Program-made: the position numbers and the translations under genes
Shown here: piece after piece, positions 1-64,000 of the stretch
How positions within the stretch are numbered: the first letter of the stretch is position 1
Layout: the number at the start of each line of letters is the position of its first letter
Assembly: GCA_934757865.1 (NCBI GenBank)
Contig: CAKVLS010000003.1
Location: 67,180-131,179, forward strand
Direction of reading: 5' to 3'
Origin: an uncultured Clostridia bacterium
GTDB taxonomy: Bacteria > Bacillota > Clostridia > Christensenellales > UBA1242
Length of the DNA: 64,000 nucleotides
The notes under the pieces: model-generated
What the model was told of the DNA's origin: nothing
Seen by the model: the letters and a program-made list of their open reading frames with translations, nothing else
Databases searched by the model: none

Positions 1-987
1 CAACTTTTGCGTGCGGAGTCGGCAGGACCTAATGTAAGCAAAATAACCTCTAAACTAAGCACAACCGCTCGTATACTATATGGTATATACTTTGGTCTTA
101 CATTGCTTGAATTTATCATCTTGCTTATAGGTGGTGTTGGCTGGTTTGATGCTAGTACGCTTGCATTCTCAACTGCTGGTACAGGAGGCTTTTCTCCGAC
201 AAATGCAAGTATAGCAAGCTATAATAGTTTATTTGTTGAGATAGTCATAACAGTGTTTATGTTTATCTTTTCAATTAACTTTTCTGTATACTTTTTAATC
301 TTGATAGGCAAAGGGCTAACCGCTATCAAAAACGAAGAATTATGGACTTTTGTAGGCATATTTTTCTTGTCTATAATTCTTATCAGCCTTAATATATCTG
401 GTACAGTTGGTGGATTTTGGAATGCTCTAAGATATGCATCTTTTGAGGTTTCGTCCGCAGCATCAGCGACAGGTTTTGCGGTGGCTGACTATAATACATG
501 GCCAGCATTTTCTCAAACATTACTTATTATACTTATGATGATAGGCGGTTGCGCGGGGTCTACTGCCGGCGGTCTAAAAGTCGCAAGACTTGTTGGACTA
601 ACAAAAAGTGGCTATGTAAAGACACGCCAAGTGCTTAACCCAAGAAAAATGTACTCGGTAAAGATAGATGGCAAACCTCAAGACGAGAGTTATATAAATA
701 GCATATTCTTCTATTTTGCTATTTACACGGCGATACTTTTTGTATTTACTATACTTGTATCGCTAGATAAAAAAATGGACTTTGCATCAAGTTTTTCAGC
801 ATGCGTTGCGACATTTAATAACGCTGGCCCCGGTATTGGTGTAGTAGGACCTATGAATAACTATGGGGCGCTAGGTGTTGGCACTAAACTTGCATTGTCT
901 GGGCTAATGCTAACCGGAAGACTTGAGATTTTCCCTATCATAATATTATTCTTGCCATCGACCTGGAGAAGAGTAAATAATGGATAA
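1..987 (+). CDS. TrkH/KtrB-family potassium uptake membrane subunit (5' truncated by window edge)
   Basis: The ORF is open from base 1 in frame 1. It is polytopic, with a GGCAGSTAGGLKV pore-loop-type motif and a C-terminal pattern typical of TrkH/KtrB. Confidence 0.8.
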   Translation, partial: QLLRAESAGPNVSKITSKLSTTARILYGIYFGLTLLEFIILLIGGVGWFDASTLAFSTAGTGGFSPTNASIASYNSLFVEIVITVFMFIFSINFSVYFLILIGKGLTAIKNEELWTFVGIFFLSIILISLNISGTVGGFWNALRYASFEVSSAASATGFAVADYNTWPAFSQTLLIILMMIGGCAGSTAGGLKVARLVGLTKSGYVKTRQVLNPRKMYSVKIDGKPQDESYINSIFFYFAIYTAILFVFTILVSLDKKMDFASSFSACVATFNNAGPGIGVVGPMNNYGALGVGTKLALSGLMLTGRLEIFPIIILFLPSTWRRVNNG

Positions 988-1693
988 ATTATTTTTGGAC
1001 GGCATTTATAACCAAACAACTTTGGATAATATTTTGAAAAAGTTAGGCGATCCCAAAAAAGCTCCTTTTACCCAAAACATAGTAAGGACTAATCTCACAG
1101 TCCTTGCGGTAAAAAGTCAAGGTATAAAAGATGTAGTCAAGTCAATCTCGATAGACTCGTATATAAATTTGCTAGACAATATGACTTTTAATTATTACGA
1201 AGACACTTTGGTATACGCAGGAGTTATGAGTAAGCTAAAAGACTTTGGGACTCTAAAAAAGTACCTAGACAATTATGTAGCGGCTGTTGATTGCTGGGCG
1301 AGTGTAGACACTATGAAGTTTAGTCTAAAATCTTCAAGCGACAAAGAAAAATTATTATCTCTAGCCACGCATTATACTAAGAGCGTTAAGCCTTATGTCC
1401 GTAGGAGCGGATATAAGATAATGTTTGACTATATTAGCTCATCTATTGATACAATCTTTGCTTGCATTAAAGACTCATACAGCGAGCAAGAATATTATGT
1501 CAATATGATTATAGCTTGGCTACTATGTGAGTGCTTTGTAAAAAATAGAGATAAGACGCTAGCTTTTGTAGAGAGTGCAGAGCTCAATGACTTTGTCCTA
1601 AGAAAGTTTGTATCTAAGTGTCACGACAGCTATAGAGTGACAGCTGAAGACAAAGAACTTTTGACCGCTCTAAAAAACTCAAAATTAAATTAA
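980..1693 (+). CDS. DNA alkylation repair protein-like (AlkD/AlkC-type HEAT repeat)
   Basis: 237 aa. The motifs DCWASVD, YVRRSGYKIMF and AWLLCECFVKN parallel the SWWDSVD, WLQRAAILFQL and GWVLREYAKTN blocks of AlkD. The start overlaps the upstream stop (ATGGATAA). Confidence 0.55.
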   Translation: MDKLFLDGIYNQTTLDNILKKLGDPKKAPFTQNIVRTNLTVLAVKSQGIKDVVKSISIDSYINLLDNMTFNYYEDTLVYAGVMSKLKDFGTLKKYLDNYVAAVDCWASVDTMKFSLKSSSDKEKLLSLATHYTKSVKPYVRRSGYKIMFDYISSSIDTIFACIKDSYSEQEYYVNMIIAWLLCECFVKNRDKTLAFVESAELNDFVLRKFVSKCHDSYRVTAEDKELLTALKNSKLN

Positions 1694-1828
1694 AAGATTA
1701 ACACCTTGAGACAGTATTCCAAGGTGTTTTTTATTGTCGCCAAGCCTCTAAAATATGGGAAAACCCACTCAAAAAGAAGGAAAAACCTCCTCAAAAATGG
1801 TCAAATAACAAAAATATTGCTAAAACTA

Positions 1829-1858
1829 TTGACAACTTCGCCGGCTGTATCTTATACT
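1829..1858 (+). promoter_or_regulatory. sigma-70-like promoter (TTGACA-18-TATACT)
   Basis: Perfect -35 hexamer, 18-nt spacer and a 5/6 -10 hexamer, lying in an otherwise gene-free region. Confidence 0.5.
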
Positions 1859-1883
1859 ATAAGTGTTTTAGGGAGGAAAACAA

Positions 1884-1952
1884 ATGAAAGATAGTGTAAC
1901 TTATCACTGGAATTCAATATCAGTCCTTTCATTTGTGCAAAACAAAGCTTAG
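1884..1952 (+). CDS. candidate 22-aa small ORF (MKDSVTYHWNSISVLSFVQNKA)
   Basis: GGGAGG sits 7 nt upstream of the ATG, directly downstream of the promoter at 1829-1858. No family was recognised. Confidence 0.3.
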   Translation: MKDSVTYHWNSISVLSFVQNKA

Positions 1953-2146
1953 TGACAGCAACGCTTTTAGTCTAGCACATTGTATGGATATGAGCTAGAT
2001 TTTATTAAGCTTTCAAGTAAGACCCTTGATAAATATTTTGAATATTTAGTTGCATTTGGTATATGCAAAAGTAAAAATAATAAAATATGCGAACTAGTTT
2101 ATGACTGATAAAGAATCTACTTATCGCAAAAAGTAACAATCAAAAA

Positions 2147-2179
2147 AGAGAAATCAATTATATGATTTCTCTTTTTTTC
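2147..2179 (+). terminator. intrinsic terminator (bidirectional-type)
   Basis: AGAGAAATCA / TGATTTCTCT forms a 10-bp stem with a 6-nt loop. It is preceded by an A-run and followed by a T-run. Confidence 0.6.
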
Positions 2180-2418
2180 TTTTATTATCATTCGTGATTA
2201 TTTTATCTTATCTTTTTTTGACTTCTCTGGGCGGTTATTATTTTACTTAATAATTTATGCTAATAATTTTTGTTATTAACTATCACTAACTTTTTGATTT
2301 TCTATCTATTATTGCTTTTTATATTTTTCTTTTTTGTATATTTATTATTGCATTTTCGCAACTCAAAAAACTCAATAAACAAAAGTCCAAAACAAAAAAA
2401 GTTTTATATCAATAAGGA

Positions 2419-3186
2419 TTAGATAATGTCTTTTTTCTTAAAGCCCAATCTATTAGCAAATGTATTGTTTGTGGTAACAAAAGTTACTTTTTCGCCGTCA
2501 ATCATTTGTTGATATACTGTAGCGCCGGCTTCTTGGCAGATGATTATACCTGGTAGCAAGTCCCAAGGATTAGAGCATGCTAAGATATATGTACCTACTT
2601 GTGAGCAAGCAACCGAATAAAATCCAAAGCACCCAACACCAAAAGAGCGTATACGCAAAGTATACTTTTCGATAGTCTTTTCATTTTCGAAGAAAAATTT
2701 ATTTATATCTTTTGAGTAGTCAACTGCTACGAGTTGTGGCTTGTTGTTATCTATATTTATAGCTAGCTTTAAGCCATTTTTGTATGCGCCATGGCCTTTG
2801 GCTGCGTACAAAATATCATCATATTCTGGCATATATATGATACCGAACTTAGTATCTCCGTCAATGCTAAAAGATACTTGTATGCCCCATAATCTGCTGC
2901 CGTTAGCAAAGTTGATAGTTCCGTCTATTGGGTCTACTGTCCAAGTTCTGCCCTTTGGAGCAACTTTCGGGTTGTTTTCTTCACTTATAATAGTGTCGTT
3001 AGGGTAGTTATCTCTCAATATCCCTAGCAAAAATGCCTCGCTAGCGATATCTAGGTTAGTAACTAGGTCACGGCTACCTTTGTCTTTTACATTTACTTTT
3101 GAGCCTTTGATTATCTTTTTATAAACGGTTTTTACAGCGTTGCACATAAGAGTAAGCTCTTTGTCAAATTCAAAATTTTTTACCAT
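2419..3186 (-). CDS. inositol monophosphatase family protein (SuhB-like)
   Basis: Carries the WTVDPIDGTINF motif and an EE metal site. The start was moved to the ATG at 3186, which is preceded by AGAGG. Confidence 0.85.
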   Translation of the reverse strand: MVKNFEFDKELTLMCNAVKTVYKKIIKGSKVNVKDKGSRDLVTNLDIASEAFLLGILRDNYPNDTIISEENNPKVAPKGRTWTVDPIDGTINFANGSRLWGIQVSFSIDGDTKFGIIYMPEYDDILYAAKGHGAYKNGLKLAINIDNNKPQLVAVDYSKDINKFFFENEKTIEKYTLRIRSFGVGCFGFYSVACSQVGTYILACSNPWDLLPGIIICQEAGATVYQQMIDGEKVTFVTTNNTFANRLGFKKKDII

Positions 3187-3381
3187 TTGTATTACCTCTT
3201 TTGTAGTATAGTATAAAACTAAAAATAACACAAATAAAAAACAAATTTTGCATATAGGTAAAATATAGCATTTAATGTTTCATAAACATACGCTCATTTT
3301 TTAGGAGTGTAATAAAATAATAGTATTTAGTAGCGGGCAAAAAACATTTTGTGTTATAATAAATTTACTTAAGGAGAGATT

Positions 3382-4311
3382 ATGTTACAAAAGTTGGGGC
3401 TAAAAGCTAACAGATTTGACTTGCATTGCCATACGCCTTTTTCGGACGGCACAAAAGAAGTTATTGACCTTTTGATTGACGCCCAAAAAGCTGGGCTTGA
3501 AGTAATAAGTTTTACCGACCACGACACACTTAGAGTATATGACTACCTTAGCGACATTAACCCTAAAAACTGGTACAGCGGCAAGATAATTAATGGTGTC
3601 GAGATAACCGTTGATGTTGACGGCGAAAGATTAGAAGTTTTGGCTTACAACTTTGATTTAGAAAAACTTAAAAAATACAAATATTTCCAAAGAGCCTACG
3701 ACCAAAAAGTTGTAAACAAACAAATAAAAAAGCTTGCCAAAAAGGCAAAAAAAATGGGCTTTGTTTGTGAACCTGTTATAAAGAATACCGGAAGGCCGAG
3801 TATTTGGCGTCCTATATATGACGGCATTATGGCTAATGAAAAACAAAATGCCGAGCTTATCAAAAAGTATGGGATAACAGACCCCAAACACTTTTCGAGA
3901 GTGTTATTTAGTACTAAGGGGCAGCCTTTTTATATGAAGGCAAGTTATGCGCCTAGTATTAAGAAGATATATAAGGTCGTTCATAAATGTGGAGGCTTGT
4001 GTATTTTTGCCCACCCATATAACTATGGCAAAAAGGATATAGATTATCTTCTTGACAAATTTAGAACAGAGAAGGTTATAGACGGCATAGAGTGTGGGCA
4101 TTCTTCTCACTCAAATAGAGAAATTGAACATTTAGTCAGGTATTGCGATGAGTATGGGCTTTTGAAGACGGCGGGTAGCGATTTTCATGGGGGTGAGAGA
4201 TATTATGAAAATGGCTTTATTAACTTTGCTTTTGGTTACTTAGGAGCAAAAGGCGAGCCAAGACCAATCACTGCCAAAATGCTAGGGTACAAATTTGAAA
4301 ACACTAAGTAA
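3382..4311 (+). CDS. PHP-domain metal-dependent phosphoesterase
   Basis: N-terminal DLHCHTPFSDG and later FTDHD and AHP motifs match the PHP fold. RBS GGAGAG; extended -10 TGTTATAAT upstream. Confidence 0.8.
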   Translation: MLQKLGLKANRFDLHCHTPFSDGTKEVIDLLIDAQKAGLEVISFTDHDTLRVYDYLSDINPKNWYSGKIINGVEITVDVDGERLEVLAYNFDLEKLKKYKYFQRAYDQKVVNKQIKKLAKKAKKMGFVCEPVIKNTGRPSIWRPIYDGIMANEKQNAELIKKYGITDPKHFSRVLFSTKGQPFYMKASYAPSIKKIYKVVHKCGGLCIFAHPYNYGKKDIDYLLDKFRTEKVIDGIECGHSSHSNREIEHLVRYCDEYGLLKTAGSDFHGGERYYENGFINFAFGYLGAKGEPRPITAKMLGYKFENTK

Positions 4312-4366
4312 GCACTATATTTGACTAATTATATGTTTTTTGTTAAAATAAAAGTTAGGAGACATT

Positions 4367-5182
4367 ATGAATAAATTTTTAGAAAGATTCTGGGGTTATG
4401 CCGAAGTCATCAACCCTGTAAAATATTCTTTCACCTGGAGACACCTTATCATATTCTTTTCGGTTATGGCTTTTGTGGTTTTCTTTAGTATGTACTACTG
4501 TCGCAAGAGCGAAAAGCGTCAAAAGATTTTTATGATAATATCATGTGTTATACTTATAGCTCTAGAAGTAGTCCGCATGATTTGGAACCAAAACAAACTT
4601 AAAGGACTAGGAAGGTCACTAACTTTTTGGAACATCGCAAATTTAGACCTTTTCCATGTTACACTTTGGGTAGGCGTAATATTTATGTTACTAGCCATAG
4701 CTTTTGGACACAAAAAAGCTATTTGCCAGTTTATGCTAAACTTTATGTTTTCAGTTACAGCGGTTGTCGCTATTATTGATATCATATACCCAGTTTTTCT
4801 AGACCAAAGTCACTACTTTATGTACAACTTTGCTAACTTAGAGTTTGTTATCAGCAGAAGCGTAGTTATTTTACTTGCTATGTTTATAGGTGCGAGCGAT
4901 TGGCTTGCCAACTCTATAGATGATATGTGGATGGCTATTGTTTCACTTATTGTTGTGTTTGCAGTAGGTACTGGTGTTTACTACCTAAGCAACCAAGTCG
5001 TAGATATTATCTATATTACAGGTTGCCCTTGGATAGAGATGGTTGGTATACATATTGCAAGCCCATGGCATCTATGTGTTGTGGCACTATTCTTCTTTGC
5101 ATTCCAGATACTTATGTATTTACCTTTTGATATATACAGAAAAGTTCATGGCATTGATATTGTAGATTATAGAAAGAAATAA
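4367..5182 (+). CDS. polytopic membrane protein, function unknown
   Basis: 271 aa with about 7 hydrophobic helices. RBS AGGAGA. Confidence 0.6.
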   Translation: MNKFLERFWGYAEVINPVKYSFTWRHLIIFFSVMAFVVFFSMYYCRKSEKRQKIFMIISCVILIALEVVRMIWNQNKLKGLGRSLTFWNIANLDLFHVTLWVGVIFMLLAIAFGHKKAICQFMLNFMFSVTAVVAIIDIIYPVFLDQSHYFMYNFANLEFVISRSVVILLAMFIGASDWLANSIDDMWMAIVSLIVVFAVGTGVYYLSNQVVDIIYITGCPWIEMVGIHIASPWHLCVVALFFFAFQILMYLPFDIYRKVHGIDIVDYRKK

Positions 5183-5186
5183 AAAT

Positions 5187-5222
5187 AAAGCATCAAGTTT
5201 TTCGCTTGGTGCTTTTTTATTT
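5187..5222. terminator. bidirectional intrinsic terminator between convergent genes
   Basis: AAAGCATCAAG / CTTGGTGCTTT stem flanked by an A-run and a T-run. Confidence 0.6.
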
Positions 5223-5227
5223 TTTTA

Positions 5228-6463
5228 TTAGTACATACGGTTATTTTGAAGATAATCAACTATTAGTTTACGGTTGCTTTCTTCTATTGCAGGTAGTGAG
5301 TAAACAGCTACGCTATGTATGCCTGCACATACCCATATAGCTATAGGTAGAGCTAGTATTCCAAACATACCAACTACAAAACCTGGGATTCTAGCAAACG
5401 AGTAGCCTAAGCTTCTTGCATATAGGCCTTCGTTAGATATGCCGAGTATACGGGTCTTAGCGAGTAAGCATTGATATTGATATGAGCTGATAGGTCCATA
5501 GAAAAATCCCATAACAGCAAATAGCCCAATAGCAACTGGTACACAGTTATACATAACGGTAAAAGGTAACGCTACGACTACAAATACGACCATACAAGAG
5601 CAAAGTCTGCATAGGTTTGTTGGGTCGTGTTTTGCAGAGTATTTCTCGGCGAAGATACTGCCAATACCATACAAGAACCACATAGACGCCTGCATATAAC
5701 CTGCTAGGCTGTATGCGTTAGGATTTTTTGCGAATAAGAAAATCATAAACATTGTAGTAACTTCGTCAGTCGATGATGTTACGAAATAGTTAAGAAAAAT
5801 GTTGAAAAGAACTTTTTTCTTAATTTGTTTTTCTTGCATAACTTTTACTTTGTTACTCTTAAAAGAACTTACTGCGTTAGATACAGCGTCTTTGTTAAAT
5901 AGCGGATTTTTCTTTTCTTTTACGAAATAAATAACAAGAGGGATAATAGAAATCAAATAGCTGACGATAGCAATAATGATAGGTATAATCTTGCCAAGCT
6001 TTTCGATGAACAAACCACCCATAACGATAGCTATTAGTAGTCCTACTTGCTCAAACATACGAGAAAGTCCAAGGCCTTTTGAAGAAGATTCCTCAGCTCC
6101 GTTCATACTACTGTAGTTAAAGATAATCTCCATAGGTAGTTCTTTGAAACTAATTGACATAGCATAAAAAATACCGACAAGGATAACACCAACTACTAGG
6201 TTGTAGTCTAGCAAAATAATGCACAAGCTGTATATAAGCACTGGAAATACTCTAAGTAGCAGCATTATTTGAGGGTACTTTTTGAAAAGCGGAAAGAAGC
6301 AAACATTAAATATAATTCTCATCATAAGCTCAGCTAGGACATACACAAATGTAAGAACTAAGTTGCCAGTTGCTTGGAATATAATAAGTGGAACGAACGC
6401 ACCAACTATATTTGTCGCAAACTGCGAAATTACTTTATAAAAATTAAGATATTTGAGTTGCAT
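5228..6463 (-). CDS. MFS-type transporter
   Basis: 411 aa with about 12 TM segments split by a central basic loop (KEKKNPLFNKD...KKK). Confidence 0.65.
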   Translation of the reverse strand: MQLKYLNFYKVISQFATNIVGAFVPLIIFQATGNLVLTFVYVLAELMMRIIFNVCFFPLFKKYPQIMLLLRVFPVLIYSLCIILLDYNLVVGVILVGIFYAMSISFKELPMEIIFNYSSMNGAEESSSKGLGLSRMFEQVGLLIAIVMGGLFIEKLGKIIPIIIAIVSYLISIIPLVIYFVKEKKNPLFNKDAVSNAVSSFKSNKVKVMQEKQIKKKVLFNIFLNYFVTSSTDEVTTMFMIFLFAKNPNAYSLAGYMQASMWFLYGIGSIFAEKYSAKHDPTNLCRLCSCMVVFVVVALPFTVMYNCVPVAIGLFAVMGFFYGPISSYQYQCLLAKTRILGISNEGLYARSLGYSFARIPGFVVGMFGILALPIAIWVCAGIHSVAVYSLPAIEESNRKLIVDYLQNNRMY

Positions 6464-6571
6464 GAAGTTTTTGGTCCTTTATAAATATTTACATTACAAA
6501 TATACCAAAAAACTAATAAAAAACCAAACAAAATGGTTGAAAACTTAATTTTAGTTTTTTATAATATAGAT

Positions 6572-7135
6572 ATGAAAAAAATATTATTACATAGTTGTTG
6601 TGGCCCATGTAGCACAACCGCCATAACTAGGCTGTCAAAAGACTACGATGTGACAGTATATTATTATAATCCTAATATATACCCAAATGATGAATTTATC
6701 AAAAGACAAGAAACTCAAAAGCAGTTTTTGAGAGAGTATAACCCACATATAGAACTTATAGAAGGCGAGTGGGAAAACGACCTATACGAAACAAATATCA
6801 AAGGCCTCGAAAAATGCAAAGAGGGCGGAGAAAGATGCTCTAAGTGTTTTTATATAAGACTTTATAAGACGGCTCTTCTTGCCAAAAAGCTCGGCTATGA
6901 TATGTTTGCTACGACTTTGACCGTTAGCCCTCACAAGAATAGCAAAGTCATCAACGCTATAGGCGAGACTATCTCTCAAGAGGTGGGCATTGAATATTTG
7001 CCAAGCGACTTCAAAAAGCAAGATGGATACCTAGAGAGTATCAAACTTTCAAAAGAGTATGGACTATATAGACAGAACTATTGTGGCTGTAAGTATTCTA
7101 TGTGGTGGCTAGAAGGAAATCAAGACAATAAGTAA
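6572..7135 (+). CDS. queH: epoxyqueuosine reductase QueH (DUF208)
   Basis: N-terminal LHSCCGPCS and C-terminal YCGCKYS cysteine motifs are characteristic of QueH. The start was set at MKKILLHSCC. Confidence 0.85.
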   Translation: MKKILLHSCCGPCSTTAITRLSKDYDVTVYYYNPNIYPNDEFIKRQETQKQFLREYNPHIELIEGEWENDLYETNIKGLEKCKEGGERCSKCFYIRLYKTALLAKKLGYDMFATTLTVSPHKNSKVINAIGETISQEVGIEYLPSDFKKQDGYLESIKLSKEYGLYRQNYCGCKYSMWWLEGNQDNK

Positions 7136-7240
7136 ATGAGATTGTTTATATCTTATATATAACTTATTTGTTTTGGGGACTTCTGATTAGGTCTTTAGAG
7201 AATTAGTCAATTACTTAGAATTTAATACCATGAGGTTAAC

Positions 7241-7281
7241 AAAAAAAAGATTGCACGGTTGTTTTGTGCAATCTTTTTTTA
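7241..7281. terminator. bidirectional intrinsic terminator
   Basis: AAGATTGCAC / GTGCAATCTT forms a 10-bp stem between an A8 run and a T7 run, between convergent queH and the ATPase gene. Confidence 0.7.
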
Positions 7282-7291
7282 TTTACTTTTA

Positions 7292-9952
7292 TTACTCAAT
7301 CAAGTTTTCTTTACGAGCTTCTTTTCTCTCTAGCTCTTCTTTTGTAAGCTCAGGTTTTTGATAATCGATATCGTCATCGTCATTTTTATCTTTGCCCTCG
7401 CCCTTTATTTTACGAAGTATTTCGTCTTTGTTGTAGTACAAGTGGTTGCATAGAGCAATCATTGAAGAGTACAAGTGATAACTAATAAGTGTTAGGATAA
7501 CTAGGTAGAATATTGAGTGTAGTTGCATTGGCTCGTATGCAAAGAATCCGTCTGGCACAAATGATAGGACAGCTATAAATGCTGCTGCCATACAACACAA
7601 AAGTACAATTTTGTAGTTGTCAAGAGGTTTACAAATACGGAATAATATTACGAAACCTGTAAGAGTAAGTGCAAGAGAACTCATAGTTGATAGCTCAGTG
7701 TTAATGTCTATAAATAGACCTAATACATAAACAAGCATTACATTGATAAATAGTGTTAGAGCTGCCGGAAGTGATGTAAGTACCAACTTTGCCATAAATG
7801 TTCCTCGTATAGGTGTGTTGTTAGGCTGCAATGCTAAGAAGAACGATGGAATACCTATAACTAAAGTTTCAAGTAAAAGTGTTTGGTTGGTGTTAGCAAT
7901 GATATAGTCTTTACGAATAATCAAACAGAAGATAGTCATGAATATTGTAAAGAAAGTTTTCATTAGGAATAGTGATGAAGATTTTGAAATGTTGTTAACA
8001 ACTCTTCTGCCTTCTGCTATTACATTAGGCATTGATGAAAAGTTACTATCTAGCATTACTATGTTGGCTACGTTTCTTGCTGCCTCAGAACCTGATGCCA
8101 TAGCTATTGAGCAGTCAGCTTCTTTTAGGGCTAGGATATCGTTGACACCATCGCCTGTCATGGCTACTTTTTTGCCTTTTTTACGAAGGGCTCTTACTAG
8201 CCACTTCTTTTGGTCTGGGCTTACACGGCCAAAGACTGTGTATTTGTTAACGATAGAAGGTATATCTTCGTTGTTGATGCCTTCCATACTGATATATTTA
8301 TCAGCACCAATAACTCCTACACGCTTGCTTATCTCGCTAACGGTTACTGGGTTATCACCAGATATAATTTTGATCTCAACGCCGTTGTCGTTAAACCATT
8401 TGATTGTTTCTTCGGCGTCTTTTCTTATATTGTCCTCTATTACGATAAATGCAATAGGAGTAACATCTTTTGGAGTTTTGTCCTTTTCGATAGGGGTCTT
8501 GCTCTCAGCTACTAGTAGTACACGGTAGCCTTTTTGAAGATAAGAATAAATATCTTTTTGAAGTTCTTTATCAATCTTCTTAGTTACCATCTCTGGAGCG
8601 CCCATAACATAGGTCATTTTGTTTTTGAAAGTTACAGCACTTGTTTTTCTGCTGCTATCAAACTCAAGTACTATCTCTGGAGAATATGTTGTGTTAGGTG
8701 TGAAGTAGTTGAATAACGCTCTTGATGTTTGGTTGTTTCCGCCAAAAGCAGAAAGCATGCTTCCCATAACTTCTTTTACATAATCTTTTGACTTGCCGTT
8801 AAGTTCTTTAACAACTTTGACAGTCATAGAGCCATCAGTGATTGTTCCGGTCTTGTCTAGACAAAGTACATCTGTACGAGCTAGCATCTCAATACCGTAT
8901 AGGTCTTGAACTAGTGTTCTTTTCTTAGCTAGTTTGATAACGCCCGCAGCTAGCGCTACGCTTGTTAGTAGGAACATGCCCGCAGGTATCATACCGATAA
9001 CAGAAGCGGCGGTCTTGTTAATTGTCTCTACTAAGTCGTTGCCAGTAGCTAGCCAGTTGTTTTTGAAAGTAAAATATGCAAGAGGAATAATAAGTACGCC
9101 GATAGATGCAATTATTGTTCTTAGGGCTTTTACTAGGTCGCTCTTTGGAGCTTTGAAAGTCTTGGCCTTTTGAGCAAGTTTAGCAGAGTAGCAGTCGATG
9201 CCGACTTTTTCAACTCTAGCTACGCATTTGCCAGCTGTGATATAGCTGCCTGCATATAGTATGTCGCCAACTTTTTTCTTAACAGCCTCGCTCTCACCAG
9301 TTATCAAACTCTCGTTAACTGAAACATTTCCGTCAAGGACTATGCAGTCAACGCAAATTTGTTTGCCAAGGTCAAGGTTGATTATATCATCAAGTACAAC
9401 TTCTGTTGTTGGTACTTGTACCGTTTCGCCATTTCTTACGACCTCTGCGAGAGGAGCTGTGACAAGGGTTATTTTTTCGACTGTGATTTTTGCTTTTATC
9501 TCTTGAATGATACCAATAAGTAGGTTGGCAAGGATGATAGCAAAGAATCCTAAGTTTTTCCATTGCCCTACGGCTATAAGCGCTGCAACAACTACAAAAC
9601 ATAAAAGGTTAAAGAATGTAAATACATTGCCAAGAATTATTGAAGCATAAGATTTTGTAGTTTTAACTTTTGTATCGTTGGTCAAACCTTGCTGTTGTCT
9701 TAGGTCAATCTGTGTATCATTAAGTCCTGTCTTAGTAGCTACATGGAATCTCTCAACCTTTGCTCTAGCTTCGCCTTTTAGCGGTCTAATCTTTTTACCA
9801 GTTAGCGTACGCTTTGGGTTAGGTCTTTTTGCGACAATCTTTGTCTTTTCTACTTGCTCTGCGGTCAAGGTCTTAATTTTTTTTGCCTTGGTTGCAGGTT
9901 CAGTGTTGATTAGCTGATTTTCGCTATTTAGTTTAGTGTTATTCTTTTTCAC
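7292..9952 (-). CDS. cation-translocating P-type ATPase (HAD-IC) with basic N-terminal extension
   Basis: Carries CLDKTGTIT (phosphorylation site), TGES, MTGDGVNDILALKEAD and about 10 TM segments. Probable GTG start with AAGGAAAAG upstream. Confidence 0.9.
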   Translation of the reverse strand: MKKNNTKLNSENQLINTEPATKAKKIKTLTAEQVEKTKIVAKRPNPKRTLTGKKIRPLKGEARAKVERFHVATKTGLNDTQIDLRQQQGLTNDTKVKTTKSYASIILGNVFTFFNLLCFVVVAALIAVGQWKNLGFFAIILANLLIGIIQEIKAKITVEKITLVTAPLAEVVRNGETVQVPTTEVVLDDIINLDLGKQICVDCIVLDGNVSVNESLITGESEAVKKKVGDILYAGSYITAGKCVARVEKVGIDCYSAKLAQKAKTFKAPKSDLVKALRTIIASIGVLIIPLAYFTFKNNWLATGNDLVETINKTAASVIGMIPAGMFLLTSVALAAGVIKLAKKRTLVQDLYGIEMLARTDVLCLDKTGTITDGSMTVKVVKELNGKSKDYVKEVMGSMLSAFGGNNQTSRALFNYFTPNTTYSPEIVLEFDSSRKTSAVTFKNKMTYVMGAPEMVTKKIDKELQKDIYSYLQKGYRVLLVAESKTPIEKDKTPKDVTPIAFIVIEDNIRKDAEETIKWFNDNGVEIKIISGDNPVTVSEISKRVGVIGADKYISMEGINNEDIPSIVNKYTVFGRVSPDQKKWLVRALRKKGKKVAMTGDGVNDILALKEADCSIAMASGSEAARNVANIVMLDSNFSSMPNVIAEGRRVVNNISKSSSLFLMKTFFTIFMTIFCLIIRKDYIIANTNQTLLLETLVIGIPSFFLALQPNNTPIRGTFMAKLVLTSLPAALTLFINVMLVYVLGLFIDINTELSTMSSLALTLTGFVILFRICKPLDNYKIVLLCCMAAAFIAVLSFVPDGFFAYEPMQLHSIFYLVILTLISYHLYSSMIALCNHLYYNKDEILRKIKGEGKDKNDDDDIDYQKPELTKEELERKEARKENLIE

Positions 9953-10298
9953 TGTTCGCTTTTCCTTTTTTCAAGCTTGTTTATTTCATTTTTGGCAAAA
10001 GAGCGCCAAAAAAGTAGATAGTAATTTAGCATATTTAATTATATCAAAATATTTAGGATATAACAACTAAATAATAAATATTACTATATATATGTTCTAT
10101 TTTATCATTATAATAGCAAGATTTTTTTTGTCAAATATTTTTTTTATAAGAGGAGCATTTTAATATATTTTGCGTTTATAAATCAATTATTATTTTGTTG
10201 CAGTGGGGACAAATATAAACAGTAAATATTAAATCAAAAATATTGCCAAAAATTAGTTGCTTAAAAATTTTATATGTGTTAGTCTATTGGTATCAATG

Positions 10299-10314
10299 GG
10301 GACACAAATGTCCC
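10299..10314 (+). promoter_or_regulatory. inverted repeat GGGACA-caaa-TGTCCC in the 5' region of the lipoprotein gene
   Basis: Perfect 6-bp arms located 23 nt upstream of the ATG. A half-site-like TGGGGACAAAT is repeated at 10204-10214. Confidence 0.3.
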
Positions 10315-10336
10315 TAAATAAAAAAGGAAGAAAAAA

Positions 10337-12760
10337 ATGAAAAAGAAAACAATTTCTAGCATTGCATTATCAATAGCAGCAGCTGCTGGTGCATTTGGTT
10401 TTGCAGGCTGCGGTAACAATGGTGGAGATCCACAACACTACAACATTATCTTTACTAACTCTACCAACCCACCAACATTGTCAGCACTACTTGCCATCAA
10501 GAGTGATGACCCAACTTATGCCTACGTTCAAAGAGGCAATACATACTATGGTATAGAAGATACTAAGAACTTTACTAATATCGGTTTTAATATCGACAAG
10601 CAAACTAACCCAGTAACTCAAGCTGAGGTTGCTAAAGTATCTGATGCTGTTAAACAAATAGCAAGAAAGAAGAAAAACTCAACTTTCACTATCTATGTAA
10701 CAGATTACAACGCATATGGCGCATTTGCAGCTGCTTATCAAGCAGGTCTTGACGATGACGACTTTAACGTTGTTATGGTAGAAGATGGTACTGGCTCTTA
10801 TAATCATTCAAATATTTCTTATGTAGCTGGTAAAACAACTGAGACTTCAGATGCTGCATTTGAAGCAACTATCCAAAGTGCAAAAGACAATGTTGCAGCA
10901 CTAAAAAAGAACCCTAATGCTCTAGGTACTACAGTATCTATGCAAGATTATGATGCATGGGCAGGTCTTGCTACTCTAAACAATGCATCTTTCCATACAG
11001 TAGCAATCCAAACATACAAAACACAATTTGAGACTGCTGGTCTTACAGACACATTATTCTATAAAGCAATCAATAACGAATCATCTACAGGTTATAACCT
11101 TAAGATGACAGAAGGTACTTCTGCAGTATTATACGAAGGATTGACCGCTGCTCAAAAGAGCGAATATCTAAAACTTATCGGTGGTGACAGAGTAGTTGCT
11201 ACACTAAGAAGAACACAAGATATTAAGGGCAACCCAGTTTCATCTAAAAAATTCGTAATCGTAGGTTCTCGTGCTAAGAGTAATACAATGTCAATGATGC
11301 CTGATATCACATCAGCAAGCGAGCTTATTGCTTATGACGATATTGCAACAAGCGGTAGCGATGCTCTAAAAGAAGTAGTAAGCGTTGTATTTACTAACAA
11401 AGATGACTATAATCAAGTTCTAACTATTCTTAACGACGAGAAGAGCGCCTTCACAGATGCTCAAAAAGTTGCTGCATTTAACCTATTTGCAGAAAATAAA
11501 TTTATGTTCCAAATCATAGCTAACTACTATGGTAATGATAGAGACCTTATCTTCAAAGGTCACCCATCAGAAGTTGTAACAGATAAAGCACAATGGAAAA
11601 CAAACCACTATCCATGTGGCACTGATGGAAACTTTGTAGACGCTATCTACAATCTAGTAGATAACTTCTTCAAAAACGATAGCCTAGGTTCAAGAATCGG
11701 CGTAGCTATCGGTGGTTGCGATATGTCTAACTATGCATTCTTTGGCGACCTAGATTATTCTATCGGTGGTATGTCATCATCTACATATGCAAGTTATAAC
11801 AAAAAGACTCCAGTTGACTTAATAATGTATAGTGGTGCTGGCACTTCATACAATGGTGCAGCTGCTAGATACCTAGAAGGTACTCTAAAAGATACTGACG
11901 GCGAGGTAACAACATACCTAAACACTGGTTCTATGTATCAATTACTAGGAAAAGAAGAAAAACTACAAGCTTGGCTTGTAAAAACTTTTGGCGTTTCTGC
12001 AGAGAACGCAGCTAACTATGGCGTAAACAAACAAGGTTTCGTAGCTAAGAGAAGCGTTGAAGAAGGCGTAACAAAGATCACTAACATTAGCAGAAATGTT
12101 GTTGTAAACTATGCTGACGGAACAACTGATAGTGCAACCAAAGCTTATGCTAATGGTGATGTATTAACACTTCCTACACCAACAAGAGAAGGATATACTT
12201 TCATGGGTTGGTACAATGGAACTGCTAAACAACCTTCTGTAGTTGTATTTAATACAATCCAAGAAACAGAATTGACAATCACTGCAAAATGGGCAAAGAA
12301 TTATGATGTTACATTCAAGGCATCAAAAGACGGCGATGTAATCACTACAAAAACTGTTCCAGAGGGCGCAGACCTTGCTGAACTTTCTAAAGATCTTAAG
12401 AATCCAGCCGCTGTTGAGGGCAAAACTTATAGACTAGTATGGCACAATGCAGCAGATGATGCAGTTGTAACAACTATGCCATCAAGCGATGTTACTCTAT
12501 ATGCAGAGTGGGTTGAGACTGTAACTGTAAAATATAGCCTAAAGAAAGGCGGCACAGAAGCTAGAGTTGTAGTTGATGCTAACAAAACTTGGAAAGATGT
12601 TGTTAATGCTATTAACGCAATCAAAGGTATCAAAAATCCAGATGGTACAGAAACTGTAGTAACTGGCTTGAAATTTGCTGAGAATGATAGTGCTGTTACT
12701 CTAGAAGCAACTGTAGACGCAACAAAAGTTGTATACGCAGTTTGGACTTCTGCTGAATAA
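10337..12760 (+). CDS. surface lipoprotein: GT80 (PmST1-type) sialyltransferase-like domain plus C-terminal Listeria-Bacteroides (Flg_new) repeats
   Basis: Signal peptide with lipobox FAGC (Cys25). The E149-D150-G151, FKGH409P410 and GGMS480S481S blocks parallel the DDG, KGHP and GGVASS motifs of PmST1. C-terminal LPTPTREGYTFMGWYNG-type repeats. Confidence 0.6.
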   Translation: MKKKTISSIALSIAAAAGAFGFAGCGNNGGDPQHYNIIFTNSTNPPTLSALLAIKSDDPTYAYVQRGNTYYGIEDTKNFTNIGFNIDKQTNPVTQAEVAKVSDAVKQIARKKKNSTFTIYVTDYNAYGAFAAAYQAGLDDDDFNVVMVEDGTGSYNHSNISYVAGKTTETSDAAFEATIQSAKDNVAALKKNPNALGTTVSMQDYDAWAGLATLNNASFHTVAIQTYKTQFETAGLTDTLFYKAINNESSTGYNLKMTEGTSAVLYEGLTAAQKSEYLKLIGGDRVVATLRRTQDIKGNPVSSKKFVIVGSRAKSNTMSMMPDITSASELIAYDDIATSGSDALKEVVSVVFTNKDDYNQVLTILNDEKSAFTDAQKVAAFNLFAENKFMFQIIANYYGNDRDLIFKGHPSEVVTDKAQWKTNHYPCGTDGNFVDAIYNLVDNFFKNDSLGSRIGVAIGGCDMSNYAFFGDLDYSIGGMSSSTYASYNKKTPVDLIMYSGAGTSYNGAAARYLEGTLKDTDGEVTTYLNTGSMYQLLGKEEKLQAWLVKTFGVSAENAANYGVNKQGFVAKRSVEEGVTKITNISRNVVVNYADGTTDSATKAYANGDVLTLPTPTREGYTFMGWYNGTAKQPSVVVFNTIQETELTITAKWAKNYDVTFKASKDGDVITTKTVPEGADLAELSKDLKNPAAVEGKTYRLVWHNAADDAVVTTMPSSDVTLYAEWVETVTVKYSLKKGGTEARVVVDANKTWKDVVNAINAIKGIKNPDGTETVVTGLKFAENDSAVTLEATVDATKVVYAVWTSAE

Positions 12761-12779
12761 GAAATTGTTTTCAATACTA

Positions 12780-12808
12780 AAAAAGGGTTGGGAAACCAAC
12801 CTTTTTTA
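12780..12808 (+). terminator. intrinsic terminator
   Basis: GGTTGG-gaaa-CCAACC hairpin followed by a T-run. Confidence 0.7.
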
Positions 12809-12866
12809 GTATGAGAAAGCGTTTTTATATGTTATACTTGAAGGGAATTCAAAGGAAAAATTTTTT

Positions 12867-14087
12867 ATGAAGACTTTTTTTAGAAAAATAGGAAACTTTT
12901 TTTGCAGCATAGGTAAAGGCATCGCAAATGGTTTCAAATGGATGTTTAGTAATAAACTAGTAGTAATGCAAATTTTGAGAGAGGCGACAGTAACACTTGC
13001 ACCTATTGTATTGTTTGTAGCCTTTCCATTACACTATCTTTTGAAATATTTGGCAAAAGATAGTATGATAGCTTTGAAGATTGGGCTAGGGGGTTGCCTA
13101 CTTCTTGCTGTATACTTTATCTTGAGTGCGGTGTATTATTTGCTAAAAGCTCTTGACAACAAAAAATTAAAGCAAGTTGAACAAGAGATGAAAGAAAAGA
13201 AAGAAGAAGCTGCTCAAAAGTACGAAGAAGAAAAAGCCGAGAGAAAGAACAAAGCTTTAGAGATACAAGAAGATGCAAAAGTTGAAAAGGTGGAAGAAAA
13301 AGAACCTGAAAAACCTGTTGAACCAAAAGCTCCTAAGAACTTTTTCCAAAAAGTTTTTGGATTCTTGTCTTTTAACGAAAATACTATCAAGATAGTTACT
13401 TCTAGTATTTGCGGTGTTTTTGGACTTGTTTTGTTCTGCTTTATGTTCTGCGATATAGAATATTGGGATGTTTACTATTTCTATACACTTTTCTTGTGGT
13501 GCATGTTTGGATACAGTGTTGTAGAACTTATTTTGAGCCATAACAAAAAGACCGCAATTACAATGGCGATTGTCGATGTTGCACTTTTGGTACTTCTTAT
13601 CATAGTAACACCTAAGGCTCACTCAATGTATTTCGATTTGGCCGCTTACACCAACACTAACGAGTATGACATTTATATGCTTATTATTTCATTTATCTTT
13701 ATGCTGCCTCTAAGAGTAGGTATGGCTAATGGATATTTGGAAAAAACAAAAAGAACAAGAAATGTGGCTTTGGGACTTTTGTGCCTTGCTGCAGGTATAA
13801 TCATGTACTATACACCTATGGTTACTAAGATTTTGAATGACTCATACATCGGCGTGCCTGTAATTGAGAGATTATACAACCAAATGATTCCTTATAAAGC
13901 AATGGGTTTTGTGTTTATTGGCGTGTTAGTTATAACAACTATCAATATTTCTGCTAACCTTATTCACTATTTTAAGAAAAGAAACTTCCTTGGTATCTTT
14001 GACCTTGCATGTGGTGTGACTGGACTAGTTCTTGCATGCTACGCAATGAATGTTATGTCAAATTATCTAATACTATTTGGAAGATAA
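12867..14087 (+). CDS. membrane protein with Lys/Glu-rich coiled-coil linker, function unknown
   Basis: 406 aa. N-terminal TM helices, a charged segment (KKEEAAQKYEEEKAERKNK...), then at least 6 TM helices. Confidence 0.6.
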   Translation: MKTFFRKIGNFFCSIGKGIANGFKWMFSNKLVVMQILREATVTLAPIVLFVAFPLHYLLKYLAKDSMIALKIGLGGCLLLAVYFILSAVYYLLKALDNKKLKQVEQEMKEKKEEAAQKYEEEKAERKNKALEIQEDAKVEKVEEKEPEKPVEPKAPKNFFQKVFGFLSFNENTIKIVTSSICGVFGLVLFCFMFCDIEYWDVYYFYTLFLWCMFGYSVVELILSHNKKTAITMAIVDVALLVLLIIVTPKAHSMYFDLAAYTNTNEYDIYMLIISFIFMLPLRVGMANGYLEKTKRTRNVALGLLCLAAGIIMYYTPMVTKILNDSYIGVPVIERLYNQMIPYKAMGFVFIGVLVITTINISANLIHYFKKRNFLGIFDLACGVTGLVLACYAMNVMSNYLILFGR

Positions 14088-14104
14088 AATGAGTTAATAA
14101 TTTT

Positions 14105-14146
14105 CAGCTCCTTGAGATTTTCGGGGGCTGATTTTTATTTTTTTTA
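14105..14146 (+). terminator. intrinsic terminator
   Basis: CAGCTCC / GGGGCTG stem with one G-U pair, followed by a T-rich run. Confidence 0.55.
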
Positions 14147-14214
14147 GGATAATCTTTTTAAGATATTTTGAGCGGTAAAAATTATAGGGCAATTTTAGTT
14201 TTTTATAAAAAGTG

Positions 14215-14243
14215 TTGACAAGTAGATTCTATAGTCGTATAAT
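14215..14243 (+). promoter_or_regulatory. consensus sigma-70 promoter (TTGACA-17-TATAAT) of the aspS-gatCAB operon
   Basis: Both hexamers are perfect and the spacer is 17 nt. Confidence 0.7.
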
Positions 14244-14271
14244 GTGGGTATTAAAAGGACATAAATATTAA

Positions 14272-14319
14272 ATGATTCTAGTTAACGATAACGACAATAA
14301 TAACGATGACACAATTTAG
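14272..14319 (+). CDS. leader peptide MILVNDNDNNNDDTI (Asn/Asp-codon rich)
   Basis: The ATG is preceded by AAAGGA. Nine of 15 codons are Asn or Asp. It lies between the promoter and an intrinsic terminator upstream of aspS. Confidence 0.6.
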   Translation: MILVNDNDNNNDDTI

Positions 14320-14324
14320 TAAGG

Positions 14325-14390
14325 TTGGGTTTTTATTGCCGCGGGGTTAAATGAATTGATTTTATAACACTTTTGGTAAATAAAAACCAA
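14325..14390 (+). promoter_or_regulatory. putative antiterminator helix (14325-14337 pairs with 14379-14390)
   Basis: TTGGGTTTTTATT is complementary to AATAAAAACCAA (12 bp, one bulged G). This overlaps the loop and the start of the 3' arm of the attenuator terminator. Confidence 0.4.
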
Positions 14391-14403
14391 AAGTGTTTTT
14401 TTA
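14366..14403 (+). terminator. attenuator terminator in the aspS leader
   Basis: AACACTTTTGG / CCAAAAGTGTT forms an 11-bp stem with a 10-nt loop and a T7 run, ending about 33 nt before the aspS ATG. Confidence 0.7.
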
Positions 14404-14435
14404 ATGAAATTTTTAGAAAAAAAGAGGACAAAAAA

Positions 14436-15725
14436 ATGACTAGTATAGCACAATTACAACTAGGAAAAGTAAAGGTTAGCGGTTGGATAGAAAGAATCCG
14501 TGACCAAAAAAGTATGCAGTTTATCGTCATCAAAGACAGAAGCGGTAAAGTGCAAATAACAGTCGAAAAAGAAAAATTACCAGAAGTAGCTGCAATATTC
14601 AGCGGACTTACAACAGACTCATTTATCACGGTCGAAGGTGACCTTGTAGCTAATGAGTGGGTTAAAATGGGCGGAAGAGAAATTCTTCCTACAAGTGTAG
14701 TAGTTGAGAGCAAGGCAGAAGTTTCTCCAATAGATAGCGAAAGCTCTATCGACCAAAGACTAGACTATCGTTGGATAGACCTAAGAGATAGCAAAAAGCG
14801 TCTAATTTTTGAAGTTCAAACAGCTCTTATGAAAGGTATGAGAGACTACTGCTACGACAATGGCTTTATCGAAGTTCACTGCCCAACAATCAGCGGTAAC
14901 GAGAGTGAAAGCGGCGCAGGTGTATTTGAGGTTAAATATTTTGACCGCAAGGCATACCTTATCCAAAGCCCACAATTCTATAAACAAATGGCAATCGCTG
15001 GTGGCTTTGAAAAAGTATTTATCGGCACACCTATTTATAGAGCAGAGAACTCACACACAAAACAACACACTACTGAGTTTACTGGTTTTGACCTTGAGTT
15101 TGCTGGCGTAAACGATGTAGAAGATGTAATGAAAGTTGAAGAGGAACTAATTCACGCTGGTATCAAATTTGTAGCCGAAAAATACGGCGCTAGAGTAAAA
15201 GAAGAGCTTGGCGTAGATATAGTAGTCCCTAGCCTACCTTTCCCAAGAATCACTATGAAAGAGGCTTATAAGATACTAGCCGAAGAGTGCCATTATCCAC
15301 TAGAAGAGGGTGATGACCTTGATAGAGAAGCTGAAAGACTTCTTTGCGAATACATGATCAAAAAGACTGGTCACCAATTCTTCTTCGTCAAAGAGTACCC
15401 AGCAGGCGTTAGACCTTTCTACTCAATGAAAAAACCTGACGACCCAATGTATACTAAGACTTATGACCTATACTTTAAGGATGTCGAGATCACTAGCGGC
15501 GCTCAAAGAGAGCACAGAGCAGATATTCTAGAAGCACAAATTAGAGAAAAGGGTATCAACCCAGATACTATGAGAGAATCATATATTGATTTCTTCAAAT
15601 ATGGCTGCCCTCCACACGGTGGATTTGGTATGGGTGTAGATAGATTAACAATGCTACTACTTGACCTTCCAAACCTAAGAGAGGCTATGTTCATATTCCG
15701 TGGTCCAGATAGATTAAGACCATAA
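14436..15725 (+). CDS. aspS: aspartate--tRNA ligase, compact archaeal/eukaryal type (probably non-discriminating)
   Basis: 429 aa, class IIb. QSPQFYKQM and RAENSHTKQHTTEFTGFDLEF match the arch/euk AspRS blocks QSPQLYKQM and RAE(D/N)SNTHRH-TEFTGLD-E rather than AsnRS. Start at the ATG after AGAGGA. gatCAB follows directly downstream. Confidence 0.8.
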   Translation: MTSIAQLQLGKVKVSGWIERIRDQKSMQFIVIKDRSGKVQITVEKEKLPEVAAIFSGLTTDSFITVEGDLVANEWVKMGGREILPTSVVVESKAEVSPIDSESSIDQRLDYRWIDLRDSKKRLIFEVQTALMKGMRDYCYDNGFIEVHCPTISGNESESGAGVFEVKYFDRKAYLIQSPQFYKQMAIAGGFEKVFIGTPIYRAENSHTKQHTTEFTGFDLEFAGVNDVEDVMKVEEELIHAGIKFVAEKYGARVKEELGVDIVVPSLPFPRITMKEAYKILAEECHYPLEEGDDLDREAERLLCEYMIKKTGHQFFFVKEYPAGVRPFYSMKKPDDPMYTKTYDLYFKDVEITSGAQREHRADILEAQIREKGINPDTMRESYIDFFKYGCPPHGGFGMGVDRLTMLLLDLPNLREAMFIFRGPDRLRP

Positions 15726-15759
15726 AAAATTGCCACACGGCATAAAGGAGCGAAAAAAG

Positions 15760-16050
15760 ATGAGTAAACAATTAACAATCAAAGATGTAAAACATTTAGC
15801 GGACTTATCTGCACTAAATTTTAGTGAAGAAGAGCTTGAGGCGTTTTTGCCAGAGATAAATAATACACTTAATATGATAAATAAGATTGAAAACTTTGAG
15901 ACCGAAAAAGAGTATGTCTTTGATAATATCGTACCTGTCGAAAGTCTTAGAGAAGATGTTGTAGGCGAAAGCATGAGCCAAGAAAAAGCTCTTGCCAACG
16001 CCCCAAAACAAAGAAAAGGGTGCTTCAATGTGCCAAGGGTGGTAGAATAA
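15760..16050 (+). CDS. gatC: Asp/Glu-tRNA amidotransferase subunit C
   Basis: 96 aa, with the pattern IKDVKHLADLSALNFSEEELEAF...LREDV...NAP...F.VP.V. Confidence 0.9.
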   Translation: MSKQLTIKDVKHLADLSALNFSEEELEAFLPEINNTLNMINKIENFETEKEYVFDNIVPVESLREDVVGESMSQEKALANAPKQRKGCFNVPRVVE

Positions 16051-17471
16051 TGTTAAGTGTAATAGAAATTGTACAAGGTGTTAAGAGCGGAAAACTCAAA
16101 AGCCAAGAGCTCGTTAAACACTATTTTGAAAACATAGATAAATATAGTTATAAAAATGCAGTATTAGAAAAATTTGATGATGCGCTAGATAGAGCAAGAG
16201 AAATAGACCAAAAAGCCTCTCGTGGCGAAAAGCTAGGAAGACTTGCGGGCGTTCCTATACTAATCAAAGATAACATTATGTACGAGGGCAAAACTGTTTC
16301 TTGTGCGTCAAAATTTCTAGAAAACCATAAAGCCCAATACTCAGCTACTGCTGTACAAAAATTACTTGCAGAAGATGCTGTAATTATAGGTAGAGCTAAC
16401 ATGGACGAATTCGCCATGGGTAGCAGCTGCGAGAACTCTGCGTTTGGTCCATGCCTAAATGCTCTTGATGATAAAAAAGTTGCTGGCGGTAGCTCTGGTG
16501 GTAGTGCAGTGGCGGTAGCTCTTGACCTATGCGCAGCAGCACTTGGTAGCGATACTGGTGGCTCTATCCGTCAACCTGCATCACTAAACGGTGTAGTTGG
16601 TATAAAAGGTAGCTACGGCAGAGTATCAAGATACGGACTAGTCGCCTTTGCTAGTAGCCTAGACCAGATAGGACCTATAACAAGAAGTGTAGAAGATAGC
16701 GCACTACTTCTAGAAGTTATGTCAGGCGAAGACTCTCATGATATGACCTCAGGACACGAAAAAGTTGGAAAATACCTAGAAGACCTAAAACCTCAAATAA
16801 AGGGCAAAAAGGTCGGTATTATAAGACAAGTAGACGGACTTCTTGATGGCAGTAAGTACAAGGCAAAGTTTGAAAAGCTAGTTGCCTTCCTAAAAGCTCA
16901 AGGTACTGAGGTAAAAGTAGTAGATATTAAGGGTTACGAGATGTCACTACCTATCTACTATGTAATAGCTCCAGCAGAAGCAACCTCTAACCTTGGTAGA
17001 TTTGACGGAGTTAAATACACAAGAAGAAGTGAAAGTGCCAAGAACATAGGTGAAGTTTACGAACTAAGCCGTACAGAGGGCTTTGGCAAAGAAGTAAAGA
17101 GAAGAATAATGCTAGGCAACTTTGTGCTTAGTAGCGGCTATTATGATGCTTATTATGTAAAAGCAAAAAAGATTCAACAAGCATTGTCAAAAGAGTTTGA
17201 AAAAGCCTTTGAAGATGTAGATGTCATTGTTATGCCTACTACATTTGGAGAGGCTTTTGATATAGGCTCAAAACAAGACCCAACAGCTATGTACGCAGAG
17301 GATATGTTTACTATCATATCTAACTTAGTTGGCGTTCCTGCCATAAGCATACCATACAGCAAGGGTGAGAGTGGTCTTCCACTAGGCGTCCAAATAATTG
17401 GCAAAAAGTGGGACGAGCAACAAGTCTTTGATGTTGCAAGCTATATAGAAAAATTTTATAAGGAGGACTAA
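16050..17471 (+). CDS. gatA: Asp/Glu-tRNA amidotransferase subunit A
   Basis: Amidase signature GGSSGGSAVAVA...GSDTGGSIRQPA. The TAATG overlap indicates coupling with gatC. Confidence 0.95.
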   Translation: MLSVIEIVQGVKSGKLKSQELVKHYFENIDKYSYKNAVLEKFDDALDRAREIDQKASRGEKLGRLAGVPILIKDNIMYEGKTVSCASKFLENHKAQYSATAVQKLLAEDAVIIGRANMDEFAMGSSCENSAFGPCLNALDDKKVAGGSSGGSAVAVALDLCAAALGSDTGGSIRQPASLNGVVGIKGSYGRVSRYGLVAFASSLDQIGPITRSVEDSALLLEVMSGEDSHDMTSGHEKVGKYLEDLKPQIKGKKVGIIRQVDGLLDGSKYKAKFEKLVAFLKAQGTEVKVVDIKGYEMSLPIYYVIAPAEATSNLGRFDGVKYTRRSESAKNIGEVYELSRTEGFGKEVKRRIMLGNFVLSSGYYDAYYVKAKKIQQALSKEFEKAFEDVDVIVMPTTFGEAFDIGSKQDPTAMYAEDMFTIISNLVGVPAISIPYSKGESGLPLGVQIIGKKWDEQQVFDVASYIEKFYKED

Positions 17472-17474
17472 AAC

Positions 17475-18908
17475 ATGAAAGATTACGATGTGGTAATAGG
17501 TCTAGAAATTCACGCCGAACTAAAAACCAACACCAAAGTTTTTTGCAGCTGCAAAAACGCCTTTGGTTCGGAGCCTAACACTAATGTATGTCCAGTTTGT
17601 ATTGGTCTTCCAGGAACACTTCCTATCATTAACAAAAAAGCCGTTGAACTTGCTATCAAAGCAGGTCTTTGTATGGGGTGCGAAATCTCTCCGGTAGCTG
17701 TTTTTGAGAGAAAAAACTACTTTTATCCCGATCTATGTAAAGCTTACCAAATAAGCCAGTTACAAAAACCTATTTGTCTAGGCGGCGGTATAAAACTTGA
17801 TAGCGGCAAGTTTATTAGACTAAACCGTATCCATCTAGAAGAAGATGCTGGTAAACTTATCCATGTAAACTCAACTGTCGGCACACTTATCGACTACAAC
17901 CGTGGCGGAGTACCACTTATAGAGATAGTCACAGAGCCTGATATCACTTGTGCCGAAGAGGCTGTTGAGTTTCTTGCTAAGTTAAAAAGTAACCTTATCT
18001 TTGGAGGCATAGCAGATTGCCGTATGGAACAAGGTGGTATGAGATGCGATGTTAACTTGTCTGTTAAACCTAAGGGTAGTGACAAGCTAGGCACTCGTAC
18101 TGAGATGAAAAACTTAAACTCATTTAAGATGGTTCAAAGAGCAATTAAGTACGAAGCCAAGAGGCAAATAGAAGTCCTTGAAGAGGGCGGAACTATCAAA
18201 CAACAAACAAGAAAATGGGACGACAACCGTAACAAGAGCTTCACTATGAGAAGCAAAGAAGAGGCTCAAGATTACAGATACTTCCCAGACCCTGATATTC
18301 TATCGATTTCTATCAGTAGAGAGCTTGTAGACCATATTAAAGGCGAAATTCCACGCCTTGCGCCTGAGAGAAGAGCTTATTATATGGAGACTCTAGGCTT
18401 GCCGGAATATGATAGCAAAATATTAACTTCTGAGTACTATATAGCCGAGTATTTTGAGGCATGCCTTGCGGCTTTTGATAAGCCAAAAGTTGTGTCTAAC
18501 TGGGTTATGACCGAAGTTTTGCGTAAGCAAAAAGAGAGTTTGACTGAGGACCTGAACACCGTTATAAGTGTTAAGAACTTAGTTGATATAATGAAAATGG
18601 TCGAAGATAAAACTATCACCCGTAGTAACGGCAAAGAACTTTTTGAGCTAGTCGCTTTTAGTGGCAAAGACGCTCGCAAGACTGCCGAAGAAGAGGGTAT
18701 GATAGTTAAGTTTGATGAGGGCGCTTTGACCAAAACAATTGATGAAGTGTTTGAGCAAAATGCCAAAGCTGTGCCCGACTACAAAAAAGACCCAGAAAAA
18801 GTTACTAACTTCTTCATAGGTCAAACTATGCGTATGACCAAAGGCACTGCTAAGATAGAGTTTATTAAGCCAATTATTATAAAAAGACTTGAAGAACTAA
18901 ACAAGTAG
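17475..18908 (+). CDS. gatB: Asp/Glu-tRNA amidotransferase subunit B
   Basis: VIGLEIHAEL, CPVCIGLPGTLP, EEDAGK and a YqeY-like C-terminal tail. Confidence 0.95.
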   Translation: MKDYDVVIGLEIHAELKTNTKVFCSCKNAFGSEPNTNVCPVCIGLPGTLPIINKKAVELAIKAGLCMGCEISPVAVFERKNYFYPDLCKAYQISQLQKPICLGGGIKLDSGKFIRLNRIHLEEDAGKLIHVNSTVGTLIDYNRGGVPLIEIVTEPDITCAEEAVEFLAKLKSNLIFGGIADCRMEQGGMRCDVNLSVKPKGSDKLGTRTEMKNLNSFKMVQRAIKYEAKRQIEVLEEGGTIKQQTRKWDDNRNKSFTMRSKEEAQDYRYFPDPDILSISISRELVDHIKGEIPRLAPERRAYYMETLGLPEYDSKILTSEYYIAEYFEACLAAFDKPKVVSNWVMTEVLRKQKESLTEDLNTVISVKNLVDIMKMVEDKTITRSNGKELFELVAFSGKDARKTAEEEGMIVKFDEGALTKTIDEVFEQNAKAVPDYKKDPEKVTNFFIGQTMRMTKGTAKIEFIKPIIIKRLEELNK

Positions 18909-18961
18909 TCAAATATTTATAAAAATAAATAAAAAAACAAAAGTTATTATTGTCAAATAAA

Positions 18962-18998
18962 AAAGAGACTTGCGGGAAATCCGCAGCCTCTTTTTTTA
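18962..18998 (+). terminator. intrinsic terminator after gatB
   Basis: Imperfect GAGACTTGCGG / CCGCAGCCTC stem followed by a T7 run. Confidence 0.55.
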
Positions 18999-19091
18999 TT
19001 GCTAAGTAATGTATGTTATCAACTTTTGTTGGCTTATAATCAAAATAATGAATAATATGTTTATAAATATAAATCAATTTAGTATTTTTAA

Positions 19092-19120
19092 TTGCAAAAA
19101 GCTTTTTCTTTGGCTACAAT
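19092..19120 (+). promoter_or_regulatory. sigma-70-like promoter (TTGCAA-17-TACAAT)
   Basis: Hexamers with a 17-nt spacer, located 18 nt upstream of the XRE gene start. Confidence 0.55.
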
Positions 19121-19137
19121 GTATTTAGGAGAAAATT

Positions 19138-20133
19138 ATGAGCGAATTAAATTATTTTTCAAGCAACCTAAAAGTTTTGGCTGATAAATATAGCCAAAAG
19201 AAAATTGCCGAAGATACAGGGGTATCTCCAGCAAGTATCAACAACTACCTTAACAAAAGTAGTGACCCATCAAGCAGTTTTTTGCTTAAACTAAAAAAGG
19301 CATATGATATCAACATAGACAACTTTTTGACTGGTCCATACGAAGCCCCAGAAAAAAAAGAACTATCCAAAATAGATATTAGATTTTTGGGCGACTATGC
19401 GCTATATTTTTATGATACTAATGTATACAAAGGCAGAGTTCATAGATCAACTAATATTTTGAGATATGGCGTACTTTCTGTCGTTGGCGAAGGCAAAGAT
19501 AAAGACGGACTTAGAGTTTTTGCTAAGTTCTTTGACACAAGAAGACAAATGGAAGACACTTTCAAATATCTAAGTGGAGCTAGTGAGAAGAAAAAGTTAG
19601 AGTATTACGCTGAGCAAGATGTTAAGTATACTGGCGAGCTAGAAACTAGCGCCGCACAGATTTTTGTGCTTCTAAAAAATACTGCCGAAGAGGATCACTG
19701 CTTAATTATTCTTAATAATCCACCTAGCAATAATAAATATATCGGTGGACTAGGCACAGTTAACTCTGTCGCTCGTGGCAGAGAAAAAATGCCTTGCGTT
19801 CAATATATCATCGTTAGTGATAAACTATTTAGAATACCAGACGGCGAACTATACCAAAGATTATCTCTTGGTATTAGCGAGGTCAATGTGCAGAACGAAA
19901 CTAATCAACTAATTACTTTGTTTAAGAACTTGTATTTAGAAAGTGACAGCAACCCTAACGGACTAAATGACTTCCAGAAGCAAAGAATTATAAGCGACAG
20001 CTTAGAGAACATGCTAGAAGAGATGATTGACGCCAACATGTTTAGATTTGCCAAAGTATCGAACAACGAAGATGATAGATTCTTTAGAATGATAAGAGAC
20101 GATTCTTACGGAGAGGACGATGATAGATTATAA
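19138..20133 (+). CDS. XRE-family HTH protein with uncharacterised C-terminal domain
   Basis: N-terminal KKIAEDTGVSPASINNYLNKSSDPSSSFLLKLKKAYDINIDNFL is a Cro/C1-type HTH. The remaining roughly 260 aa were not recognised. Confidence 0.7.
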   Translation: MSELNYFSSNLKVLADKYSQKKIAEDTGVSPASINNYLNKSSDPSSSFLLKLKKAYDINIDNFLTGPYEAPEKKELSKIDIRFLGDYALYFYDTNVYKGRVHRSTNILRYGVLSVVGEGKDKDGLRVFAKFFDTRRQMEDTFKYLSGASEKKKLEYYAEQDVKYTGELETSAAQIFVLLKNTAEEDHCLIILNNPPSNNKYIGGLGTVNSVARGREKMPCVQYIIVSDKLFRIPDGELYQRLSLGISEVNVQNETNQLITLFKNLYLESDSNPNGLNDFQKQRIISDSLENMLEEMIDANMFRFAKVSNNEDDRFFRMIRDDSYGEDDDRL

Positions 20134-21577
20134 AAAAGAATTTGACGAAATAGTCGAAGACCTTACAAAGAACAACTCGACTGGTATACTTAATGTTGTT
20201 AATGCCTTCAACCTTGCCGAAAAACTTCATGACGGACAAATGCGTAAAGATGGCGAAAAGTACATTACTCACCCAGTTGCTGTTGCTAAGATTTTGGCGG
20301 AACTTGATTTTGATAGTGATATGATAGCTGCGGGACTTTTGCATGATGTAGTAGAAGACTGTGGCTATACTGTAGCTGAAATAAGAGAAAACTTCAACGA
20401 CAAGGTAGCTAGCATAGTTGACGCTGTTACTGCAATAGAAGAAAATGAGGCATCTATCAAAGATATCTTTTATGATGAAAATTTCAAAAAAGACAGTTTA
20501 GATGACCAAACTTTTAATAAGCTAATATCTTTTGGAAAACAAAACAAACTTGCCTTTTATATTAAGTTTGCCGATAGACTTCACAACCTTAGAACAATTA
20601 ATATTTTTAGCGAGTACAAGCAGGTAGAAAAGGTAAAGGAAACCCAAAAGTGGATTATTCCGCTAGCATACCTTCTAAAATCAAAATACTTCTATGACAA
20701 CCTAAAAAATGAGTGTTTTAGAATTCTAAACAAAGACTTATATGCAGAACTTAACGAAAGATACGAGATGTATTATGAGTCGTGCAAAACTAGAGTCGAA
20801 GAGCTTTGCGAAGATTTGAGCTATAAGGTAAGCAATTACTTTTCAAAGAAGCAATACCCTTTTAACAAAGTCCTAACTGAAAGAGATACCTTATATAGCC
20901 TTTGCGAAAGAATGAAAAAGACCCTAGAAATAAATTCTGTTAAACATATTAAGAGAAACTCATTTAATCGTATGCCAACTATCAAGATTTTCTTGTTATT
21001 TAATGGTAAGACAGAAAATTTATTCAACCTAGCCTACGAAATGTTTGAAAAAAATGTACTTGATGACGAGCTAAAAATAATAGGCTACGAAAAGAACGAT
21101 AGATACAAACTTCATTATCTTATAGTAGAAGACCATAGCGGTATCAAGTATAGACTTACAGCTATGACAACAGAGCAGTACCTTCTTGTCCGCAATGGAA
21201 CAATAGAGAGCTCTGAGATTGACCTTATTGACGAGGGCACTATTGGAGATATCGCAAGGAGATATATTATGGTGCGTACAAGGTCCGAAGAAGAGATTAG
21301 ACTTCCAGAAAACAGCACTGTTTTAGACTTCGCTTTTAAGGTTCACAATGACCTAGGTTTGTCTTGTAAGTATGCATTGATAAATAACTCACCAACACCA
21401 AAAGCACCTTATACAAGGCTTGCAGAGGGCGATAAAGTAGTTGTTTATAATGAAACTGACAATAAGACTGGACTTTTGAAACCTGTTGCCGAAATTAGAT
21501 GGTTTGCGTATGTTAATACCGAGCATGCCAAAAAAGTTCTTATCAAATACTTTGAGAAAAAGTACTCTGAGAAGTAG
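20120..21577 (+). CDS. SpoT/Rel-homolog: HD (p)ppGpp hydrolase domain, degenerate synthetase-like domain, TGS domain; no C-terminal ACT region
   Basis: THPVAVAKIL...LLHDVVEDC...DRLHNLRT give an intact HD domain. The synthetase positions are diverged (ERD..YSLCERMKK, YKLHYL, YRLTAMT in place of EIQIRT). TGS-like LPENSTVLDFAFKVHNDLG...GDKVVV. It overlaps the upstream gene by 14 nt. Confidence 0.7.
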   Translation: MIDYKKEFDEIVEDLTKNNSTGILNVVNAFNLAEKLHDGQMRKDGEKYITHPVAVAKILAELDFDSDMIAAGLLHDVVEDCGYTVAEIRENFNDKVASIVDAVTAIEENEASIKDIFYDENFKKDSLDDQTFNKLISFGKQNKLAFYIKFADRLHNLRTINIFSEYKQVEKVKETQKWIIPLAYLLKSKYFYDNLKNECFRILNKDLYAELNERYEMYYESCKTRVEELCEDLSYKVSNYFSKKQYPFNKVLTERDTLYSLCERMKKTLEINSVKHIKRNSFNRMPTIKIFLLFNGKTENLFNLAYEMFEKNVLDDELKIIGYEKNDRYKLHYLIVEDHSGIKYRLTAMTTEQYLLVRNGTIESSEIDLIDEGTIGDIARRYIMVRTRSEEEIRLPENSTVLDFAFKVHNDLGLSCKYALINNSPTPKAPYTRLAEGDKVVVYNETDNKTGLLKPVAEIRWFAYVNTEHAKKVLIKYFEKKYSEK

Positions 21578-21667
21578 TTATTTTTGGCAAGTAAATAAAG
21601 ATAAATATAATTGTAATAAATATATATAAATATGATAAATTATAAAGACCAATATGAAATTAGGTAC

Positions 21668-21706
21668 AAAAAAAAGACTGATTATTTAATCAGTCTTTTT
21701 TTTATT
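21668..21706. terminator. bidirectional intrinsic terminator
   Basis: AAGACTGATTA / TAATCAGTCTT stem between an A8 run and a T8 run, at convergent gene ends. Confidence 0.75.
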
Positions 21707-24700
21707 TTAATAATTACCAGATTTCCATTCAGCATAGAAGGTAGTATTTTGGGTTATTGTTGTTACAATCTTGGTATAACTGTCAGTATTGTAGTTTACA
21801 CATTTTGTTGTGTTCCATGATACTACTTTGAAATCATAAGTTAAACCGTAGCGATATTTTGCGGTTGATCTTACTTCTTCACTTTCTCTTCTTGATGCAT
21901 CTAGTATAGATACAACTTTTGTTAGAGTAGTGCCATCTAATACAGAACCGCTAAGTACATATTTATCAGCAACACTTGTTGGAGCACTTGCTTGTTTTCC
22001 ATCATTTATCCAATGATTTGGTCTAGCCCAGTTGGTAACAAATGATAGTTTTACATAAGAAAGTGTTTGATATTCCCATGTAGCATCAAATGTCATATTT
22101 TGGCTAGGCATAACGCTAGGTGTAGATACTGTAATATCGCTAGATAGTTTGTATCCGCCGAAAATATATGCTTCTATGTAGTTAGGAATGCTGTCGTTAT
22201 AAACGGTATTTTCATAACTATTTTGTGTAGGAACATCATAGCTTGCGCCTTGATACTCAGTTATAACTTTTGTAGCCTTGTCGCCAAAGCTTGAAGTAAA
22301 TGTTAATGTATATTTGTTTCTCACATAAACATTTAGGTCATTAGAAGGCATTGTTGTTGGTAAAGTCTCGTACATATTAACGAAATCTTTATCCTCATAC
22401 CATAGTGTGTCATCTTTGTGACTAACTAGTGACAAGATATCGATAGGTGTACCATCTACATAGTAGCCTAGGTACAATTCTTTATCTCCGTCATAGATTG
22501 CTAGCTTTCTTTGATATGTTCTAGATACTTCGGTGTATTTTGCATATACTGTGATATCTTCGTTACCCATTACTTCTAGGGCGAATTTGTCACCATATAC
22601 AACCTCACCGTCAACTATCTCTCCATAGTACCAGCCGTCAAATGTATATACAATAGTAACGCCAAGTTCTTCGTTATGAACGACAACCTCATCATCTCTT
22701 GTAGGGATGTTAGCTGAGATATCATAACTATTAAATGTACTATAAGAAGTAGTCTTATTAAGAATATTGTCTACGAAATTGATTGTATGTTTTGTGTAGC
22801 TTTCTTTTAGAGTCCACTTAGCATAGAAGGTAATATCGCTATCTTCTTGCATCAAGAAGTCCCCAGTAAGAGGTGTATCTGTTAGGTTTGCATTTCTGCA
22901 CCAGCCTAAGAACTCATAAATGTCTAAGCTGCTCTCTGTCTCAATTTCTTTAGTTGGAGTAGGAAGAGTAATGCTTCTACCTTTTTGAATCATCTTGTTT
23001 TGAACTTCGCTTCCGCCGTTCTCAACAAATTTTATAATCAAGCTGCCATCGTCCCAACGACCAAATGCAGTAGCATCAAGTTTGCTTATCTCATTAGCTA
23101 CGCCTTGAGTGTTTGAGATATTAGCGAAGTTTACATTAGCGTTAGCGTAGATATATACGCCAGATACTGCTTCTAGTGTTATGTTGTTAACACTTAGAGC
23201 ACTTATTGTATCGCCTGTTGTAGAAACTGTTACGCCAGTCTTGTTGTCGCTAGAATAGCCTTTCATCATATCCATAAGCGATAGTTGCCTTAGGTCTATA
23301 CCTATGTTGTATGTTCTGTTATTGCCGCTAGCAACATATACATAATCTTTCAAAATGTTCTCTGCTTTTCTAGGCCCGTCAATGTACTTGATATCTGCAG
23401 AAAGTATAGATGCTAGAGTGTTCTTAGATATGTTAGTTATATCTGATATGATGTTAACAAGGTTTGCGTTAATTTCTGAAAGTTTGTATTTAGATTTTAG
23501 TTCGTTGCCAGTTCTACTAATGTATAGTATTGGCTCGCCCTCTAATCTGTCTGTGATATATATTGTTGTATATATCTTCTTAGTTCCGTTAAGTACAGCA
23601 ATCTTAGGAATATCAAGATATGCTTTTGCCTCAAATGGAATACCGTTTTTCTTAGTTGTGTCAAGGTCAAGGTTTAGAGTGAAAGGAATAGCTTTGTCAA
23701 TAGGTATACCGATTATTTCGGCTCTAACTTTGAACTCGCCACTTAGGTATGCTTTGTATACTTTGTTGTCAGTAGTAGTCTTTTGCGCGGTCTTGTCAAA
23801 AGCGCTAACAAACTTGCCGATAGAAGTCATATCCATGTAACTTTCTTGTGGATTAACCTCGAAGCTATCTGTTAGGTCTACTGTCATGTCAAAGTCAAGT
23901 AGCATATCGTTAGGAAGTTTTAAGTTAGAGATAACCATAGTCAAACGATTATTTTCGTCTAGTTTGACCTTAATCATAATCTCTTCCTCAAAGCTTGGAA
24001 CTAGAGAAGAGATATCGATACCAATATCAAGACTGCTGTCGCTGTTTAGTCTCAAAGTCTTAAGTAGAGGTATGTAGTCTTGTAGGTTATCAAATAGTTT
24101 AGACATATCAGGAGCATTGAATAGTAAGTTGCCCATAGTGTCGAACTTAATCATATCAAATACTTCTAGTATCTTACCGCTAAAGCTCAAGTCACTTAGA
24201 TAGTTAGTTACGATACTCTTTAGGGTGCTAATAAGTTCGCTGTTACTTTGTTTACTAAATTTTGCTCTTAGTCCGTTGTAATCAATGTAGATAAAGTTGC
24301 TATCAAAGTGAGCTGTAACTCTGTGGTCATAGCCTGCTAGATACTCGTTGTATAGTGAGCCGTAACCTGTTACATTTAGGTAACCTGTGAATAAGTTTTT
24401 ATCCTTTGTAGTGTCAAATCTCATATTGTCGTAGGTTAGAGAAATTTTGTCTTCTTTTCCGTCAACAGTAACTTTTGTTCCGTCACTGTTTAGCTTACAC
24501 AATGTTGCCTTGCCGCTCAAAATATATTGGTCGGTTGTCTCATCTTTTGAAGCATTGATTAGTCTCTCTACTTCGTCAAAGTAATTAGCAAATGTTCTAT
24601 ATGTTGCATAATCGTTATCGTTAGGAAGAGTAACTATTGCATCGCTGCCAAAGCTAAAGTTGTCTACACATGCCTTGTCTCCATAAGTGATGCGAGATAA

Positions 24701-27100
24701 ATACAACTTGCCGTCTATAGTCTTGGTGTCTATTGTTATGGTGTTTCCGCTAATCTCAAGGATAAGTGAACCATCAACAACTCTTAGGCTAGAAATGTTA
24801 ACATTTTCTAGGCTTGGGTTAGATGACATATTTTCAGCTTTTGATATTAGAGAGTTGATAATTTCATCAACATTTATATCTAGGCCAAACTTAGAGTTTA
24901 GATATTCTGCAAGCTCATATCTTTCATCATAACTTGCTTTTAGATATACATCTTTTACCTTAGCATAAATTGTCTTGTTGTAGTAAATAACATTGATATC
25001 TTGGCCAAATACATTAGTGTTTAGTTCAGCAACCAAGGTGTTGTTTATGTAGTTTAGTTTGAAGCTTCCGGTGTACTCTGTGCCTTTTATGTCAAGGGCA
25101 ATATTGCCACCGATAGCCCTAGTCTTAACAGAATTTGCAAAAGCTCTAATTGTATCTTTTAGGTCTGCAAAAGTTAAGTAATCTTTGTTTGTGTTGCTAT
25201 CAAGAACTACTGCACCATATTCTGTAAGTTTGATAGCTATATCAAACTCGCTATTTGTTACATTTATTTTTGAGATATAATCTCTGTTGGTATGGATAGC
25301 TATTGTAGTTCCGTCTATATCAATCTCTAAACCGTTATTTATTGATTTTAGGCTTCTTATCATTGATATATCAAATTTTGTATTAGCAAGAACATTTTTG
25401 ATCTTAGGGAGTTTAATGTCTTTGCCAAGAATTTCGTTTACGAAAGCTAGTATGTCGTCTTTTTCGTCAAGTGACATTTTGAAGTTAACGTCATCAAAAG
25501 TCACATAAGCTGTAGTATCTTTAGTAATAATAGATATTGTTTTGCCAAGAGCAGTAACTTTGATATTGCCTAGTACATATCCGTCATCTCTTACGCCAAA
25601 GTCAACTTTTAGCTTGTTTCCGGCGATTGTTGCCTCTAAGCTACCGCTAGCTCCGTGAGTACCGATAGTGTGAGTCAACTTTTTAACTATGGTCATTATA
25701 TCTGCAAGGTCGCAGAAGTTGTTAGTATCAATTTCAAAGTCAACTTTTTCAAGTGAGATATTGCCAAAAACTACTTCATAATCTTGATATGTGGCTTTAA
25801 TCTCTACAATGTTGTCATTCTTAAAAGTGATAACAACATTTATATCTCCGTCAATGTATGAGATATGGTCGTCTGCTATCTCTAGATTGTTTAGTTTATC
25901 AAGGATATCTTTTAGTTTAATATCTTTGCTAGAATCTTTTAGAGAAGTTACTATATCATTTAGCTTAGTCTCAAGGTTTACTATTACGCTTGGGTCATAG
26001 CTGTTTATTACATCTTTTAGGTCAGTTTGAGCAAAGTCTTTAATATTCTTTAACTCGTCTATAGTTGACATTACTTTGATATTGCCAAAAGTAGTAAATA
26101 TGCTGTTATCTTTGTATCCAAAGGTTAATCCGTTATAATCTGTTGTAACTTTTGCTTTTATGTCACTTGCAAAGTCAGCTAATATGTTTGCGTTAATATT
26201 TTGTCCTGCGATGTTAAGGCTTGCATCTAGGGCAACAAATCCGTTTTTCTTTATTTCATTTAGTTGATTGAAAACTCTTGTTACATTGTCGATATTAACA
26301 AAAGTTTTATCAGGCTTTTCGATATCTACTGTTTTGCCAAGGTCAAGAGCAATATTTGCTGATATTATATACCCTTGTATCTCGGCATCTTTTACGCTGA
26401 TGCTTACTGGTACATAACGAGTATCTTGACCATCTGCTTTAACTATACGGCATACAATGTTAGCTTTTATCCCCATAAACTCAAGAGACATATTAAGCAT
26501 TGTTTTGTCGTCATTTTCGGTTTCTTTGTACTCGCCCATATATCCAAGTAAACTTGTTGGGTCAAAGTCATCTCCGCCAAGCGATGGAATCCTAGCTCCA
26601 AATAGTTCTAGAGCAGAGTTTATAGCAGTCATAAGGTTGTCTGTGTTAAGACAGAAGTTACCGCCAAGAGCTTCTACATATACATTTTTGTTTTTGTAAG
26701 TTATGGCAATTTTTTCTTGTCTTAAAATATCTTTTGACTCACTCTCGCCGTTTATTGTTCTTTTATAAAAAGCAAGGTCGATATCTCCGCTGGCTTCAAT
26801 GTTAGAGAAGTTTTCGCCTAGACTAAGTTCTAGCGCCAAACTCAAATCAACATTTTGGTCAGGGTTATCTTTTACTTTTAGACTTGCGTCTAGTTTTATT
26901 CCCGCACTTTGCATATCCATAAACTCAGTGACCATATCCATCAAATGGTTATCGTCAGTGGCGATTATGTTTCCGCTGGGGTTTCCGTTATTGATGTTTG
27001 CACTGCTGTTTTGCGAAACGAGCACAACGCCGGTTGCTGTGGCGAGGGTAATAGCTAGGTAGCAAAGAAAAAATCTCACGCCTTTAAGAAACTTTTTCAT
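21707..27100 (-). CDS. giant secreted/membrane-anchored surface protein (1797 aa): beta-rich super-repeats plus C-terminal Flg_new-type repeats
   Basis: N-terminal hydrophobic anchor. Internal repeat units of roughly 190-250 aa. C-terminal third carries FLGWCRN, FDGWYYG and FGGYKLS repeat signatures. RBS AGGAGA. Confidence 0.85.
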   Translation of the reverse strand: MKKFLKGVRFFLCYLAITLATATGVVLVSQNSSANINNGNPSGNIIATDDNHLMDMVTEFMDMQSAGIKLDASLKVKDNPDQNVDLSLALELSLGENFSNIEASGDIDLAFYKRTINGESESKDILRQEKIAITYKNKNVYVEALGGNFCLNTDNLMTAINSALELFGARIPSLGGDDFDPTSLLGYMGEYKETENDDKTMLNMSLEFMGIKANIVCRIVKADGQDTRYVPVSISVKDAEIQGYIISANIALDLGKTVDIEKPDKTFVNIDNVTRVFNQLNEIKKNGFVALDASLNIAGQNINANILADFASDIKAKVTTDYNGLTFGYKDNSIFTTFGNIKVMSTIDELKNIKDFAQTDLKDVINSYDPSVIVNLETKLNDIVTSLKDSSKDIKLKDILDKLNNLEIADDHISYIDGDINVVITFKNDNIVEIKATYQDYEVVFGNISLEKVDFEIDTNNFCDLADIMTIVKKLTHTIGTHGASGSLEATIAGNKLKVDFGVRDDGYVLGNIKVTALGKTISIITKDTTAYVTFDDVNFKMSLDEKDDILAFVNEILGKDIKLPKIKNVLANTKFDISMIRSLKSINNGLEIDIDGTTIAIHTNRDYISKINVTNSEFDIAIKLTEYGAVVLDSNTNKDYLTFADLKDTIRAFANSVKTRAIGGNIALDIKGTEYTGSFKLNYINNTLVAELNTNVFGQDINVIYYNKTIYAKVKDVYLKASYDERYELAEYLNSKFGLDINVDEIINSLISKAENMSSNPSLENVNISSLRVVDGSLILEISGNTITIDTKTIDGKLYLSRITYGDKACVDNFSFGSDAIVTLPNDNDYATYRTFANYFDEVERLINASKDETTDQYILSGKATLCKLNSDGTKVTVDGKEDKISLTYDNMRFDTTKDKNLFTGYLNVTGYGSLYNEYLAGYDHRVTAHFDSNFIYIDYNGLRAKFSKQSNSELISTLKSIVTNYLSDLSFSGKILEVFDMIKFDTMGNLLFNAPDMSKLFDNLQDYIPLLKTLRLNSDSSLDIGIDISSLVPSFEEEIMIKVKLDENNRLTMVISNLKLPNDMLLDFDMTVDLTDSFEVNPQESYMDMTSIGKFVSAFDKTAQKTTTDNKVYKAYLSGEFKVRAEIIGIPIDKAIPFTLNLDLDTTKKNGIPFEAKAYLDIPKIAVLNGTKKIYTTIYITDRLEGEPILYISRTGNELKSKYKLSEINANLVNIISDITNISKNTLASILSADIKYIDGPRKAENILKDYVYVASGNNRTYNIGIDLRQLSLMDMMKGYSSDNKTGVTVSTTGDTISALSVNNITLEAVSGVYIYANANVNFANISNTQGVANEISKLDATAFGRWDDGSLIIKFVENGGSEVQNKMIQKGRSITLPTPTKEIETESSLDIYEFLGWCRNANLTDTPLTGDFLMQEDSDITFYAKWTLKESYTKHTINFVDNILNKTTSYSTFNSYDISANIPTRDDEVVVHNEELGVTIVYTFDGWYYGEIVDGEVVYGDKFALEVMGNEDITVYAKYTEVSRTYQRKLAIYDGDKELYLGYYVDGTPIDILSLVSHKDDTLWYEDKDFVNMYETLPTTMPSNDLNVYVRNKYTLTFTSSFGDKATKVITEYQGASYDVPTQNSYENTVYNDSIPNYIEAYIFGGYKLSSDITVSTPSVMPSQNMTFDATWEYQTLSYVKLSFVTNWARPNHWINDGKQASAPTSVADKYVLSGSVLDGTTLTKVVSILDASRRESEEVRSTAKYRYGLTYDFKVVSWNTTKCVNYNTDSYTKIVTTITQNTTFYAEWKSGNY

Positions 27101-27246
27101 ATTTTTCCTATCTCCTATATTTTTTGAACATTGCTAACTTATAGCCTAGAGAGAATATTTGCTAGCAACGATGATCTTAAATTTATAATGCCGTTGTTTA
27201 CAACTATTTAGCTGTTGTAATTATTTTTTGTTTAAGCTTTTTGCTT

Positions 27247-28377
27247 TTAAGCTGGGATCGTGTAATCCCCGTTGTAATAAAAGTTTTGATGTAAAGTACC
27301 TGTACATTTAGGTGAAAGTGAACCATACTTAACGCTGTATTTCTCAAAAATGTCTAGGCAGTCAAACATAACTTTTCCGTCTAGCATGATAAGGCTGACG
27401 TCAAGAGTTACTGATGTAAAACTTGGATAGTCGCTTAAAGAACTTACAGTTTTCATTTGTTTAACATAGTTAAGAACTGAAGCTCCTGGGTGAAGAGTCA
27501 ATCTAAAACAGTATTTGTTTATACCATTTTGATTAACTACTTTGAAGTCTGAGCAGTCAAGTATTGTCTTTTGAGAAACTATATATGCAATAGGGCTTTC
27601 TGGAAGCGCTCCCATAGCATCAACATATTTTTGTCTGTTCCACTTTTCTGTTTTACCGCTATAATCAGTGTTGTAGATAAATCCTACTTTGTTACCATTA
27701 GAGCAATCAAAAGGACAATCTAGAGTAGAGCCAAGTGAAGCTCTGCCAAGAAGTTTGCCTTTTACATGAGTTATGTGGGTGTCTTCGTTATTCTCGTCAT
27801 ACTCAGCAGGCTTATAGATATATCTATCAGCAACCGCTACCATACCATCACTTATCTGTTCTATATAACAGTTTTCACCATCAAAAGTCTTTCTTGCGTA
27901 AACTGTTTGGGTAACGATAGTGCTAACTAGTCCGTTACTGATAAGGTCGTATGATCTTGCTCCCTTGAAGTTTTGTTCTGCGGCAATAAATGATTTCCAT
28001 GCATCATTTTTGCTAGGGGTACGGCTAGCATACTGAGTAGCTATTGAGTCGTTGCCCGCTCTTAACTCTTCTTCTGAGAATAAGCTATAATCTGTTTGCG
28101 GACCACCTATAAAGTTTGCTACAAACCAGTTGCCGGCAAACACGCCAGAGCTTATACCCATAACAAAAAGTACAATAAGTGATGCAAGTGACTTGGTGCT
28201 AAACTTTTTCTTGCGTTTTTGATACATAGTCCTTTGGCGGGGCTTGACCTTTTTTGGTTTAGCTTGCTTTGCCACTTTGTTTTGTGATTTGACTATATTG
28301 TTAGGAACTTCTCTTTTAACAATTTGTTTTTTCTTTGGCATCTTTTTTAGATTCCTTTTCGTTGCCTTTTTTGCCAA
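27247..28377 (-). CDS. single-pass membrane protein with basic N-terminus and unknown extracytoplasmic domain
   Basis: Lys-rich N-terminus, a TM segment (LASLIVLFVMGISSGVFAG), then about 290 aa with no recognised domain. The start is uncertain: alternatives are 28341 or 28227, and the longest form overlaps the upstream gene by 62 nt. Confidence 0.6.
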   Translation of the reverse strand: MAKKATKRNLKKMPKKKQIVKREVPNNIVKSQNKVAKQAKPKKVKPRQRTMYQKRKKKFSTKSLASLIVLFVMGISSGVFAGNWFVANFIGGPQTDYSLFSEEELRAGNDSIATQYASRTPSKNDAWKSFIAAEQNFKGARSYDLISNGLVSTIVTQTVYARKTFDGENCYIEQISDGMVAVADRYIYKPAEYDENNEDTHITHVKGKLLGRASLGSTLDCPFDCSNGNKVGFIYNTDYSGKTEKWNRQKYVDAMGALPESPIAYIVSQKTILDCSDFKVVNQNGINKYCFRLTLHPGASVLNYVKQMKTVSSLSDYPSFTSVTLDVSLIMLDGKVMFDCLDIFEKYSVKYGSLSPKCTGTLHQNFYYNGDYTIPA

Positions 28378-29077
28378 GTTCCCATAAATATCTTAGTGGT
28401 ATAGTTGTTACACGGCTGATCTGTCTAGCAGATGCTTTTGTGATAGCAACAATGTTAGATATTAGTTTGTTAAGTTTATTCTTTGATAAATCTTTGACTT
28501 CTTTTCCGTCAAGTTTATATGTGTCTTGAATATATTGTCCTAGCTCGTTGTCAGTTAGCTTCTTTTGTAAAGATTCTGTAGACATGTTATTTTTGTCCTT
28601 AGAAAATTTATAAAACTCTTCGCTGCTTCCAAATCTTTCTAGAATAAAATCTTTATCAATAAACTCATCTTCAAAATATTTTTTGAAACTGCAATATTTT
28701 GTTGGTTGAAGGTTGTTAAGCTCGTGAACTCTCAAAATAAGAGAAACGACCTCATCATAATTTTGGGCTGGAGTAGTGCTGGCTCTATCGCCAAAAACTT
28801 TGCCTGTTCTTCTGTAAGTAAGGTTGTACTTTTTTGCAAACTTAACACAAATCTTACGAAGAAGAATATCAATGTTCATTTTGATGTCAAAAGCCACAAG
28901 ATAAAAAGCTTTATCTTTTAGATTATAAGCCAAAAGCTCAAAAGAATCTTTTTTGATTTCGTTAATGTAATGCAAAAAGTTTAGCTTGTCTTGATTAGAA
29001 AAAACTACGCCGTCTTTTGCATTAAAGCAAATCGCATAACTATTGATGATACTTAATTCTCTTGCTTTTCTTGCCAT
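28316..29077 (-). CDS. IS200/RayT-like (Y1 HUH fold) protein lacking catalytic residues, with C-terminal HTH-like tail
   Basis: Collinear with the COG1943 pattern (MARKARE..., GKVFGDRAST versus GHLWQ.RF.S, LRVHELN versus LRYIH.NP). The HUH position reads KAFYLV and the catalytic Tyr position is Val. Confidence 0.55.
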   Translation of the reverse strand: MARKARELSIINSYAICFNAKDGVVFSNQDKLNFLHYINEIKKDSFELLAYNLKDKAFYLVAFDIKMNIDILLRKICVKFAKKYNLTYRRTGKVFGDRASTTPAQNYDEVVSLILRVHELNNLQPTKYCSFKKYFEDEFIDKDFILERFGSSEEFYKFSKDKNNMSTESLQKKLTDNELGQYIQDTYKLDGKEVKDLSKNKLNKLISNIVAITKASARQISRVTTIPLRYLWELGKKGNEKESKKDAKEKTNC

Positions 29078-29429
29078 CTTTTTTACACTCCTTTTCCATT
29101 ATTCAGCCTCATCGACTGAGTCTAGTATAATATTGCTATATTAACTAAATATTAACTTTACGAAATATTTTACCAATATTAGTAATATTATATATTATAT
29201 TTCTGCTAGCATTATAACCCAAAGTTACAAAAAAATCAAACAAATGTATGTCCCTTTTGTTCTATGTCTCAAAGACTTTTTTAGATTTTTTCGCCTTTGG
29301 TCAAAAAATCAATAGAGCAGAACTCCTACTGAACAGTGCCTTTTACCATTTTTTTGAGATTGTTAGTAAGCTCTCAAGCTTGCTTTTTTATAATTTTTGC
29401 CTGATGCTATGGACTGATATGACCGCCGA

Positions 29430-29830
29430 CATAAGCAGGTAAGCTCTTCAAAAACTTGTCACTAGCTACCAAGCACAAGACATCTATAAGCTGCTGGCAG
29501 CAGCGACCCTTATCAAAAACGCCTCACAAGACCAGTCGTTCGGTAAATGGCTACACTCCGCATAAATAAAGGACTATACAATATAGACCGACCGTTCGTA
29601 TGGCGAAATACAACTTGAAAAGCTTAAAAATTATGCATTTTCTGTTACTAAAAATCCGCTTTTGCAGAGGCAAATTATTCTTACTCTTTTCAACCGCGGT
29701 GTAGAGCTGTTTGATTATCCCCAATAGTTATCACTACAAGACCACTTGGTCGGGTAGCGGTAGCTGTGTTTGAGTATTAGCGGCTGCGGAGAGTTGCCTT
29801 ACTTAGGACAATACCCTCAATTAAAAAGCT
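29430..29830. ncRNA. candidate structured non-coding RNA or decayed repeat island (unclassified, strand unknown)
   Basis: About 400 nt with visibly higher G+C than the surrounding intergenic DNA and no ORF of 60 aa or more. Local hairpins include GCTGCT-ggc-AGCAGC. Long-range complement CTCCGC (29566-29571) / GCGGAG (29785-29790). Three copies of a GACC...GTTCGGTA...GGC-like motif. Confidence 0.35.
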
Positions 29831-30111
29831 CAAAATAAAATTGAAACAAAAAATTTCGGATTTTTGAGATTTTGAGTAATTTCTAAAATTTGTTAATTTT
29901 GTGAGTTTTTATTTTTTTTAGGTATAGGCTGATGAGATTTTTTGTCTACTTATTGGTAGGTTTTATTATTTCGAAGGTTATTTTTTATGCGTTGTTTTTT
30001 TGGGGTAGATTTGCAAGAGTTTTATAAGGCTGTTAATTTGTTAGGTGTTAGAGGTATTTGCTAATGCTTTTGCTGCTTACAAAAAATATGTTATATAATA
30101 TTAAAAAATAT

Positions 30112-30140
30112 TTGTTAATATATTTAGTAAATGGTATAAT
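30112..30140 (+). promoter_or_regulatory. sigma-70-like promoter (TTGTTA-17-TATAAT with TG extension)
   Basis: TGGTATAAT extended -10, located 27 nt upstream of the ATG at 30167. Confidence 0.6.
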
Positions 30141-30166
30141 GTGCATATAAAAAGGATTTGAGAAAA

Positions 30167-30646
30167 ATGAAAAATTTTAAGAAAAAACTAAACTTCAATT
30201 TGATATTTGGTATTGTGCTTGCAGTACTTTTTGTTGCTAGCATACCAACACTTATAGTCGCTGCTGGTCGTATGAGCAACCCAGGGTTTAAGGTTCTATT
30301 TATCTTTTCGATAGTTTTTCTTGTTGGCGGGTTTTATGGTATGCCTTTTGTTTGGATTAACTACGGAACTTTAAGAAGATGCCAAAATATTTTGACCTTA
30401 GCAAGTCAAGGTATTACTGACTATCCAACTATTGCCGAAAAGTTAGGCACTAACGAAAAAGAAGTTGTTGAGCTTACAAGAAAGCTTGTACTTGGCGGAT
30501 ATATTTCTGCAGACCTTATTGGTCAAACTCCAAGCATGCCAAAGAAAGAAAAAGCAAAAGTTTCTATCACATGCAAGAGCTGTGGCGCTAGCTACTTAAA
30601 GACTAGCGAAGAAGACAACTGCCCATACTGTGGTAAATACAACTAA
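30167..30646 (+). CDS. membrane protein with C-terminal zinc ribbon
   Basis: Two TM helices, a soluble middle domain, and C-terminal CKSCG...CPYCG. Start set at the ATG after AAAGGA. Confidence 0.65.
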   Translation: MKNFKKKLNFNLIFGIVLAVLFVASIPTLIVAAGRMSNPGFKVLFIFSIVFLVGGFYGMPFVWINYGTLRRCQNILTLASQGITDYPTIAEKLGTNEKEVVELTRKLVLGGYISADLIGQTPSMPKKEKAKVSITCKSCGASYLKTSEEDNCPYCGKYN

Positions 30647-30658
30647 AGGAAGAAGATA

Positions 30659-31144
30659 ATGAATTGTCCAAAATGCGGAGCTGCGTTAGAAGATGTTAAT
30701 AACCCATGTCCTAACTGTGGCAAAAAGATGACCCAAAGAGAAATAAAAATAGAAAAGATGCTAAGCAAAAAGCGTAACGAAAACAAAAAGCACAAAGTAA
30801 CATTTTTTAGTGATGTAGCTAAGGCTTACGGTAACTTTTGGCTTAGGATATTTGATGTTAAGACTATGGATACAATAAAAAACTTTTGGTATCCGGCAAT
30901 GGTAAACTTTATAATAGCAGTTGTGCTAATTATAGTCTATCACTGGGTAGGTATAACATTCTTAGCATGTACTGCCATACCTCTTATTACCAATATGATA
31001 AGGCGTATCAAAGATAGCGGCAGAAATTGGTATTACATTTTCTTAGCTTTCTTACCGGGAGCAGGACCAGTGCTACTTGTTATATTGTTATGTTTGCCAT
31101 CATATTACAAGGTAAAAGAGAAAAATGCGCAAACGAAAAAGTAG
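30659..31144 (+). CDS. zinc-ribbon / DUF805-like membrane protein
   Basis: N-terminal CPKCG...CPNCG. The C-terminal RRIKDSGRNWYYIFLAFLPGAGPVLLVILL resembles the DUF805 signature. Confidence 0.65.
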   Translation: MNCPKCGAALEDVNNPCPNCGKKMTQREIKIEKMLSKKRNENKKHKVTFFSDVAKAYGNFWLRIFDVKTMDTIKNFWYPAMVNFIIAVVLIIVYHWVGITFLACTAIPLITNMIRRIKDSGRNWYYIFLAFLPGAGPVLLVILLCLPSYYKVKEKNAQTKK

Positions 31145-31249
31145 TAAAAACATATACTAAAAATGAAGTAAAAAATTGCAAAAGTTTTTACTAAAAAAGA
31201 TACATAAAAAATAGGACAAAAAGCCTATAAAAATTTTAAGGAGAAAACA

Positions 31250-32455
31250 ATGTTAAAAATCAATTATAACAATCTTTATAATGACAAGTTCGCAAAAAAG
31301 TTTAAGGCGGACAAAGTATTAGAAAAAGTAAATGAGTTTGTAAAAAACAATTCGTATGCGTTATTCCACAATATTGATAACGCCAGCGTAAAGGATATTG
31401 TTGACACCGCCAAAGATGTAAAGAAAAACTTTACAGATATGGTAGTCGTTGGTATCGGTGGTTCTTCTCTTGGAACTCAAGCATTGCTTGACGCTATGCC
31501 AAGAAAGAAGGGTATCAATGTACATATGCTAGACAATGTAGACCCAAACTTTGTAACAGCAACTTTTGAAAAAGTTAACCTAAAAACTACTTGCTTTAAC
31601 TTCGTAAGTAAGAGTGGTAACACAGTTGAGATTTTGTCAATATTACAAGTCTTGCTTGCTAAACTAAAAACTGCTAGCAATATCAAAAAACATATCATCA
31701 TCACAACAACTAACACCAACAACCCACTTATGAGATTTGCCCAAAAGTACAATATCAAAGTTTTGTTTATGCCAAACGAAATAGTTGGTAGATTTAGTGG
31801 CTTGTCAGCAGTTGGCTTATTCCCAGCAGCAGTAGCTGGAATTGATATTAAGAAAGTCCTAAAAGGTCAAACAAACACATTGGCTACTATCACAAATGGG
31901 CTAGAAAGTAACGATGTTTTGAAATTCTCACTACTTCAAGCTGCTATGCTAAAGAATAAAAAATATGACTTAGTTATTTTGCCATATTCTAACAACCTAA
32001 CTAGCCTATTTGTTTATTATGCTCAAACTTTGGCCGAAAGTCTTGGCAAAGTAAATAACTGCCCATCATCTTCTGTAATGGTTGGTGCTAACTGTCAACA
32101 TAGCTTCTTTGAGCAAGTATTAGAGGGTAGAGATTATAGATACACAATGCTTGTTAAACTTAATAAGTTTGACAATGATATCAAACTTGAAAACAACGAA
32201 GTTTATCCTCTTAGCTGCAAGAACCTAAGCGAAGTAATCAATGCAGAGTGCGTTTCTACTCTTAAGACTTTGTCTGACCACAAACGCAGCAGCTTCATGA
32301 TGGAAGTTGAGAACTTAGACGAAGAGACTATTGGTGAACTATTTGCATTTATGCAGATGACTATTTGTTTCGTGGGGCTAATATTTGGTATCGATGCTTT
32401 CTCTCAACCAGCTGTTGAAGAGCTAAAAGTTAACATTCACAAACTAATTGGTTAA
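31250..32455 (+). CDS. pgi: glucose-6-phosphate isomerase-like (short SIS-domain PGI)
   Basis: VVVGIGGSSLGTQAL and NEIVGRFSGLSAVG match PGI signature blocks. 401 aa is short for a PGI. Confidence 0.6.
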   Translation: MLKINYNNLYNDKFAKKFKADKVLEKVNEFVKNNSYALFHNIDNASVKDIVDTAKDVKKNFTDMVVVGIGGSSLGTQALLDAMPRKKGINVHMLDNVDPNFVTATFEKVNLKTTCFNFVSKSGNTVEILSILQVLLAKLKTASNIKKHIIITTTNTNNPLMRFAQKYNIKVLFMPNEIVGRFSGLSAVGLFPAAVAGIDIKKVLKGQTNTLATITNGLESNDVLKFSLLQAAMLKNKKYDLVILPYSNNLTSLFVYYAQTLAESLGKVNNCPSSSVMVGANCQHSFFEQVLEGRDYRYTMLVKLNKFDNDIKLENNEVYPLSCKNLSEVINAECVSTLKTLSDHKRSSFMMEVENLDEETIGELFAFMQMTICFVGLIFGIDAFSQPAVEELKVNIHKLIG

Positions 32456-32484
32456 TATATTAAGATAAAAACAGGAGAAAAAAT

Positions 32485-33033
32485 ATGGATAATTTATTTG
32501 ATAACATTTTGGACAGTGACGAGCACATCATCAAAGTCCTAAAACCTAACAAATTAAAATTTGTTTTTGGCGGAGTTGTAAGCCTATCATTTGTTCTTTC
32601 GCTATTTTTGGTAGTGTCATTAATCGCAATACTTGGCCCAGCCCAAGCGGTTAATAAAATTAGCCCACTTTATTGCTTGATACCTATTGGTATATTTATT
32701 TTGGCAGTTGTAATTTTTATAGTAATAGGTCTTGTTGTATATTCAAAAAGATATTATGCATATACTAACAAGAGAGTAATTGTAAGATGTGGTTTTGTCG
32801 GTGTAGATTACAAGAGTTTAGATATGGAAATGATCGGAGCAATCAATGTTAATGTTAGTTTGCTAGACAAGATGCTACACAAAAACACCGGCACAGTATC
32901 TTTTGGTAGTGTAGCCAGCCCAATTACTGGCAACGGTGCAGCATTTTCTTTTTACTCAATTCAAGATCCATATGAGTTTTATAAAGAAATTAAACTAGTT
33001 ATCAATGAAAAGAAAACTAAAAAACCTGAGTAA
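32485..33033 (+). CDS. bacterial PH-domain (YdbS/YdbT-like) membrane protein
   Basis: Two TM helices followed by YYAYTNKRVIVRCGFVGVDYKSLDMEMI..., a bPH_2-like pattern. Confidence 0.6.
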   Translation: MDNLFDNILDSDEHIIKVLKPNKLKFVFGGVVSLSFVLSLFLVVSLIAILGPAQAVNKISPLYCLIPIGIFILAVVIFIVIGLVVYSKRYYAYTNKRVIVRCGFVGVDYKSLDMEMIGAINVNVSLLDKMLHKNTGTVSFGSVASPITGNGAAFSFYSIQDPYEFYKEIKLVINEKKTKKPE

Positions 33034-33050
33034 AATCAGGTTTTTTTATT
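33021..33050 (+). terminator. intrinsic terminator overlapping the stop codon
   Basis: AAACCTGA-gtaaaa-TCAGGTTT hairpin followed by a T-run. Confidence 0.7.
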
Positions 33051-33065
33051 TTGATATTCTAGCAA

Positions 33066-33094
33066 GTTGACAAAAAATAAAAAAGTAATTAAAA
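33066..33094 (+). promoter_or_regulatory. sigma-70-like promoter (TTGACA-17-TAAAAT)
   Basis: Perfect -35 hexamer, 17-nt spacer and an A/T-rich -10. Confidence 0.5.
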
Positions 33095-33124
33095 TATGAA
33101 TATCAAAAAAAGGAAGAAAATATT

Positions 33125-33757
33125 TTGTTCGCTGAGAGAAAAATTCTTAAAAAAATGAAAAAAAGTACTGCCATGAAAGAGGCAGAAAAAATTGACCACG
33201 ACAAAGAAGGTCGTGCCGTCATTGACCTTGGACTTGTAGACTCTGATGAGTTTTTTCACCCATATTCTTATAAGACATACGACTTAGTTAACCCTGATGT
33301 TATTCAGTGCGTAGAGATGTTTGAGAGCCAAATCCCTGCAAAAGAGGAACTTTCTATCAATATCCATACCGAAGAGCAGACTGACAACTTTGACAAAAAG
33401 CGTATAAGACATGCAATAAAAAGACACTATGCAGAAAAAATTGTAACGCTTAATAAAAAAATAAAAAAAGATATTGCATTTGCTATTATCCTTATTTTAT
33501 TTGGTGTTTTATTTTCAGTTGTCGAATGTATACTTTGGGCAAAATGGAGCCAGCAGTTTGTTGATCTTATACTATCTATTATTGCTTGGACATTTATTTG
33601 GGACGGTTTTGAGACATTTATTGTAGACTTGCCACTCAATAGAAGGACGCAACTAAAAAATTATCGTATAATGAATGCCAAAGTCCATATTAGGAAATAT
33701 AGTAAAAAGATCCAAAAAGACTACGGAATAGGCGAGTACGAGGACGAAGAAGACTAA
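33125..33757 (+). CDS. membrane protein, function unknown
   Basis: TTG start 8 nt after AGGAAG (an alternative ATG lies 30 nt downstream). Charged N-terminal half followed by two TM helices. Confidence 0.55.
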   Translation: MFAERKILKKMKKSTAMKEAEKIDHDKEGRAVIDLGLVDSDEFFHPYSYKTYDLVNPDVIQCVEMFESQIPAKEELSINIHTEEQTDNFDKKRIRHAIKRHYAEKIVTLNKKIKKDIAFAIILILFGVLFSVVECILWAKWSQQFVDLILSIIAWTFIWDGFETFIVDLPLNRRTQLKNYRIMNAKVHIRKYSKKIQKDYGIGEYEDEED

Positions 33758-33760
33758 AAT

Positions 33761-33792
33761 AAAAAAGGCTCTATTGATTAGAGTCTTTTTTA
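33761..33792. terminator. bidirectional intrinsic terminator
   Basis: AGGCTCTA / TAGAGTCT stem with one G-U pair, flanked by A and T runs. Confidence 0.55.
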
Positions 33793-33806
33793 TATTCTTT
33801 TTACTT

Positions 33807-34247
33807 TTACACCCTTTCTACTTCGTAGCCTAGTTTTTTGGCTAGACGCTCAATGTTAGCTACATTGAAGATTCCCCACTGAGTACATACGACAACTTTT
33901 GAGCCATCTTTTAGCTCGAGAACATCTCCCATAAAATATCTCTTTGCGGCGTCTTTTATTTTGTTTGCCTCGTCCAAAGGCAAAACAACATTAAGTGAGC
34001 CTTGAAGCGACTTGTTAAAAATGCTTTCGAGTTCCGCAAAAGTAGGGTTTGCCTCATCAATGTACTTTTTGATTACAGCTAGTACAAATCTATTCTTGGC
34101 GTAAATCTTGTTGTCAAACAAGAACTTAGTCTTATCTCTCTTTTGGTCACTTGTGGCAGAAGTATTTTCTGTTTCTTTTATCTTCAAAACACTCTCAAGA
34201 TAAGCCACTCTATTTTTTAATTCTAATATTTCTCTTTCTATATCCAT
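33807..34247 (-). CDS. hypothetical protein (N-terminal coiled coil plus small alpha/beta C-terminal domain)
   Basis: 146 aa with clean ORF boundaries. No family could be named with confidence. Confidence 0.55.
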   Translation of the reverse strand: MDIEREILELKNRVAYLESVLKIKETENTSATSDQKRDKTKFLFDNKIYAKNRFVLAVIKKYIDEANPTFAELESIFNKSLQGSLNVVLPLDEANKIKDAAKRYFMGDVLELKDGSKVVVCTQWGIFNVANIERLAKKLGYEVERV

Positions 34248-34280
34248 GACTATATTATAATAGATAAGCCCAAAAATTGC

Positions 34281-34354
34281 AATAAAAACTTATGATAAAC
34301 TAGCGAAAACTAAAAATATTTCATAAAAACTAGAAAAAACTAGAAAAAACTATT
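34281..34354. repeat. 10-bp phased TAnnnAAAAC array (about 7 units)
   Basis: Read in register of 10: aataaaaact / tatgataaac / tagcgaaaac / taaaaatatt / tcataaaaac / tagaaaaaac / tagaaaaaac. Confidence 0.6.
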
Positions 34355-34408
34355 TACAAACGAAATAAAGTGTGATATTATATAACCATCAAAGGAGAAA
34401 AGAAGATT

Positions 34409-34819
34409 ATGAGTGATAAAAAAGTTATCAAAACAGTTGCAGGAGTTATAGTTAATGATAAGGGTGAAGTACTATGCTCACTAAGAGATCAAGGCAAGTA
34501 TGATTATGTATCATTTAAGTGGGAGTTCCCAGGCGGAAAAATGGAGCAAGGCGAGAACGAACACCAAACTCTAGTTAGAGAACTAAGAGAGGAGCTAGAG
34601 ATAGAGGTCGAGGTTGGCGAGCACTTCTATACAGTCGAGCACGACTATCCAGATTTCCATTTGACAATGTCTGTTTATAAGTGCCATTTACTAAGCAAAG
34701 AAATGAAAATGAACGTTCACAAAGCCCTAAAATGGCTACACCCAAAAGATATGGCAGACCTTGACTGGGCAGCCGCTGATATTCCGGTAGCAAAAAAAGT
34801 TATTGAAACTATGAACTAA
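34409..34819 (+). CDS. NUDIX hydrolase (MutT-like nucleoside triphosphate pyrophosphohydrolase)
   Basis: Nudix box GGKMEQGENEHQTLVRELREELEIEV. 136 aa. RBS AAGGAGA. Confidence 0.8.
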   Translation: MSDKKVIKTVAGVIVNDKGEVLCSLRDQGKYDYVSFKWEFPGGKMEQGENEHQTLVRELREELEIEVEVGEHFYTVEHDYPDFHLTMSVYKCHLLSKEMKMNVHKALKWLHPKDMADLDWAAADIPVAKKVIETMN

Positions 34820-34895
34820 CAGAAATAGAAAAGTATAGTAGTAAATCATAAATGAGAATAAAGAGTTAAAAGCAAGCAAAAATAATCAAGAAAAA

Positions 34896-34930
34896 TTCCA
34901 CTAAGCTATGTGCTGGTGGAGTTTTTTTAT
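34896..34930 (+). terminator. probable intrinsic terminator
   Basis: Imperfect TTCCAC...GTGGAG hairpin followed by a T7 run. Confidence 0.4.
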
Positions 34931-34992
34931 TTGTTATTTTTGTTCACACGAAGGCTATATTTGTGTATAATATAACAGTAGGAGAAAAAATT

Positions 34993-35922
34993 ATGTTACC
35001 AAACGAACTTTTTCTAGGTATCCACATGTATGGCGTGATGATAGCCGTAGGGCTTTTGTGTGCGTTCTTGGTACTTTTTTATTATAGCAAAAAGAAAAAT
35101 ATAGACAGCAAACTTGTTGACTTTGTGTTTTATGACGGAGTCGTGTCTATCGCATTTGGATTTCTTAGTGCGGCACTTTTTCAAGCAATTTACAATTATA
35201 TCAAAAACCCCGCAGGCGGATTCCACTTTGGTAGCGGAATAACATTTATTGGCGGACTTATTGGTGGAGTTGTTTGCTTTTTGGCTGTTTATTTTATTTT
35301 CAAAAAACGCCTTAATATAAGACTACTTGATATTATAGATATTATTCCTTGTAGTATATTTGTAGCTCATGGCTGGGGTCGTATAGGTTGCTTCTTTGCG
35401 GGTTGTTGCTACGGAAAAGAAACAACAAGTTTTTTAGGCGTCCAATTCCCTAATTTGCCTAATCCAGTATACCCAACACAACTTTTTGAAGCAGCATTTT
35501 TGTTTATAATGTTTGGTATCTGCTCATATCTAGTTTTGAAAAAAGACTTCAAACACAACTTAGGTTTATATCTTATCAGCTACGGCGTATTTAGATTTTT
35601 GATTGAGTTTTTGCGTGGGGACGACAGAGGTCAAATCTTTGGAGGACTTATCTCTCCATCACAATTTTGGTCAATTATCATGATTATCGCCGGCGTTGCA
35701 ACTATTTTCTTATTCGAGAGATTAAGACAAAATTATTCTCTTGAGCCTCAAAAGGCATCAAAGACTGAGGGAAAAAAGGCTGCAGGTGACCTAACGAATA
35801 GCGAAGAAGTAGAAGAGAAAAAAGAAAGCCCAGTAGAGCAAGAAAAAAAGCCTCTTGACAATATAGGCTCAAAAGATACAACTAACACAACAGATACAAC
35901 TAACACAACAGACAATAAGTAA
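34993..35922 (+). CDS. lgt: prolipoprotein diacylglyceryl transferase with low-complexity C-terminal tail
   Basis: HGWGRIGCFFAGCCYGKET and a YPTQLFE block. Start at the ATG after AGGAGA. The tail is Thr/Asn/Asp rich. Confidence 0.8.
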   Translation: MLPNELFLGIHMYGVMIAVGLLCAFLVLFYYSKKKNIDSKLVDFVFYDGVVSIAFGFLSAALFQAIYNYIKNPAGGFHFGSGITFIGGLIGGVVCFLAVYFIFKKRLNIRLLDIIDIIPCSIFVAHGWGRIGCFFAGCCYGKETTSFLGVQFPNLPNPVYPTQLFEAAFLFIMFGICSYLVLKKDFKHNLGLYLISYGVFRFLIEFLRGDDRGQIFGGLISPSQFWSIIMIIAGVATIFLFERLRQNYSLEPQKASKTEGKKAAGDLTNSEEVEEKKESPVEQEKKPLDNIGSKDTTNTTDTTNTTDNK

Positions 35923-35933
35923 AAGGAATACAG

Positions 35934-36701
35934 ATGCAAAAATCAAAGAACAATACAAGTATCCTAAGCTTATTCTTTACCATGCTCAAAATTGGGCTGT
36001 TCACTTTTGGTGGGGGCTATGGAATGATAGCCCTTTTAGAAAATGAATTTGTCCAAAAGAAAGGCTGGATAACAAAAGATGAGTTCTTGGATATGGTGGC
36101 AATAGCTGAGTCAACCCCAGGGCCTATCGCTATCAATAGCGCAACATATATAGGATACAAAGTTGCTAAGTTTTGGGGCGCATTTTTCGCAACACTAGCA
36201 GTATGTATTCCTTCGTTTGTAATTATTTTTTGTATATCACTATTCCTTAATGCATTTTTGTCAATCAAAGTTGTATCTTATGCGTTTAGTGGAGTGCAAG
36301 TCTGCGTAACATTTTTGATACTGACTGCCGGCATCAAAATGATAAAAGATGTCAAAAAAGATGTCATAAGCATCATTATAATGTGTGCAACATTTTTAGC
36401 AGTAATTTTGCTTTCGATATTTGCTGTTAACTTTTCATCAATATTTTATATTCTTATCAGCGGCGTCATTGGATTGTTTGTTTACCTTATTAGAAGAGCC
36501 AAAGCCAAAAAGTCGAATGAGTTGCCAATACAAGATGAGAATACTGAGAACGAAAATCTAGCAGACACTCAATCAAATAACTCAAATGATGAGGTTATAG
36601 AAGAAGTAAAAGTTAACGAAGAAAAGATACCAAAAGAAGATAACAAAAAATCACCTGCTACTCCTCAAAAAACTGATACAAAAGAGGAGGACAAGCTATG
36701 A
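35934..36701 (+). CDS. chromate transporter family protein (short-chain CHR, first half)
   Basis: FTFGGGYGMIALLENEFV...AIAESTPGPIAINSATYIGY. Acidic C-terminal tail. Confidence 0.8.
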   Translation: MQKSKNNTSILSLFFTMLKIGLFTFGGGYGMIALLENEFVQKKGWITKDEFLDMVAIAESTPGPIAINSATYIGYKVAKFWGAFFATLAVCIPSFVIIFCISLFLNAFLSIKVVSYAFSGVQVCVTFLILTAGIKMIKDVKKDVISIIIMCATFLAVILLSIFAVNFSSIFYILISGVIGLFVYLIRRAKAKKSNELPIQDENTENENLADTQSNNSNDEVIEEVKVNEEKIPKEDNKKSPATPQKTDTKEEDKL

Positions 36702-37273
36702 TATATCTACAACTTTTTCTTACTTTTTTGAAGATAGGCGTAGTATCTTTTGGCGGCGGGTATGGTATGATATCTCTTATTAGAGAAGAGGTTCTTGTTC
36801 ATGGCTGGCTAACTGAGGAAACTTTTCTAAACTTTATCGCCGTATCAGAGTCAACCCCAGGGCCACTTGCTGTCAATATGGCGACATTTATAGGCTCATC
36901 ACAAGGCGGCATTTTAGGGTCGTTCCTTGCAACCCTCGGAGTTGTGCTTCCGTCTTTTGTTATCATACTTCTTATCTCTGCCGTACTAAAAAATATCTTA
37001 AAATACGCCGGCGTACAAGCTACTCTTGGTGGAATTAGACCTGCTATAGTTGGACTTATCTGCGCTACTAGCATAACTATGATGCTAAGTACAATTTTTG
37101 GATTTAGCAAACTCGGCGACACAATGACGATAGATTACAAGGGCATAATCATTTTTGCAGTTTTAGCAGTTATATATTTTGTCGCCAAAAAGTTCAAGAA
37201 AAAAGAGCTTTCGCCAATAATCTTGATACTAATCTCTGCCGTTCTCGGTATGTTAATGTACGGATTATTATGA
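36698..37273 (+). CDS. chromate transporter family protein (short-chain CHR, second half)
   Basis: VSFGGGYGMISLIREEV...VSESTPGPLAVNMATFIGS. ATGA overlap with the first half. Confidence 0.8.
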   Translation: MIYLQLFLTFLKIGVVSFGGGYGMISLIREEVLVHGWLTEETFLNFIAVSESTPGPLAVNMATFIGSSQGGILGSFLATLGVVLPSFVIILLISAVLKNILKYAGVQATLGGIRPAIVGLICATSITMMLSTIFGFSKLGDTMTIDYKGIIIFAVLAVIYFVAKKFKKKELSPIILILISAVLGMLMYGLL

Positions 37274-37440
37274 TGCCCCTTTGCCTAAAAACTGCACTAG
37301 CTCATAACTATGCACTTAAAATACAATCATAAAAAACTCAATCAATCATAAAAAAATCTCAAACAAAACATGAAAAGATTGTTGAGAATATAACAATAAA
37401 ATAAGCATATCAAATTATGTAAAATCAAGTAAAAGCACAA

Positions 37441-37478
37441 TAAAAAAAACACTCAAAAATTTTTGAGTGTTTTTTTGA
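37441..37478. terminator. bidirectional intrinsic terminator
   Basis: ACACTCAAAAA / TTTTTGAGTGT stem between A and T runs. Confidence 0.7.
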
Positions 37479-37480
37479 TT

Positions 37481-37519
37481 AAATATTTATATCAAATATT
37501 TATATTAAATATTTATTTT
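37481..37519. repeat. 13-bp tandem repeat x3 (AAATATTTATATC-like)
   Basis: aaatatttatatc / aaatatttatatt / aaatatttatttt, directly after the terminator. Confidence 0.5.
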
Positions 37520-37524
37520 GCTTA

Positions 37525-38925
37525 TTATTTATCTTGGGTTGGAAGTCCTAGAGAACTTTCGTCTTCATGTTGAAAGTCATTTCTTGGTATTATATATTCC
37601 TCTAGATCCATTTCGTCTCTACCATAGTTTGGTAAAGCTTTAATTTTTGCTTTGCCGTGTTTTGCTACTAGCACGCAATCCATATCGTTAGAGTCTCTGC
37701 ATAATAGAGTACTTTCTTTGTTAGTTAGTTGTGGGTAGAAGTAATTGTTCATAGGAATTATCTCAGTAGTATAAGTGCTATATGCGTGAGAACCTTCTTC
37801 TTGAACAAGCCCATAAACTGCAAAACTATCTCCATAGGTAGCTATAACTTCGTTTTTTCCAAACTTGCGAACTTTTTCGTATCTTGGAGGGATAATTGTA
37901 CCGAAGTCACTTGTTCTAATCAAACCTTGGTAAGTGCCAAATTGATTTTTGATAGTGGTAATGTATGACTCATCATCAGCATACTTAACATCAATAAGTC
38001 CTCTTAGATCAATATTTTCTGCGACACTCCCATCATCGTTTAGAAGTCTTTTTGACTCTCTTATACTATTAAGATACTTTTTCTCGCCATAGAAAGATGG
38101 AGTTATATCTCTTATCTCGCCTTTAGCAGAGAACTTTAATTTTAGAGGTTCAACTGCTTGGTCTTTGGTCAAATCTTGCAAAGTGTATACACAAGATTCA
38201 TTTTCTGATTTTGTGATCAATTCGTCAACATTTAGGTCAAAGTCTGTTACATCAGGAACTGACAAAGTAAATTTTGGTGATTTATTCTTTGGAAGAGCAA
38301 TGCAGTCAAGCCAAGTCTTTTCTGGGCCTTTTCTTGTACGGCTCAAAGTTACTAAGTTGTTTCTTGAAATGTCATATTTGAAGCAGTCTGTAGCAAGCAT
38401 GTGACCAGTAGTTGTTATAATAGATTTTAGGCTATCTGTTTGAGTCAAGAAAATAAGTCCACCCCTAATACATTTGTCAATATCTCCATGGGTATAATTC
38501 TCAAAAAGCTGATTTGAAATTTTGTTACCATCTAGGCTAGATAGTGCAATGTAGTTTGCGTGATGAGATTTTTTGTGAACTTGCTCAACAATTATAGTAT
38601 CTCCCAGTACATCGACTTTACTTATAACTGACATACCAAGGTCATTTCCTATTATTCTGTCATTTTTTGTGATAAAACCACATTCTCCATTTTTGTTAAA
38701 AAAAGTAACTACTCCGTTATAGATATCAAACTCATATATGTCGTTATTAGTTGAGTCCTTAGATGTTATTAGCCTCATTAGACCATTAGCACCTTTTTCG
38801 ATATCAAGGTTAGGTGCAATCTCGTGTATGTCCTTTACCTCAAAAGGCTTTGCATTTTTGTATGGCTCACACATTAAAACATTTTTTTTGAAAGGCCCAA
38901 AACCTTTCTTTTCTAAATAATACAT
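37525..38925 (-). CDS. WG-repeat-like cytoplasmic protein, paralog 1
   Basis: 466 aa with no signal peptide. NGECGFITKNDRIIG and GLIRTSDFGTIIPPRYEKV fit the WG-repeat pattern. Collinear with the neighbouring paralog. Confidence 0.65.
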   Translation of the reverse strand: MYYLEKKGFGPFKKNVLMCEPYKNAKPFEVKDIHEIAPNLDIEKGANGLMRLITSKDSTNNDIYEFDIYNGVVTFFNKNGECGFITKNDRIIGNDLGMSVISKVDVLGDTIIVEQVHKKSHHANYIALSSLDGNKISNQLFENYTHGDIDKCIRGGLIFLTQTDSLKSIITTTGHMLATDCFKYDISRNNLVTLSRTRKGPEKTWLDCIALPKNKSPKFTLSVPDVTDFDLNVDELITKSENESCVYTLQDLTKDQAVEPLKLKFSAKGEIRDITPSFYGEKKYLNSIRESKRLLNDDGSVAENIDLRGLIDVKYADDESYITTIKNQFGTYQGLIRTSDFGTIIPPRYEKVRKFGKNEVIATYGDSFAVYGLVQEEGSHAYSTYTTEIIPMNNYFYPQLTNKESTLLCRDSNDMDCVLVAKHGKAKIKALPNYGRDEMDLEEYIIPRNDFQHEDESSLGLPTQDK

Positions 38926-38970
38926 TTTTTCTCCTTAAAAATAGCAAATTTATTGCTTTCTATCACAAAT

Positions 38971-38999
38971 ATTATACAAAAGGTGTGAACAATAGTCAA
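38971..38999 (-). promoter_or_regulatory. consensus-like promoter (TTGACT-17-TATAAT) for paralog 1
   Basis: Read on the minus strand: TTGACTattgttcacaccttttgTATAAT. Confidence 0.6.
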
Positions 39000-39040
39000 T
39001 ATGCAAATTTTTAGAAATATAACATTTTGACATAAAATTT

Positions 39041-39073
39041 GATAAAAAAAAAGACTTCGTTAAATGAAGTCTT
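39041..39073 (-). terminator. intrinsic terminator after paralog 2
   Basis: AAGACTTC / GAAGTCTT stem with a T-run on the minus strand. Confidence 0.65.
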
Positions 39074-39086
39074 TTTTAATTTTTAA

Positions 39087-40490
39087 TTACTTATCTTGAC
39101 TATGAGCTTCTGCCTCTTCGCCGAAAATTTCGATAAGAGATGCATTTCTTTTACTCTCTAGATAATCCTCATATTTATCAATTGGCATTATAGATACACG
39201 CTTTTTCTCAGGAGCTATAACCATAGTCTCTCCGTTAGAATCTTCGCACATGATTGTGCCTCTTTCGTTAGTTTTGTGTGGACGGAAATAATTGTTTATT
39301 TCTACCTCAACAACTGGCTCTGTTGTGTAAGTGTCTACTGCATGTTTGCCTGCCTTAGTAGGTATTAGTCTTACAAGTTCAAAGGTGTCACCTATAGTTT
39401 CTACAACTCTATTACGGCCAATGTTAGTTACTTTATCATATACTGGTGGAATAATATTAGCAAAGTCATATGTTCTTACCATACCTTGTTTTTGTTTTCC
39501 TTCGCTATTTACTGTTGTTATGATAGAATGCTCATCTGCATACTCAGCATCAACAAGGTTTTTTAGGGCAGGAGATTTGATTGCTTTGCCTTGTTTATCA
39601 AGAAGAGTAGCTTTGCTATCGGTTCTAGTTATATATGTAGTTTCTCCATAGAAAGTATAATTTATCTTAGATACTCTTCCTTTGGTGTCAAACTTATGCT
39701 CAAAAACATCTTTTTTATCTCTATCTCTAGAATTTAAGTTTACATCATATACACTAGATGAGTTATCTTTGTATACGATTAATTCATCATAAGCATAATC
39801 AAAATCTTTAACATTTTTTTGAGTCAAAGTAACTCTTACCTTGCCGTCTGATAGGTCAAATCCTTCAAGCCAAGTTGTATTTGGGTTTACTTCGTCACGG
39901 CTTAGAGTTAGTAGGTTGTGGTTAATACACTCATAGCGAGAACAGTCTGTTGTAAGCAAAGTACCATCTCTTGCTATCAAAGTTTTTTCACCATTATATT
40001 GTTCTAAGAAAATAACATCACTCTTGATGCCATTTGCTTTGTCCCCGCAATGATAACTTTTATAAATATCGTTTATTATAGGTTCTCCAGAGTTTGCATC
40101 AAAAGGTACATAAGCTTTTATACGAGATCTGTCGTGAATAATTTTTGCAACGACAACATCTCCGATTACCTCTATTGTACCCATAGTTGCATTTTCATGA
40201 GCTGTGGTAGGAACAACCTTGCCTGACTTGGCAATAAATCCCCATTGACCATCAGTATCAAGATAAGTGATACAGTTGTCAAAAACATCTATAGCATAGA
40301 TATTAGTATTGGTGCAACCCTTTGAAGTTGTTAACTGCATACAGCCATTTTCGGTAGGTCTTAGGTCAACTCCTTCTGGTAAAATTTGCTCTCCTGATTT
40401 TATTACTCTTGGTTTTTCGTTGTGTCCAAAAGTCTCACACAATTTCATTTTTTTGAAAGGCCCAAACCCGGTCTTTACATACTTAAACAT
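39087..40490 (-). CDS. WG-repeat-like cytoplasmic protein, paralog 2
   Basis: 467 aa. DGQWGFIAKSGKVV and GMVRTYDFANIIPPVYDKV. Shares the N-terminal GFGPFKK and the C-terminal QDK with paralog 1. Confidence 0.65.
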   Translation of the reverse strand: MFKYVKTGFGPFKKMKLCETFGHNEKPRVIKSGEQILPEGVDLRPTENGCMQLTTSKGCTNTNIYAIDVFDNCITYLDTDGQWGFIAKSGKVVPTTAHENATMGTIEVIGDVVVAKIIHDRSRIKAYVPFDANSGEPIINDIYKSYHCGDKANGIKSDVIFLEQYNGEKTLIARDGTLLTTDCSRYECINHNLLTLSRDEVNPNTTWLEGFDLSDGKVRVTLTQKNVKDFDYAYDELIVYKDNSSSVYDVNLNSRDRDKKDVFEHKFDTKGRVSKINYTFYGETTYITRTDSKATLLDKQGKAIKSPALKNLVDAEYADEHSIITTVNSEGKQKQGMVRTYDFANIIPPVYDKVTNIGRNRVVETIGDTFELVRLIPTKAGKHAVDTYTTEPVVEVEINNYFRPHKTNERGTIMCEDSNGETMVIAPEKKRVSIMPIDKYEDYLESKRNASLIEIFGEEAEAHSQDK

Positions 40491-40539
40491 TTTATCTCTC
40501 CTAAAACAGCCTAATTGGCCATTTATTTATTGTACAATT

Positions 40540-40568
40540 ATTATACAACATGTTATTATTTTCGTCAA
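40540..40568 (-). promoter_or_regulatory. consensus-like promoter (TTGACG-17-TATAAT) for paralog 2
   Basis: Read on the minus strand: TTGACGaaaataataacatgttgTATAAT. Confidence 0.6.
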
Positions 40569-40583
40569 GATGGGTAAACCCCG

Positions 40584-40651
40584 TTTTTTGCATTTTGGGT
40601 CAAAATACCCTCAAAAATGGCTATTTTTGATGTATTTTTGGGCTGTTTTTT
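40584..40651. repeat. 11-bp phased A/T-tract array
   Basis: Tracts begin at 40602, 40613, 40624, 40635 and 40646 (period 11), with further tracts at 40584 and 40593. The array lies just upstream of the paralog 2 promoter. Confidence 0.5.
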
Positions 40652-40693
40652 GAAAAGAAAAATTAGACTAGTCAATTTTTTTGACCAGTCTAA
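40651..40693 (-). terminator. intrinsic terminator after nrdG
   Basis: 13-bp stem TTAGACTGGTCAA / TTGACTAGTCTAA (one G-U pair) followed by TTTTTCTTTT on the minus strand. Confidence 0.6.
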
Positions 40694-40711
40694 TAAGTTT
40701 TTTATTAAGTT

Positions 40712-41206
40712 TTAGTCTACGGTATGAAGTACGATTTTGCCAGTTTTAAGAGTGTCTTTTACATCAATTACTCTTTGATTTGAGCTGCCTTTCCACTTTA
40801 ATTTTGGGTCGTGCAAAGCCCTTACAAACTCGCCATCAACCAATATATCTATTAGGTTTATGTTAGGTAAGTCTTTGATTTCTTCCCACTTAAAACCTGT
40901 GTAAAGCCAAATATCTTTGTTTGGATATTTTTCGCTTACTTCTTTTACGAAAGCAAGTACTGTATCTCTGTTTTCGCAAAATAGTGGGTCCCCACCGCTA
41001 AATGTGATTCCTTGGATATAGTCTTTGTCTAACTCATCAAAAATTTCTTTTTTTGCAGCGTCGTCAAATTTAACTCCGCCTTTTTTGTTCCAGGTGTAAG
41101 AGTTATGACAACCATCACAACAGTGGTCACAACCTGCAACCCAAAGGACAACTCTTAGTCCATCTCCGTTAACCATATCGTCTTTTGTAATGCTATAATA
41201 GTTCAT
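40712..41206 (-). CDS. nrdG: anaerobic ribonucleoside-triphosphate reductase activating protein
   Basis: 164 aa. GDGLRVVLWVAGCDHCCDGCHN radical-SAM cluster motif, directly downstream of nrdD. Confidence 0.85.
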   Translation of the reverse strand: MNYYSITKDDMVNGDGLRVVLWVAGCDHCCDGCHNSYTWNKKGGVKFDDAAKKEIFDELDKDYIQGITFSGGDPLFCENRDTVLAFVKEVSEKYPNKDIWLYTGFKWEEIKDLPNINLIDILVDGEFVRALHDPKLKWKGSSNQRVIDVKDTLKTGKIVLHTVD

Positions 41207-41216
41207 AATTTTTCTC

Positions 41217-43367
41217 CTACATAGAAACTCTATCTCTTATCTCGGCTAGTTTGCCATCGTTCATGAAGCTTCTGCCTTTTACCTTAGAGTAGCCTAGGTA
41301 TCCGCAAACTCTATTTACTTCTGTTATATCTTCGCTACCACATTTTGGACATTTGACCATATCTAGTTGCTCATATCCACAATGCTCGCAGTAGCATTTA
41401 TCCATATTAACACCTTGATAGAAGCCCATAGCCATACCTCTTCTAATGATAGCTTTTAGAGCCTCAATGTTGTAGTCAATAGGGTACTTAGTATAAGTAA
41501 TCTTTCCGCCATTTGATAGCTCCCAGAATCTCTTTTCTAGGTCTTGCTTTTGGATAGGTGTGATATGCTCGCCTACATGGCAGTGGAAACTGTTAGTAAA
41601 GTATTCTTTATCCGAAACGCCCTCAATAACGCCGTACATATCTCTAAATTGTTTAACTTGAAGAGATATTAAACTCTCAGCAGGTGTGCCGTATATAGCG
41701 TATAAGATGTGGTCTTCTTCTTTTATCTTAGCGATATAGTCGTTAAGGTATTGCATTACTTCTAGTGCAAATTGTCCGTCTTCTACGATTGACTTGCCGT
41801 TGTATAGTCTTTGAAGTTCGTTAAGAGCAGTATAACCAAAGCTAAATGTTACATAATCAAGTAGAGGAGCGATTGGGTCAGTTGCTTTTAGGTGACCTTT
41901 GTACAAGCCGCCTTCCATAAATGCAAGTGGGCTCTTAGCAGCTTTTAGTTTGCCAAGAAAATCTTTTGTTCTTTGGTGAAGATGTCTAATCATCTCAAGA
42001 TAGTGATGGTAAACTTCATAGAAGTCTTTTCCTTCAGTCTTTGCCTTCATAAATATCATAGGAAGGTTAAGAGTGATAGCTCCGCCATTGAATCTACCAA
42101 CAAAAACAGGAACATCTTTGTCATCGGCTGGGTGTTGACCGCCTCTTTCCCAATATGGAGAAAGGAAAGCTCTGCAACCCATAGGAGAAATAACCTTGCC
42201 ATACTTTTTGTACATGCTCGCGATATATCCCTCGCCGCTCATGCTTAGGTAGTCTGGGTATTGTGCTTTTGATGAGCACTCTACGGCTGCGTCAAATAGG
42301 TCTTCTAACTCTTTGCCTTTGCCGTGAACATTTTCGTCATATAAGAATACTAGTTTTGGAAACAAAACAGCCTTTTTGAATCCGGGAGCACCTTGACCAC
42401 CAGCTCTTACTTTTAGCATAGCTTTAGTTGCCATTTTCTCAAAGTCGCCACCACCTAGGCCAAATGTAAATGTAACAAATGGGTAGTCGCCACGAGAAGA
42501 GCCTACAGTGTTTAGCTTATATTCAAGAGCTTGGAAACCTTGCTCAAAATCTCTCTTTACTTTGTTATAAGCGTATTCTTTGGTCTTTTCTTCTAGCTCT
42601 TTTTCGCTTAGAGTAGAGCCAAAGTCTTTAACTATCTTTTTGTACTCATCACAGTATTTAACATAGCTCTTTTGTGCATAAGGAGCTAAAACTTTATCAA
42701 CTTCTGGCAAAGTAAAACCGCCATATTGTTGGCTAGCTGCAGCCATGATAACATCGCCTAGTACGTTAAAGGTAATAGCTAGGGTAGTAGGCTCTGTGTA
42801 CTTGATGTTACCTAGCTCAAAGCCTCCGCTAAGAACAGCAGCTACATCAAATAGGCAGCAGTTATAGGTGTCAAGTCTTGCACTACGGTCGTGGATATAT
42901 ATGTATCCCTCTTTCATAGCTTGTCTTTCTTCTGGCATCAAGAAGAACTTTTTGTAAAACTCGCCGTTAAGTTCGTTCCAGCCAAGGCAACGCTTAGTTG
43001 ATACAAGTGTGCTGTCGGTGTTGGCGTTACTTCTATCGCCGATAAAGTCAATGCTTTGAACTTTTTGGTATACATTATCTAGCATTTTTACAAAGTCTTG
43101 ACGATAGTTACGATAATCTTTGTAACTCTTCGCAACTCTTTCATCTACGCTCTCTAGTGCCTTTTCTACAATGTTGTGCATGGTAGGAATAGGTATCTCT
43201 TTTAGTCCTAGAGATTTAACCTCGCCGTTAACAAAATTTCTAATTCTGTCAAGGTCCTCTTCGTTGAAGGTAATTAGTGCTCTAGACGCACTTTTGCTGA
43301 TAGCAGCGATAACCTTTTCTACATTATAGTCTTCTCTTGTTCCATCTTTTTTTATGACTTTTATCAT
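41217..43367 (-). CDS. nrdD: anaerobic (class III) ribonucleoside-triphosphate reductase
   Basis: N-terminal ATP-cone (VIKKDGTREDYNVEKV), C-terminal CEHCG...CPKCG zinc site and a RVCGYLG glycyl-radical motif. Start at the ATG after AAGGAGGA. Confidence 0.95.
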   Translation of the reverse strand: MIKVIKKDGTREDYNVEKVIAAISKSASRALITFNEEDLDRIRNFVNGEVKSLGLKEIPIPTMHNIVEKALESVDERVAKSYKDYRNYRQDFVKMLDNVYQKVQSIDFIGDRSNANTDSTLVSTKRCLGWNELNGEFYKKFFLMPEERQAMKEGYIYIHDRSARLDTYNCCLFDVAAVLSGGFELGNIKYTEPTTLAITFNVLGDVIMAAASQQYGGFTLPEVDKVLAPYAQKSYVKYCDEYKKIVKDFGSTLSEKELEEKTKEYAYNKVKRDFEQGFQALEYKLNTVGSSRGDYPFVTFTFGLGGGDFEKMATKAMLKVRAGGQGAPGFKKAVLFPKLVFLYDENVHGKGKELEDLFDAAVECSSKAQYPDYLSMSGEGYIASMYKKYGKVISPMGCRAFLSPYWERGGQHPADDKDVPVFVGRFNGGAITLNLPMIFMKAKTEGKDFYEVYHHYLEMIRHLHQRTKDFLGKLKAAKSPLAFMEGGLYKGHLKATDPIAPLLDYVTFSFGYTALNELQRLYNGKSIVEDGQFALEVMQYLNDYIAKIKEEDHILYAIYGTPAESLISLQVKQFRDMYGVIEGVSDKEYFTNSFHCHVGEHITPIQKQDLEKRFWELSNGGKITYTKYPIDYNIEALKAIIRRGMAMGFYQGVNMDKCYCEHCGYEQLDMVKCPKCGSEDITEVNRVCGYLGYSKVKGRSFMNDGKLAEIRDRVSM

Positions 43368-43389
43368 AGTATCCTCCTTAGATGCCAAA

Positions 43390-43405
43390 ACACAATATAT
43401 TGTGG
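43390..43405 (-). promoter_or_regulatory. NrdR-box-like palindrome (aCACAATATATTGTGg)
   Basis: A perfect 14-bp palindrome matching the acaCwAtATaTwGtgt consensus, between a TTGCCT-17-TATAAA promoter and the nrdD RBS. A weaker copy (CATATAGTAGTTGTG on the minus strand) lies about 28 bp upstream. Confidence 0.55.
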
Positions 43406-43774
43406 TCTTATGTTTGCCACAACTACTATATGCCATATTTATAGCACAAGTATATAATATAGGCAATATATTTTAATCAAAAAAAATCTATAAAAATTTG
43501 GTCAAAAACGCTTGCTTTTTTTTGAACGCAAAAAAGGTGTCAAAAAATGCCCAAAAATAGGGGGTTTTTGGCTCAAAATGATTAAAACTCAAAAATAGCA
43601 ATTTTTTGGCTAAAAAAATAAATTTTTGGTCGACCAATTGGTTCGTTATAAAAACATAATTAAAAACAAATTTTGAATAATTTTTGAACTATTTTTTGCA
43701 AAAATATTCTAAAATATTTTGTGTAAAGTAGTAAAAAATTTGCGTTTGTGTTACAATATTTTTAGAGGTAAAAT

Positions 43775-44311
43775 ATGAAATTAGTTATTGCATCGGATAT
43801 ACATGGCTCTTATTATTATGCCAAGAAGCTTATAGATAGATTTGAGAGTGAGAAGGGTGACAAACTATTGCTTTTGGGCGACTTTTATTATCACGGTCCA
43901 CGCAATCCACTACCTAACGAGTATAACCCTATGAAAGTTGCAGAGCTGCTTAACAAGTACACTGACAAAATTGTCGCAATAAAAGGTAACTGTGATAGCG
44001 AGGTAGATGAGATGATATCTAACTTCAAAATGCAAAACCTTGTTAACTTACCTTACGAAGGTAAAACTATAACACTAACTCATGGACACAAGTATGACAA
44101 AAACAACTTTCCACCTTTTGTGGGGGATATATTTTTGTATGGGCATTACCATGTGCCTTTTATTGAAGAAAAAGACGGAGTAATAGTTGCAAGCCCAGGC
44201 TCTACATCACTACCTAAGGGAGGTAGCAAAAATAGTTATATGACAATCGAAAATAATACTATTATAATCAAAAGCCTTGATGGCGAAATTTTGATGAAAA
44301 AGCAGTTCTAA
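43775..44311 (+). CDS. YfcE-like metallophosphoesterase (MJ0936 family)
   Basis: ASDIHGS, GDFYYHGPRNPLP, GNCD and GHYH motifs. 178 aa. Extended -10 TGTTACAAT upstream. Confidence 0.8.
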   Translation: MKLVIASDIHGSYYYAKKLIDRFESEKGDKLLLLGDFYYHGPRNPLPNEYNPMKVAELLNKYTDKIVAIKGNCDSEVDEMISNFKMQNLVNLPYEGKTITLTHGHKYDKNNFPPFVGDIFLYGHYHVPFIEEKDGVIVASPGSTSLPKGGSKNSYMTIENNTIIIKSLDGEILMKKQF

Positions 44312-44451
44312 ATAAAGTTCCAAAAGTAAAAATACTTTTGGAACTTTTATTTTTTTAACTTTTGATTATTGACAGTAGTATGTCGTTGTTATATTATAAT
44401 TTTACTAGTATATATAATATTATATGAAATCTAATAAAAAGGGGAAAAGTT

Positions 44452-46287
44452 GTGACTGAAGAAGAACTAAAAAAGAAAAAAATAAAAAAGCCAAAAGAAC
44501 CAAAAAAACCTAACAAACTAAAAGGCTACAAAGGTCTTAGGAAGTTGGTACCTTTTTATAAGAGATACAGCGGATTATTTTTTGCGACAATGCTTACTCT
44601 TATACTTAGTGCAGTTATCAACTTATTTTCACCTATTTTTAGTGCTAACGCACTAGCAAGCTTGTCTGAGTACAAGTATGACCAAGCACTTTTGTTTGCG
44701 ATGCTAGTTATAGCAGTTAGACTACTTGTAGAGATAGCTAACTATCTTCATAACATCTGTTATGTTAAGATGGATTGCAAAGTCGTCTTTGATATCAAGA
44801 CAACACTTATTAGAGCGATAACTTCTACCACTATGAGAAAGAGCGATAAGACTAATAGCGGCGTATATATTGAGAGACTTAACGAGGACTCTAACAAATG
44901 CTCTGATGTCCTTATGGATATAATGAGCGTTTTTCTTGATGTTATATCAAACTTAGCCTTCCTTATCTACATAGCTTTTCTTAATATCTGGTTCTTCTTA
45001 GCACTAGTTGCTTATGTACTTGTGCTTTGGGTATTTGATAGCAAAAAAGAAAGAATGTGGTATATCCAAAGAAAGAAGTTTAGAGAGACAAGAGAAATAG
45101 CAACCGGTACATACAATGAGCAAGTTAGAGGCCTAAGAGATATCAAGAGCCTTAATATTAGGAATAACACAATAAGGGATTCTGGTAATAAGTTTGAGGA
45201 CGCTTTGGCTATACACAAACTTTCAAGATTTACCCGTAGAAAATGGGTGTTTATTCGTAACGCAGTAGCTATCGTGTTTGAGGTTGGATTCTTTGTTATG
45301 GGTATTTTGTTTATAAAAAACAGCCTAATAACCCTTGCTAACTTCTTAGTTATCTACATGTACCACGGCAATGTAAGAGGTTTGACTAACTACTTTGCTA
45401 TGATCAAACAATACGCCATAGAGGGCGAGCTTGCTGCTCAAAGAGTCTTTGAAGTTATTGACGAGTTTCCAAAAGAGCAATTTGGTCAAAACACTATCGA
45501 AAAAGTTGATGGCAAGATTGAATTTAGAGATGTAACATTTGCGTATGACGAGGGCGAAAATGTCCTTGAACACTTAGACTTAACATTTGAGCCAAATAAG
45601 ACAACTGCAGTTGTAGGAAAAAGCGGCAGCGGTAAGTCGACAATTTTGGCACTTATCAATAAACTATATACAGTAACTGACGGGACAATAACACTTGACG
45701 GACAAGATATTAACACACTTACTGAGGACACTATAAGGAATAACATCGGTATAGTTACCCAAACTCCATATATCTTCAATAGAACAATAAGAGAAAATCT
45801 TTTGTTCATCAAGCCAGACGCCACAGAAGAAGAAATGATATCTGCCTTAAAGCGTGCCCAAATATATAACTTTGTTAAGAAGTTAGACAAAGGCTTAGAC
45901 AGCTTGGTAGGCGAAAATGGTGTTATGTTGTCCGGCGGTCAAAAGCAAAGAATAGCCATAGCTCGTATACTACTAAAAAATAGTAAAATAATAGTATTTG
46001 ACGAGGCAACTAGTGCACTAGACAATGAGAGTCAAGGACTAATCGTTAAGGCAATAGATAGCCTTAAGAAAAATCACACTATAATAATTGTAGCACACAG
46101 ATTGTCTACAATTGTTGGTGCGGACAATATAGTAGTTTTGGACGGCGGCAAAATCTTAGCCCAAGGCACACACGAAGAATTGTTCAAAAAGTGCAAAATG
46201 TACAAAGACCTATATAAGAGCGAAGAGACAAGAGTAGAGTTAGAGGGCAAACTTGAAAAAGTAAATGAGATAAATACTGTTTTTTAA
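44452..46287 (+). CDS. ABC exporter, fused permease/ATPase (MsbA/MdlB-like)
   Basis: Six-TM domain plus Walker A GKSGSGKST, signature LSGGQKQRIAIAR and Walker B IIVFDEATS. GTG start after GGGGA. Confidence 0.9.
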   Translation: MTEEELKKKKIKKPKEPKKPNKLKGYKGLRKLVPFYKRYSGLFFATMLTLILSAVINLFSPIFSANALASLSEYKYDQALLFAMLVIAVRLLVEIANYLHNICYVKMDCKVVFDIKTTLIRAITSTTMRKSDKTNSGVYIERLNEDSNKCSDVLMDIMSVFLDVISNLAFLIYIAFLNIWFFLALVAYVLVLWVFDSKKERMWYIQRKKFRETREIATGTYNEQVRGLRDIKSLNIRNNTIRDSGNKFEDALAIHKLSRFTRRKWVFIRNAVAIVFEVGFFVMGILFIKNSLITLANFLVIYMYHGNVRGLTNYFAMIKQYAIEGELAAQRVFEVIDEFPKEQFGQNTIEKVDGKIEFRDVTFAYDEGENVLEHLDLTFEPNKTTAVVGKSGSGKSTILALINKLYTVTDGTITLDGQDINTLTEDTIRNNIGIVTQTPYIFNRTIRENLLFIKPDATEEEMISALKRAQIYNFVKKLDKGLDSLVGENGVMLSGGQKQRIAIARILLKNSKIIVFDEATSALDNESQGLIVKAIDSLKKNHTIIIVAHRLSTIVGADNIVVLDGGKILAQGTHEELFKKCKMYKDLYKSEETRVELEGKLEKVNEINTVF

Positions 46288-46300
46288 TCATAATAGCAAC

Positions 46301-46338
46301 AAAAAAATGCAAGCTAAAATTTTAGCTTGCATTTTTGT
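46301..46338. terminator. bidirectional intrinsic terminator
   Basis: AAATGCAAGCTAAAA / TTTTAGCTTGCATTT perfect palindrome between A and T runs. Confidence 0.75.
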
Positions 46339-46344
46339 TATAAA

Positions 46345-47226
46345 TTATTTTTCTTGTGGTGTATCTATTGTGTAATAAAATGTTTGACCGCAAGAATTAT
46401 CTAATTCTTCTTTGCGGGCGTTAGCTTCTAAGATAAGAGACATCTTAGGTAGCTCAAACTCTTTTTGATAATTTCTATCTGTTAGTAAGGTTTGGTCTTG
46501 CATAAATCCAGCACCATAACCTTTTCCTTGCATTATTGCCTCGCTATCGCTGCCATTTAGTATACCTTTTTCATAAGTGCTGTCACAATATAATGTTTTA
46601 CCATCAAGATTGACTTCTACCATTGCATGGTCGCCAAGTCCAATAACTTTTGAATCAATACCAATTTTTTCGAACATATATGAAATAGTGCATGCATCAC
46701 TAAGGCAAGTGCCTGCATGGTTGCGAAGTCCATAATAAACTTCTTTCATAAGTTCTCTATTGATGTCGTCATGATAAATATTCTTTGAAGCAACTCTCAT
46801 AAATTGTGTTAATACTTTGTCATATGCTATATCGCTAGTAACATGATCAAAAACTCTTCTTGCATAGTCAAGTTTTTCGTCTATGCTTTCGCTGCCGTCA
46901 ATCTCTATGCCACAGCCAGAAAAAATTTGTTCAATCTCATCATCAATGCCGTTTACAATATCGCGAGTGCTTTTCCCTTCAAAGGTGCTTTCCATCAAGT
47001 CGTAGTATTTTCTTAGTGCAGAATTTTTTATCATCTCAATGGCTTTTTCTTCAAGGGTCTTTTCTTTTGGACTGTCTGTATTCATAATAGGCTTAGGGCT
47101 AAATTGTTTGCCTTCGTCTTTTACTTCTGTGGTAGTTTCTGGTGATTTAGTGCCGCCAAGTTCATCTTTACTGATTTTGCCAACAACTGGCTTATCTTTC
47201 TTTTTTCTTTTTAGAAATTCGAACAT
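46345..47226 (-). CDS. transglutaminase-like (papain-fold Cys-His-Asp) protein
   Basis: GTCLSDACTISYMF (Cys), GDHAMVEV (His) and YCDSTY (Asp), in the order and spacing of the transglutaminase core. Start at the second ATG, after GGGAGA. Confidence 0.55.
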   Translation of the reverse strand: MFEFLKRKKKDKPVVGKISKDELGGTKSPETTTEVKDEGKQFSPKPIMNTDSPKEKTLEEKAIEMIKNSALRKYYDLMESTFEGKSTRDIVNGIDDEIEQIFSGCGIEIDGSESIDEKLDYARRVFDHVTSDIAYDKVLTQFMRVASKNIYHDDINRELMKEVYYGLRNHAGTCLSDACTISYMFEKIGIDSKVIGLGDHAMVEVNLDGKTLYCDSTYEKGILNGSDSEAIMQGKGYGAGFMQDQTLLTDRNYQKEFELPKMSLILEANARKEELDNSCGQTFYYTIDTPQEK

Positions 47227-47373
47227 AATAACATCTCCCATATATTCGCCATATTATACCGCCGGAGCGTACTTTTTGTCAATATGCAACTTTTATGGCA
47301 AGGCTATTTATGAGCCCTAAAAACTATATAAAATAAATATATTGAAATTTGATATGTGGAAATATTAATTTGA

Positions 47374-47412
47374 TAAAAAAATAGACACTATGGAGGTGTC
47401 TATCTTTTTTAT
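47374..47412 (-). terminator. intrinsic terminator (bidirectional-type)
   Basis: ATAGACAC / GTGTCTAT stem flanked by an A7 run and a T6 run. Confidence 0.65.
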
Positions 47413-47540
47413 TTTGAAATTATATGTTTGACAATTATTTAATCAAATATCTCTACAAGTATAGTTGTTTATATTTTTGATAAACTTTTGATTAGTTTCA
47501 AAAGTTAAATTTCTATTAAATATTTTTCTAGCATATTTAG

Positions 47541-47786
47541 TTACTTGCTAGCGTGCTCACTTGCAGCCCTCTTGATAAGCCTCTCTAATATGTATTGATA
47601 GTCGCCGCCAGTATAAGGCTTAACAATTAAAGACTTGTCTGTAGATTCAAGTTCTACAATTTTCAATTCCTTTGGCTCAGATAGAGTAGATATAAGCCCG
47701 AAGATTATATTGTCTAACTTCTCGGCGGTAAGAACTAAATATTTTTTGTTATCACTAAGAGTGATGATAGAATTTTTTATTTTCAT
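47541..47786 (-). CDS. small hypothetical protein (81 aa) coupled to the upstream transglutaminase-like gene
   Basis: The ATG is preceded by AAGGAG, which overlaps the stop region of the 527-aa gene. No family was assigned with confidence. Confidence 0.5.
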   Translation of the reverse strand: MKIKNSIITLSDNKKYLVLTAEKLDNIIFGLISTLSEPKELKIVELESTDKSLIVKPYTGGDYQYILERLIKRAASEHASK

Positions 47787-47796
47787 CTTAAACTCC

Positions 47797-49380
47797 TTAT
47801 AATGTAAGAGGTGCGTTGCCTGTAGGAGTGGTAGCAGTTGTTTGGTTAGCCTCAGCATTTATGTTATCGGTTAGAGTCTTAATTGAGTTATTACACATAT
47901 CTAGTATAGCGGCAGTTTCTGGGTTTTGTATATCTGCGCCACTTTCTTTTATTCCAGCAATAACTGAGTTTGTCTCATCTAATTGACAGTTTGCCCACTT
48001 AACATAATCAAATTGTGTTGCAGGCTCTACGCTTACAACTTCTACTGGTCCATCAATTTTGATTTGACTCTCGGCATCTATTACTTTTTGTCCTTGCTCG
48101 GTGGCAGATTGTATTTCTTGTGCTTGAGCTTGTACAACACTTGCCATCTCGGCGTATTTTGAGTAATCTAGCACTCCATAACTTGTGCACATATCTTTTA
48201 CTTTTTGGATTTGAGCGTCAACAGTGTCTCTTAACTCTTGATGGCTTAAATTACTTTTTGACATACTAACTATTCTGTTAACAGCGCTACGAACATTAAG
48301 GTCTGCGTCATATCTCAAAGTCTCAAAACTACAACCTACAACATCTGCCCATGAGTTGTTAATTGATCTAAGTAGAGTAGTCTTTTGTTTATCGTTCAAG
48401 TTTTCGCTAAGTTTTACGCTTCCAAATATTCCGCTAAATGCTCTGTCAAATTCTTGGCAATATGCACTTTCGCTGTATCTATCTTTTAGCTCAAAAGCAT
48501 GCTCTGCAAGCTTTCTTACACCAGTCATAATATTTTCGGTGCTAGAGCTTAGTGTTGCTGATTCTTCGGCATTAAGGTAAAGCTCGGCAGTTTTGTCTTT
48601 TTGCTTGGTAGGTTTGTACTTTTGAGTGCCGCATACTTTATTAAGAGCGTCTGCGATAAGTTTTGAATCAAACATCCCTGTTGCTTCAAAATTTTCGCCT
48701 TGCGCATCGTGGTCTTTTATTTTGTTAAAGTCCGGAAGTTGTCCAAACCATGGTAAACTATCAATGCCTTTATTTTGGATATAGTTTGCGTCCCATGTAA
48801 GGTCTAGCGGATACCAAGTGCCGTCAAACTTAATTGCGTTCCAGGTGTGAACACGAGGCTTGTTGATAATATCACACTCTATACCTAGTCTGTCCATAGC
48901 TTCTTTGAAAACGATTGCATATCCAGCGCAAACACCTTGCCCAAGAATTGTGTTTAGATTGCGGCGTTTGTCGCCAAGAGAGCCTGTTGCATCTTCGTAT
49001 CTTATATTTTCGGCAAGCTTTTTGTACATATATACAGCTTTTTCTAGATTGTTCCAAGTTGGGTCAATGCCTTGCTCATATTCTTCGAATTTAGTTATTA
49101 CGCTAGCAACTTCTGTAGGTGAATAAATTGTTCTATTTTGTATTCTGCGTTCGTTATATTTTGGCTTTTTGCTTCCATTATATCCGCCTATTATATGTAT
49201 ACTAACTTTTGGAGATAGAGCGGCGATAACTTGTGCAGATTGACCTACGGTATTTTTTAGAATAACGGTAGGATTTTTGCCATTGTTTAGAGCCTCTACA
49301 TCTTCCATTGTCAAAACTTTATCTACAATTATAGTGTTTGGAGTTTGCTCACTAGTAGTTTGTTGTGATATGTTGGCCAT
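47797..49380 (-). CDS. transglutaminase-like domain protein with helical C-terminal half (527 aa)
   Basis: GQGVCAGYAIVFKEAM (Cys), RVHTWNAIKF (His) and YPLDLTWD (Asp). No signal peptide. Confidence 0.55.
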   Translation of the reverse strand: MANISQQTTSEQTPNTIIVDKVLTMEDVEALNNGKNPTVILKNTVGQSAQVIAALSPKVSIHIIGGYNGSKKPKYNERRIQNRTIYSPTEVASVITKFEEYEQGIDPTWNNLEKAVYMYKKLAENIRYEDATGSLGDKRRNLNTILGQGVCAGYAIVFKEAMDRLGIECDIINKPRVHTWNAIKFDGTWYPLDLTWDANYIQNKGIDSLPWFGQLPDFNKIKDHDAQGENFEATGMFDSKLIADALNKVCGTQKYKPTKQKDKTAELYLNAEESATLSSSTENIMTGVRKLAEHAFELKDRYSESAYCQEFDRAFSGIFGSVKLSENLNDKQKTTLLRSINNSWADVVGCSFETLRYDADLNVRSAVNRIVSMSKSNLSHQELRDTVDAQIQKVKDMCTSYGVLDYSKYAEMASVVQAQAQEIQSATEQGQKVIDAESQIKIDGPVEVVSVEPATQFDYVKWANCQLDETNSVIAGIKESGADIQNPETAAILDMCNNSIKTLTDNINAEANQTTATTPTGNAPLTL

Positions 49381-49464
49381 GTTTTTTCTCCCTTATATTT
49401 TTAGTTTAGCATATTTTTGAGTGCAATTCTATATTTTCTCAAAAAAAAGTTGCGAATAATATAG

Positions 49465-49923
49465 TTAAACTTTTTTCCTAAGTATTGTTTTGATAGGCTC
49501 AAAGCCAAGCTTTTTGTAGCACTTTTCGGCGGCAATGTTGGTGTTTATATATGTTATCTCAAGATGAAGCGAGCCGTATGTATTACTTGCCCAGTCAGTT
49601 ACAGCTTTTATAAGAGCTGTGCCAACACCAAGTCTTCTAAAATTTTCCTTAACAAAAAGACCATCGATAGAGACTATGTTATCTTCAAATGATGTACCCT
49701 TAGTATATTCTCTAAAAGCGTACACAAAGCCTATAGGTTCGCCCTTTGCAATAGCTAAGGCAAGATATTTATTTTCGCTATCAAGAGCTCTTTTATAAAA
49801 ATCGCTCACAACAAACTTTTTGTTTATTAACTTGTCAAGTCCGCTTTCGTACTTGATAAGCTCTGTAAGAAATTCATCACAAATTTTTGCGTCTTCTATG
49901 GTGGTAACTCTTTTTATTTCCAT
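49465..49923 (-). CDS. GNAT family N-acetyltransferase
   Basis: RRLGVGTALIKAV acetyl-CoA binding motif. 152 aa from the ATG that lies 6 nt after GGAG. Confidence 0.8.
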   Translation of the reverse strand: MEIKRVTTIEDAKICDEFLTELIKYESGLDKLINKKFVVSDFYKRALDSENKYLALAIAKGEPIGFVYAFREYTKGTSFEDNIVSIDGLFVKENFRRLGVGTALIKAVTDWASNTYGSLHLEITYINTNIAAEKCYKKLGFEPIKTILRKKV

Positions 49924-50071
49924 AAACATCTCCGTATAATTTTTTGCTAAATTTTAGCAACTAATTTATATTTTTAGTATAACACCAAAAACAAAAGTTG
50001 TCATATATTTGCCATTTATTAGACATTTTTTATAGGTTTTGATATTATATTTATATATTTAGGAGGCAAAA

Positions 50072-51727
50072 ATGCTTAATCCAGCGACAATTTATCATAG
50101 GCCTAGAGGTTCTTGGGCATATGCAATAGATAATAATACCATAAGGATAACTTTGAGAGCGGGCAAAAATAGTATAAAGACTATAAAAGTAATCCACTAT
50201 GACAAGTACCGCCAAAGCGAAAAGTACGAGACCCCTATGAAAAAAGTTGCTTGCGATGGCACTTTTGATTACTGGCAATGTGAAGTCGTGCCAAAATATA
50301 AAAGGCTTGCTTATCACTTTGTGATCGGTGACAAAAATCCACTTTACTTTTCGGAAAATGGACTTACTAAAACATTTGATAATAGTACAGAGATTCATGA
50401 TTTCCAATATGCCTACATTAACCCAAACGATGTATATAAAGTACCTGAATGGTTAAGAAGTGGCTGCATTTACCAAATTTTCCCTGACGGCTTTGACAAC
50501 TTCGGCAGAAAGAAACCTCTACCAGCAGAGTACTGCGGCGGGACATTTGTCGGCATAATCAAGCACCTTAATTACCTTCACGACCTAGGCGTTACAGTTT
50601 TGTACTTTAATCCTATACACAAGTCAACTACATATCATAGATACGATATCATAGATTACTTTTCTATAGACAAAACTCTTGGCACAGAGGCAGAGTTTAG
50701 AAAGCTTGTTAATGAGTGCCATAAAAGAAAGATGAAAGTCGTTATGGATGCGGTGTTTAATCATACATCTAACCAAAATCCAATTTTCTTAGACATTTCC
50801 GAAAACGGCAAAAAATCTAGATACTACAACTGGTACATAATACATAAGATGAAAGGCAAAACCCCTGTAGAGTACGAGACTTTTGCCTTCGAAAAATATA
50901 TGCCAAAGCTTAATACCGCCAACCCAGAAGTGCGTGACTTTATACTAGACGCCCTAAAATATTGGATTAAAAAGTATGACATTGACGGTTGGAGATTTGA
51001 CGTAGGTAACGAAAAGAGTATTGAGCTTATTCGCCGTATAAGAGAAGAGCTAAAAGACCTAAAACCAGATTTTTATCTACTAGGCGAGATATGGCACAAC
51101 CCATACCCATTTGTATGCGGAGATATGTATGACGGCGTTACTAACTTTGCTCTAAAATTTCTTCTTATGGACCTTGGAAAAGAAAAAATTAGCGCTGAAA
51201 CTTTTGTTAATAGATATAACAACTACTTTTATAATTTACCATTACAAGCCAACATTGCTTCGTCTAACTTTATCTGCAACCACGACACTAAGCGTATACT
51301 TACAGAGATGGGCTCAGAGAAACTTGTTAAGTTTATTATTCCGTTCCAATTTATGCTAACAGGCATACCTACTATCTATTATGGCGAAGAACTTGGTATG
51401 GAGAATAACCCAAATTACACAGGCGACAAAGCCGCTCGTACGCTAATGGAGTGGGATAAACTAAAAGACAATACTCTTCTTGATTATTACAAAAAACTAA
51501 TCAAATTAAAGAAGACTAATAAGTGCCTAATCTTTGGTGACCAAAGAGTTTATGAAAGAGGCGGGCTTATATTTATTGAGAGAATTTTTGAGGACCAAAA
51601 AGTCACAATGGTAGCCAATTCTACCTCTAAAAAAATTAAGTTCAAAACCCCTCTTACTAACTATCTTGACGACATCAACAACGACTATATTATGCCAAAA
51701 GAAGTTAAGATTTTTATAACAAAATAA
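50072..51727 (+). CDS. GH13 alpha-glucosidase/neopullulanase-like enzyme (cytoplasmic)
   Basis: Conserved GH13 regions DAVFNHTS, DGWRFDVGNE, LLGEIWH and FICNHDTKR. RBS AGGAGG. Confidence 0.85.
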   Translation: MLNPATIYHRPRGSWAYAIDNNTIRITLRAGKNSIKTIKVIHYDKYRQSEKYETPMKKVACDGTFDYWQCEVVPKYKRLAYHFVIGDKNPLYFSENGLTKTFDNSTEIHDFQYAYINPNDVYKVPEWLRSGCIYQIFPDGFDNFGRKKPLPAEYCGGTFVGIIKHLNYLHDLGVTVLYFNPIHKSTTYHRYDIIDYFSIDKTLGTEAEFRKLVNECHKRKMKVVMDAVFNHTSNQNPIFLDISENGKKSRYYNWYIIHKMKGKTPVEYETFAFEKYMPKLNTANPEVRDFILDALKYWIKKYDIDGWRFDVGNEKSIELIRRIREELKDLKPDFYLLGEIWHNPYPFVCGDMYDGVTNFALKFLLMDLGKEKISAETFVNRYNNYFYNLPLQANIASSNFICNHDTKRILTEMGSEKLVKFIIPFQFMLTGIPTIYYGEELGMENNPNYTGDKAARTLMEWDKLKDNTLLDYYKKLIKLKKTNKCLIFGDQRVYERGGLIFIERIFEDQKVTMVANSTSKKIKFKTPLTNYLDDINNDYIMPKEVKIFITK

Positions 51728-51773
51728 CTTTAAGTTTTTTGCACAAATTAACGAAAATGCAAATTATAGAAAT

Positions 51774-51846
51774 GGGCAAAAATGCCTCAAAAATTGGCAA
51801 AAATGAGTAAAAACAGCCTAAAATTTGATAAAATCAAAAATTAAAA
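51774..51846. repeat. phased A-tract array (period about 10.4 bp)
   Basis: A-tracts begin at 51778, 51789, 51799, 51809, 51820 and 51830, with further ones at 51836 and 51843. The array lies between the GH13 stop and the terminator. Confidence 0.5.
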
Positions 51847-51852
51847 TACAAC

Positions 51853-51887
51853 AAAAAAAACGACTAAATTTTAGTCGTTTTTTTATT
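51853..51887. terminator. bidirectional intrinsic terminator
   Basis: AACGACTAAA / TTTAGTCGTT palindrome between an A8 run and a T7 run. Confidence 0.75.
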
Positions 51888-52062
51888 ATTTTGTTATGAT
51901 TTTTGTAGCAATTTTTGAGCTTAATTTTTTAATCAACTTATGCAAGTTTTTGAGACCAAAATTATACAAAAATTATTACTAATTTTGCGTTCGTATTTAG
52001 TCCAAAATTGCCATCAATTTTTTAGCAAAAATTTTTTAATAGTTAAATAATTTTTTATCTAA

Positions 52063-52704
52063 TTACTTGTTTTTGTCTACTCTTGTTTGGTTGCCGTTTT
52101 CATCAACATCGATGATGATTTGGTCTTCTTCTAGAGGCACTCTTGAGAACATATCTTTGATAGATTTTTTAGCTTTTTTAACTTTTACAGTTACCCAAAT
52201 TGTATCAATCAAGTCGCATAGACCATCAAGTATTATAGCAGCGCCAAGTATGATGAATAATACATCTTCGCTAGCTGGTACGCATACAAGTACGATACCA
52301 AAGGCAAATAGTAGGCAAGCTAGGATTGTATCAACCCACCAGTATTTTGCACCGTATCTTCTGCTATCAAAAGATGTTTGAACAGCAAATAGTCCTTTTA
52401 CAACGATGATTAGTCCGTAGATAAATCCGAACAAACCAGCGCTAGCAAGTAGGTCAGCAGAGCCAAAGAATACTAGGCTCAAAACGATGTCGATTACGCC
52501 ACCCACGAAGCCAAATGGCTCGATGCCGTATCTAAAGTAACTAACGCATTTGATGATGCCGCCAAGCATTAGTAGGCTGGCGAATAGATAAACTATTGTG
52601 GTCTTAGTGAAGTTAGGACAAGCGATAAATAGTATACCGACAACAATGCTTGTGATTGAGCTAACTAGTGACCAAGCTTTAATTTTTTTGAAAAACTCTC
52701 TCAT
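52063..52704 (-). CDS. HdeD-like (DUF308) membrane protein
   Basis: Six TM helices with Gly-rich repeats and a charged C-terminal tail. Start at the ATG after AAGGAGA. Confidence 0.6.
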   Translation of the reverse strand: MREFFKKIKAWSLVSSITSIVVGILFIACPNFTKTTIVYLFASLLMLGGIIKCVSYFRYGIEPFGFVGGVIDIVLSLVFFGSADLLASAGLFGFIYGLIIVVKGLFAVQTSFDSRRYGAKYWWVDTILACLLFAFGIVLVCVPASEDVLFIILGAAIILDGLCDLIDTIWVTVKVKKAKKSIKDMFSRVPLEEDQIIIDVDENGNQTRVDKNK

Positions 52705-52917
52705 AATTATCTCCTTTATTTTTTTTACGGTAATATTGTAGCACACTTATAAAAAATAATACAAACAAATTTTGCACTTTTGTTCAAAATTACAATTTTT
52801 TATACACTTTTTTGGTTTGGGCGGAAAACTTTTTTGGGGATTATTAAAAATTTCTGGCAAAACTAGCCGCCGCCCATTTCAAAGTTGTATAAAGGGTGTT
52901 AAAAATGTCAAAATCAG

Positions 52918-52946
52918 TTGAGAAATTGATAATTATAGTATATTAT
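52918..52946 (+). promoter_or_regulatory. possible promoter (TTGAGA-17-TATTAT) of the 3317-aa gene
   Basis: Hexamers with a 17-nt spacer, located 36 nt upstream of the ATG. RBS AAGGTG. Confidence 0.45.
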
Positions 52947-52981
52947 ATAGATGTAAATCTATACTATGGATAAGGTGTACT

Positions 52982-55900
52982 ATGGGAGATATGAATTGGG
53001 AAGACACCGAGAGAGGCGGTCACCTAAAAAAATTTTTCATAAAAATGCTTGTATTTTTGCTAGTAATTGCCATTGCGGTAGTCGCAGTGATTTTTTTGCG
53101 TCCTAAAAAAGAATATTACAATGTAGGAGTTACTGGCGAAACTTATTGCATTCCGCATTTGACGGGCGAAGGCAAATATGAAAGTGGTAAGACTATAACA
53201 ATTTCTGCAGATGACATACCGGGGTATGCATTCAGGAACTGGACTCTTAATGGAGAAGTAGTTTCTACAGATGCAGAATATACCTTTGTAGTTAAAAAAG
53301 AGACTTCTGGTACATATATCGCAAATTACGAGGCTATAAATTATAGCGTGCGTATGTTAGGCATCTATGGTGCTTTTAGCGTTACACCTACTGCCAATGT
53401 CGGCGACCTTATCGAGATAAAAGACATAACACCTAACGAAGGCTATGAAGCCGGTAGAGCATATTACACCCTAGACACCAATACTGAAGAAATTACAATC
53501 GTTAATAATAAATTCTACATGCCAGCAGGAGATGTTAGAGTAATTGTAGAGTTTAACCCTATCACATACACAATAGAATACGAGCTAGACGAAGGCAAGT
53601 TTGAAGAAGGCACAACTGTCGTAAGTACATATAATATCAAAACTACAAGCTTTACTTTGCCTAAGCCTACTAAGTTTGGTTACGACTTCATAGGTTGGAC
53701 GGGCCCAAACCTTAACTATCCAACAGAGACTGTAACCATAAGAAGAGGCTCTACTGGCAATCGTAAATATACAGCCAACTATGAGTATCATACATATTCT
53801 ATCACTAATGTAAATGGCCAAAACGGAACAATCACTGTAGATAGCAGCGCAAAATACAAGTCAACAGTCGGTGTTAGTGTTACAGCAAATGGCGGCTTTG
53901 GACTTTCGGAATTATACTATATCTTAGAGGGTACCGATACCAAAGTTCCAATCATAGACAATGCCTTTGAGATGCCAGCAGGCAACGTAACTATTTATTC
54001 AACATTTAGCAAAATAGGCTATACTATCAAACTTGCAAATATAACTCATGGTAGCGTAAACATAGATAAGACAAGCGCTTACCTTGGCGAAAGTGTTGGT
54101 ATTAGAGTTCAAGCAGATACAGCATACAGATTTAGCCGCAGCTACTATGTAGTAGATGGCAGCGTTGAGCAGAGAGAGTTTAGCGGCTCGTTCTATATGC
54201 CAGGCGGTAATGTAACTGTTGTCGTAGAGTTTACCCCAGAAATTTATTCACTTAAACTTAACCTAAATGGTGGTAAATTGAATGGCGTAAGTTATGACGG
54301 CATTTACGAATATATGACCTATACCGTAGAGAGCAACAGAATAGTTCTTCCTACTCCAGATGAGAGAGAAGATTACGAGTTCTTAGGTTGGTCAGGTACA
54401 GATATTTTACCAGAAGGCTCTTATGTTCTAAGTTATGTTATTCCAAGAGGTTCTTGGGGCGAGAGAACATATTCTGCTAACTGGAAAATAAGAACTTACA
54501 AAATTACTTTCAACAACTATGACGGCTCAGAGCTTCTTGTACTTCCAGCAGTTGAGCACGGTACTATTCCACAATATGTAGGCACTCCTACTAAGCCATC
54601 TACAGAAGAATATGACTATATCTTCAATGGCTGGAGTCCATCACTTGTTGCCGCAACCAAAGAAGCTATCTACACCGCAACCTTTACCCAAAAATTACAC
54701 GAATACACCATAACATTTGATTCTTGTGGCGGCGAAAGTGTTAACCCGTATATAAGACATTATAACGATAATATCGGCACTATGCCAACCCCTACAAGAA
54801 GAGGTTACAACTTAGAAGGCTGGTTTACTAGAGCAGAGGGCGGCGCTCAAATGATAGCTAGTGACAAAGTAACTGCAGACGCAACATACTACGCTCACTG
54901 GTCACTAGTAGAGTATACTGTAGAGATAGACCTAGCCGGCGGAAGTTTCTCTGGCCAAACTTCATTTACTTATAATGTAACTAGCGAAGATATAGCTATC
55001 CAAAGACCTTCTAAGACTGGTTATACATTTACTGGATTTACTGGCACAGAATTGTCAGAAAAGACGCTAGACGTAACTATTGCTCAAGGATCTGTCGGCA
55101 ATAGAGTATACCTTGCTACTTATGAGGCTATCAAGTACACAATTAAGTGGCTTAACTATGACGGCTCAACATTACTAGAAGAGCAAGTAGCTTATGACAC
55201 TATGCCAGAGTACTCAGGCGAAAAGCCAACTAAGCCAAGAGATACAGAGTATAGCTATGTATTTAATAATGTATGGCAACCAGCTATTACCAAAGTAACT
55301 GGTAACGCAAGTTATACAGCACAATTTGAGGCAGTAACTAACGGCTACACAATTTCATTTGATTCTCGTGGCGGTAGTGATGTCCATGAGATAACCAAAG
55401 ATTACAACAAAGAAATAGGAACACTTCCAATTCCAACATTTGATGGTTATACATTTGACGGCTGGTACACCGCAGTAACCGGCGGAGATAAGTTAACCGA
55501 AACAACCAAGGTAACAGAAGATAAAACATACTATGCTCATTGGAGCGTTATCACATATACAATTTCATACTCACTAGACGGCGGAACAGGTACAGGCGTT
55601 ACAAGCTATACTGTCGAGACCGAAACATTTACGCTATTTACCCCAACCAAAACAGGTTACGCCTTTGTAGGTTGGACAGGCACAGACCTTACTAGCGCAA
55701 CCGTAGAGGTTGTGATCGAAAAAGGCTCAATCGGCAATAGATCATACACCGCTAACTGGTCACAAAGTGCATTTAATATATCAAAAGGTACAGTAACTAA
55801 CGGCACAATTGATGCCCCAGCCAATGCATTTATGGGCGCAACCGTTACAATTACCGCAACACCAGCTGAAGGCTACGAAGTTTCTAACTACTATTATATC

Positions 55901-58900
55901 GCAGCCGGCTCAACCGAAAAAGTAACCGCGACAAATGGCAGCTTCACAATGCCAGCTAGCGATGTTACAGTTTATGCAGAATTTGTAAAAGCTACATTCA
56001 CAATCACTATTGCAGACACAACTAACGGACTAGTTAAGAGTAGTAAGACTTCTGCAACTATGGGCGAAGAAATCACTTTGACCATAACAGCAGACAATGG
56101 CTATTTTGCTAATAGCGTAAGTTATAGACTAGCAGGAAGCACTCAAGATATTACTATTACTAATAGCAAATTCACAATGCCAGCAAGTAATATAACTGTG
56201 TATGTAGTGTTTGGTTTTAGAAATTATACTATTACCAAAGGCACAATAGCTAACGGCACATTGACAGTTCCAGATACAGCTAAATACAAAGACACAGTTA
56301 CTGTAACCGCAACACCAGCCACTGGCTACGAGCTAACAGCTCTATACTACTACCTAGAAGGCGACAATACTACTAAGATAACCGTTACTGATAACAAGTT
56401 CACAATGCCAGCTAGCAACATAACCATCTATGCAGAGTTCACTGCTATGACTAAGGTAACAGTAGATATAGAGGGCACTATTAGAAGCTTCCCATGTGCT
56501 AAGGGCGCTAAACTAGAAGATATTCTTCCAGAAGATCTAAACGAGCACAACACAAGCGGCTACTATACCGAGGACGAAAGCGGCGACCGTACATACTATG
56601 ACGCAAGTTATGTAGTAACCGGAGATATAACCCTAAAGACACACCTTGCAACCCTAGACAAATTAACCTTCACTGCCGACAACGCAAGCAGTCCAACAAG
56701 CTACAGCGTTAAGGGTAGTGACAACACTGCAACATCAATCGTAATCCCTAAACTATACAATAACTTACCAGTTAAGGCGATAGCTGAAGCCGCGTTTAGT
56801 AAATATGAAAAGTTAACAAAACTTGAGATGTCTAATACTATTGAATTAATCGGCTTGAAAGGTAGCGGTGAATCAACCTGGGCTAGAATTATAAATGACT
56901 CTCTAATAACCTCAATTTATTTGTCAGAAAATGTTAAAACTATATATCCAGGAGCCTTCAGCGGGGTTCAATTAACGTCTATAAAAGTCTCTAAAAACAA
57001 TACTTCTTACAAAGTCGTAAATGATTGCCTATTAACTTTTGATGGCGAAAGTTTGATAGCAGGATGCTCAGGAGATATAACTATTCCAAGTAGCGTAAAG
57101 ACTATTGAAGCTCATGCTTTTGATCAGAATATGGTAACATCAATAACCTTTAATGAAGTACTAGAAACTATAAATAGTTATGCATTTTACAAAAATAAAC
57201 TTAGTCAAATTACTTTCCCATTAACGCTAAAAGAAATTGGGGGTAGTGCCTTTGCATACGGTTCACTTGAAGAAGTTGTATTTAACGAAGGATTAGAGGA
57301 TATAAGGGAAGATGCTTTTACTAATGGAAAAATTAAAGACCTTAATATACCAAAGACTGTTAAAATAATTGAAAAAAATCCATTTAAAAATATTGGATAT
57401 CTTGAAACAATAACCGTAGTAGAAGGGAATTCATATTACAAGTCTGTAGATAACTGCTTATTGACTATAGATGGAGAATACTTAATTACCGGTTGTAAAA
57501 ATTCGGCGATTCCTAATACTGTAAAAGAAATAAAAGAATATGCTTTTGCTAATGTTAACCTAAGAAAAATTAATATTCCTAATGGAGTAGAAAGAATAGA
57601 AAAATATGCCTTTTTTGAGGTACCTTTGGATGAAGTATTTTTACCTTCCAGCATTTCAGAAGTTGGACTTGGTGCTTTTATGACCCTAGAAAGTTTAGTA
57701 ACCGTTTATCTAAATAACACATACTGTTATACTAATGCTGATGGTGGTTTTTATGATGACCTTGGACAAGTTCTTGGACATGCAACCAAAGTCTATGTCC
57801 TAGCGTCAGTTGATGATGGCTCTAACGCATACCTAAGCGATACTACTAAATTCCCATACGTATACGCAGGTATTATGTACAATGGCAATACTTACAAATT
57901 GTACAGCAAAGAAAAGGTAGAGTTAGTTACAGTAACTCTTACAGTAGACGGGGTAGAGCATACTTATGATGGCTTTAAGAATAGTACTCTAGCATCTGCC
58001 TTACCAGAAGAGTACAATGAGTATAATACTAGCGGTTACTATATCGAGCTTGACAATGGCGACCGTGATTACTATGATGGCGATTATGTATTGACCGCTC
58101 CAATATCTTTAACAACCCATGTGGCTACTCTTGACAAAATAAGATTTAGTAAATTAGGCTCAGGTTATAAAGCTGGCTTCAAAAACACATCAATTACAGG
58201 AGATTATGTAATCCCTAGATTATATGACGGTTTACCTGTTATACAGATTGAAAGCCGTTCTAGTTATTCTTTTGGTAGTAGTAAGACTGTTAATATCACA
58301 AGCATAGAATATCCTTCTTCTATTACATTTATTGGTTCCAATGCGCTAACGGATACGAAAATACAATCTCTATTTGTAAGTAAAAATATTGTAAACTTTA
58401 ACTTGGGTATCACAGTAAAATGTAATGAACTAAAAAGTATAAAAGTAGATACTAGAAATGCAAAGTACAAAGATTATAATCAAAATTGTGTTTTAACTAT
58501 CGATGGCAAGACTTTGATCTCTGGAACAAAAAATACCACCGAAATTCCTTCTGGAGTAACTAAAATAGAAAATGATGCTTTTCATGCACTTACTAGCTTA
58601 AGATCTATAATTATAACTGAGGGAGTTACAACGATTGGACACGATGCTTTTGCATATACTGGATTAACACAAGTTGTGTTGCCTAAGAGCTTAACCAAGA
58701 TTAACTGGAGAGCTTTTATGAATTGTTACGGTTTAACTAAAATAACCGTTGCAGAAGGAAATATTACTTATAAATCTGTAAATGATAATTGTGTTTTGAG
58801 TGCTGATGGTACAAAACTAATTACATGGACTAAAGAAGTAACTATTCCTGATACCGTTACAAGCATAGAATCTTATGGAGCTATCACAATAACAGATAAA

Positions 58901-61900
58901 CCAATTACTTTACCTTCAGGGCTAAAGAGAATAGAAATGTATGCATTTAGCTTCAGCTATGGTTATTACAGTGCATCGGCGGCAAGCCCAGTTATTCTTC
59001 CTGAAGGACTAGAATATATAGGAACCCATGGCATTGTTTTATGGGACATTAGTGAATTATATCTTCCAAGTAGCATAACAGAACTTGGTTCAAATTTGGG
59101 CACCACAATTATTGATAGTGTGGATGCTGTATATATTAACAATACATATTGTTATGAAAATGTATTGAATACTGATACAACTTGCTTTAGATTTGAAACT
59201 GAGGTTAAAAAAGTCTACGTCCTAGCTTCAGTAGATGACGGTACTAATACATATCTAAAAAACACAGCTAATTTCCCATACAAGTATACCGGCGTGGTAT
59301 ACAACGGCAAGACATATAACTTGTACAGCAAAGAAGAGTTTAACCAAAGAATTACAATGCTTGCAGATGGCAGCAGAAGGACATATTTTGGAAATAATGG
59401 ACAGGCTCTTTCTACCTTCTTGCCGGAGGAGTTAAATGAGCATAACACTAGCGGTTATTACTCTGTAGATGCAAATGGTGTGCGTACCTACTACGATGCA
59501 AGTTATATTGTTACTGAGGAGTTAGAGCTAAGAACTTACACAGCAACTTTTGACGGTCTAAAATTTACTGCAGATAATACTTCTAACCCAACATATTATT
59601 GTGTAGAAAGGAGTTCTTCTACTGTAAAGATCTCAACCAAAACCCTTGTTATTCCAAAATATTACAATGGACTACCTGTTAAAGTCGTAGGAAAAGTTCC
59701 ATATGAAAACGGTGCTGTGTATACATTTGAGATACCTAATACAGTAGAAGTTTTTGCTCCAGAAATTATGTATCATTGTAGCTCTCTATATTTACCAGAT
59801 AGTGTAAAAGCTATTGGAACAATTTCAAATCTATACGGTAACAATATAAACAAGGTAAGTCTACCACCTACTCTTGAGAAGATTAATGCTGTCGTTTCTG
59901 GGAACTCAGTAACATATTCTGCTACAATAGAGAATCCATTTAAGTGGAGTAATTATTTAGATAGTATAGAGTTAAGAGGCGAGAGTGAGAATTTTAAGGT
60001 AGTAAATAACTGCTTATTGTCAAAAGATGGTAAAACTCTAATATCTGGCACTAGAAAATCTATAATACCTGATGGCGTTACTATTATAGGCATCAGTGCT
60101 TTTGAAAAAATTAATCCTTCTACACTTACATTGCCAGATGGTCTTGAAAGAATTGAAGATAATGCTTTTAAGGACTCTAACTGTGGCGGGATTGCAGAGT
60201 TGGTTTGCCCAAGCACTTTGAAATACATTGGACAAAGAGCTTTTAGTAATATAAGTAGCAAACTTACAAAAATTACACTTAATGAAAGCTTGGAAACGCT
60301 TAATTATAGTTCTTTTGAATATGCAAAAATAACCGAAATTAATATTCCGGCAGAATGCACTATTAACGGAGTCATTTCATATGAATATTCCAACCCATTT
60401 AGAGCATGTAAAAATCTTGTCAGCATTACTGTAAGTGCTGGTAGTACAAAATACAAAGTCGTAGATAATTGTTTATTAACTATAGATGGAAAAGATCTAA
60501 TTTTTGGATGCAATACATCTATTATTCCATCAAGCGTTGAGACTATCGGTTACCTAGCATTTAGCGGAGTCCAAAAGGATGAAATAACTATTCCGGAAAA
60601 TGTAAAGACCATTGAACATAGTGCTTTCTTCCAGTCTAGTATTAAGACGGTATATTTTTCTGCAGGACTAACAAAATGCGCATCTGGTGTTCTTGATGAT
60701 GGTATAAGTACTATATATATTAATAATAGTTATACTTACAGTCTAACTTATTATTATTCAAATAAGTCTGACGGGCTTATCAGTGCTAGTGCTTCTATCA
60801 AATTAATCTATGTCCTAGCTTCAGCAGATGATGGCTCTAATACTTATATTAGTACAACTAATTATCCTTACAAGTATACTGGCGTGGTATATAAAGGCAA
60901 CACATACAACTTGTACAGTAAGGAAAAATTAGATACATACGCAATAACACTTACTGTAGACGGTGTAGAGCATACTTATGACGGTACAAGAGGTTATACA
61001 TTATCTTCAGCTATCCCAGAAGAGTTTAACGAGCATAATACTAGCGGATACTATATTGAGCTTGATAATGGAGACCGTGATTATTACGATGCTGACTATG
61101 TAATAATGGGTCCAATCTCTCTAACTACTCATAAGGCTACTTTAGATCACTTATCTTTTACTCCTGATGATGAATCTAACCCTACATATTACAAAGTAAA
61201 AGGTACATCTGTTGTTGAAAATGCTGTCATACCAAAACTATACAACAACAAACCTGTTAAAGAGTTGCCTGATGATGCTTTTTGGTTATATAAATACAAA
61301 TCTGTTGAGATGCCAGTTACAATAGAAACTATTGGTAGAGGCGCACTATATGCGATAGGTTTGACATCTCTATATATTCCACAAAATGTCAAAACTATAA
61401 CAGATTACAACCCAGCATGGGGCAATGAAGATTTAGCGGAAATAAAAGTAGACTCAAAGAACCAATATTTTACCGATATGGATAGTAACATAATCGTAGG
61501 AAAAGCTACTATGAGATTAGTAACAGGTAGCAAAAATTGCACAATTATACCTGATGGTATAAAGGTAATAGGGCAAAATGCATATTATGGTTTTTATAAT
61601 TTAGGTGCTGTAGTGCTTCCTAATACAGTTGAAGAAATTGAATTTTATGCATTTAATGGCTGCGGAATTACAAGTATAAATCTACCAGAAGGCTTGACTA
61701 AAATAGGGAGTATGTCATTAATGTATTTGAGGGCAGAAAGCATAACTTTGCCTGAGAGTTTGACGACTATAGAAAGTGATGCTTTTGGTTATGGATACCT
61801 AAAATCTATACATATCCCAAAAAATTTAACTCAAATGTATGACAATGCGTTTTATGATTGCCCTCTTACAAGTATTACTGTAGATAGTGAGAATAAAGCT

Positions 61901-62935
61901 TTTTATACTATAGATAACAACTGTCTAATTAAAACTGGTACCAAAGAGTTACTTATAGGGACAAAAGACACTGTTATTCCGTCAGATATAAAATCTATAG
62001 GTACTCGTGCTTTTTACCGTATCAAAGAGATAACTAATATTACTATTCCTGAATCTTGCACATCTATTAGTGCATATGCATTTGAAGGAACTAAACTTAC
62101 TTCGGTCACTATTCCTGCATCTATTTCTCGATATGTTGGGCAAGGGGCTTTTGATATAGATACTTTGAAGACTGTATATATTGATAGCTCACAAATCTAC
62201 AAGGCCGCTACAAAAGCAGATATCCATACTGTAGGTGGCTTGTTAAAAAACGCTACCAGAGTTTATATCCTAGCGTCAGTTGATGACGGCTCTAATACAT
62301 ATCTAAGCAATACTACCAACTACCCATACAAGTACACTGGCATGACTTATAATGGTAAGACTTATAATGTGTATAGCAAAGAGCAAGCGTATAGTGTAAC
62401 TCATAGTAGGTCAGATGGAAAAGTGGCTGTTAATGGATTGCAATCTAAATATTTTTCGGGGGATACAGTTAAGTTTTCATTCTCATTCGGAGATTATTAC
62501 GAATTAAGTTCTTATACTATATCTGGAGGAGTTACAGCTACTAAGTCTGGTGCCAACTATACCTTTACAATGCCTAGTAAAAATTGCACAATTAGTGCAA
62601 CAGCTAAGAGGAAGTCGGGGCTAACTAATATATACTTCATATCTATCAAGATAATGAATGGGTACACTTACGATCAAGTTATGAGAGCGGGTGGAACAAC
62701 CGAGTTTGGATATGAATATGACGCAAATGACAAAGGTCATTCAACAGGTTTTTTCCTAAAAGCTCCATATAAATTGAACAAAGTAGAAGTATATAATGGT
62801 TCTACTCAGACCTATAGCTTTGAAGGTTCAGATCAAGTTAAGGCATTTGCAAATGATGCTTATGCATTTTGGGTTGATGTTAACTGGAAAACGTTAAATT
62901 ATGATCCAATTTATTATCTATATATAACGACATAA
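52982..62935 (+). CDS. giant N-terminally anchored surface protein (3317 aa): Flg_new / divergent InlB B-repeats followed by four BspA-type leucine-rich-repeat supermodules
   Basis: One N-terminal TM helix. Many repeats of the form Y.I.Y.LDGG...FTLP.PTK.GY.F.GWTG...GN..YTANW. LRR_5-like units (IP..V..IG..AF..C..L..I). No LPXTG motif. Confidence 0.9.
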   Translation: MGDMNWEDTERGGHLKKFFIKMLVFLLVIAIAVVAVIFLRPKKEYYNVGVTGETYCIPHLTGEGKYESGKTITISADDIPGYAFRNWTLNGEVVSTDAEYTFVVKKETSGTYIANYEAINYSVRMLGIYGAFSVTPTANVGDLIEIKDITPNEGYEAGRAYYTLDTNTEEITIVNNKFYMPAGDVRVIVEFNPITYTIEYELDEGKFEEGTTVVSTYNIKTTSFTLPKPTKFGYDFIGWTGPNLNYPTETVTIRRGSTGNRKYTANYEYHTYSITNVNGQNGTITVDSSAKYKSTVGVSVTANGGFGLSELYYILEGTDTKVPIIDNAFEMPAGNVTIYSTFSKIGYTIKLANITHGSVNIDKTSAYLGESVGIRVQADTAYRFSRSYYVVDGSVEQREFSGSFYMPGGNVTVVVEFTPEIYSLKLNLNGGKLNGVSYDGIYEYMTYTVESNRIVLPTPDEREDYEFLGWSGTDILPEGSYVLSYVIPRGSWGERTYSANWKIRTYKITFNNYDGSELLVLPAVEHGTIPQYVGTPTKPSTEEYDYIFNGWSPSLVAATKEAIYTATFTQKLHEYTITFDSCGGESVNPYIRHYNDNIGTMPTPTRRGYNLEGWFTRAEGGAQMIASDKVTADATYYAHWSLVEYTVEIDLAGGSFSGQTSFTYNVTSEDIAIQRPSKTGYTFTGFTGTELSEKTLDVTIAQGSVGNRVYLATYEAIKYTIKWLNYDGSTLLEEQVAYDTMPEYSGEKPTKPRDTEYSYVFNNVWQPAITKVTGNASYTAQFEAVTNGYTISFDSRGGSDVHEITKDYNKEIGTLPIPTFDGYTFDGWYTAVTGGDKLTETTKVTEDKTYYAHWSVITYTISYSLDGGTGTGVTSYTVETETFTLFTPTKTGYAFVGWTGTDLTSATVEVVIEKGSIGNRSYTANWSQSAFNISKGTVTNGTIDAPANAFMGATVTITATPAEGYEVSNYYYIAAGSTEKVTATNGSFTMPASDVTVYAEFVKATFTITIADTTNGLVKSSKTSATMGEEITLTITADNGYFANSVSYRLAGSTQDITITNSKFTMPASNITVYVVFGFRNYTITKGTIANGTLTVPDTAKYKDTVTVTATPATGYELTALYYYLEGDNTTKITVTDNKFTMPASNITIYAEFTAMTKVTVDIEGTIRSFPCAKGAKLEDILPEDLNEHNTSGYYTEDESGDRTYYDASYVVTGDITLKTHLATLDKLTFTADNASSPTSYSVKGSDNTATSIVIPKLYNNLPVKAIAEAAFSKYEKLTKLEMSNTIELIGLKGSGESTWARIINDSLITSIYLSENVKTIYPGAFSGVQLTSIKVSKNNTSYKVVNDCLLTFDGESLIAGCSGDITIPSSVKTIEAHAFDQNMVTSITFNEVLETINSYAFYKNKLSQITFPLTLKEIGGSAFAYGSLEEVVFNEGLEDIREDAFTNGKIKDLNIPKTVKIIEKNPFKNIGYLETITVVEGNSYYKSVDNCLLTIDGEYLITGCKNSAIPNTVKEIKEYAFANVNLRKINIPNGVERIEKYAFFEVPLDEVFLPSSISEVGLGAFMTLESLVTVYLNNTYCYTNADGGFYDDLGQVLGHATKVYVLASVDDGSNAYLSDTTKFPYVYAGIMYNGNTYKLYSKEKVELVTVTLTVDGVEHTYDGFKNSTLASALPEEYNEYNTSGYYIELDNGDRDYYDGDYVLTAPISLTTHVATLDKIRFSKLGSGYKAGFKNTSITGDYVIPRLYDGLPVIQIESRSSYSFGSSKTVNITSIEYPSSITFIGSNALTDTKIQSLFVSKNIVNFNLGITVKCNELKSIKVDTRNAKYKDYNQNCVLTIDGKTLISGTKNTTEIPSGVTKIENDAFHALTSLRSIIITEGVTTIGHDAFAYTGLTQVVLPKSLTKINWRAFMNCYGLTKITVAEGNITYKSVNDNCVLSADGTKLITWTKEVTIPDTVTSIESYGAITITDKPITLPSGLKRIEMYAFSFSYGYYSASAASPVILPEGLEYIGTHGIVLWDISELYLPSSITELGSNLGTTIIDSVDAVYINNTYCYENVLNTDTTCFRFETEVKKVYVLASVDDGTNTYLKNTANFPYKYTGVVYNGKTYNLYSKEEFNQRITMLADGSRRTYFGNNGQALSTFLPEELNEHNTSGYYSVDANGVRTYYDASYIVTEELELRTYTATFDGLKFTADNTSNPTYYCVERSSSTVKISTKTLVIPKYYNGLPVKVVGKVPYENGAVYTFEIPNTVEVFAPEIMYHCSSLYLPDSVKAIGTISNLYGNNINKVSLPPTLEKINAVVSGNSVTYSATIENPFKWSNYLDSIELRGESENFKVVNNCLLSKDGKTLISGTRKSIIPDGVTIIGISAFEKINPSTLTLPDGLERIEDNAFKDSNCGGIAELVCPSTLKYIGQRAFSNISSKLTKITLNESLETLNYSSFEYAKITEINIPAECTINGVISYEYSNPFRACKNLVSITVSAGSTKYKVVDNCLLTIDGKDLIFGCNTSIIPSSVETIGYLAFSGVQKDEITIPENVKTIEHSAFFQSSIKTVYFSAGLTKCASGVLDDGISTIYINNSYTYSLTYYYSNKSDGLISASASIKLIYVLASADDGSNTYISTTNYPYKYTGVVYKGNTYNLYSKEKLDTYAITLTVDGVEHTYDGTRGYTLSSAIPEEFNEHNTSGYYIELDNGDRDYYDADYVIMGPISLTTHKATLDHLSFTPDDESNPTYYKVKGTSVVENAVIPKLYNNKPVKELPDDAFWLYKYKSVEMPVTIETIGRGALYAIGLTSLYIPQNVKTITDYNPAWGNEDLAEIKVDSKNQYFTDMDSNIIVGKATMRLVTGSKNCTIIPDGIKVIGQNAYYGFYNLGAVVLPNTVEEIEFYAFNGCGITSINLPEGLTKIGSMSLMYLRAESITLPESLTTIESDAFGYGYLKSIHIPKNLTQMYDNAFYDCPLTSITVDSENKAFYTIDNNCLIKTGTKELLIGTKDTVIPSDIKSIGTRAFYRIKEITNITIPESCTSISAYAFEGTKLTSVTIPASISRYVGQGAFDIDTLKTVYIDSSQIYKAATKADIHTVGGLLKNATRVYILASVDDGSNTYLSNTTNYPYKYTGMTYNGKTYNVYSKEQAYSVTHSRSDGKVAVNGLQSKYFSGDTVKFSFSFGDYYELSSYTISGGVTATKSGANYTFTMPSKNCTISATAKRKSGLTNIYFISIKIMNGYTYDQVMRAGGTTEFGYEYDANDKGHSTGFFLKAPYKLNKVEVYNGSTQTYSFEGSDQVKAFANDAYAFWVDVNWKTLNYDPIYYLYITT
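56452..62386 (+). repeat. four tandem 1.4-1.6 kb intragenic supermodules
   Basis: Unit boundaries are about 56452-57916, 57917-59338, 59339-60928 and 60929-62386. Each starts with a ...NEHNTSGYY...DYYD... domain and ends with (K/R)VY(V/I)LAS.DDG(S/T)N.Y...Y.G..Y.G.TY.(L/V)YSKE. Units 2 and 4 look about 80 percent identical at the DNA level over their first 230 nt, by eye. Confidence 0.8.
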
Positions 62936-62944
62936 CTTAATTAA

Positions 62945-62972
62945 AAAAGACCAAATTATTTTGGTCTTTTTT
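62945..62972 (+). terminator. intrinsic terminator of the giant gene
   Basis: AAAGACCAAA-ttat-TTTGGTCTTT hairpin followed by a T-run. Confidence 0.8.
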
Positions 62973-63074
62973 TGTTCGGTTGATTTGTTCTTTGTTTATT
63001 TTATCCGTCTATTTTACCTTCTTGTTTTATCTATTTGTTATGCTTATTCGACTTTTTATTCTATTTGTTTTTTT

Positions 63075-63100
63075 TGTTTATATGTTTTGTTTATATGTTT
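63075..63100 (+). repeat. 13-bp tandem duplication (TGTTTATATGTTT x2) inside a T-rich, A/C-poor tract
   Basis: Exact adjacent copies at 63075-63087 and 63088-63100, with a partial third copy at 63117-63132. Confidence 0.4.
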
Positions 63101-63371
63101 TATTTATTTGCTTTACTTATATGTTTTATTTTTTATCAAACTTATTATACTTGATTTCATGAGATTGATAAGTTGTGTTTTATCTTGTTTTTTAAGTTTT
63201 ATATTTTAAGTGAGTGCAATTTGCTGGCGTGATTGATAGATTTGTGTTTTGGCGGAGTGGGTTTTTGAGTGAATAAAATTATGTAGAAATTTGTTTAATT
63301 GGTGTTGTTTTTGGGCGGCTAAAATGTTATAATTGGAACTGGGAATTTATATATTATTTTAGGAGATTATT

Positions 63372-64000
63372 ATGTACATTAAGGCAAGTAGAAAGTGGCA
63401 ATTTGCACTCGAAATAGCTATGGTTGTGATTGGCACTTTTGTTATGGGCTTTGCGTTCAGCGTGTTTTTGGAGCCTAACGAAATTTCGACCGGCGGATTT
63501 TCTGCGTTATCTATGGTAATTAGTATTTGGCTTGCAAAAATTGGGCTTCCTAATGTCCCAACTTCTGCCATTTATCTAGTGCTAAATATCGGGCTATACT
63601 TTTTGGCTCTCAAGACTCTTGGTAAAAAGTTCGCAATCAAGGCACTAATAGGCATTGTTTCGTTTTCGCTTAGTATGGAACTTTTTAGTATGCTAAACAT
63701 CAACTTGCCATTTGAAACTCTAGTTTCGGCTATTTATGGCGGCGTAATTATGGGTGTGGGCGTTGGTCTTGTTGTGCGTTTTGGAGGTTCAACAGGAGGC
63801 TCAGATATGATAGCTTGCATAGTCAAAAAGAAAAACCCAACCGCAACTATTGGCACGCTTATGATATGTGTAGATATGTTTATTATCTTTCTTACAGTTA
63901 TAACTTTTAGCAACGGCGTTGGGCTTTTGCCTTATACAATTATCGCCCTTGTACTTAGTATGTTTGTTACAGACTTCGTCAACGAGGGTTACAAACAAAT
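63372..64000 (+). CDS. YitT-family (DUF2179-type) membrane protein, 3' truncated by window edge
   Basis: My own translation gives MYIKASRKWQFALEIAMVVIGTF...STGGFSALSMVI...RFGGSTGGSDMIA. AGGAGA RBS and TGTTATAAT extended -10 upstream. This ORF is absent from the supplied track because it has no stop in the window. Confidence 0.8.
   Translation, partial: MYIKASRKWQFALEIAMVVIGTFVMGFAFSVFLEPNEISTGGFSALSMVISIWLAKIGLPNVPTSAIYLVLNIGLYFLALKTLGKKFAIKALIGIVSFSLSMELFSMLNINLPFETLVSAIYGGVIMGVGVGLVVRFGGSTGGSDMIACIVKKKNPTATIGTLMICVDMFIIFLTVITFSNGVGLLPYTIIALVLSMFVTDFVNEGYKQ

Follow-up and report, generated by a model that had tools for sequence, protein, structure and literature searches.

The window, that is the whole stretch of 64,000 nucleotides from an uncultured Clostridia bacterium that was analysed here, contains an aspS-gatC-gatA-gatB operon preceded by a short leader region. 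The features of the leader, of the operon and of its flanks are the following.

14109..14135, + strand: terminator-like hairpin (stem 14109-14127) with a T-rich tail, at the end of the upstream gene (ORF 12867-14087)
14215..14243, + strand: promoter of the sigma-70 type, TTGACA-17-TATAAT, 12/12 match
14254..14259, + strand: SD-like AAAGGA of the leader ORF, 12 nt upstream of the ATG, a rather long spacing
14272..14319, + strand: leader ORF, MILVNDNDNNNDDTI, 15 codons plus TAG
14284..14310, + strand: unbroken regulatory run of 9 codons (5 Asn, 4 Asp), the proposed stall site, overlapping region 1
14325..14341, + strand: region 2 (TTGGGTTTTTATTGCCG), predicted 5' strand of the antiterminator
14366..14402, + strand: intrinsic terminator (putative attenuator), with a 12-bp stem, an 8-nt loop and a U-tract to 14402
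14374..14390, + strand: region 3, predicted 3' strand of the antiterminator, made of TGGT of the terminator 5' arm, the loop AAATAAAA and ACCAA of the 3' arm
14436..15725, + strand: aspS, archaeal-type non-discriminating aspartate--tRNA(Asn) ligase, with the RBS GAGGA at 14423-14427
15730..16050, + strand: gatC (TIGR00135, 69.8 bits vs 47.1, residues 16-106)
16020..17471, + strand: gatA (TIGR00132, 557 bits)
17475..18908, + strand: gatB (NF004012, 594 bits)
18970..18996, + strand: terminator-like hairpin 3' of gatB, the probable end of the operon

The product of aspS exceeds the cutoffs of two curated models (NF003483, 2e-135 and 452 bits for a cutoff of 353; TIGR00458, 377.7 for a cutoff of 368.4) and gatC, gatA and gatB lie directly 3' of it. 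The controlled genes are therefore those named in an earlier, sequence-only reading of this DNA, an archaeal-type AspRS and GatCAB. The AspRS is predicted to be non-discriminating and to charge the Asn tRNA as well, and the real start of gatC is probably located some codons 3' of 15730. As the upstream gene has its own terminator (14109-14135), the leader constitutes a separate transcription unit.

The perfect promoter described in the sequence-only reading was recovered, with the -35 box TTGACA at 14215-14220, the -10 box TATAAT at 14238-14243 and a 17-nt spacer; such a 12/12 match is unique within positions 12000-22000 and transcription would start near 14250. The RBS-preceded mini-ORF of 15 codons, with its five Asn and four Asp codons, also holds in every element. 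It reads ATG ATT CTA GTT AAC GAT AAC GAC AAT AAT AAC GAT GAC ACA ATT TAG. Asn and Asp triplets represent 6.8% of all the triplets of the 64-kb window, and only one of its 844 ATG-started ORFs of 8-40 codons, this one, has nine Asn or Asp codons out of nine consecutive codons, the runner-up having six; this unique position indicates that the run is more than a chance feature. The entire leader is only about 150 nt long and consists mostly of the ORF and the terminator.

The terminator is located between the leader ORF and aspS, whose ATG (14436) is 33 nt past the end of the T-run at 14402. Its position agrees with the earlier description, whereas its stem (14366-14377 with 14386-14397, enclosing the loop AAATAAAA; -14.4 kcal/mol for the hairpin) has 12 pairs according to the scan and not 11. 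In the same way, the complementarity previously noticed between 14325-14337 and 14379-14390 is real but corresponds only to the core of a longer helix, which also takes the top of the terminator 5' arm. In the folded antiterminator, G14328-U14337 pairs with A14379-C14388 (10 bp), A14378 is bulged and G14338-G14341 pairs with U14374-U14377. Since both A14379-C14388 and U14374-U14377 are engaged, the antiterminator would capture both sides of the terminator apex. When region 2 is left free, the antiterminator state reaches -17.7 kcal/mol vs -12.6 kcal/mol for the terminator state, a comparison of the two alternative helices that had been suggested as a check, and the duplex between regions 2 and 3 is better than all of 500 shuffles. 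A third pairing, overlooked in the sequence-only reading, joins the Asn codons (region 1) to region 2 and completes a classical 1:2 / 2:3 / 3:4 scheme; in the window, it involves 14291-14311 and 14323-14342 (-9.5 kcal/mol; p=0.57 vs shuffles).

Most of the sequence features that define leader-peptide attenuators as a class are found in the window: a promoter-proximal short ORF with start signals upstream of the regulated operon, a cluster of codons matching the operon products (Asp-tRNA and Asn-tRNA), an intrinsic terminator between this ORF and the first structural gene, and an antiterminator exclusive of this terminator and bearing evidence of selection. The spacing is also that of the class: counted from its first base, the stop codon lies 10 nt before the GGG of region 2, and the last Asn/Asp codon 19 nt before it. 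It is quite probable, as judged from these features and from the comparison with relatives given below, that aspS-gatCAB in the window is controlled by a transcription attenuator in which ribosome stalling on a leader peptide senses Asn-tRNA(Asn).

The following scheme draws on computed features, namely the elements themselves and how far they are conserved, the restricted choice of codons, the spacing, how stable the helices are relative to each other, and the co-variation. From these, we infer that the ORF is translated, that the ribosome stalls, that the polymerase pauses or is synchronised, and what the regulatory outcome is. Transcription would begin at the strong promoter, near 14250, and a ribosome would start on the 15-codon leader. 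When Asn-tRNA(Asn) is ample (here probably together with Asp-tRNA(Asp)), this ribosome would reach the TAG at 14317, where its footprint would cover the GGG of region 2, 10 nt downstream; the geometry of the leader is consistent with this occlusion, already proposed in the earlier reading. After release of the ribosome, region 2 may pair back on the Asn codons. Regions 3 and 4, the former being free, would then form the 12-bp terminator, and the polymerase would halt around 14400, within the U-tract. With charged tRNA in short supply, the ribosome would instead stall within the 9-codon Asn/Asp run, where it would cover region 1; assuming that its footprint extends about 12 nt past the A-site codon, 6 nt or more would separate it from region 2. 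Region 2 (14328-14341) would pair with the emerging terminator apex (14374-14388), the terminator would be blocked and the polymerase would read into aspS-gatCAB. The additional enzyme would restore Asn-tRNA(Asn) and close a negative feedback.

The search for an N/D-rich mini-ORF followed by a terminator in related genomes, also proposed with the sequence-only reading, revealed the module upstream of aspS at 13 other distinct aspS-gatCAB loci (L001, L003, L161, L163, L002, L174, L165, L167, L170, L081, L089, L131 and L005), whose AspRSs are 48-89% identical to that of the window; all these sequences are from metagenome-assembled genomes of uncultured bacteria. The shared order is promoter, short ORF, N-run, GGGTT segment, terminator with a complementary apex, then aspS-gatC-gatA, while the genes located 5' of the module vary from locus to locus. 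A -35 box TTGACA (TTGACT in L005) precedes all 14 leaders, and an in-frame ATG is found 3-8 codons ahead of the run in each of them. AAGGA(C) or GAGGA lies 4-17 nt before the ATG in 12 of the 14, with a long spacing of about 16 nt in L001; L002 and L174 look leaderless. All 14 leaders have the terminator, and GGGTT with a T-rich stretch is kept in 13.

The codons of the run are highly restricted, as all 106 are [A/G]A[T/C] (87 Asn and 19 Asp over the 14 leaders) and changes among leaders are between AAT and AAC or between Asn and Asp, never to Lys, Glu, Ser, Thr, Ile, Tyr or His. In a scan of both strands of 177 loci (0.99 Mb), N/D runs of six or more codons within short ORFs (no more than 55 codons from stop to stop) were found only upstream of aspS. 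The only other run of this length belongs to a 287-aa ORF (L122), and a looser scan of the same loci added one unrelated ORF (L140). The leader peptides of three relatives (21-26 aa) have no match in NCBIfam or Pfam.

The spacing is also conserved. In the main family, the last codon of the run lies 18-26 nt before the GGG, and in 9 of 13 main-family leaders the stop codon is 4-10 nt before it. The ORF of L131 reads across region 2, and the stops of L165, L167 and L174 fall outside this pattern, 14-17 nt before the GGG, so that a terminating ribosome would leave region 2 uncovered; these look like premature stops or the result of a 1-nt deletion. The leader of L005 represents a second design, known from this one genome, with seven consecutive Asn codons and different helices. 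Folding it with a ribosome mask gives the antiterminator for a stall at an early or a middle position in the run and the terminator for a ribosome at the stop. A search for close relatives of this leader type found none, the nearest AspRS being 66-67% identical.

Loops and spacers differ in length, and the ORFs and terminator arms are therefore out of register in MAFFT alignments of the leaders. For this reason, per-sequence folding, shuffles and a native-vs-chimeric swap were used rather than pair counting, the two states being compared on the segment from region 2 to the terminator, one sequence at a time. If region 2 is left free, the antiterminator equals or exceeds the terminator in stability in 9 of the 14 leaders (for example, -22.4 vs -12.9 kcal/mol in L001 and -25.4 vs -9.0 kcal/mol in L005) and the other five are within 3 kcal/mol. 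The 2:3 duplex beats those of shuffled region 2 sequences at p ≤ 0.01 in all 11 leaders tested. Native pairs of regions 2 and 3 average -14.8 kcal/mol vs -11.5 kcal/mol for chimeric ones, and none of 20000 permutations reaches the native mean; these permutation and shuffle tests ignore the shared ancestry of the leaders. Several changes are matched between the two strands: a T>G in region 2 of L170 by an A>C in the loop, GGGTTC in L089 and L131 by GAACC, and TTGCC/GGTAA of one subgroup by TTGTCA/TGGCA in the other. Folding energies and the swap test thus agree with the mutual exclusion of terminator and antiterminator proposed from the window sequence.

The 1:2 pairing is better than shuffles at p ≤ 0.01 in L002, L165, L170, L081 and L005, with a weak swap test (p=0.009). 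In the window, this helix is no better than shuffles, so that termination without a stall would rest on occlusion by the ribosome or on kinetics. Furthermore, the unmasked minimum free energy fold of the full leader contains the terminator in all leaders but L005, and the equilibrium fold with a masked stalled ribosome still contains it for most leaders and stall positions, including the three tested in the window. Read-through would therefore depend on co-transcriptional kinetics.

Searching the 64-kb window with Rfam found no T-box or other family at the gathering score, and in 13900-14700 RF00230 gave no match even at E ≤ 10, nor did Rfam return anything relevant there. The six chance-level matches obtained at E ≤ 10 in the window do not include the His, Leu, Thr or Trp leader families. 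Stem I with a specifier loop and the T-box sequence AGGGTGGNACCGCG, which define T-box leaders, are not found in the window. The motif AGGTGGCACCGCG is absent from the scanned leader-peptide loci, even with two mismatches allowed, the window being assessed by Rfam only. As the same search detects RF00230 T-boxes of 115-150 bits in relatives, the earlier statement that T-box and specifier features are lacking stands.

The relatives that carry a T-box are informative about what is sensed. T-boxes (RF00230, 115-146 bits) with an AAC (Asn) specifier precede orthologous aspS-gatCAB operons in L004, L082, L169 and L171, and the T-box of L173, where aspS is alone, has a GAC (Asp) specifier. A T-box also controls the ND-aspS-gatCAB operon of C. 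acetobutylicum and reads a second codon as well, according to the accounts given of Saad et al. (2012, J Biol Chem 287:20382) in PMC4206432 and PMC4574755. Most likely, the Asn/Asp leader of the window does the job that the T-box riboswitch does in its relatives, and the best reading of the distribution of both regulators is that the leader-peptide attenuator and the Asn T-box are interchangeable on this type of operon.

Classical leader-peptide attenuators are those of E. coli trpL, hisL, pheL, leuL, thrL and ilvL, together with pheM-pheST for a synthetase. Like them, the window has a promoter-proximal mini-ORF with a run of codons for the amino acid of the controlled pathway, then alternative 1:2, 2:3 and 3:4 helices and an intrinsic terminator before the first gene. 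The predicted logic is also the same, region 2 being freed by a stall and covered once the ribosome reaches the stop codon. However, the leader of the window would sense Asn (plus Asp) codons, for which no such leader was found in literature searches, and its target is an indirect tRNA-charging pathway, made of a non-discriminating AspRS and an amidotransferase. Unlike in E. coli, its antiterminator takes the terminator apex (both sides and the loop) and not the 5' arm alone. The host belongs to an uncultured gut Clostridia lineage and the leader has no sequence or covariance similarity to the Rfam families.

The Asn T-box of C. acetobutylicum, like the Asn T-boxes of the relatives, shares with the window the operon type, the tRNA(Asn) charging signal and a terminator-vs-antiterminator output. 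The two sensors differ in that a T-box binds uncharged tRNA directly, without translation, whereas the window leader, in which Stem I, the specifier loop and the T-box sequence are all lacking, would have charging read by a translating ribosome. Replacement of T-boxes by leader peptides is already described in bacilli, upstream of hisS paralogues and hisZ (Naville and Gautheret 2010, PMC2965389). This situation resembles that of the window in that a "regular" leader peptide takes the place of a T-box before a synthetase-family gene in Firmicutes, but these leaders use His codons, belong to another gene family and lineage and have no sequence relationship with the present one. The leucine-rich attenuator peptide of the Staphylococcus aureus ilv-leu operon (PMC5794164) is likewise a case of leader-peptide transcription attenuation in Bacillota. 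It differs from the window by its branched-chain amino acid codons and by its target, biosynthetic enzymes rather than tRNA charging and amidation. A similar ilv leader is reportedly present in Listeria. Literature searches found no relevant description of an Asn leader peptide or of an "aspS motif", and no Asn/Asp leader-peptide attenuator described for aspS-gatCAB, in agreement with what the sequence-only reading had supposed.

A substantial possibility, although somewhat short of an even chance, is that the attenuator is the same but senses Asn-tRNA(Asn) alone, the Asp codons resulting from neutral drift or being kept for pairing. Each leader has 5-8 Asn codons, while Asp codons number 0-4 (0-3 in the 13 relatives) and are lacking in L165, L170, L131 and L005, and the T-boxes of the orthologous aspS-gatCAB operons carry an AAC specifier. 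The most conserved GAC is located within the 1:2 helix (CGACAA or AUGACAA vs UUGCCG or UUGUCAU), so that it may be kept for pairing and not for sensing. On the other hand, four of the nine codons of the window run are Asp and a shortage of Asp-tRNA(Asp) would mechanically stall the ribosome; the controlled AspRS also makes Asp-tRNA(Asp), and tblastn found no second class IIb synthetase in the 64-kb window, a result that is uninformative at the scale of the genome. Furthermore, substitutions in the run are only to Asp and never to other residues one mutation away. A drift from Asn to Asp needs one A-to-G change per codon. Sensing of Asp-tRNA(Asp) by the leader of the window has about an even chance of being real. 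The codon counts indicate that Asn is the conserved signal of the leader family and that Asp is not a family trait. The dual Asn/Asp sensor initially proposed is thus plausible for the window leader and does not extend to the family.

It is improbable that the mini-ORF is untranslated, its AAY-rich RNA being a protein-binding repeat (TRAP-like) or a fixed anti-antiterminator and the terminator being constitutive or otherwise controlled. AAY triplet repeats could in principle form a protein-binding array, and the window and L001 have their SD motif at a less than optimal distance from the ATG. Since the third frame of an AAY repeat reads TAA and the +1 frame Ile/Thr, the open-frame signal is partly forced by the sequence. 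In Firmicutes such as B. subtilis, the polymerase outpaces the ribosomes (runaway transcription; PMC13323073), which is unfavourable to ribosome-dependent attenuation unless the polymerase pauses. However, an in-frame ATG is present in 14 of 14 leaders, 12 of which have SD-like motifs and two a -10 box fit for a leaderless start, and the stop codon adjoins region 2 in most of them. The strict [A/G]A[T/C] pattern also reaches well past the paired part of region 1, and the identity of the codons fits both the operon product and the AAC specifier of the replaced T-boxes.

That the leader is an unusual or decayed T-box, or some other riboswitch already known, is very improbable: aaRS operons of Bacillota are normally controlled by T-boxes, as are many relatives of this operon, but the Rfam searches of the window and the scan of the leader-peptide loci for AGGTGGCACCGCG were negative, and the leader of about 150 nt is nearly filled by the ORF and the terminator. 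Finally, although a window with 35% G+C has A/T-rich spacers that yield many short ORFs and hairpins, a chance ORF followed by the terminator of the upstream gene is effectively refuted by the comparative data, as that gene terminates at 14109-14135, ahead of the promoter, the N/D ORF is a unique outlier among the small ORFs of the window and the module is kept in 13 other lineages beside different upstream genes.

Ribosome-dependent attenuation of ND-aspS-gatCAB, as put forward in the sequence-only reading, is where module conservation, codons, spacing, energies, the swap test and T-box replacement agree. The leader-peptide attenuators described so far sense few amino acids (Trp, His, Phe, Leu, Thr, Ile/Val) and come mainly from Proteobacteria and Actinobacteria. 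With odds slightly better than even, the window leader would be the first member of a so far undescribed attenuator family, dependent on the ribosome and reading Asn codons, to which some members, the window leader among them, would add Asp codons. This would also be the first case in which a leader peptide controls an operon for tRNA-dependent amino-acid synthesis (ND-AspRS plus GatCAB). The family and the Asn T-box would have replaced each other repeatedly, even between lineages with 80% AspRS identity, and at least two structural designs of the family would exist. The Asn (plus Asp) version on the indirect Asn-tRNA pathway would extend this type of control to another amino acid and to target genes of a class not seen with it before.

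If this is true, ribosome-coupled attenuation would be efficient enough in these Bacillota to displace a T-box, which bears on whether ribosomes keep pace with RNA polymerase in this phylum, given runaway transcription. The leader would also be a natural single-ORF sensor for two linked aminoacyl-tRNAs and, potentially, a compact Asn-responsive switch for engineering. Its conserved mini-ORF, predicted to be translated, is missed by gene callers in metagenome-assembled genomes. As orthologous operons of closely related gut Clostridia are headed in some cases by an Asn T-box and in others by an Asn leader peptide, they would allow a direct comparison of these two charging sensors.

Each sequence element that the sequence-only reading had listed upstream of aspS was found at its place when positions 13900-14700 were read and scanned for consensus signals. 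The features of the leader and its operon are as follows.

12867-14087: upstream ORF, ended by a hairpin and T-run of its own (14109-14135; consensus scan)
14215-14243: promoter, TTGACA (14215-14220), 17-nt spacer, TATAAT (14238-14243) (consensus scan)
14254-14259: AAAGGA motif, 12 nt upstream of the leader ATG at 14272
14272-14319: leader ORF, product MILVNDNDNNNDDTI, then stop
14284-14310: nine consecutive Asn/Asp codons inside the leader ORF
14366-14377 / 14386-14397: terminator, 12-bp hairpin with loop AAATAAAA, U-tract to 14402
14436: ATG of aspS, preceded by a GAGGA RBS, 33 nt past the U-tract of the leader terminator
18970-18996: terminator-like site after gatB (consensus scan)

The window has a G+C content of 35%, and this promoter is the sole 12/12 consensus match between 12000 and 22000 (consensus scan). 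The six frames of the window hold 844 ORFs that start with ATG and have 8-40 codons; only the leader ORF has nine Asn/Asp codons within nine, the runner-up having six. The aspS product is an aspartate--tRNA(Asn) ligase (NF003483, 452 bits against a cutoff of 353), and gatC, gatA and gatB follow in this order. An Rfam search of the whole 64 kb gave no family at gathering score (no tRNA, rRNA, riboswitch or T-box). Even at E<=10 the leader region gave only chance-level matches and no T-box, whose absence, claimed initially from the sequence, is thus borne out.

Stronger evidence against chance came from a comparative search around 160 aspS loci from one genome and one metagenome scan, and 17 more from exact-protein look-ups. 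Both strands (0.99 Mb) were searched for short ORFs (<=55 codons between stops) with at least six Asn/Asp codons, including at least four Asn. Such ORFs occur only just upstream of aspS, on the aspS strand; the one other run of at least six codons lies within a 287-aa ORF of locus L122, and a looser criterion adds a single unrelated ORF, in L140. The module was found at thirteen distinct loci besides the window, all from uncultured source genomes.

Loci carrying the leader (AspRS identity to that of the window; leader peptide)
L001: 89%; MFTLVNNNDNNNDNTI
L161: 83%; MFMTTLRNNNDNNNDDTI
L003: 82%; MITLINNNDNNNDNTI
L163: 81%; MITLVNNNDNNNNNAI
L002: 80%; MIFEINNDNNNLFNTL
L174: 79%; MFLKDNNNNDNNF
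L165: 77%; MIFKTNNNNNNSL
L167: 76%; MMHVNNNDNNDF
L170: 76%; MAFIRINNNNNNSLNT
L081: 75%; MRFSLNNDNNNAILNT
L089: 54%; MIRLINNNNNNDNLNTF
L131: 48%; MLMLINNNNNNNLNTLFIMGSFCIVD
L005: 64%; MTTLFCVINNNNNNNTATRLV

Every leader is preceded by TTGACA (TTGACT in L005) and followed by an intrinsic terminator and aspS-gatC-gatA. The genes 5' of the module vary (P-type ATPase, semialdehyde dehydrogenase, sulfatase, VanZ), so that the module belongs to aspS and not to a neighbour. In the 14 leaders, all 106 run codons are [A/G]A[T/C], 87 for Asn and 19 for Asp, and the runs differ only by AAT/AAC or Asn/Asp exchanges; the AAY repeat itself restricts which frames can stay open. The spacing between Shine-Dalgarno and ATG is long in the window and L001. 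In the related leaders of L002 (2840-2880) and L174 (340-375), TATAAT ends 6 nt before the ATG, leaving no transcribed Shine-Dalgarno, so the peptide would have to come from a leaderless mRNA, an arrangement uncommon among attenuators. Over the 349 bases compared, L005 is identical in its poly-Asn leader and aspS to L006, another contig of the same MAG (JAFTYD01), through either duplication or assembly redundancy.

The antiterminator proposed from the sequence alone is a real pairing, and folding extends it to a longer helix of which it forms the core. The helix of the window joins G14328-U14337 to A14379-C14388 and, past the bulged A14378, G14338-G14341 to U14374-U14377. Region 2, the GGG-containing strand after the leader ORF, therefore ties up the terminator apex on either side, loop included (region 3). 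When the stretch that spans region 2 and the terminator was folded in each state, the window gave -17.7 kcal/mol for the antiterminator vs -12.6 for the terminator; in 9 of the 14 leaders the antiterminator equals or exceeds the terminator in stability, and in the other five it comes within 3 kcal/mol. For each of the 11 leaders tested, the duplex of regions 2 and 3 was more stable than with a shuffled region 2 (500 shuffles, p<=0.01), shared ancestry being ignored. When partners were swapped between leaders, native pairs averaged -14.8 kcal/mol vs -11.5 for chimeric ones, and the native mean was reached in none of 20000 permutations, a control that likewise ignores shared ancestry. In the divergent L170, L089, L131 and L005, the native partner ranked first or second. 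Matched changes accompany this: GGGTTGTT with loop AACACCCC in L170, GGGTTC with GAACC in L089 and L131, and in subgroups TTGCC with GGTAA or TTGTCA with TGGCA. Pairing with region 2 accounts for terminator loops that are unusually long (7-10 nt in most leaders), A-rich and conserved.

Region 1, the Asn codons, can also pair with region 2, giving the classical 1:2 / 2:3 / 3:4 layout; the 1:2 helix is strong in L002, L165, L170, L081 and L005, and in the window no better than shuffles. In the window (14325-14354) and relatives, the start of region 2 is TTG or ATG, and the 7-11 codons from there can be read as (M)GFYC...: MGFYCRGVK for the window, MGFYCHIL for both L165 and L081, MGSCCCD... for L089. 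This reading has no Shine-Dalgarno, varies in frame relative to the leader ORF, and probably results from the complementarity of region 2 to the Asn codons. Whole-leader equilibrium folds favour the terminator, hence the outcome of the switch depends on kinetics.

In the main family (13 of the 14 leaders, window included), 18-26 nt separate the last run codon from the first G of region 2. As this exceeds the ~12 nt assumed to be protected beyond the A-site codon, region 2 stays accessible when the ribosome stalls. In nine of these 13 leaders, the window among them with 10 nt, the stop codon precedes GGG by 4-10 nt. The leader ORF of L131 runs through region 2, so that a ribosome finishing the peptide covers it. 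In L165, L167 and L174 the stop lies 14-17 nt upstream of GGG and the simple occlusion model fails; their relatives point to an early stop (TAA in place of AAC or TTA) or to the loss of 1 nt from a T-run. These leaders could be working attenuators or assembly errors. L005 forms different helices, yet shows textbook behaviour when folded under ribosome masks: antiterminator for an early or mid-run stall, terminator for a ribosome at the stop codon.

Sequence features, conservation, energetics and co-variation were established computationally. The reading best supported is that the ribosome attenuates transcription of the operon in a negative feedback loop, in which translation of the leader, ribosome stalling, polymerase pausing and the regulatory response are inferred. 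Scarcity of Asn-tRNA(Asn) would stall the ribosome in the run, allow the antiterminator and yield more non-discriminating AspRS and GatCAB; with ample charged tRNA, the ribosome would reach the stop and mask region 2, and the terminator would end transcription near 14400. Runaway transcription in Bacillota is in principle unfavourable to ribosome-dependent attenuation (PMC13323073). Leader-peptide attenuation has nevertheless been predicted in bacilli (PMC2965389) and reported in S. aureus (PMC5794164).

The leader had also been proposed to sense both Asn and Asp. Four of the nine run codons in the window are Asp, which makes Asp sensing mechanically unavoidable if Asp-tRNA(Asp) is limiting, and sensible if the aspS product is the only AspRS of the cell. 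However, Asp sensing is not a family trait (5-8 Asn and 0-4 Asp codons per leader, the window having the Asp maximum), and the most conserved GAC sits within the 1:2 helix; the odds of Asp sensing are therefore about even.

Several other genes of the window deserve mention. The ORF at 6533-7135 (+) encodes an epoxyqueuosine reductase QueH (PF02677, 1e-65). The run codons of the leader are of the NAY type, and the tRNAs that read this type (those for Asn, Asp, His and Tyr) are precisely the ones modified with queuosine. Directly 3' of the operon (19138-21577, +) lie genes for a 331-aa HTH (XRE-type) protein and, overlapping it, for a 485-aa protein that carries HD_4 and TGS domains (RelA/SpoT score 193 against a cutoff of 499 bits). 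No synthetase domain was detected in the latter; it could be a (p)ppGpp hydrolase-like protein of the stand-alone type, encoded beside an operon probably regulated by amino-acid starvation. Two very large ORFs (52982-62935, +, 3317 aa; 21707-27100, -, 1797 aa) and a Listeria-Bacteroides repeat in ORF 10337-12760 were also seen.

The leader shares its working principle with trpL, hisL and pheM and its job with the Asn T-box, but belongs to none of these by sequence or model. A literature search of incomplete coverage found neither an Asn-codon leader peptide nor leader-peptide control of aspS-gatCAB.

Rfam T-box leaders precede aspS in L004, L008, L015, L016, L082, L169, L171 and L173, with weaker matches in L009, L011 and L014. 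By a crude test for the T-box, the motif AGGTGGCACCGCG, 38 of the 158 loci with enough upstream sequence carry it; 14 have the leader peptide and 106 neither. In RF00230 alignments, the specifier is AAC (Asn) in L004, L082, L169 and L171, all aspS-gatCAB operons, and GAC (Asp) in L173 (1241-1460), where no gatCAB follows aspS. The specifier tracks operon content, and the AAC specifiers agree with the published Asn T-box of the operon in C. acetobutylicum (Saad et al. 2012, cited by PMC4206432 and PMC4574755).

L172, whose aspS falls inside the leader-peptide clade, has neither gatCAB nor leader ORF. At 1400-1500, TTGACA-17-TATAAT leads straight into a hairpin of 9 bp whose 8-nt loop is A-rich, and a U8 tract then immediately precedes the RBS; this arrangement may be what remains of the attenuator. 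A near-threshold T-box (2854-3067, 91.5 bits) lies after aspS, before a Maf-like gene.

Neighbour-joining of AspRS sequences places the main leader-peptide loci in two neighbouring groups, beside a T-box clade with 100% support. L175 carries a T-box 3' domain (TAGGTGGCACCGCG and terminator, 1-100) before aspS-gatC, the specifier lying outside the cut contig. Its AspRS (P0034) is 80% identical to that of the leader-peptide locus L081 and pairs with it at 89% bootstrap, which suggests a recent swap between T-box and leader peptide. L005 is an isolated AspRS lineage, nothing closer than 66-67% identity being found in the protein database, and L089 and L131 are distant by AspRS identity. T-box and leader peptide have therefore probably traded places on this operon at least twice.
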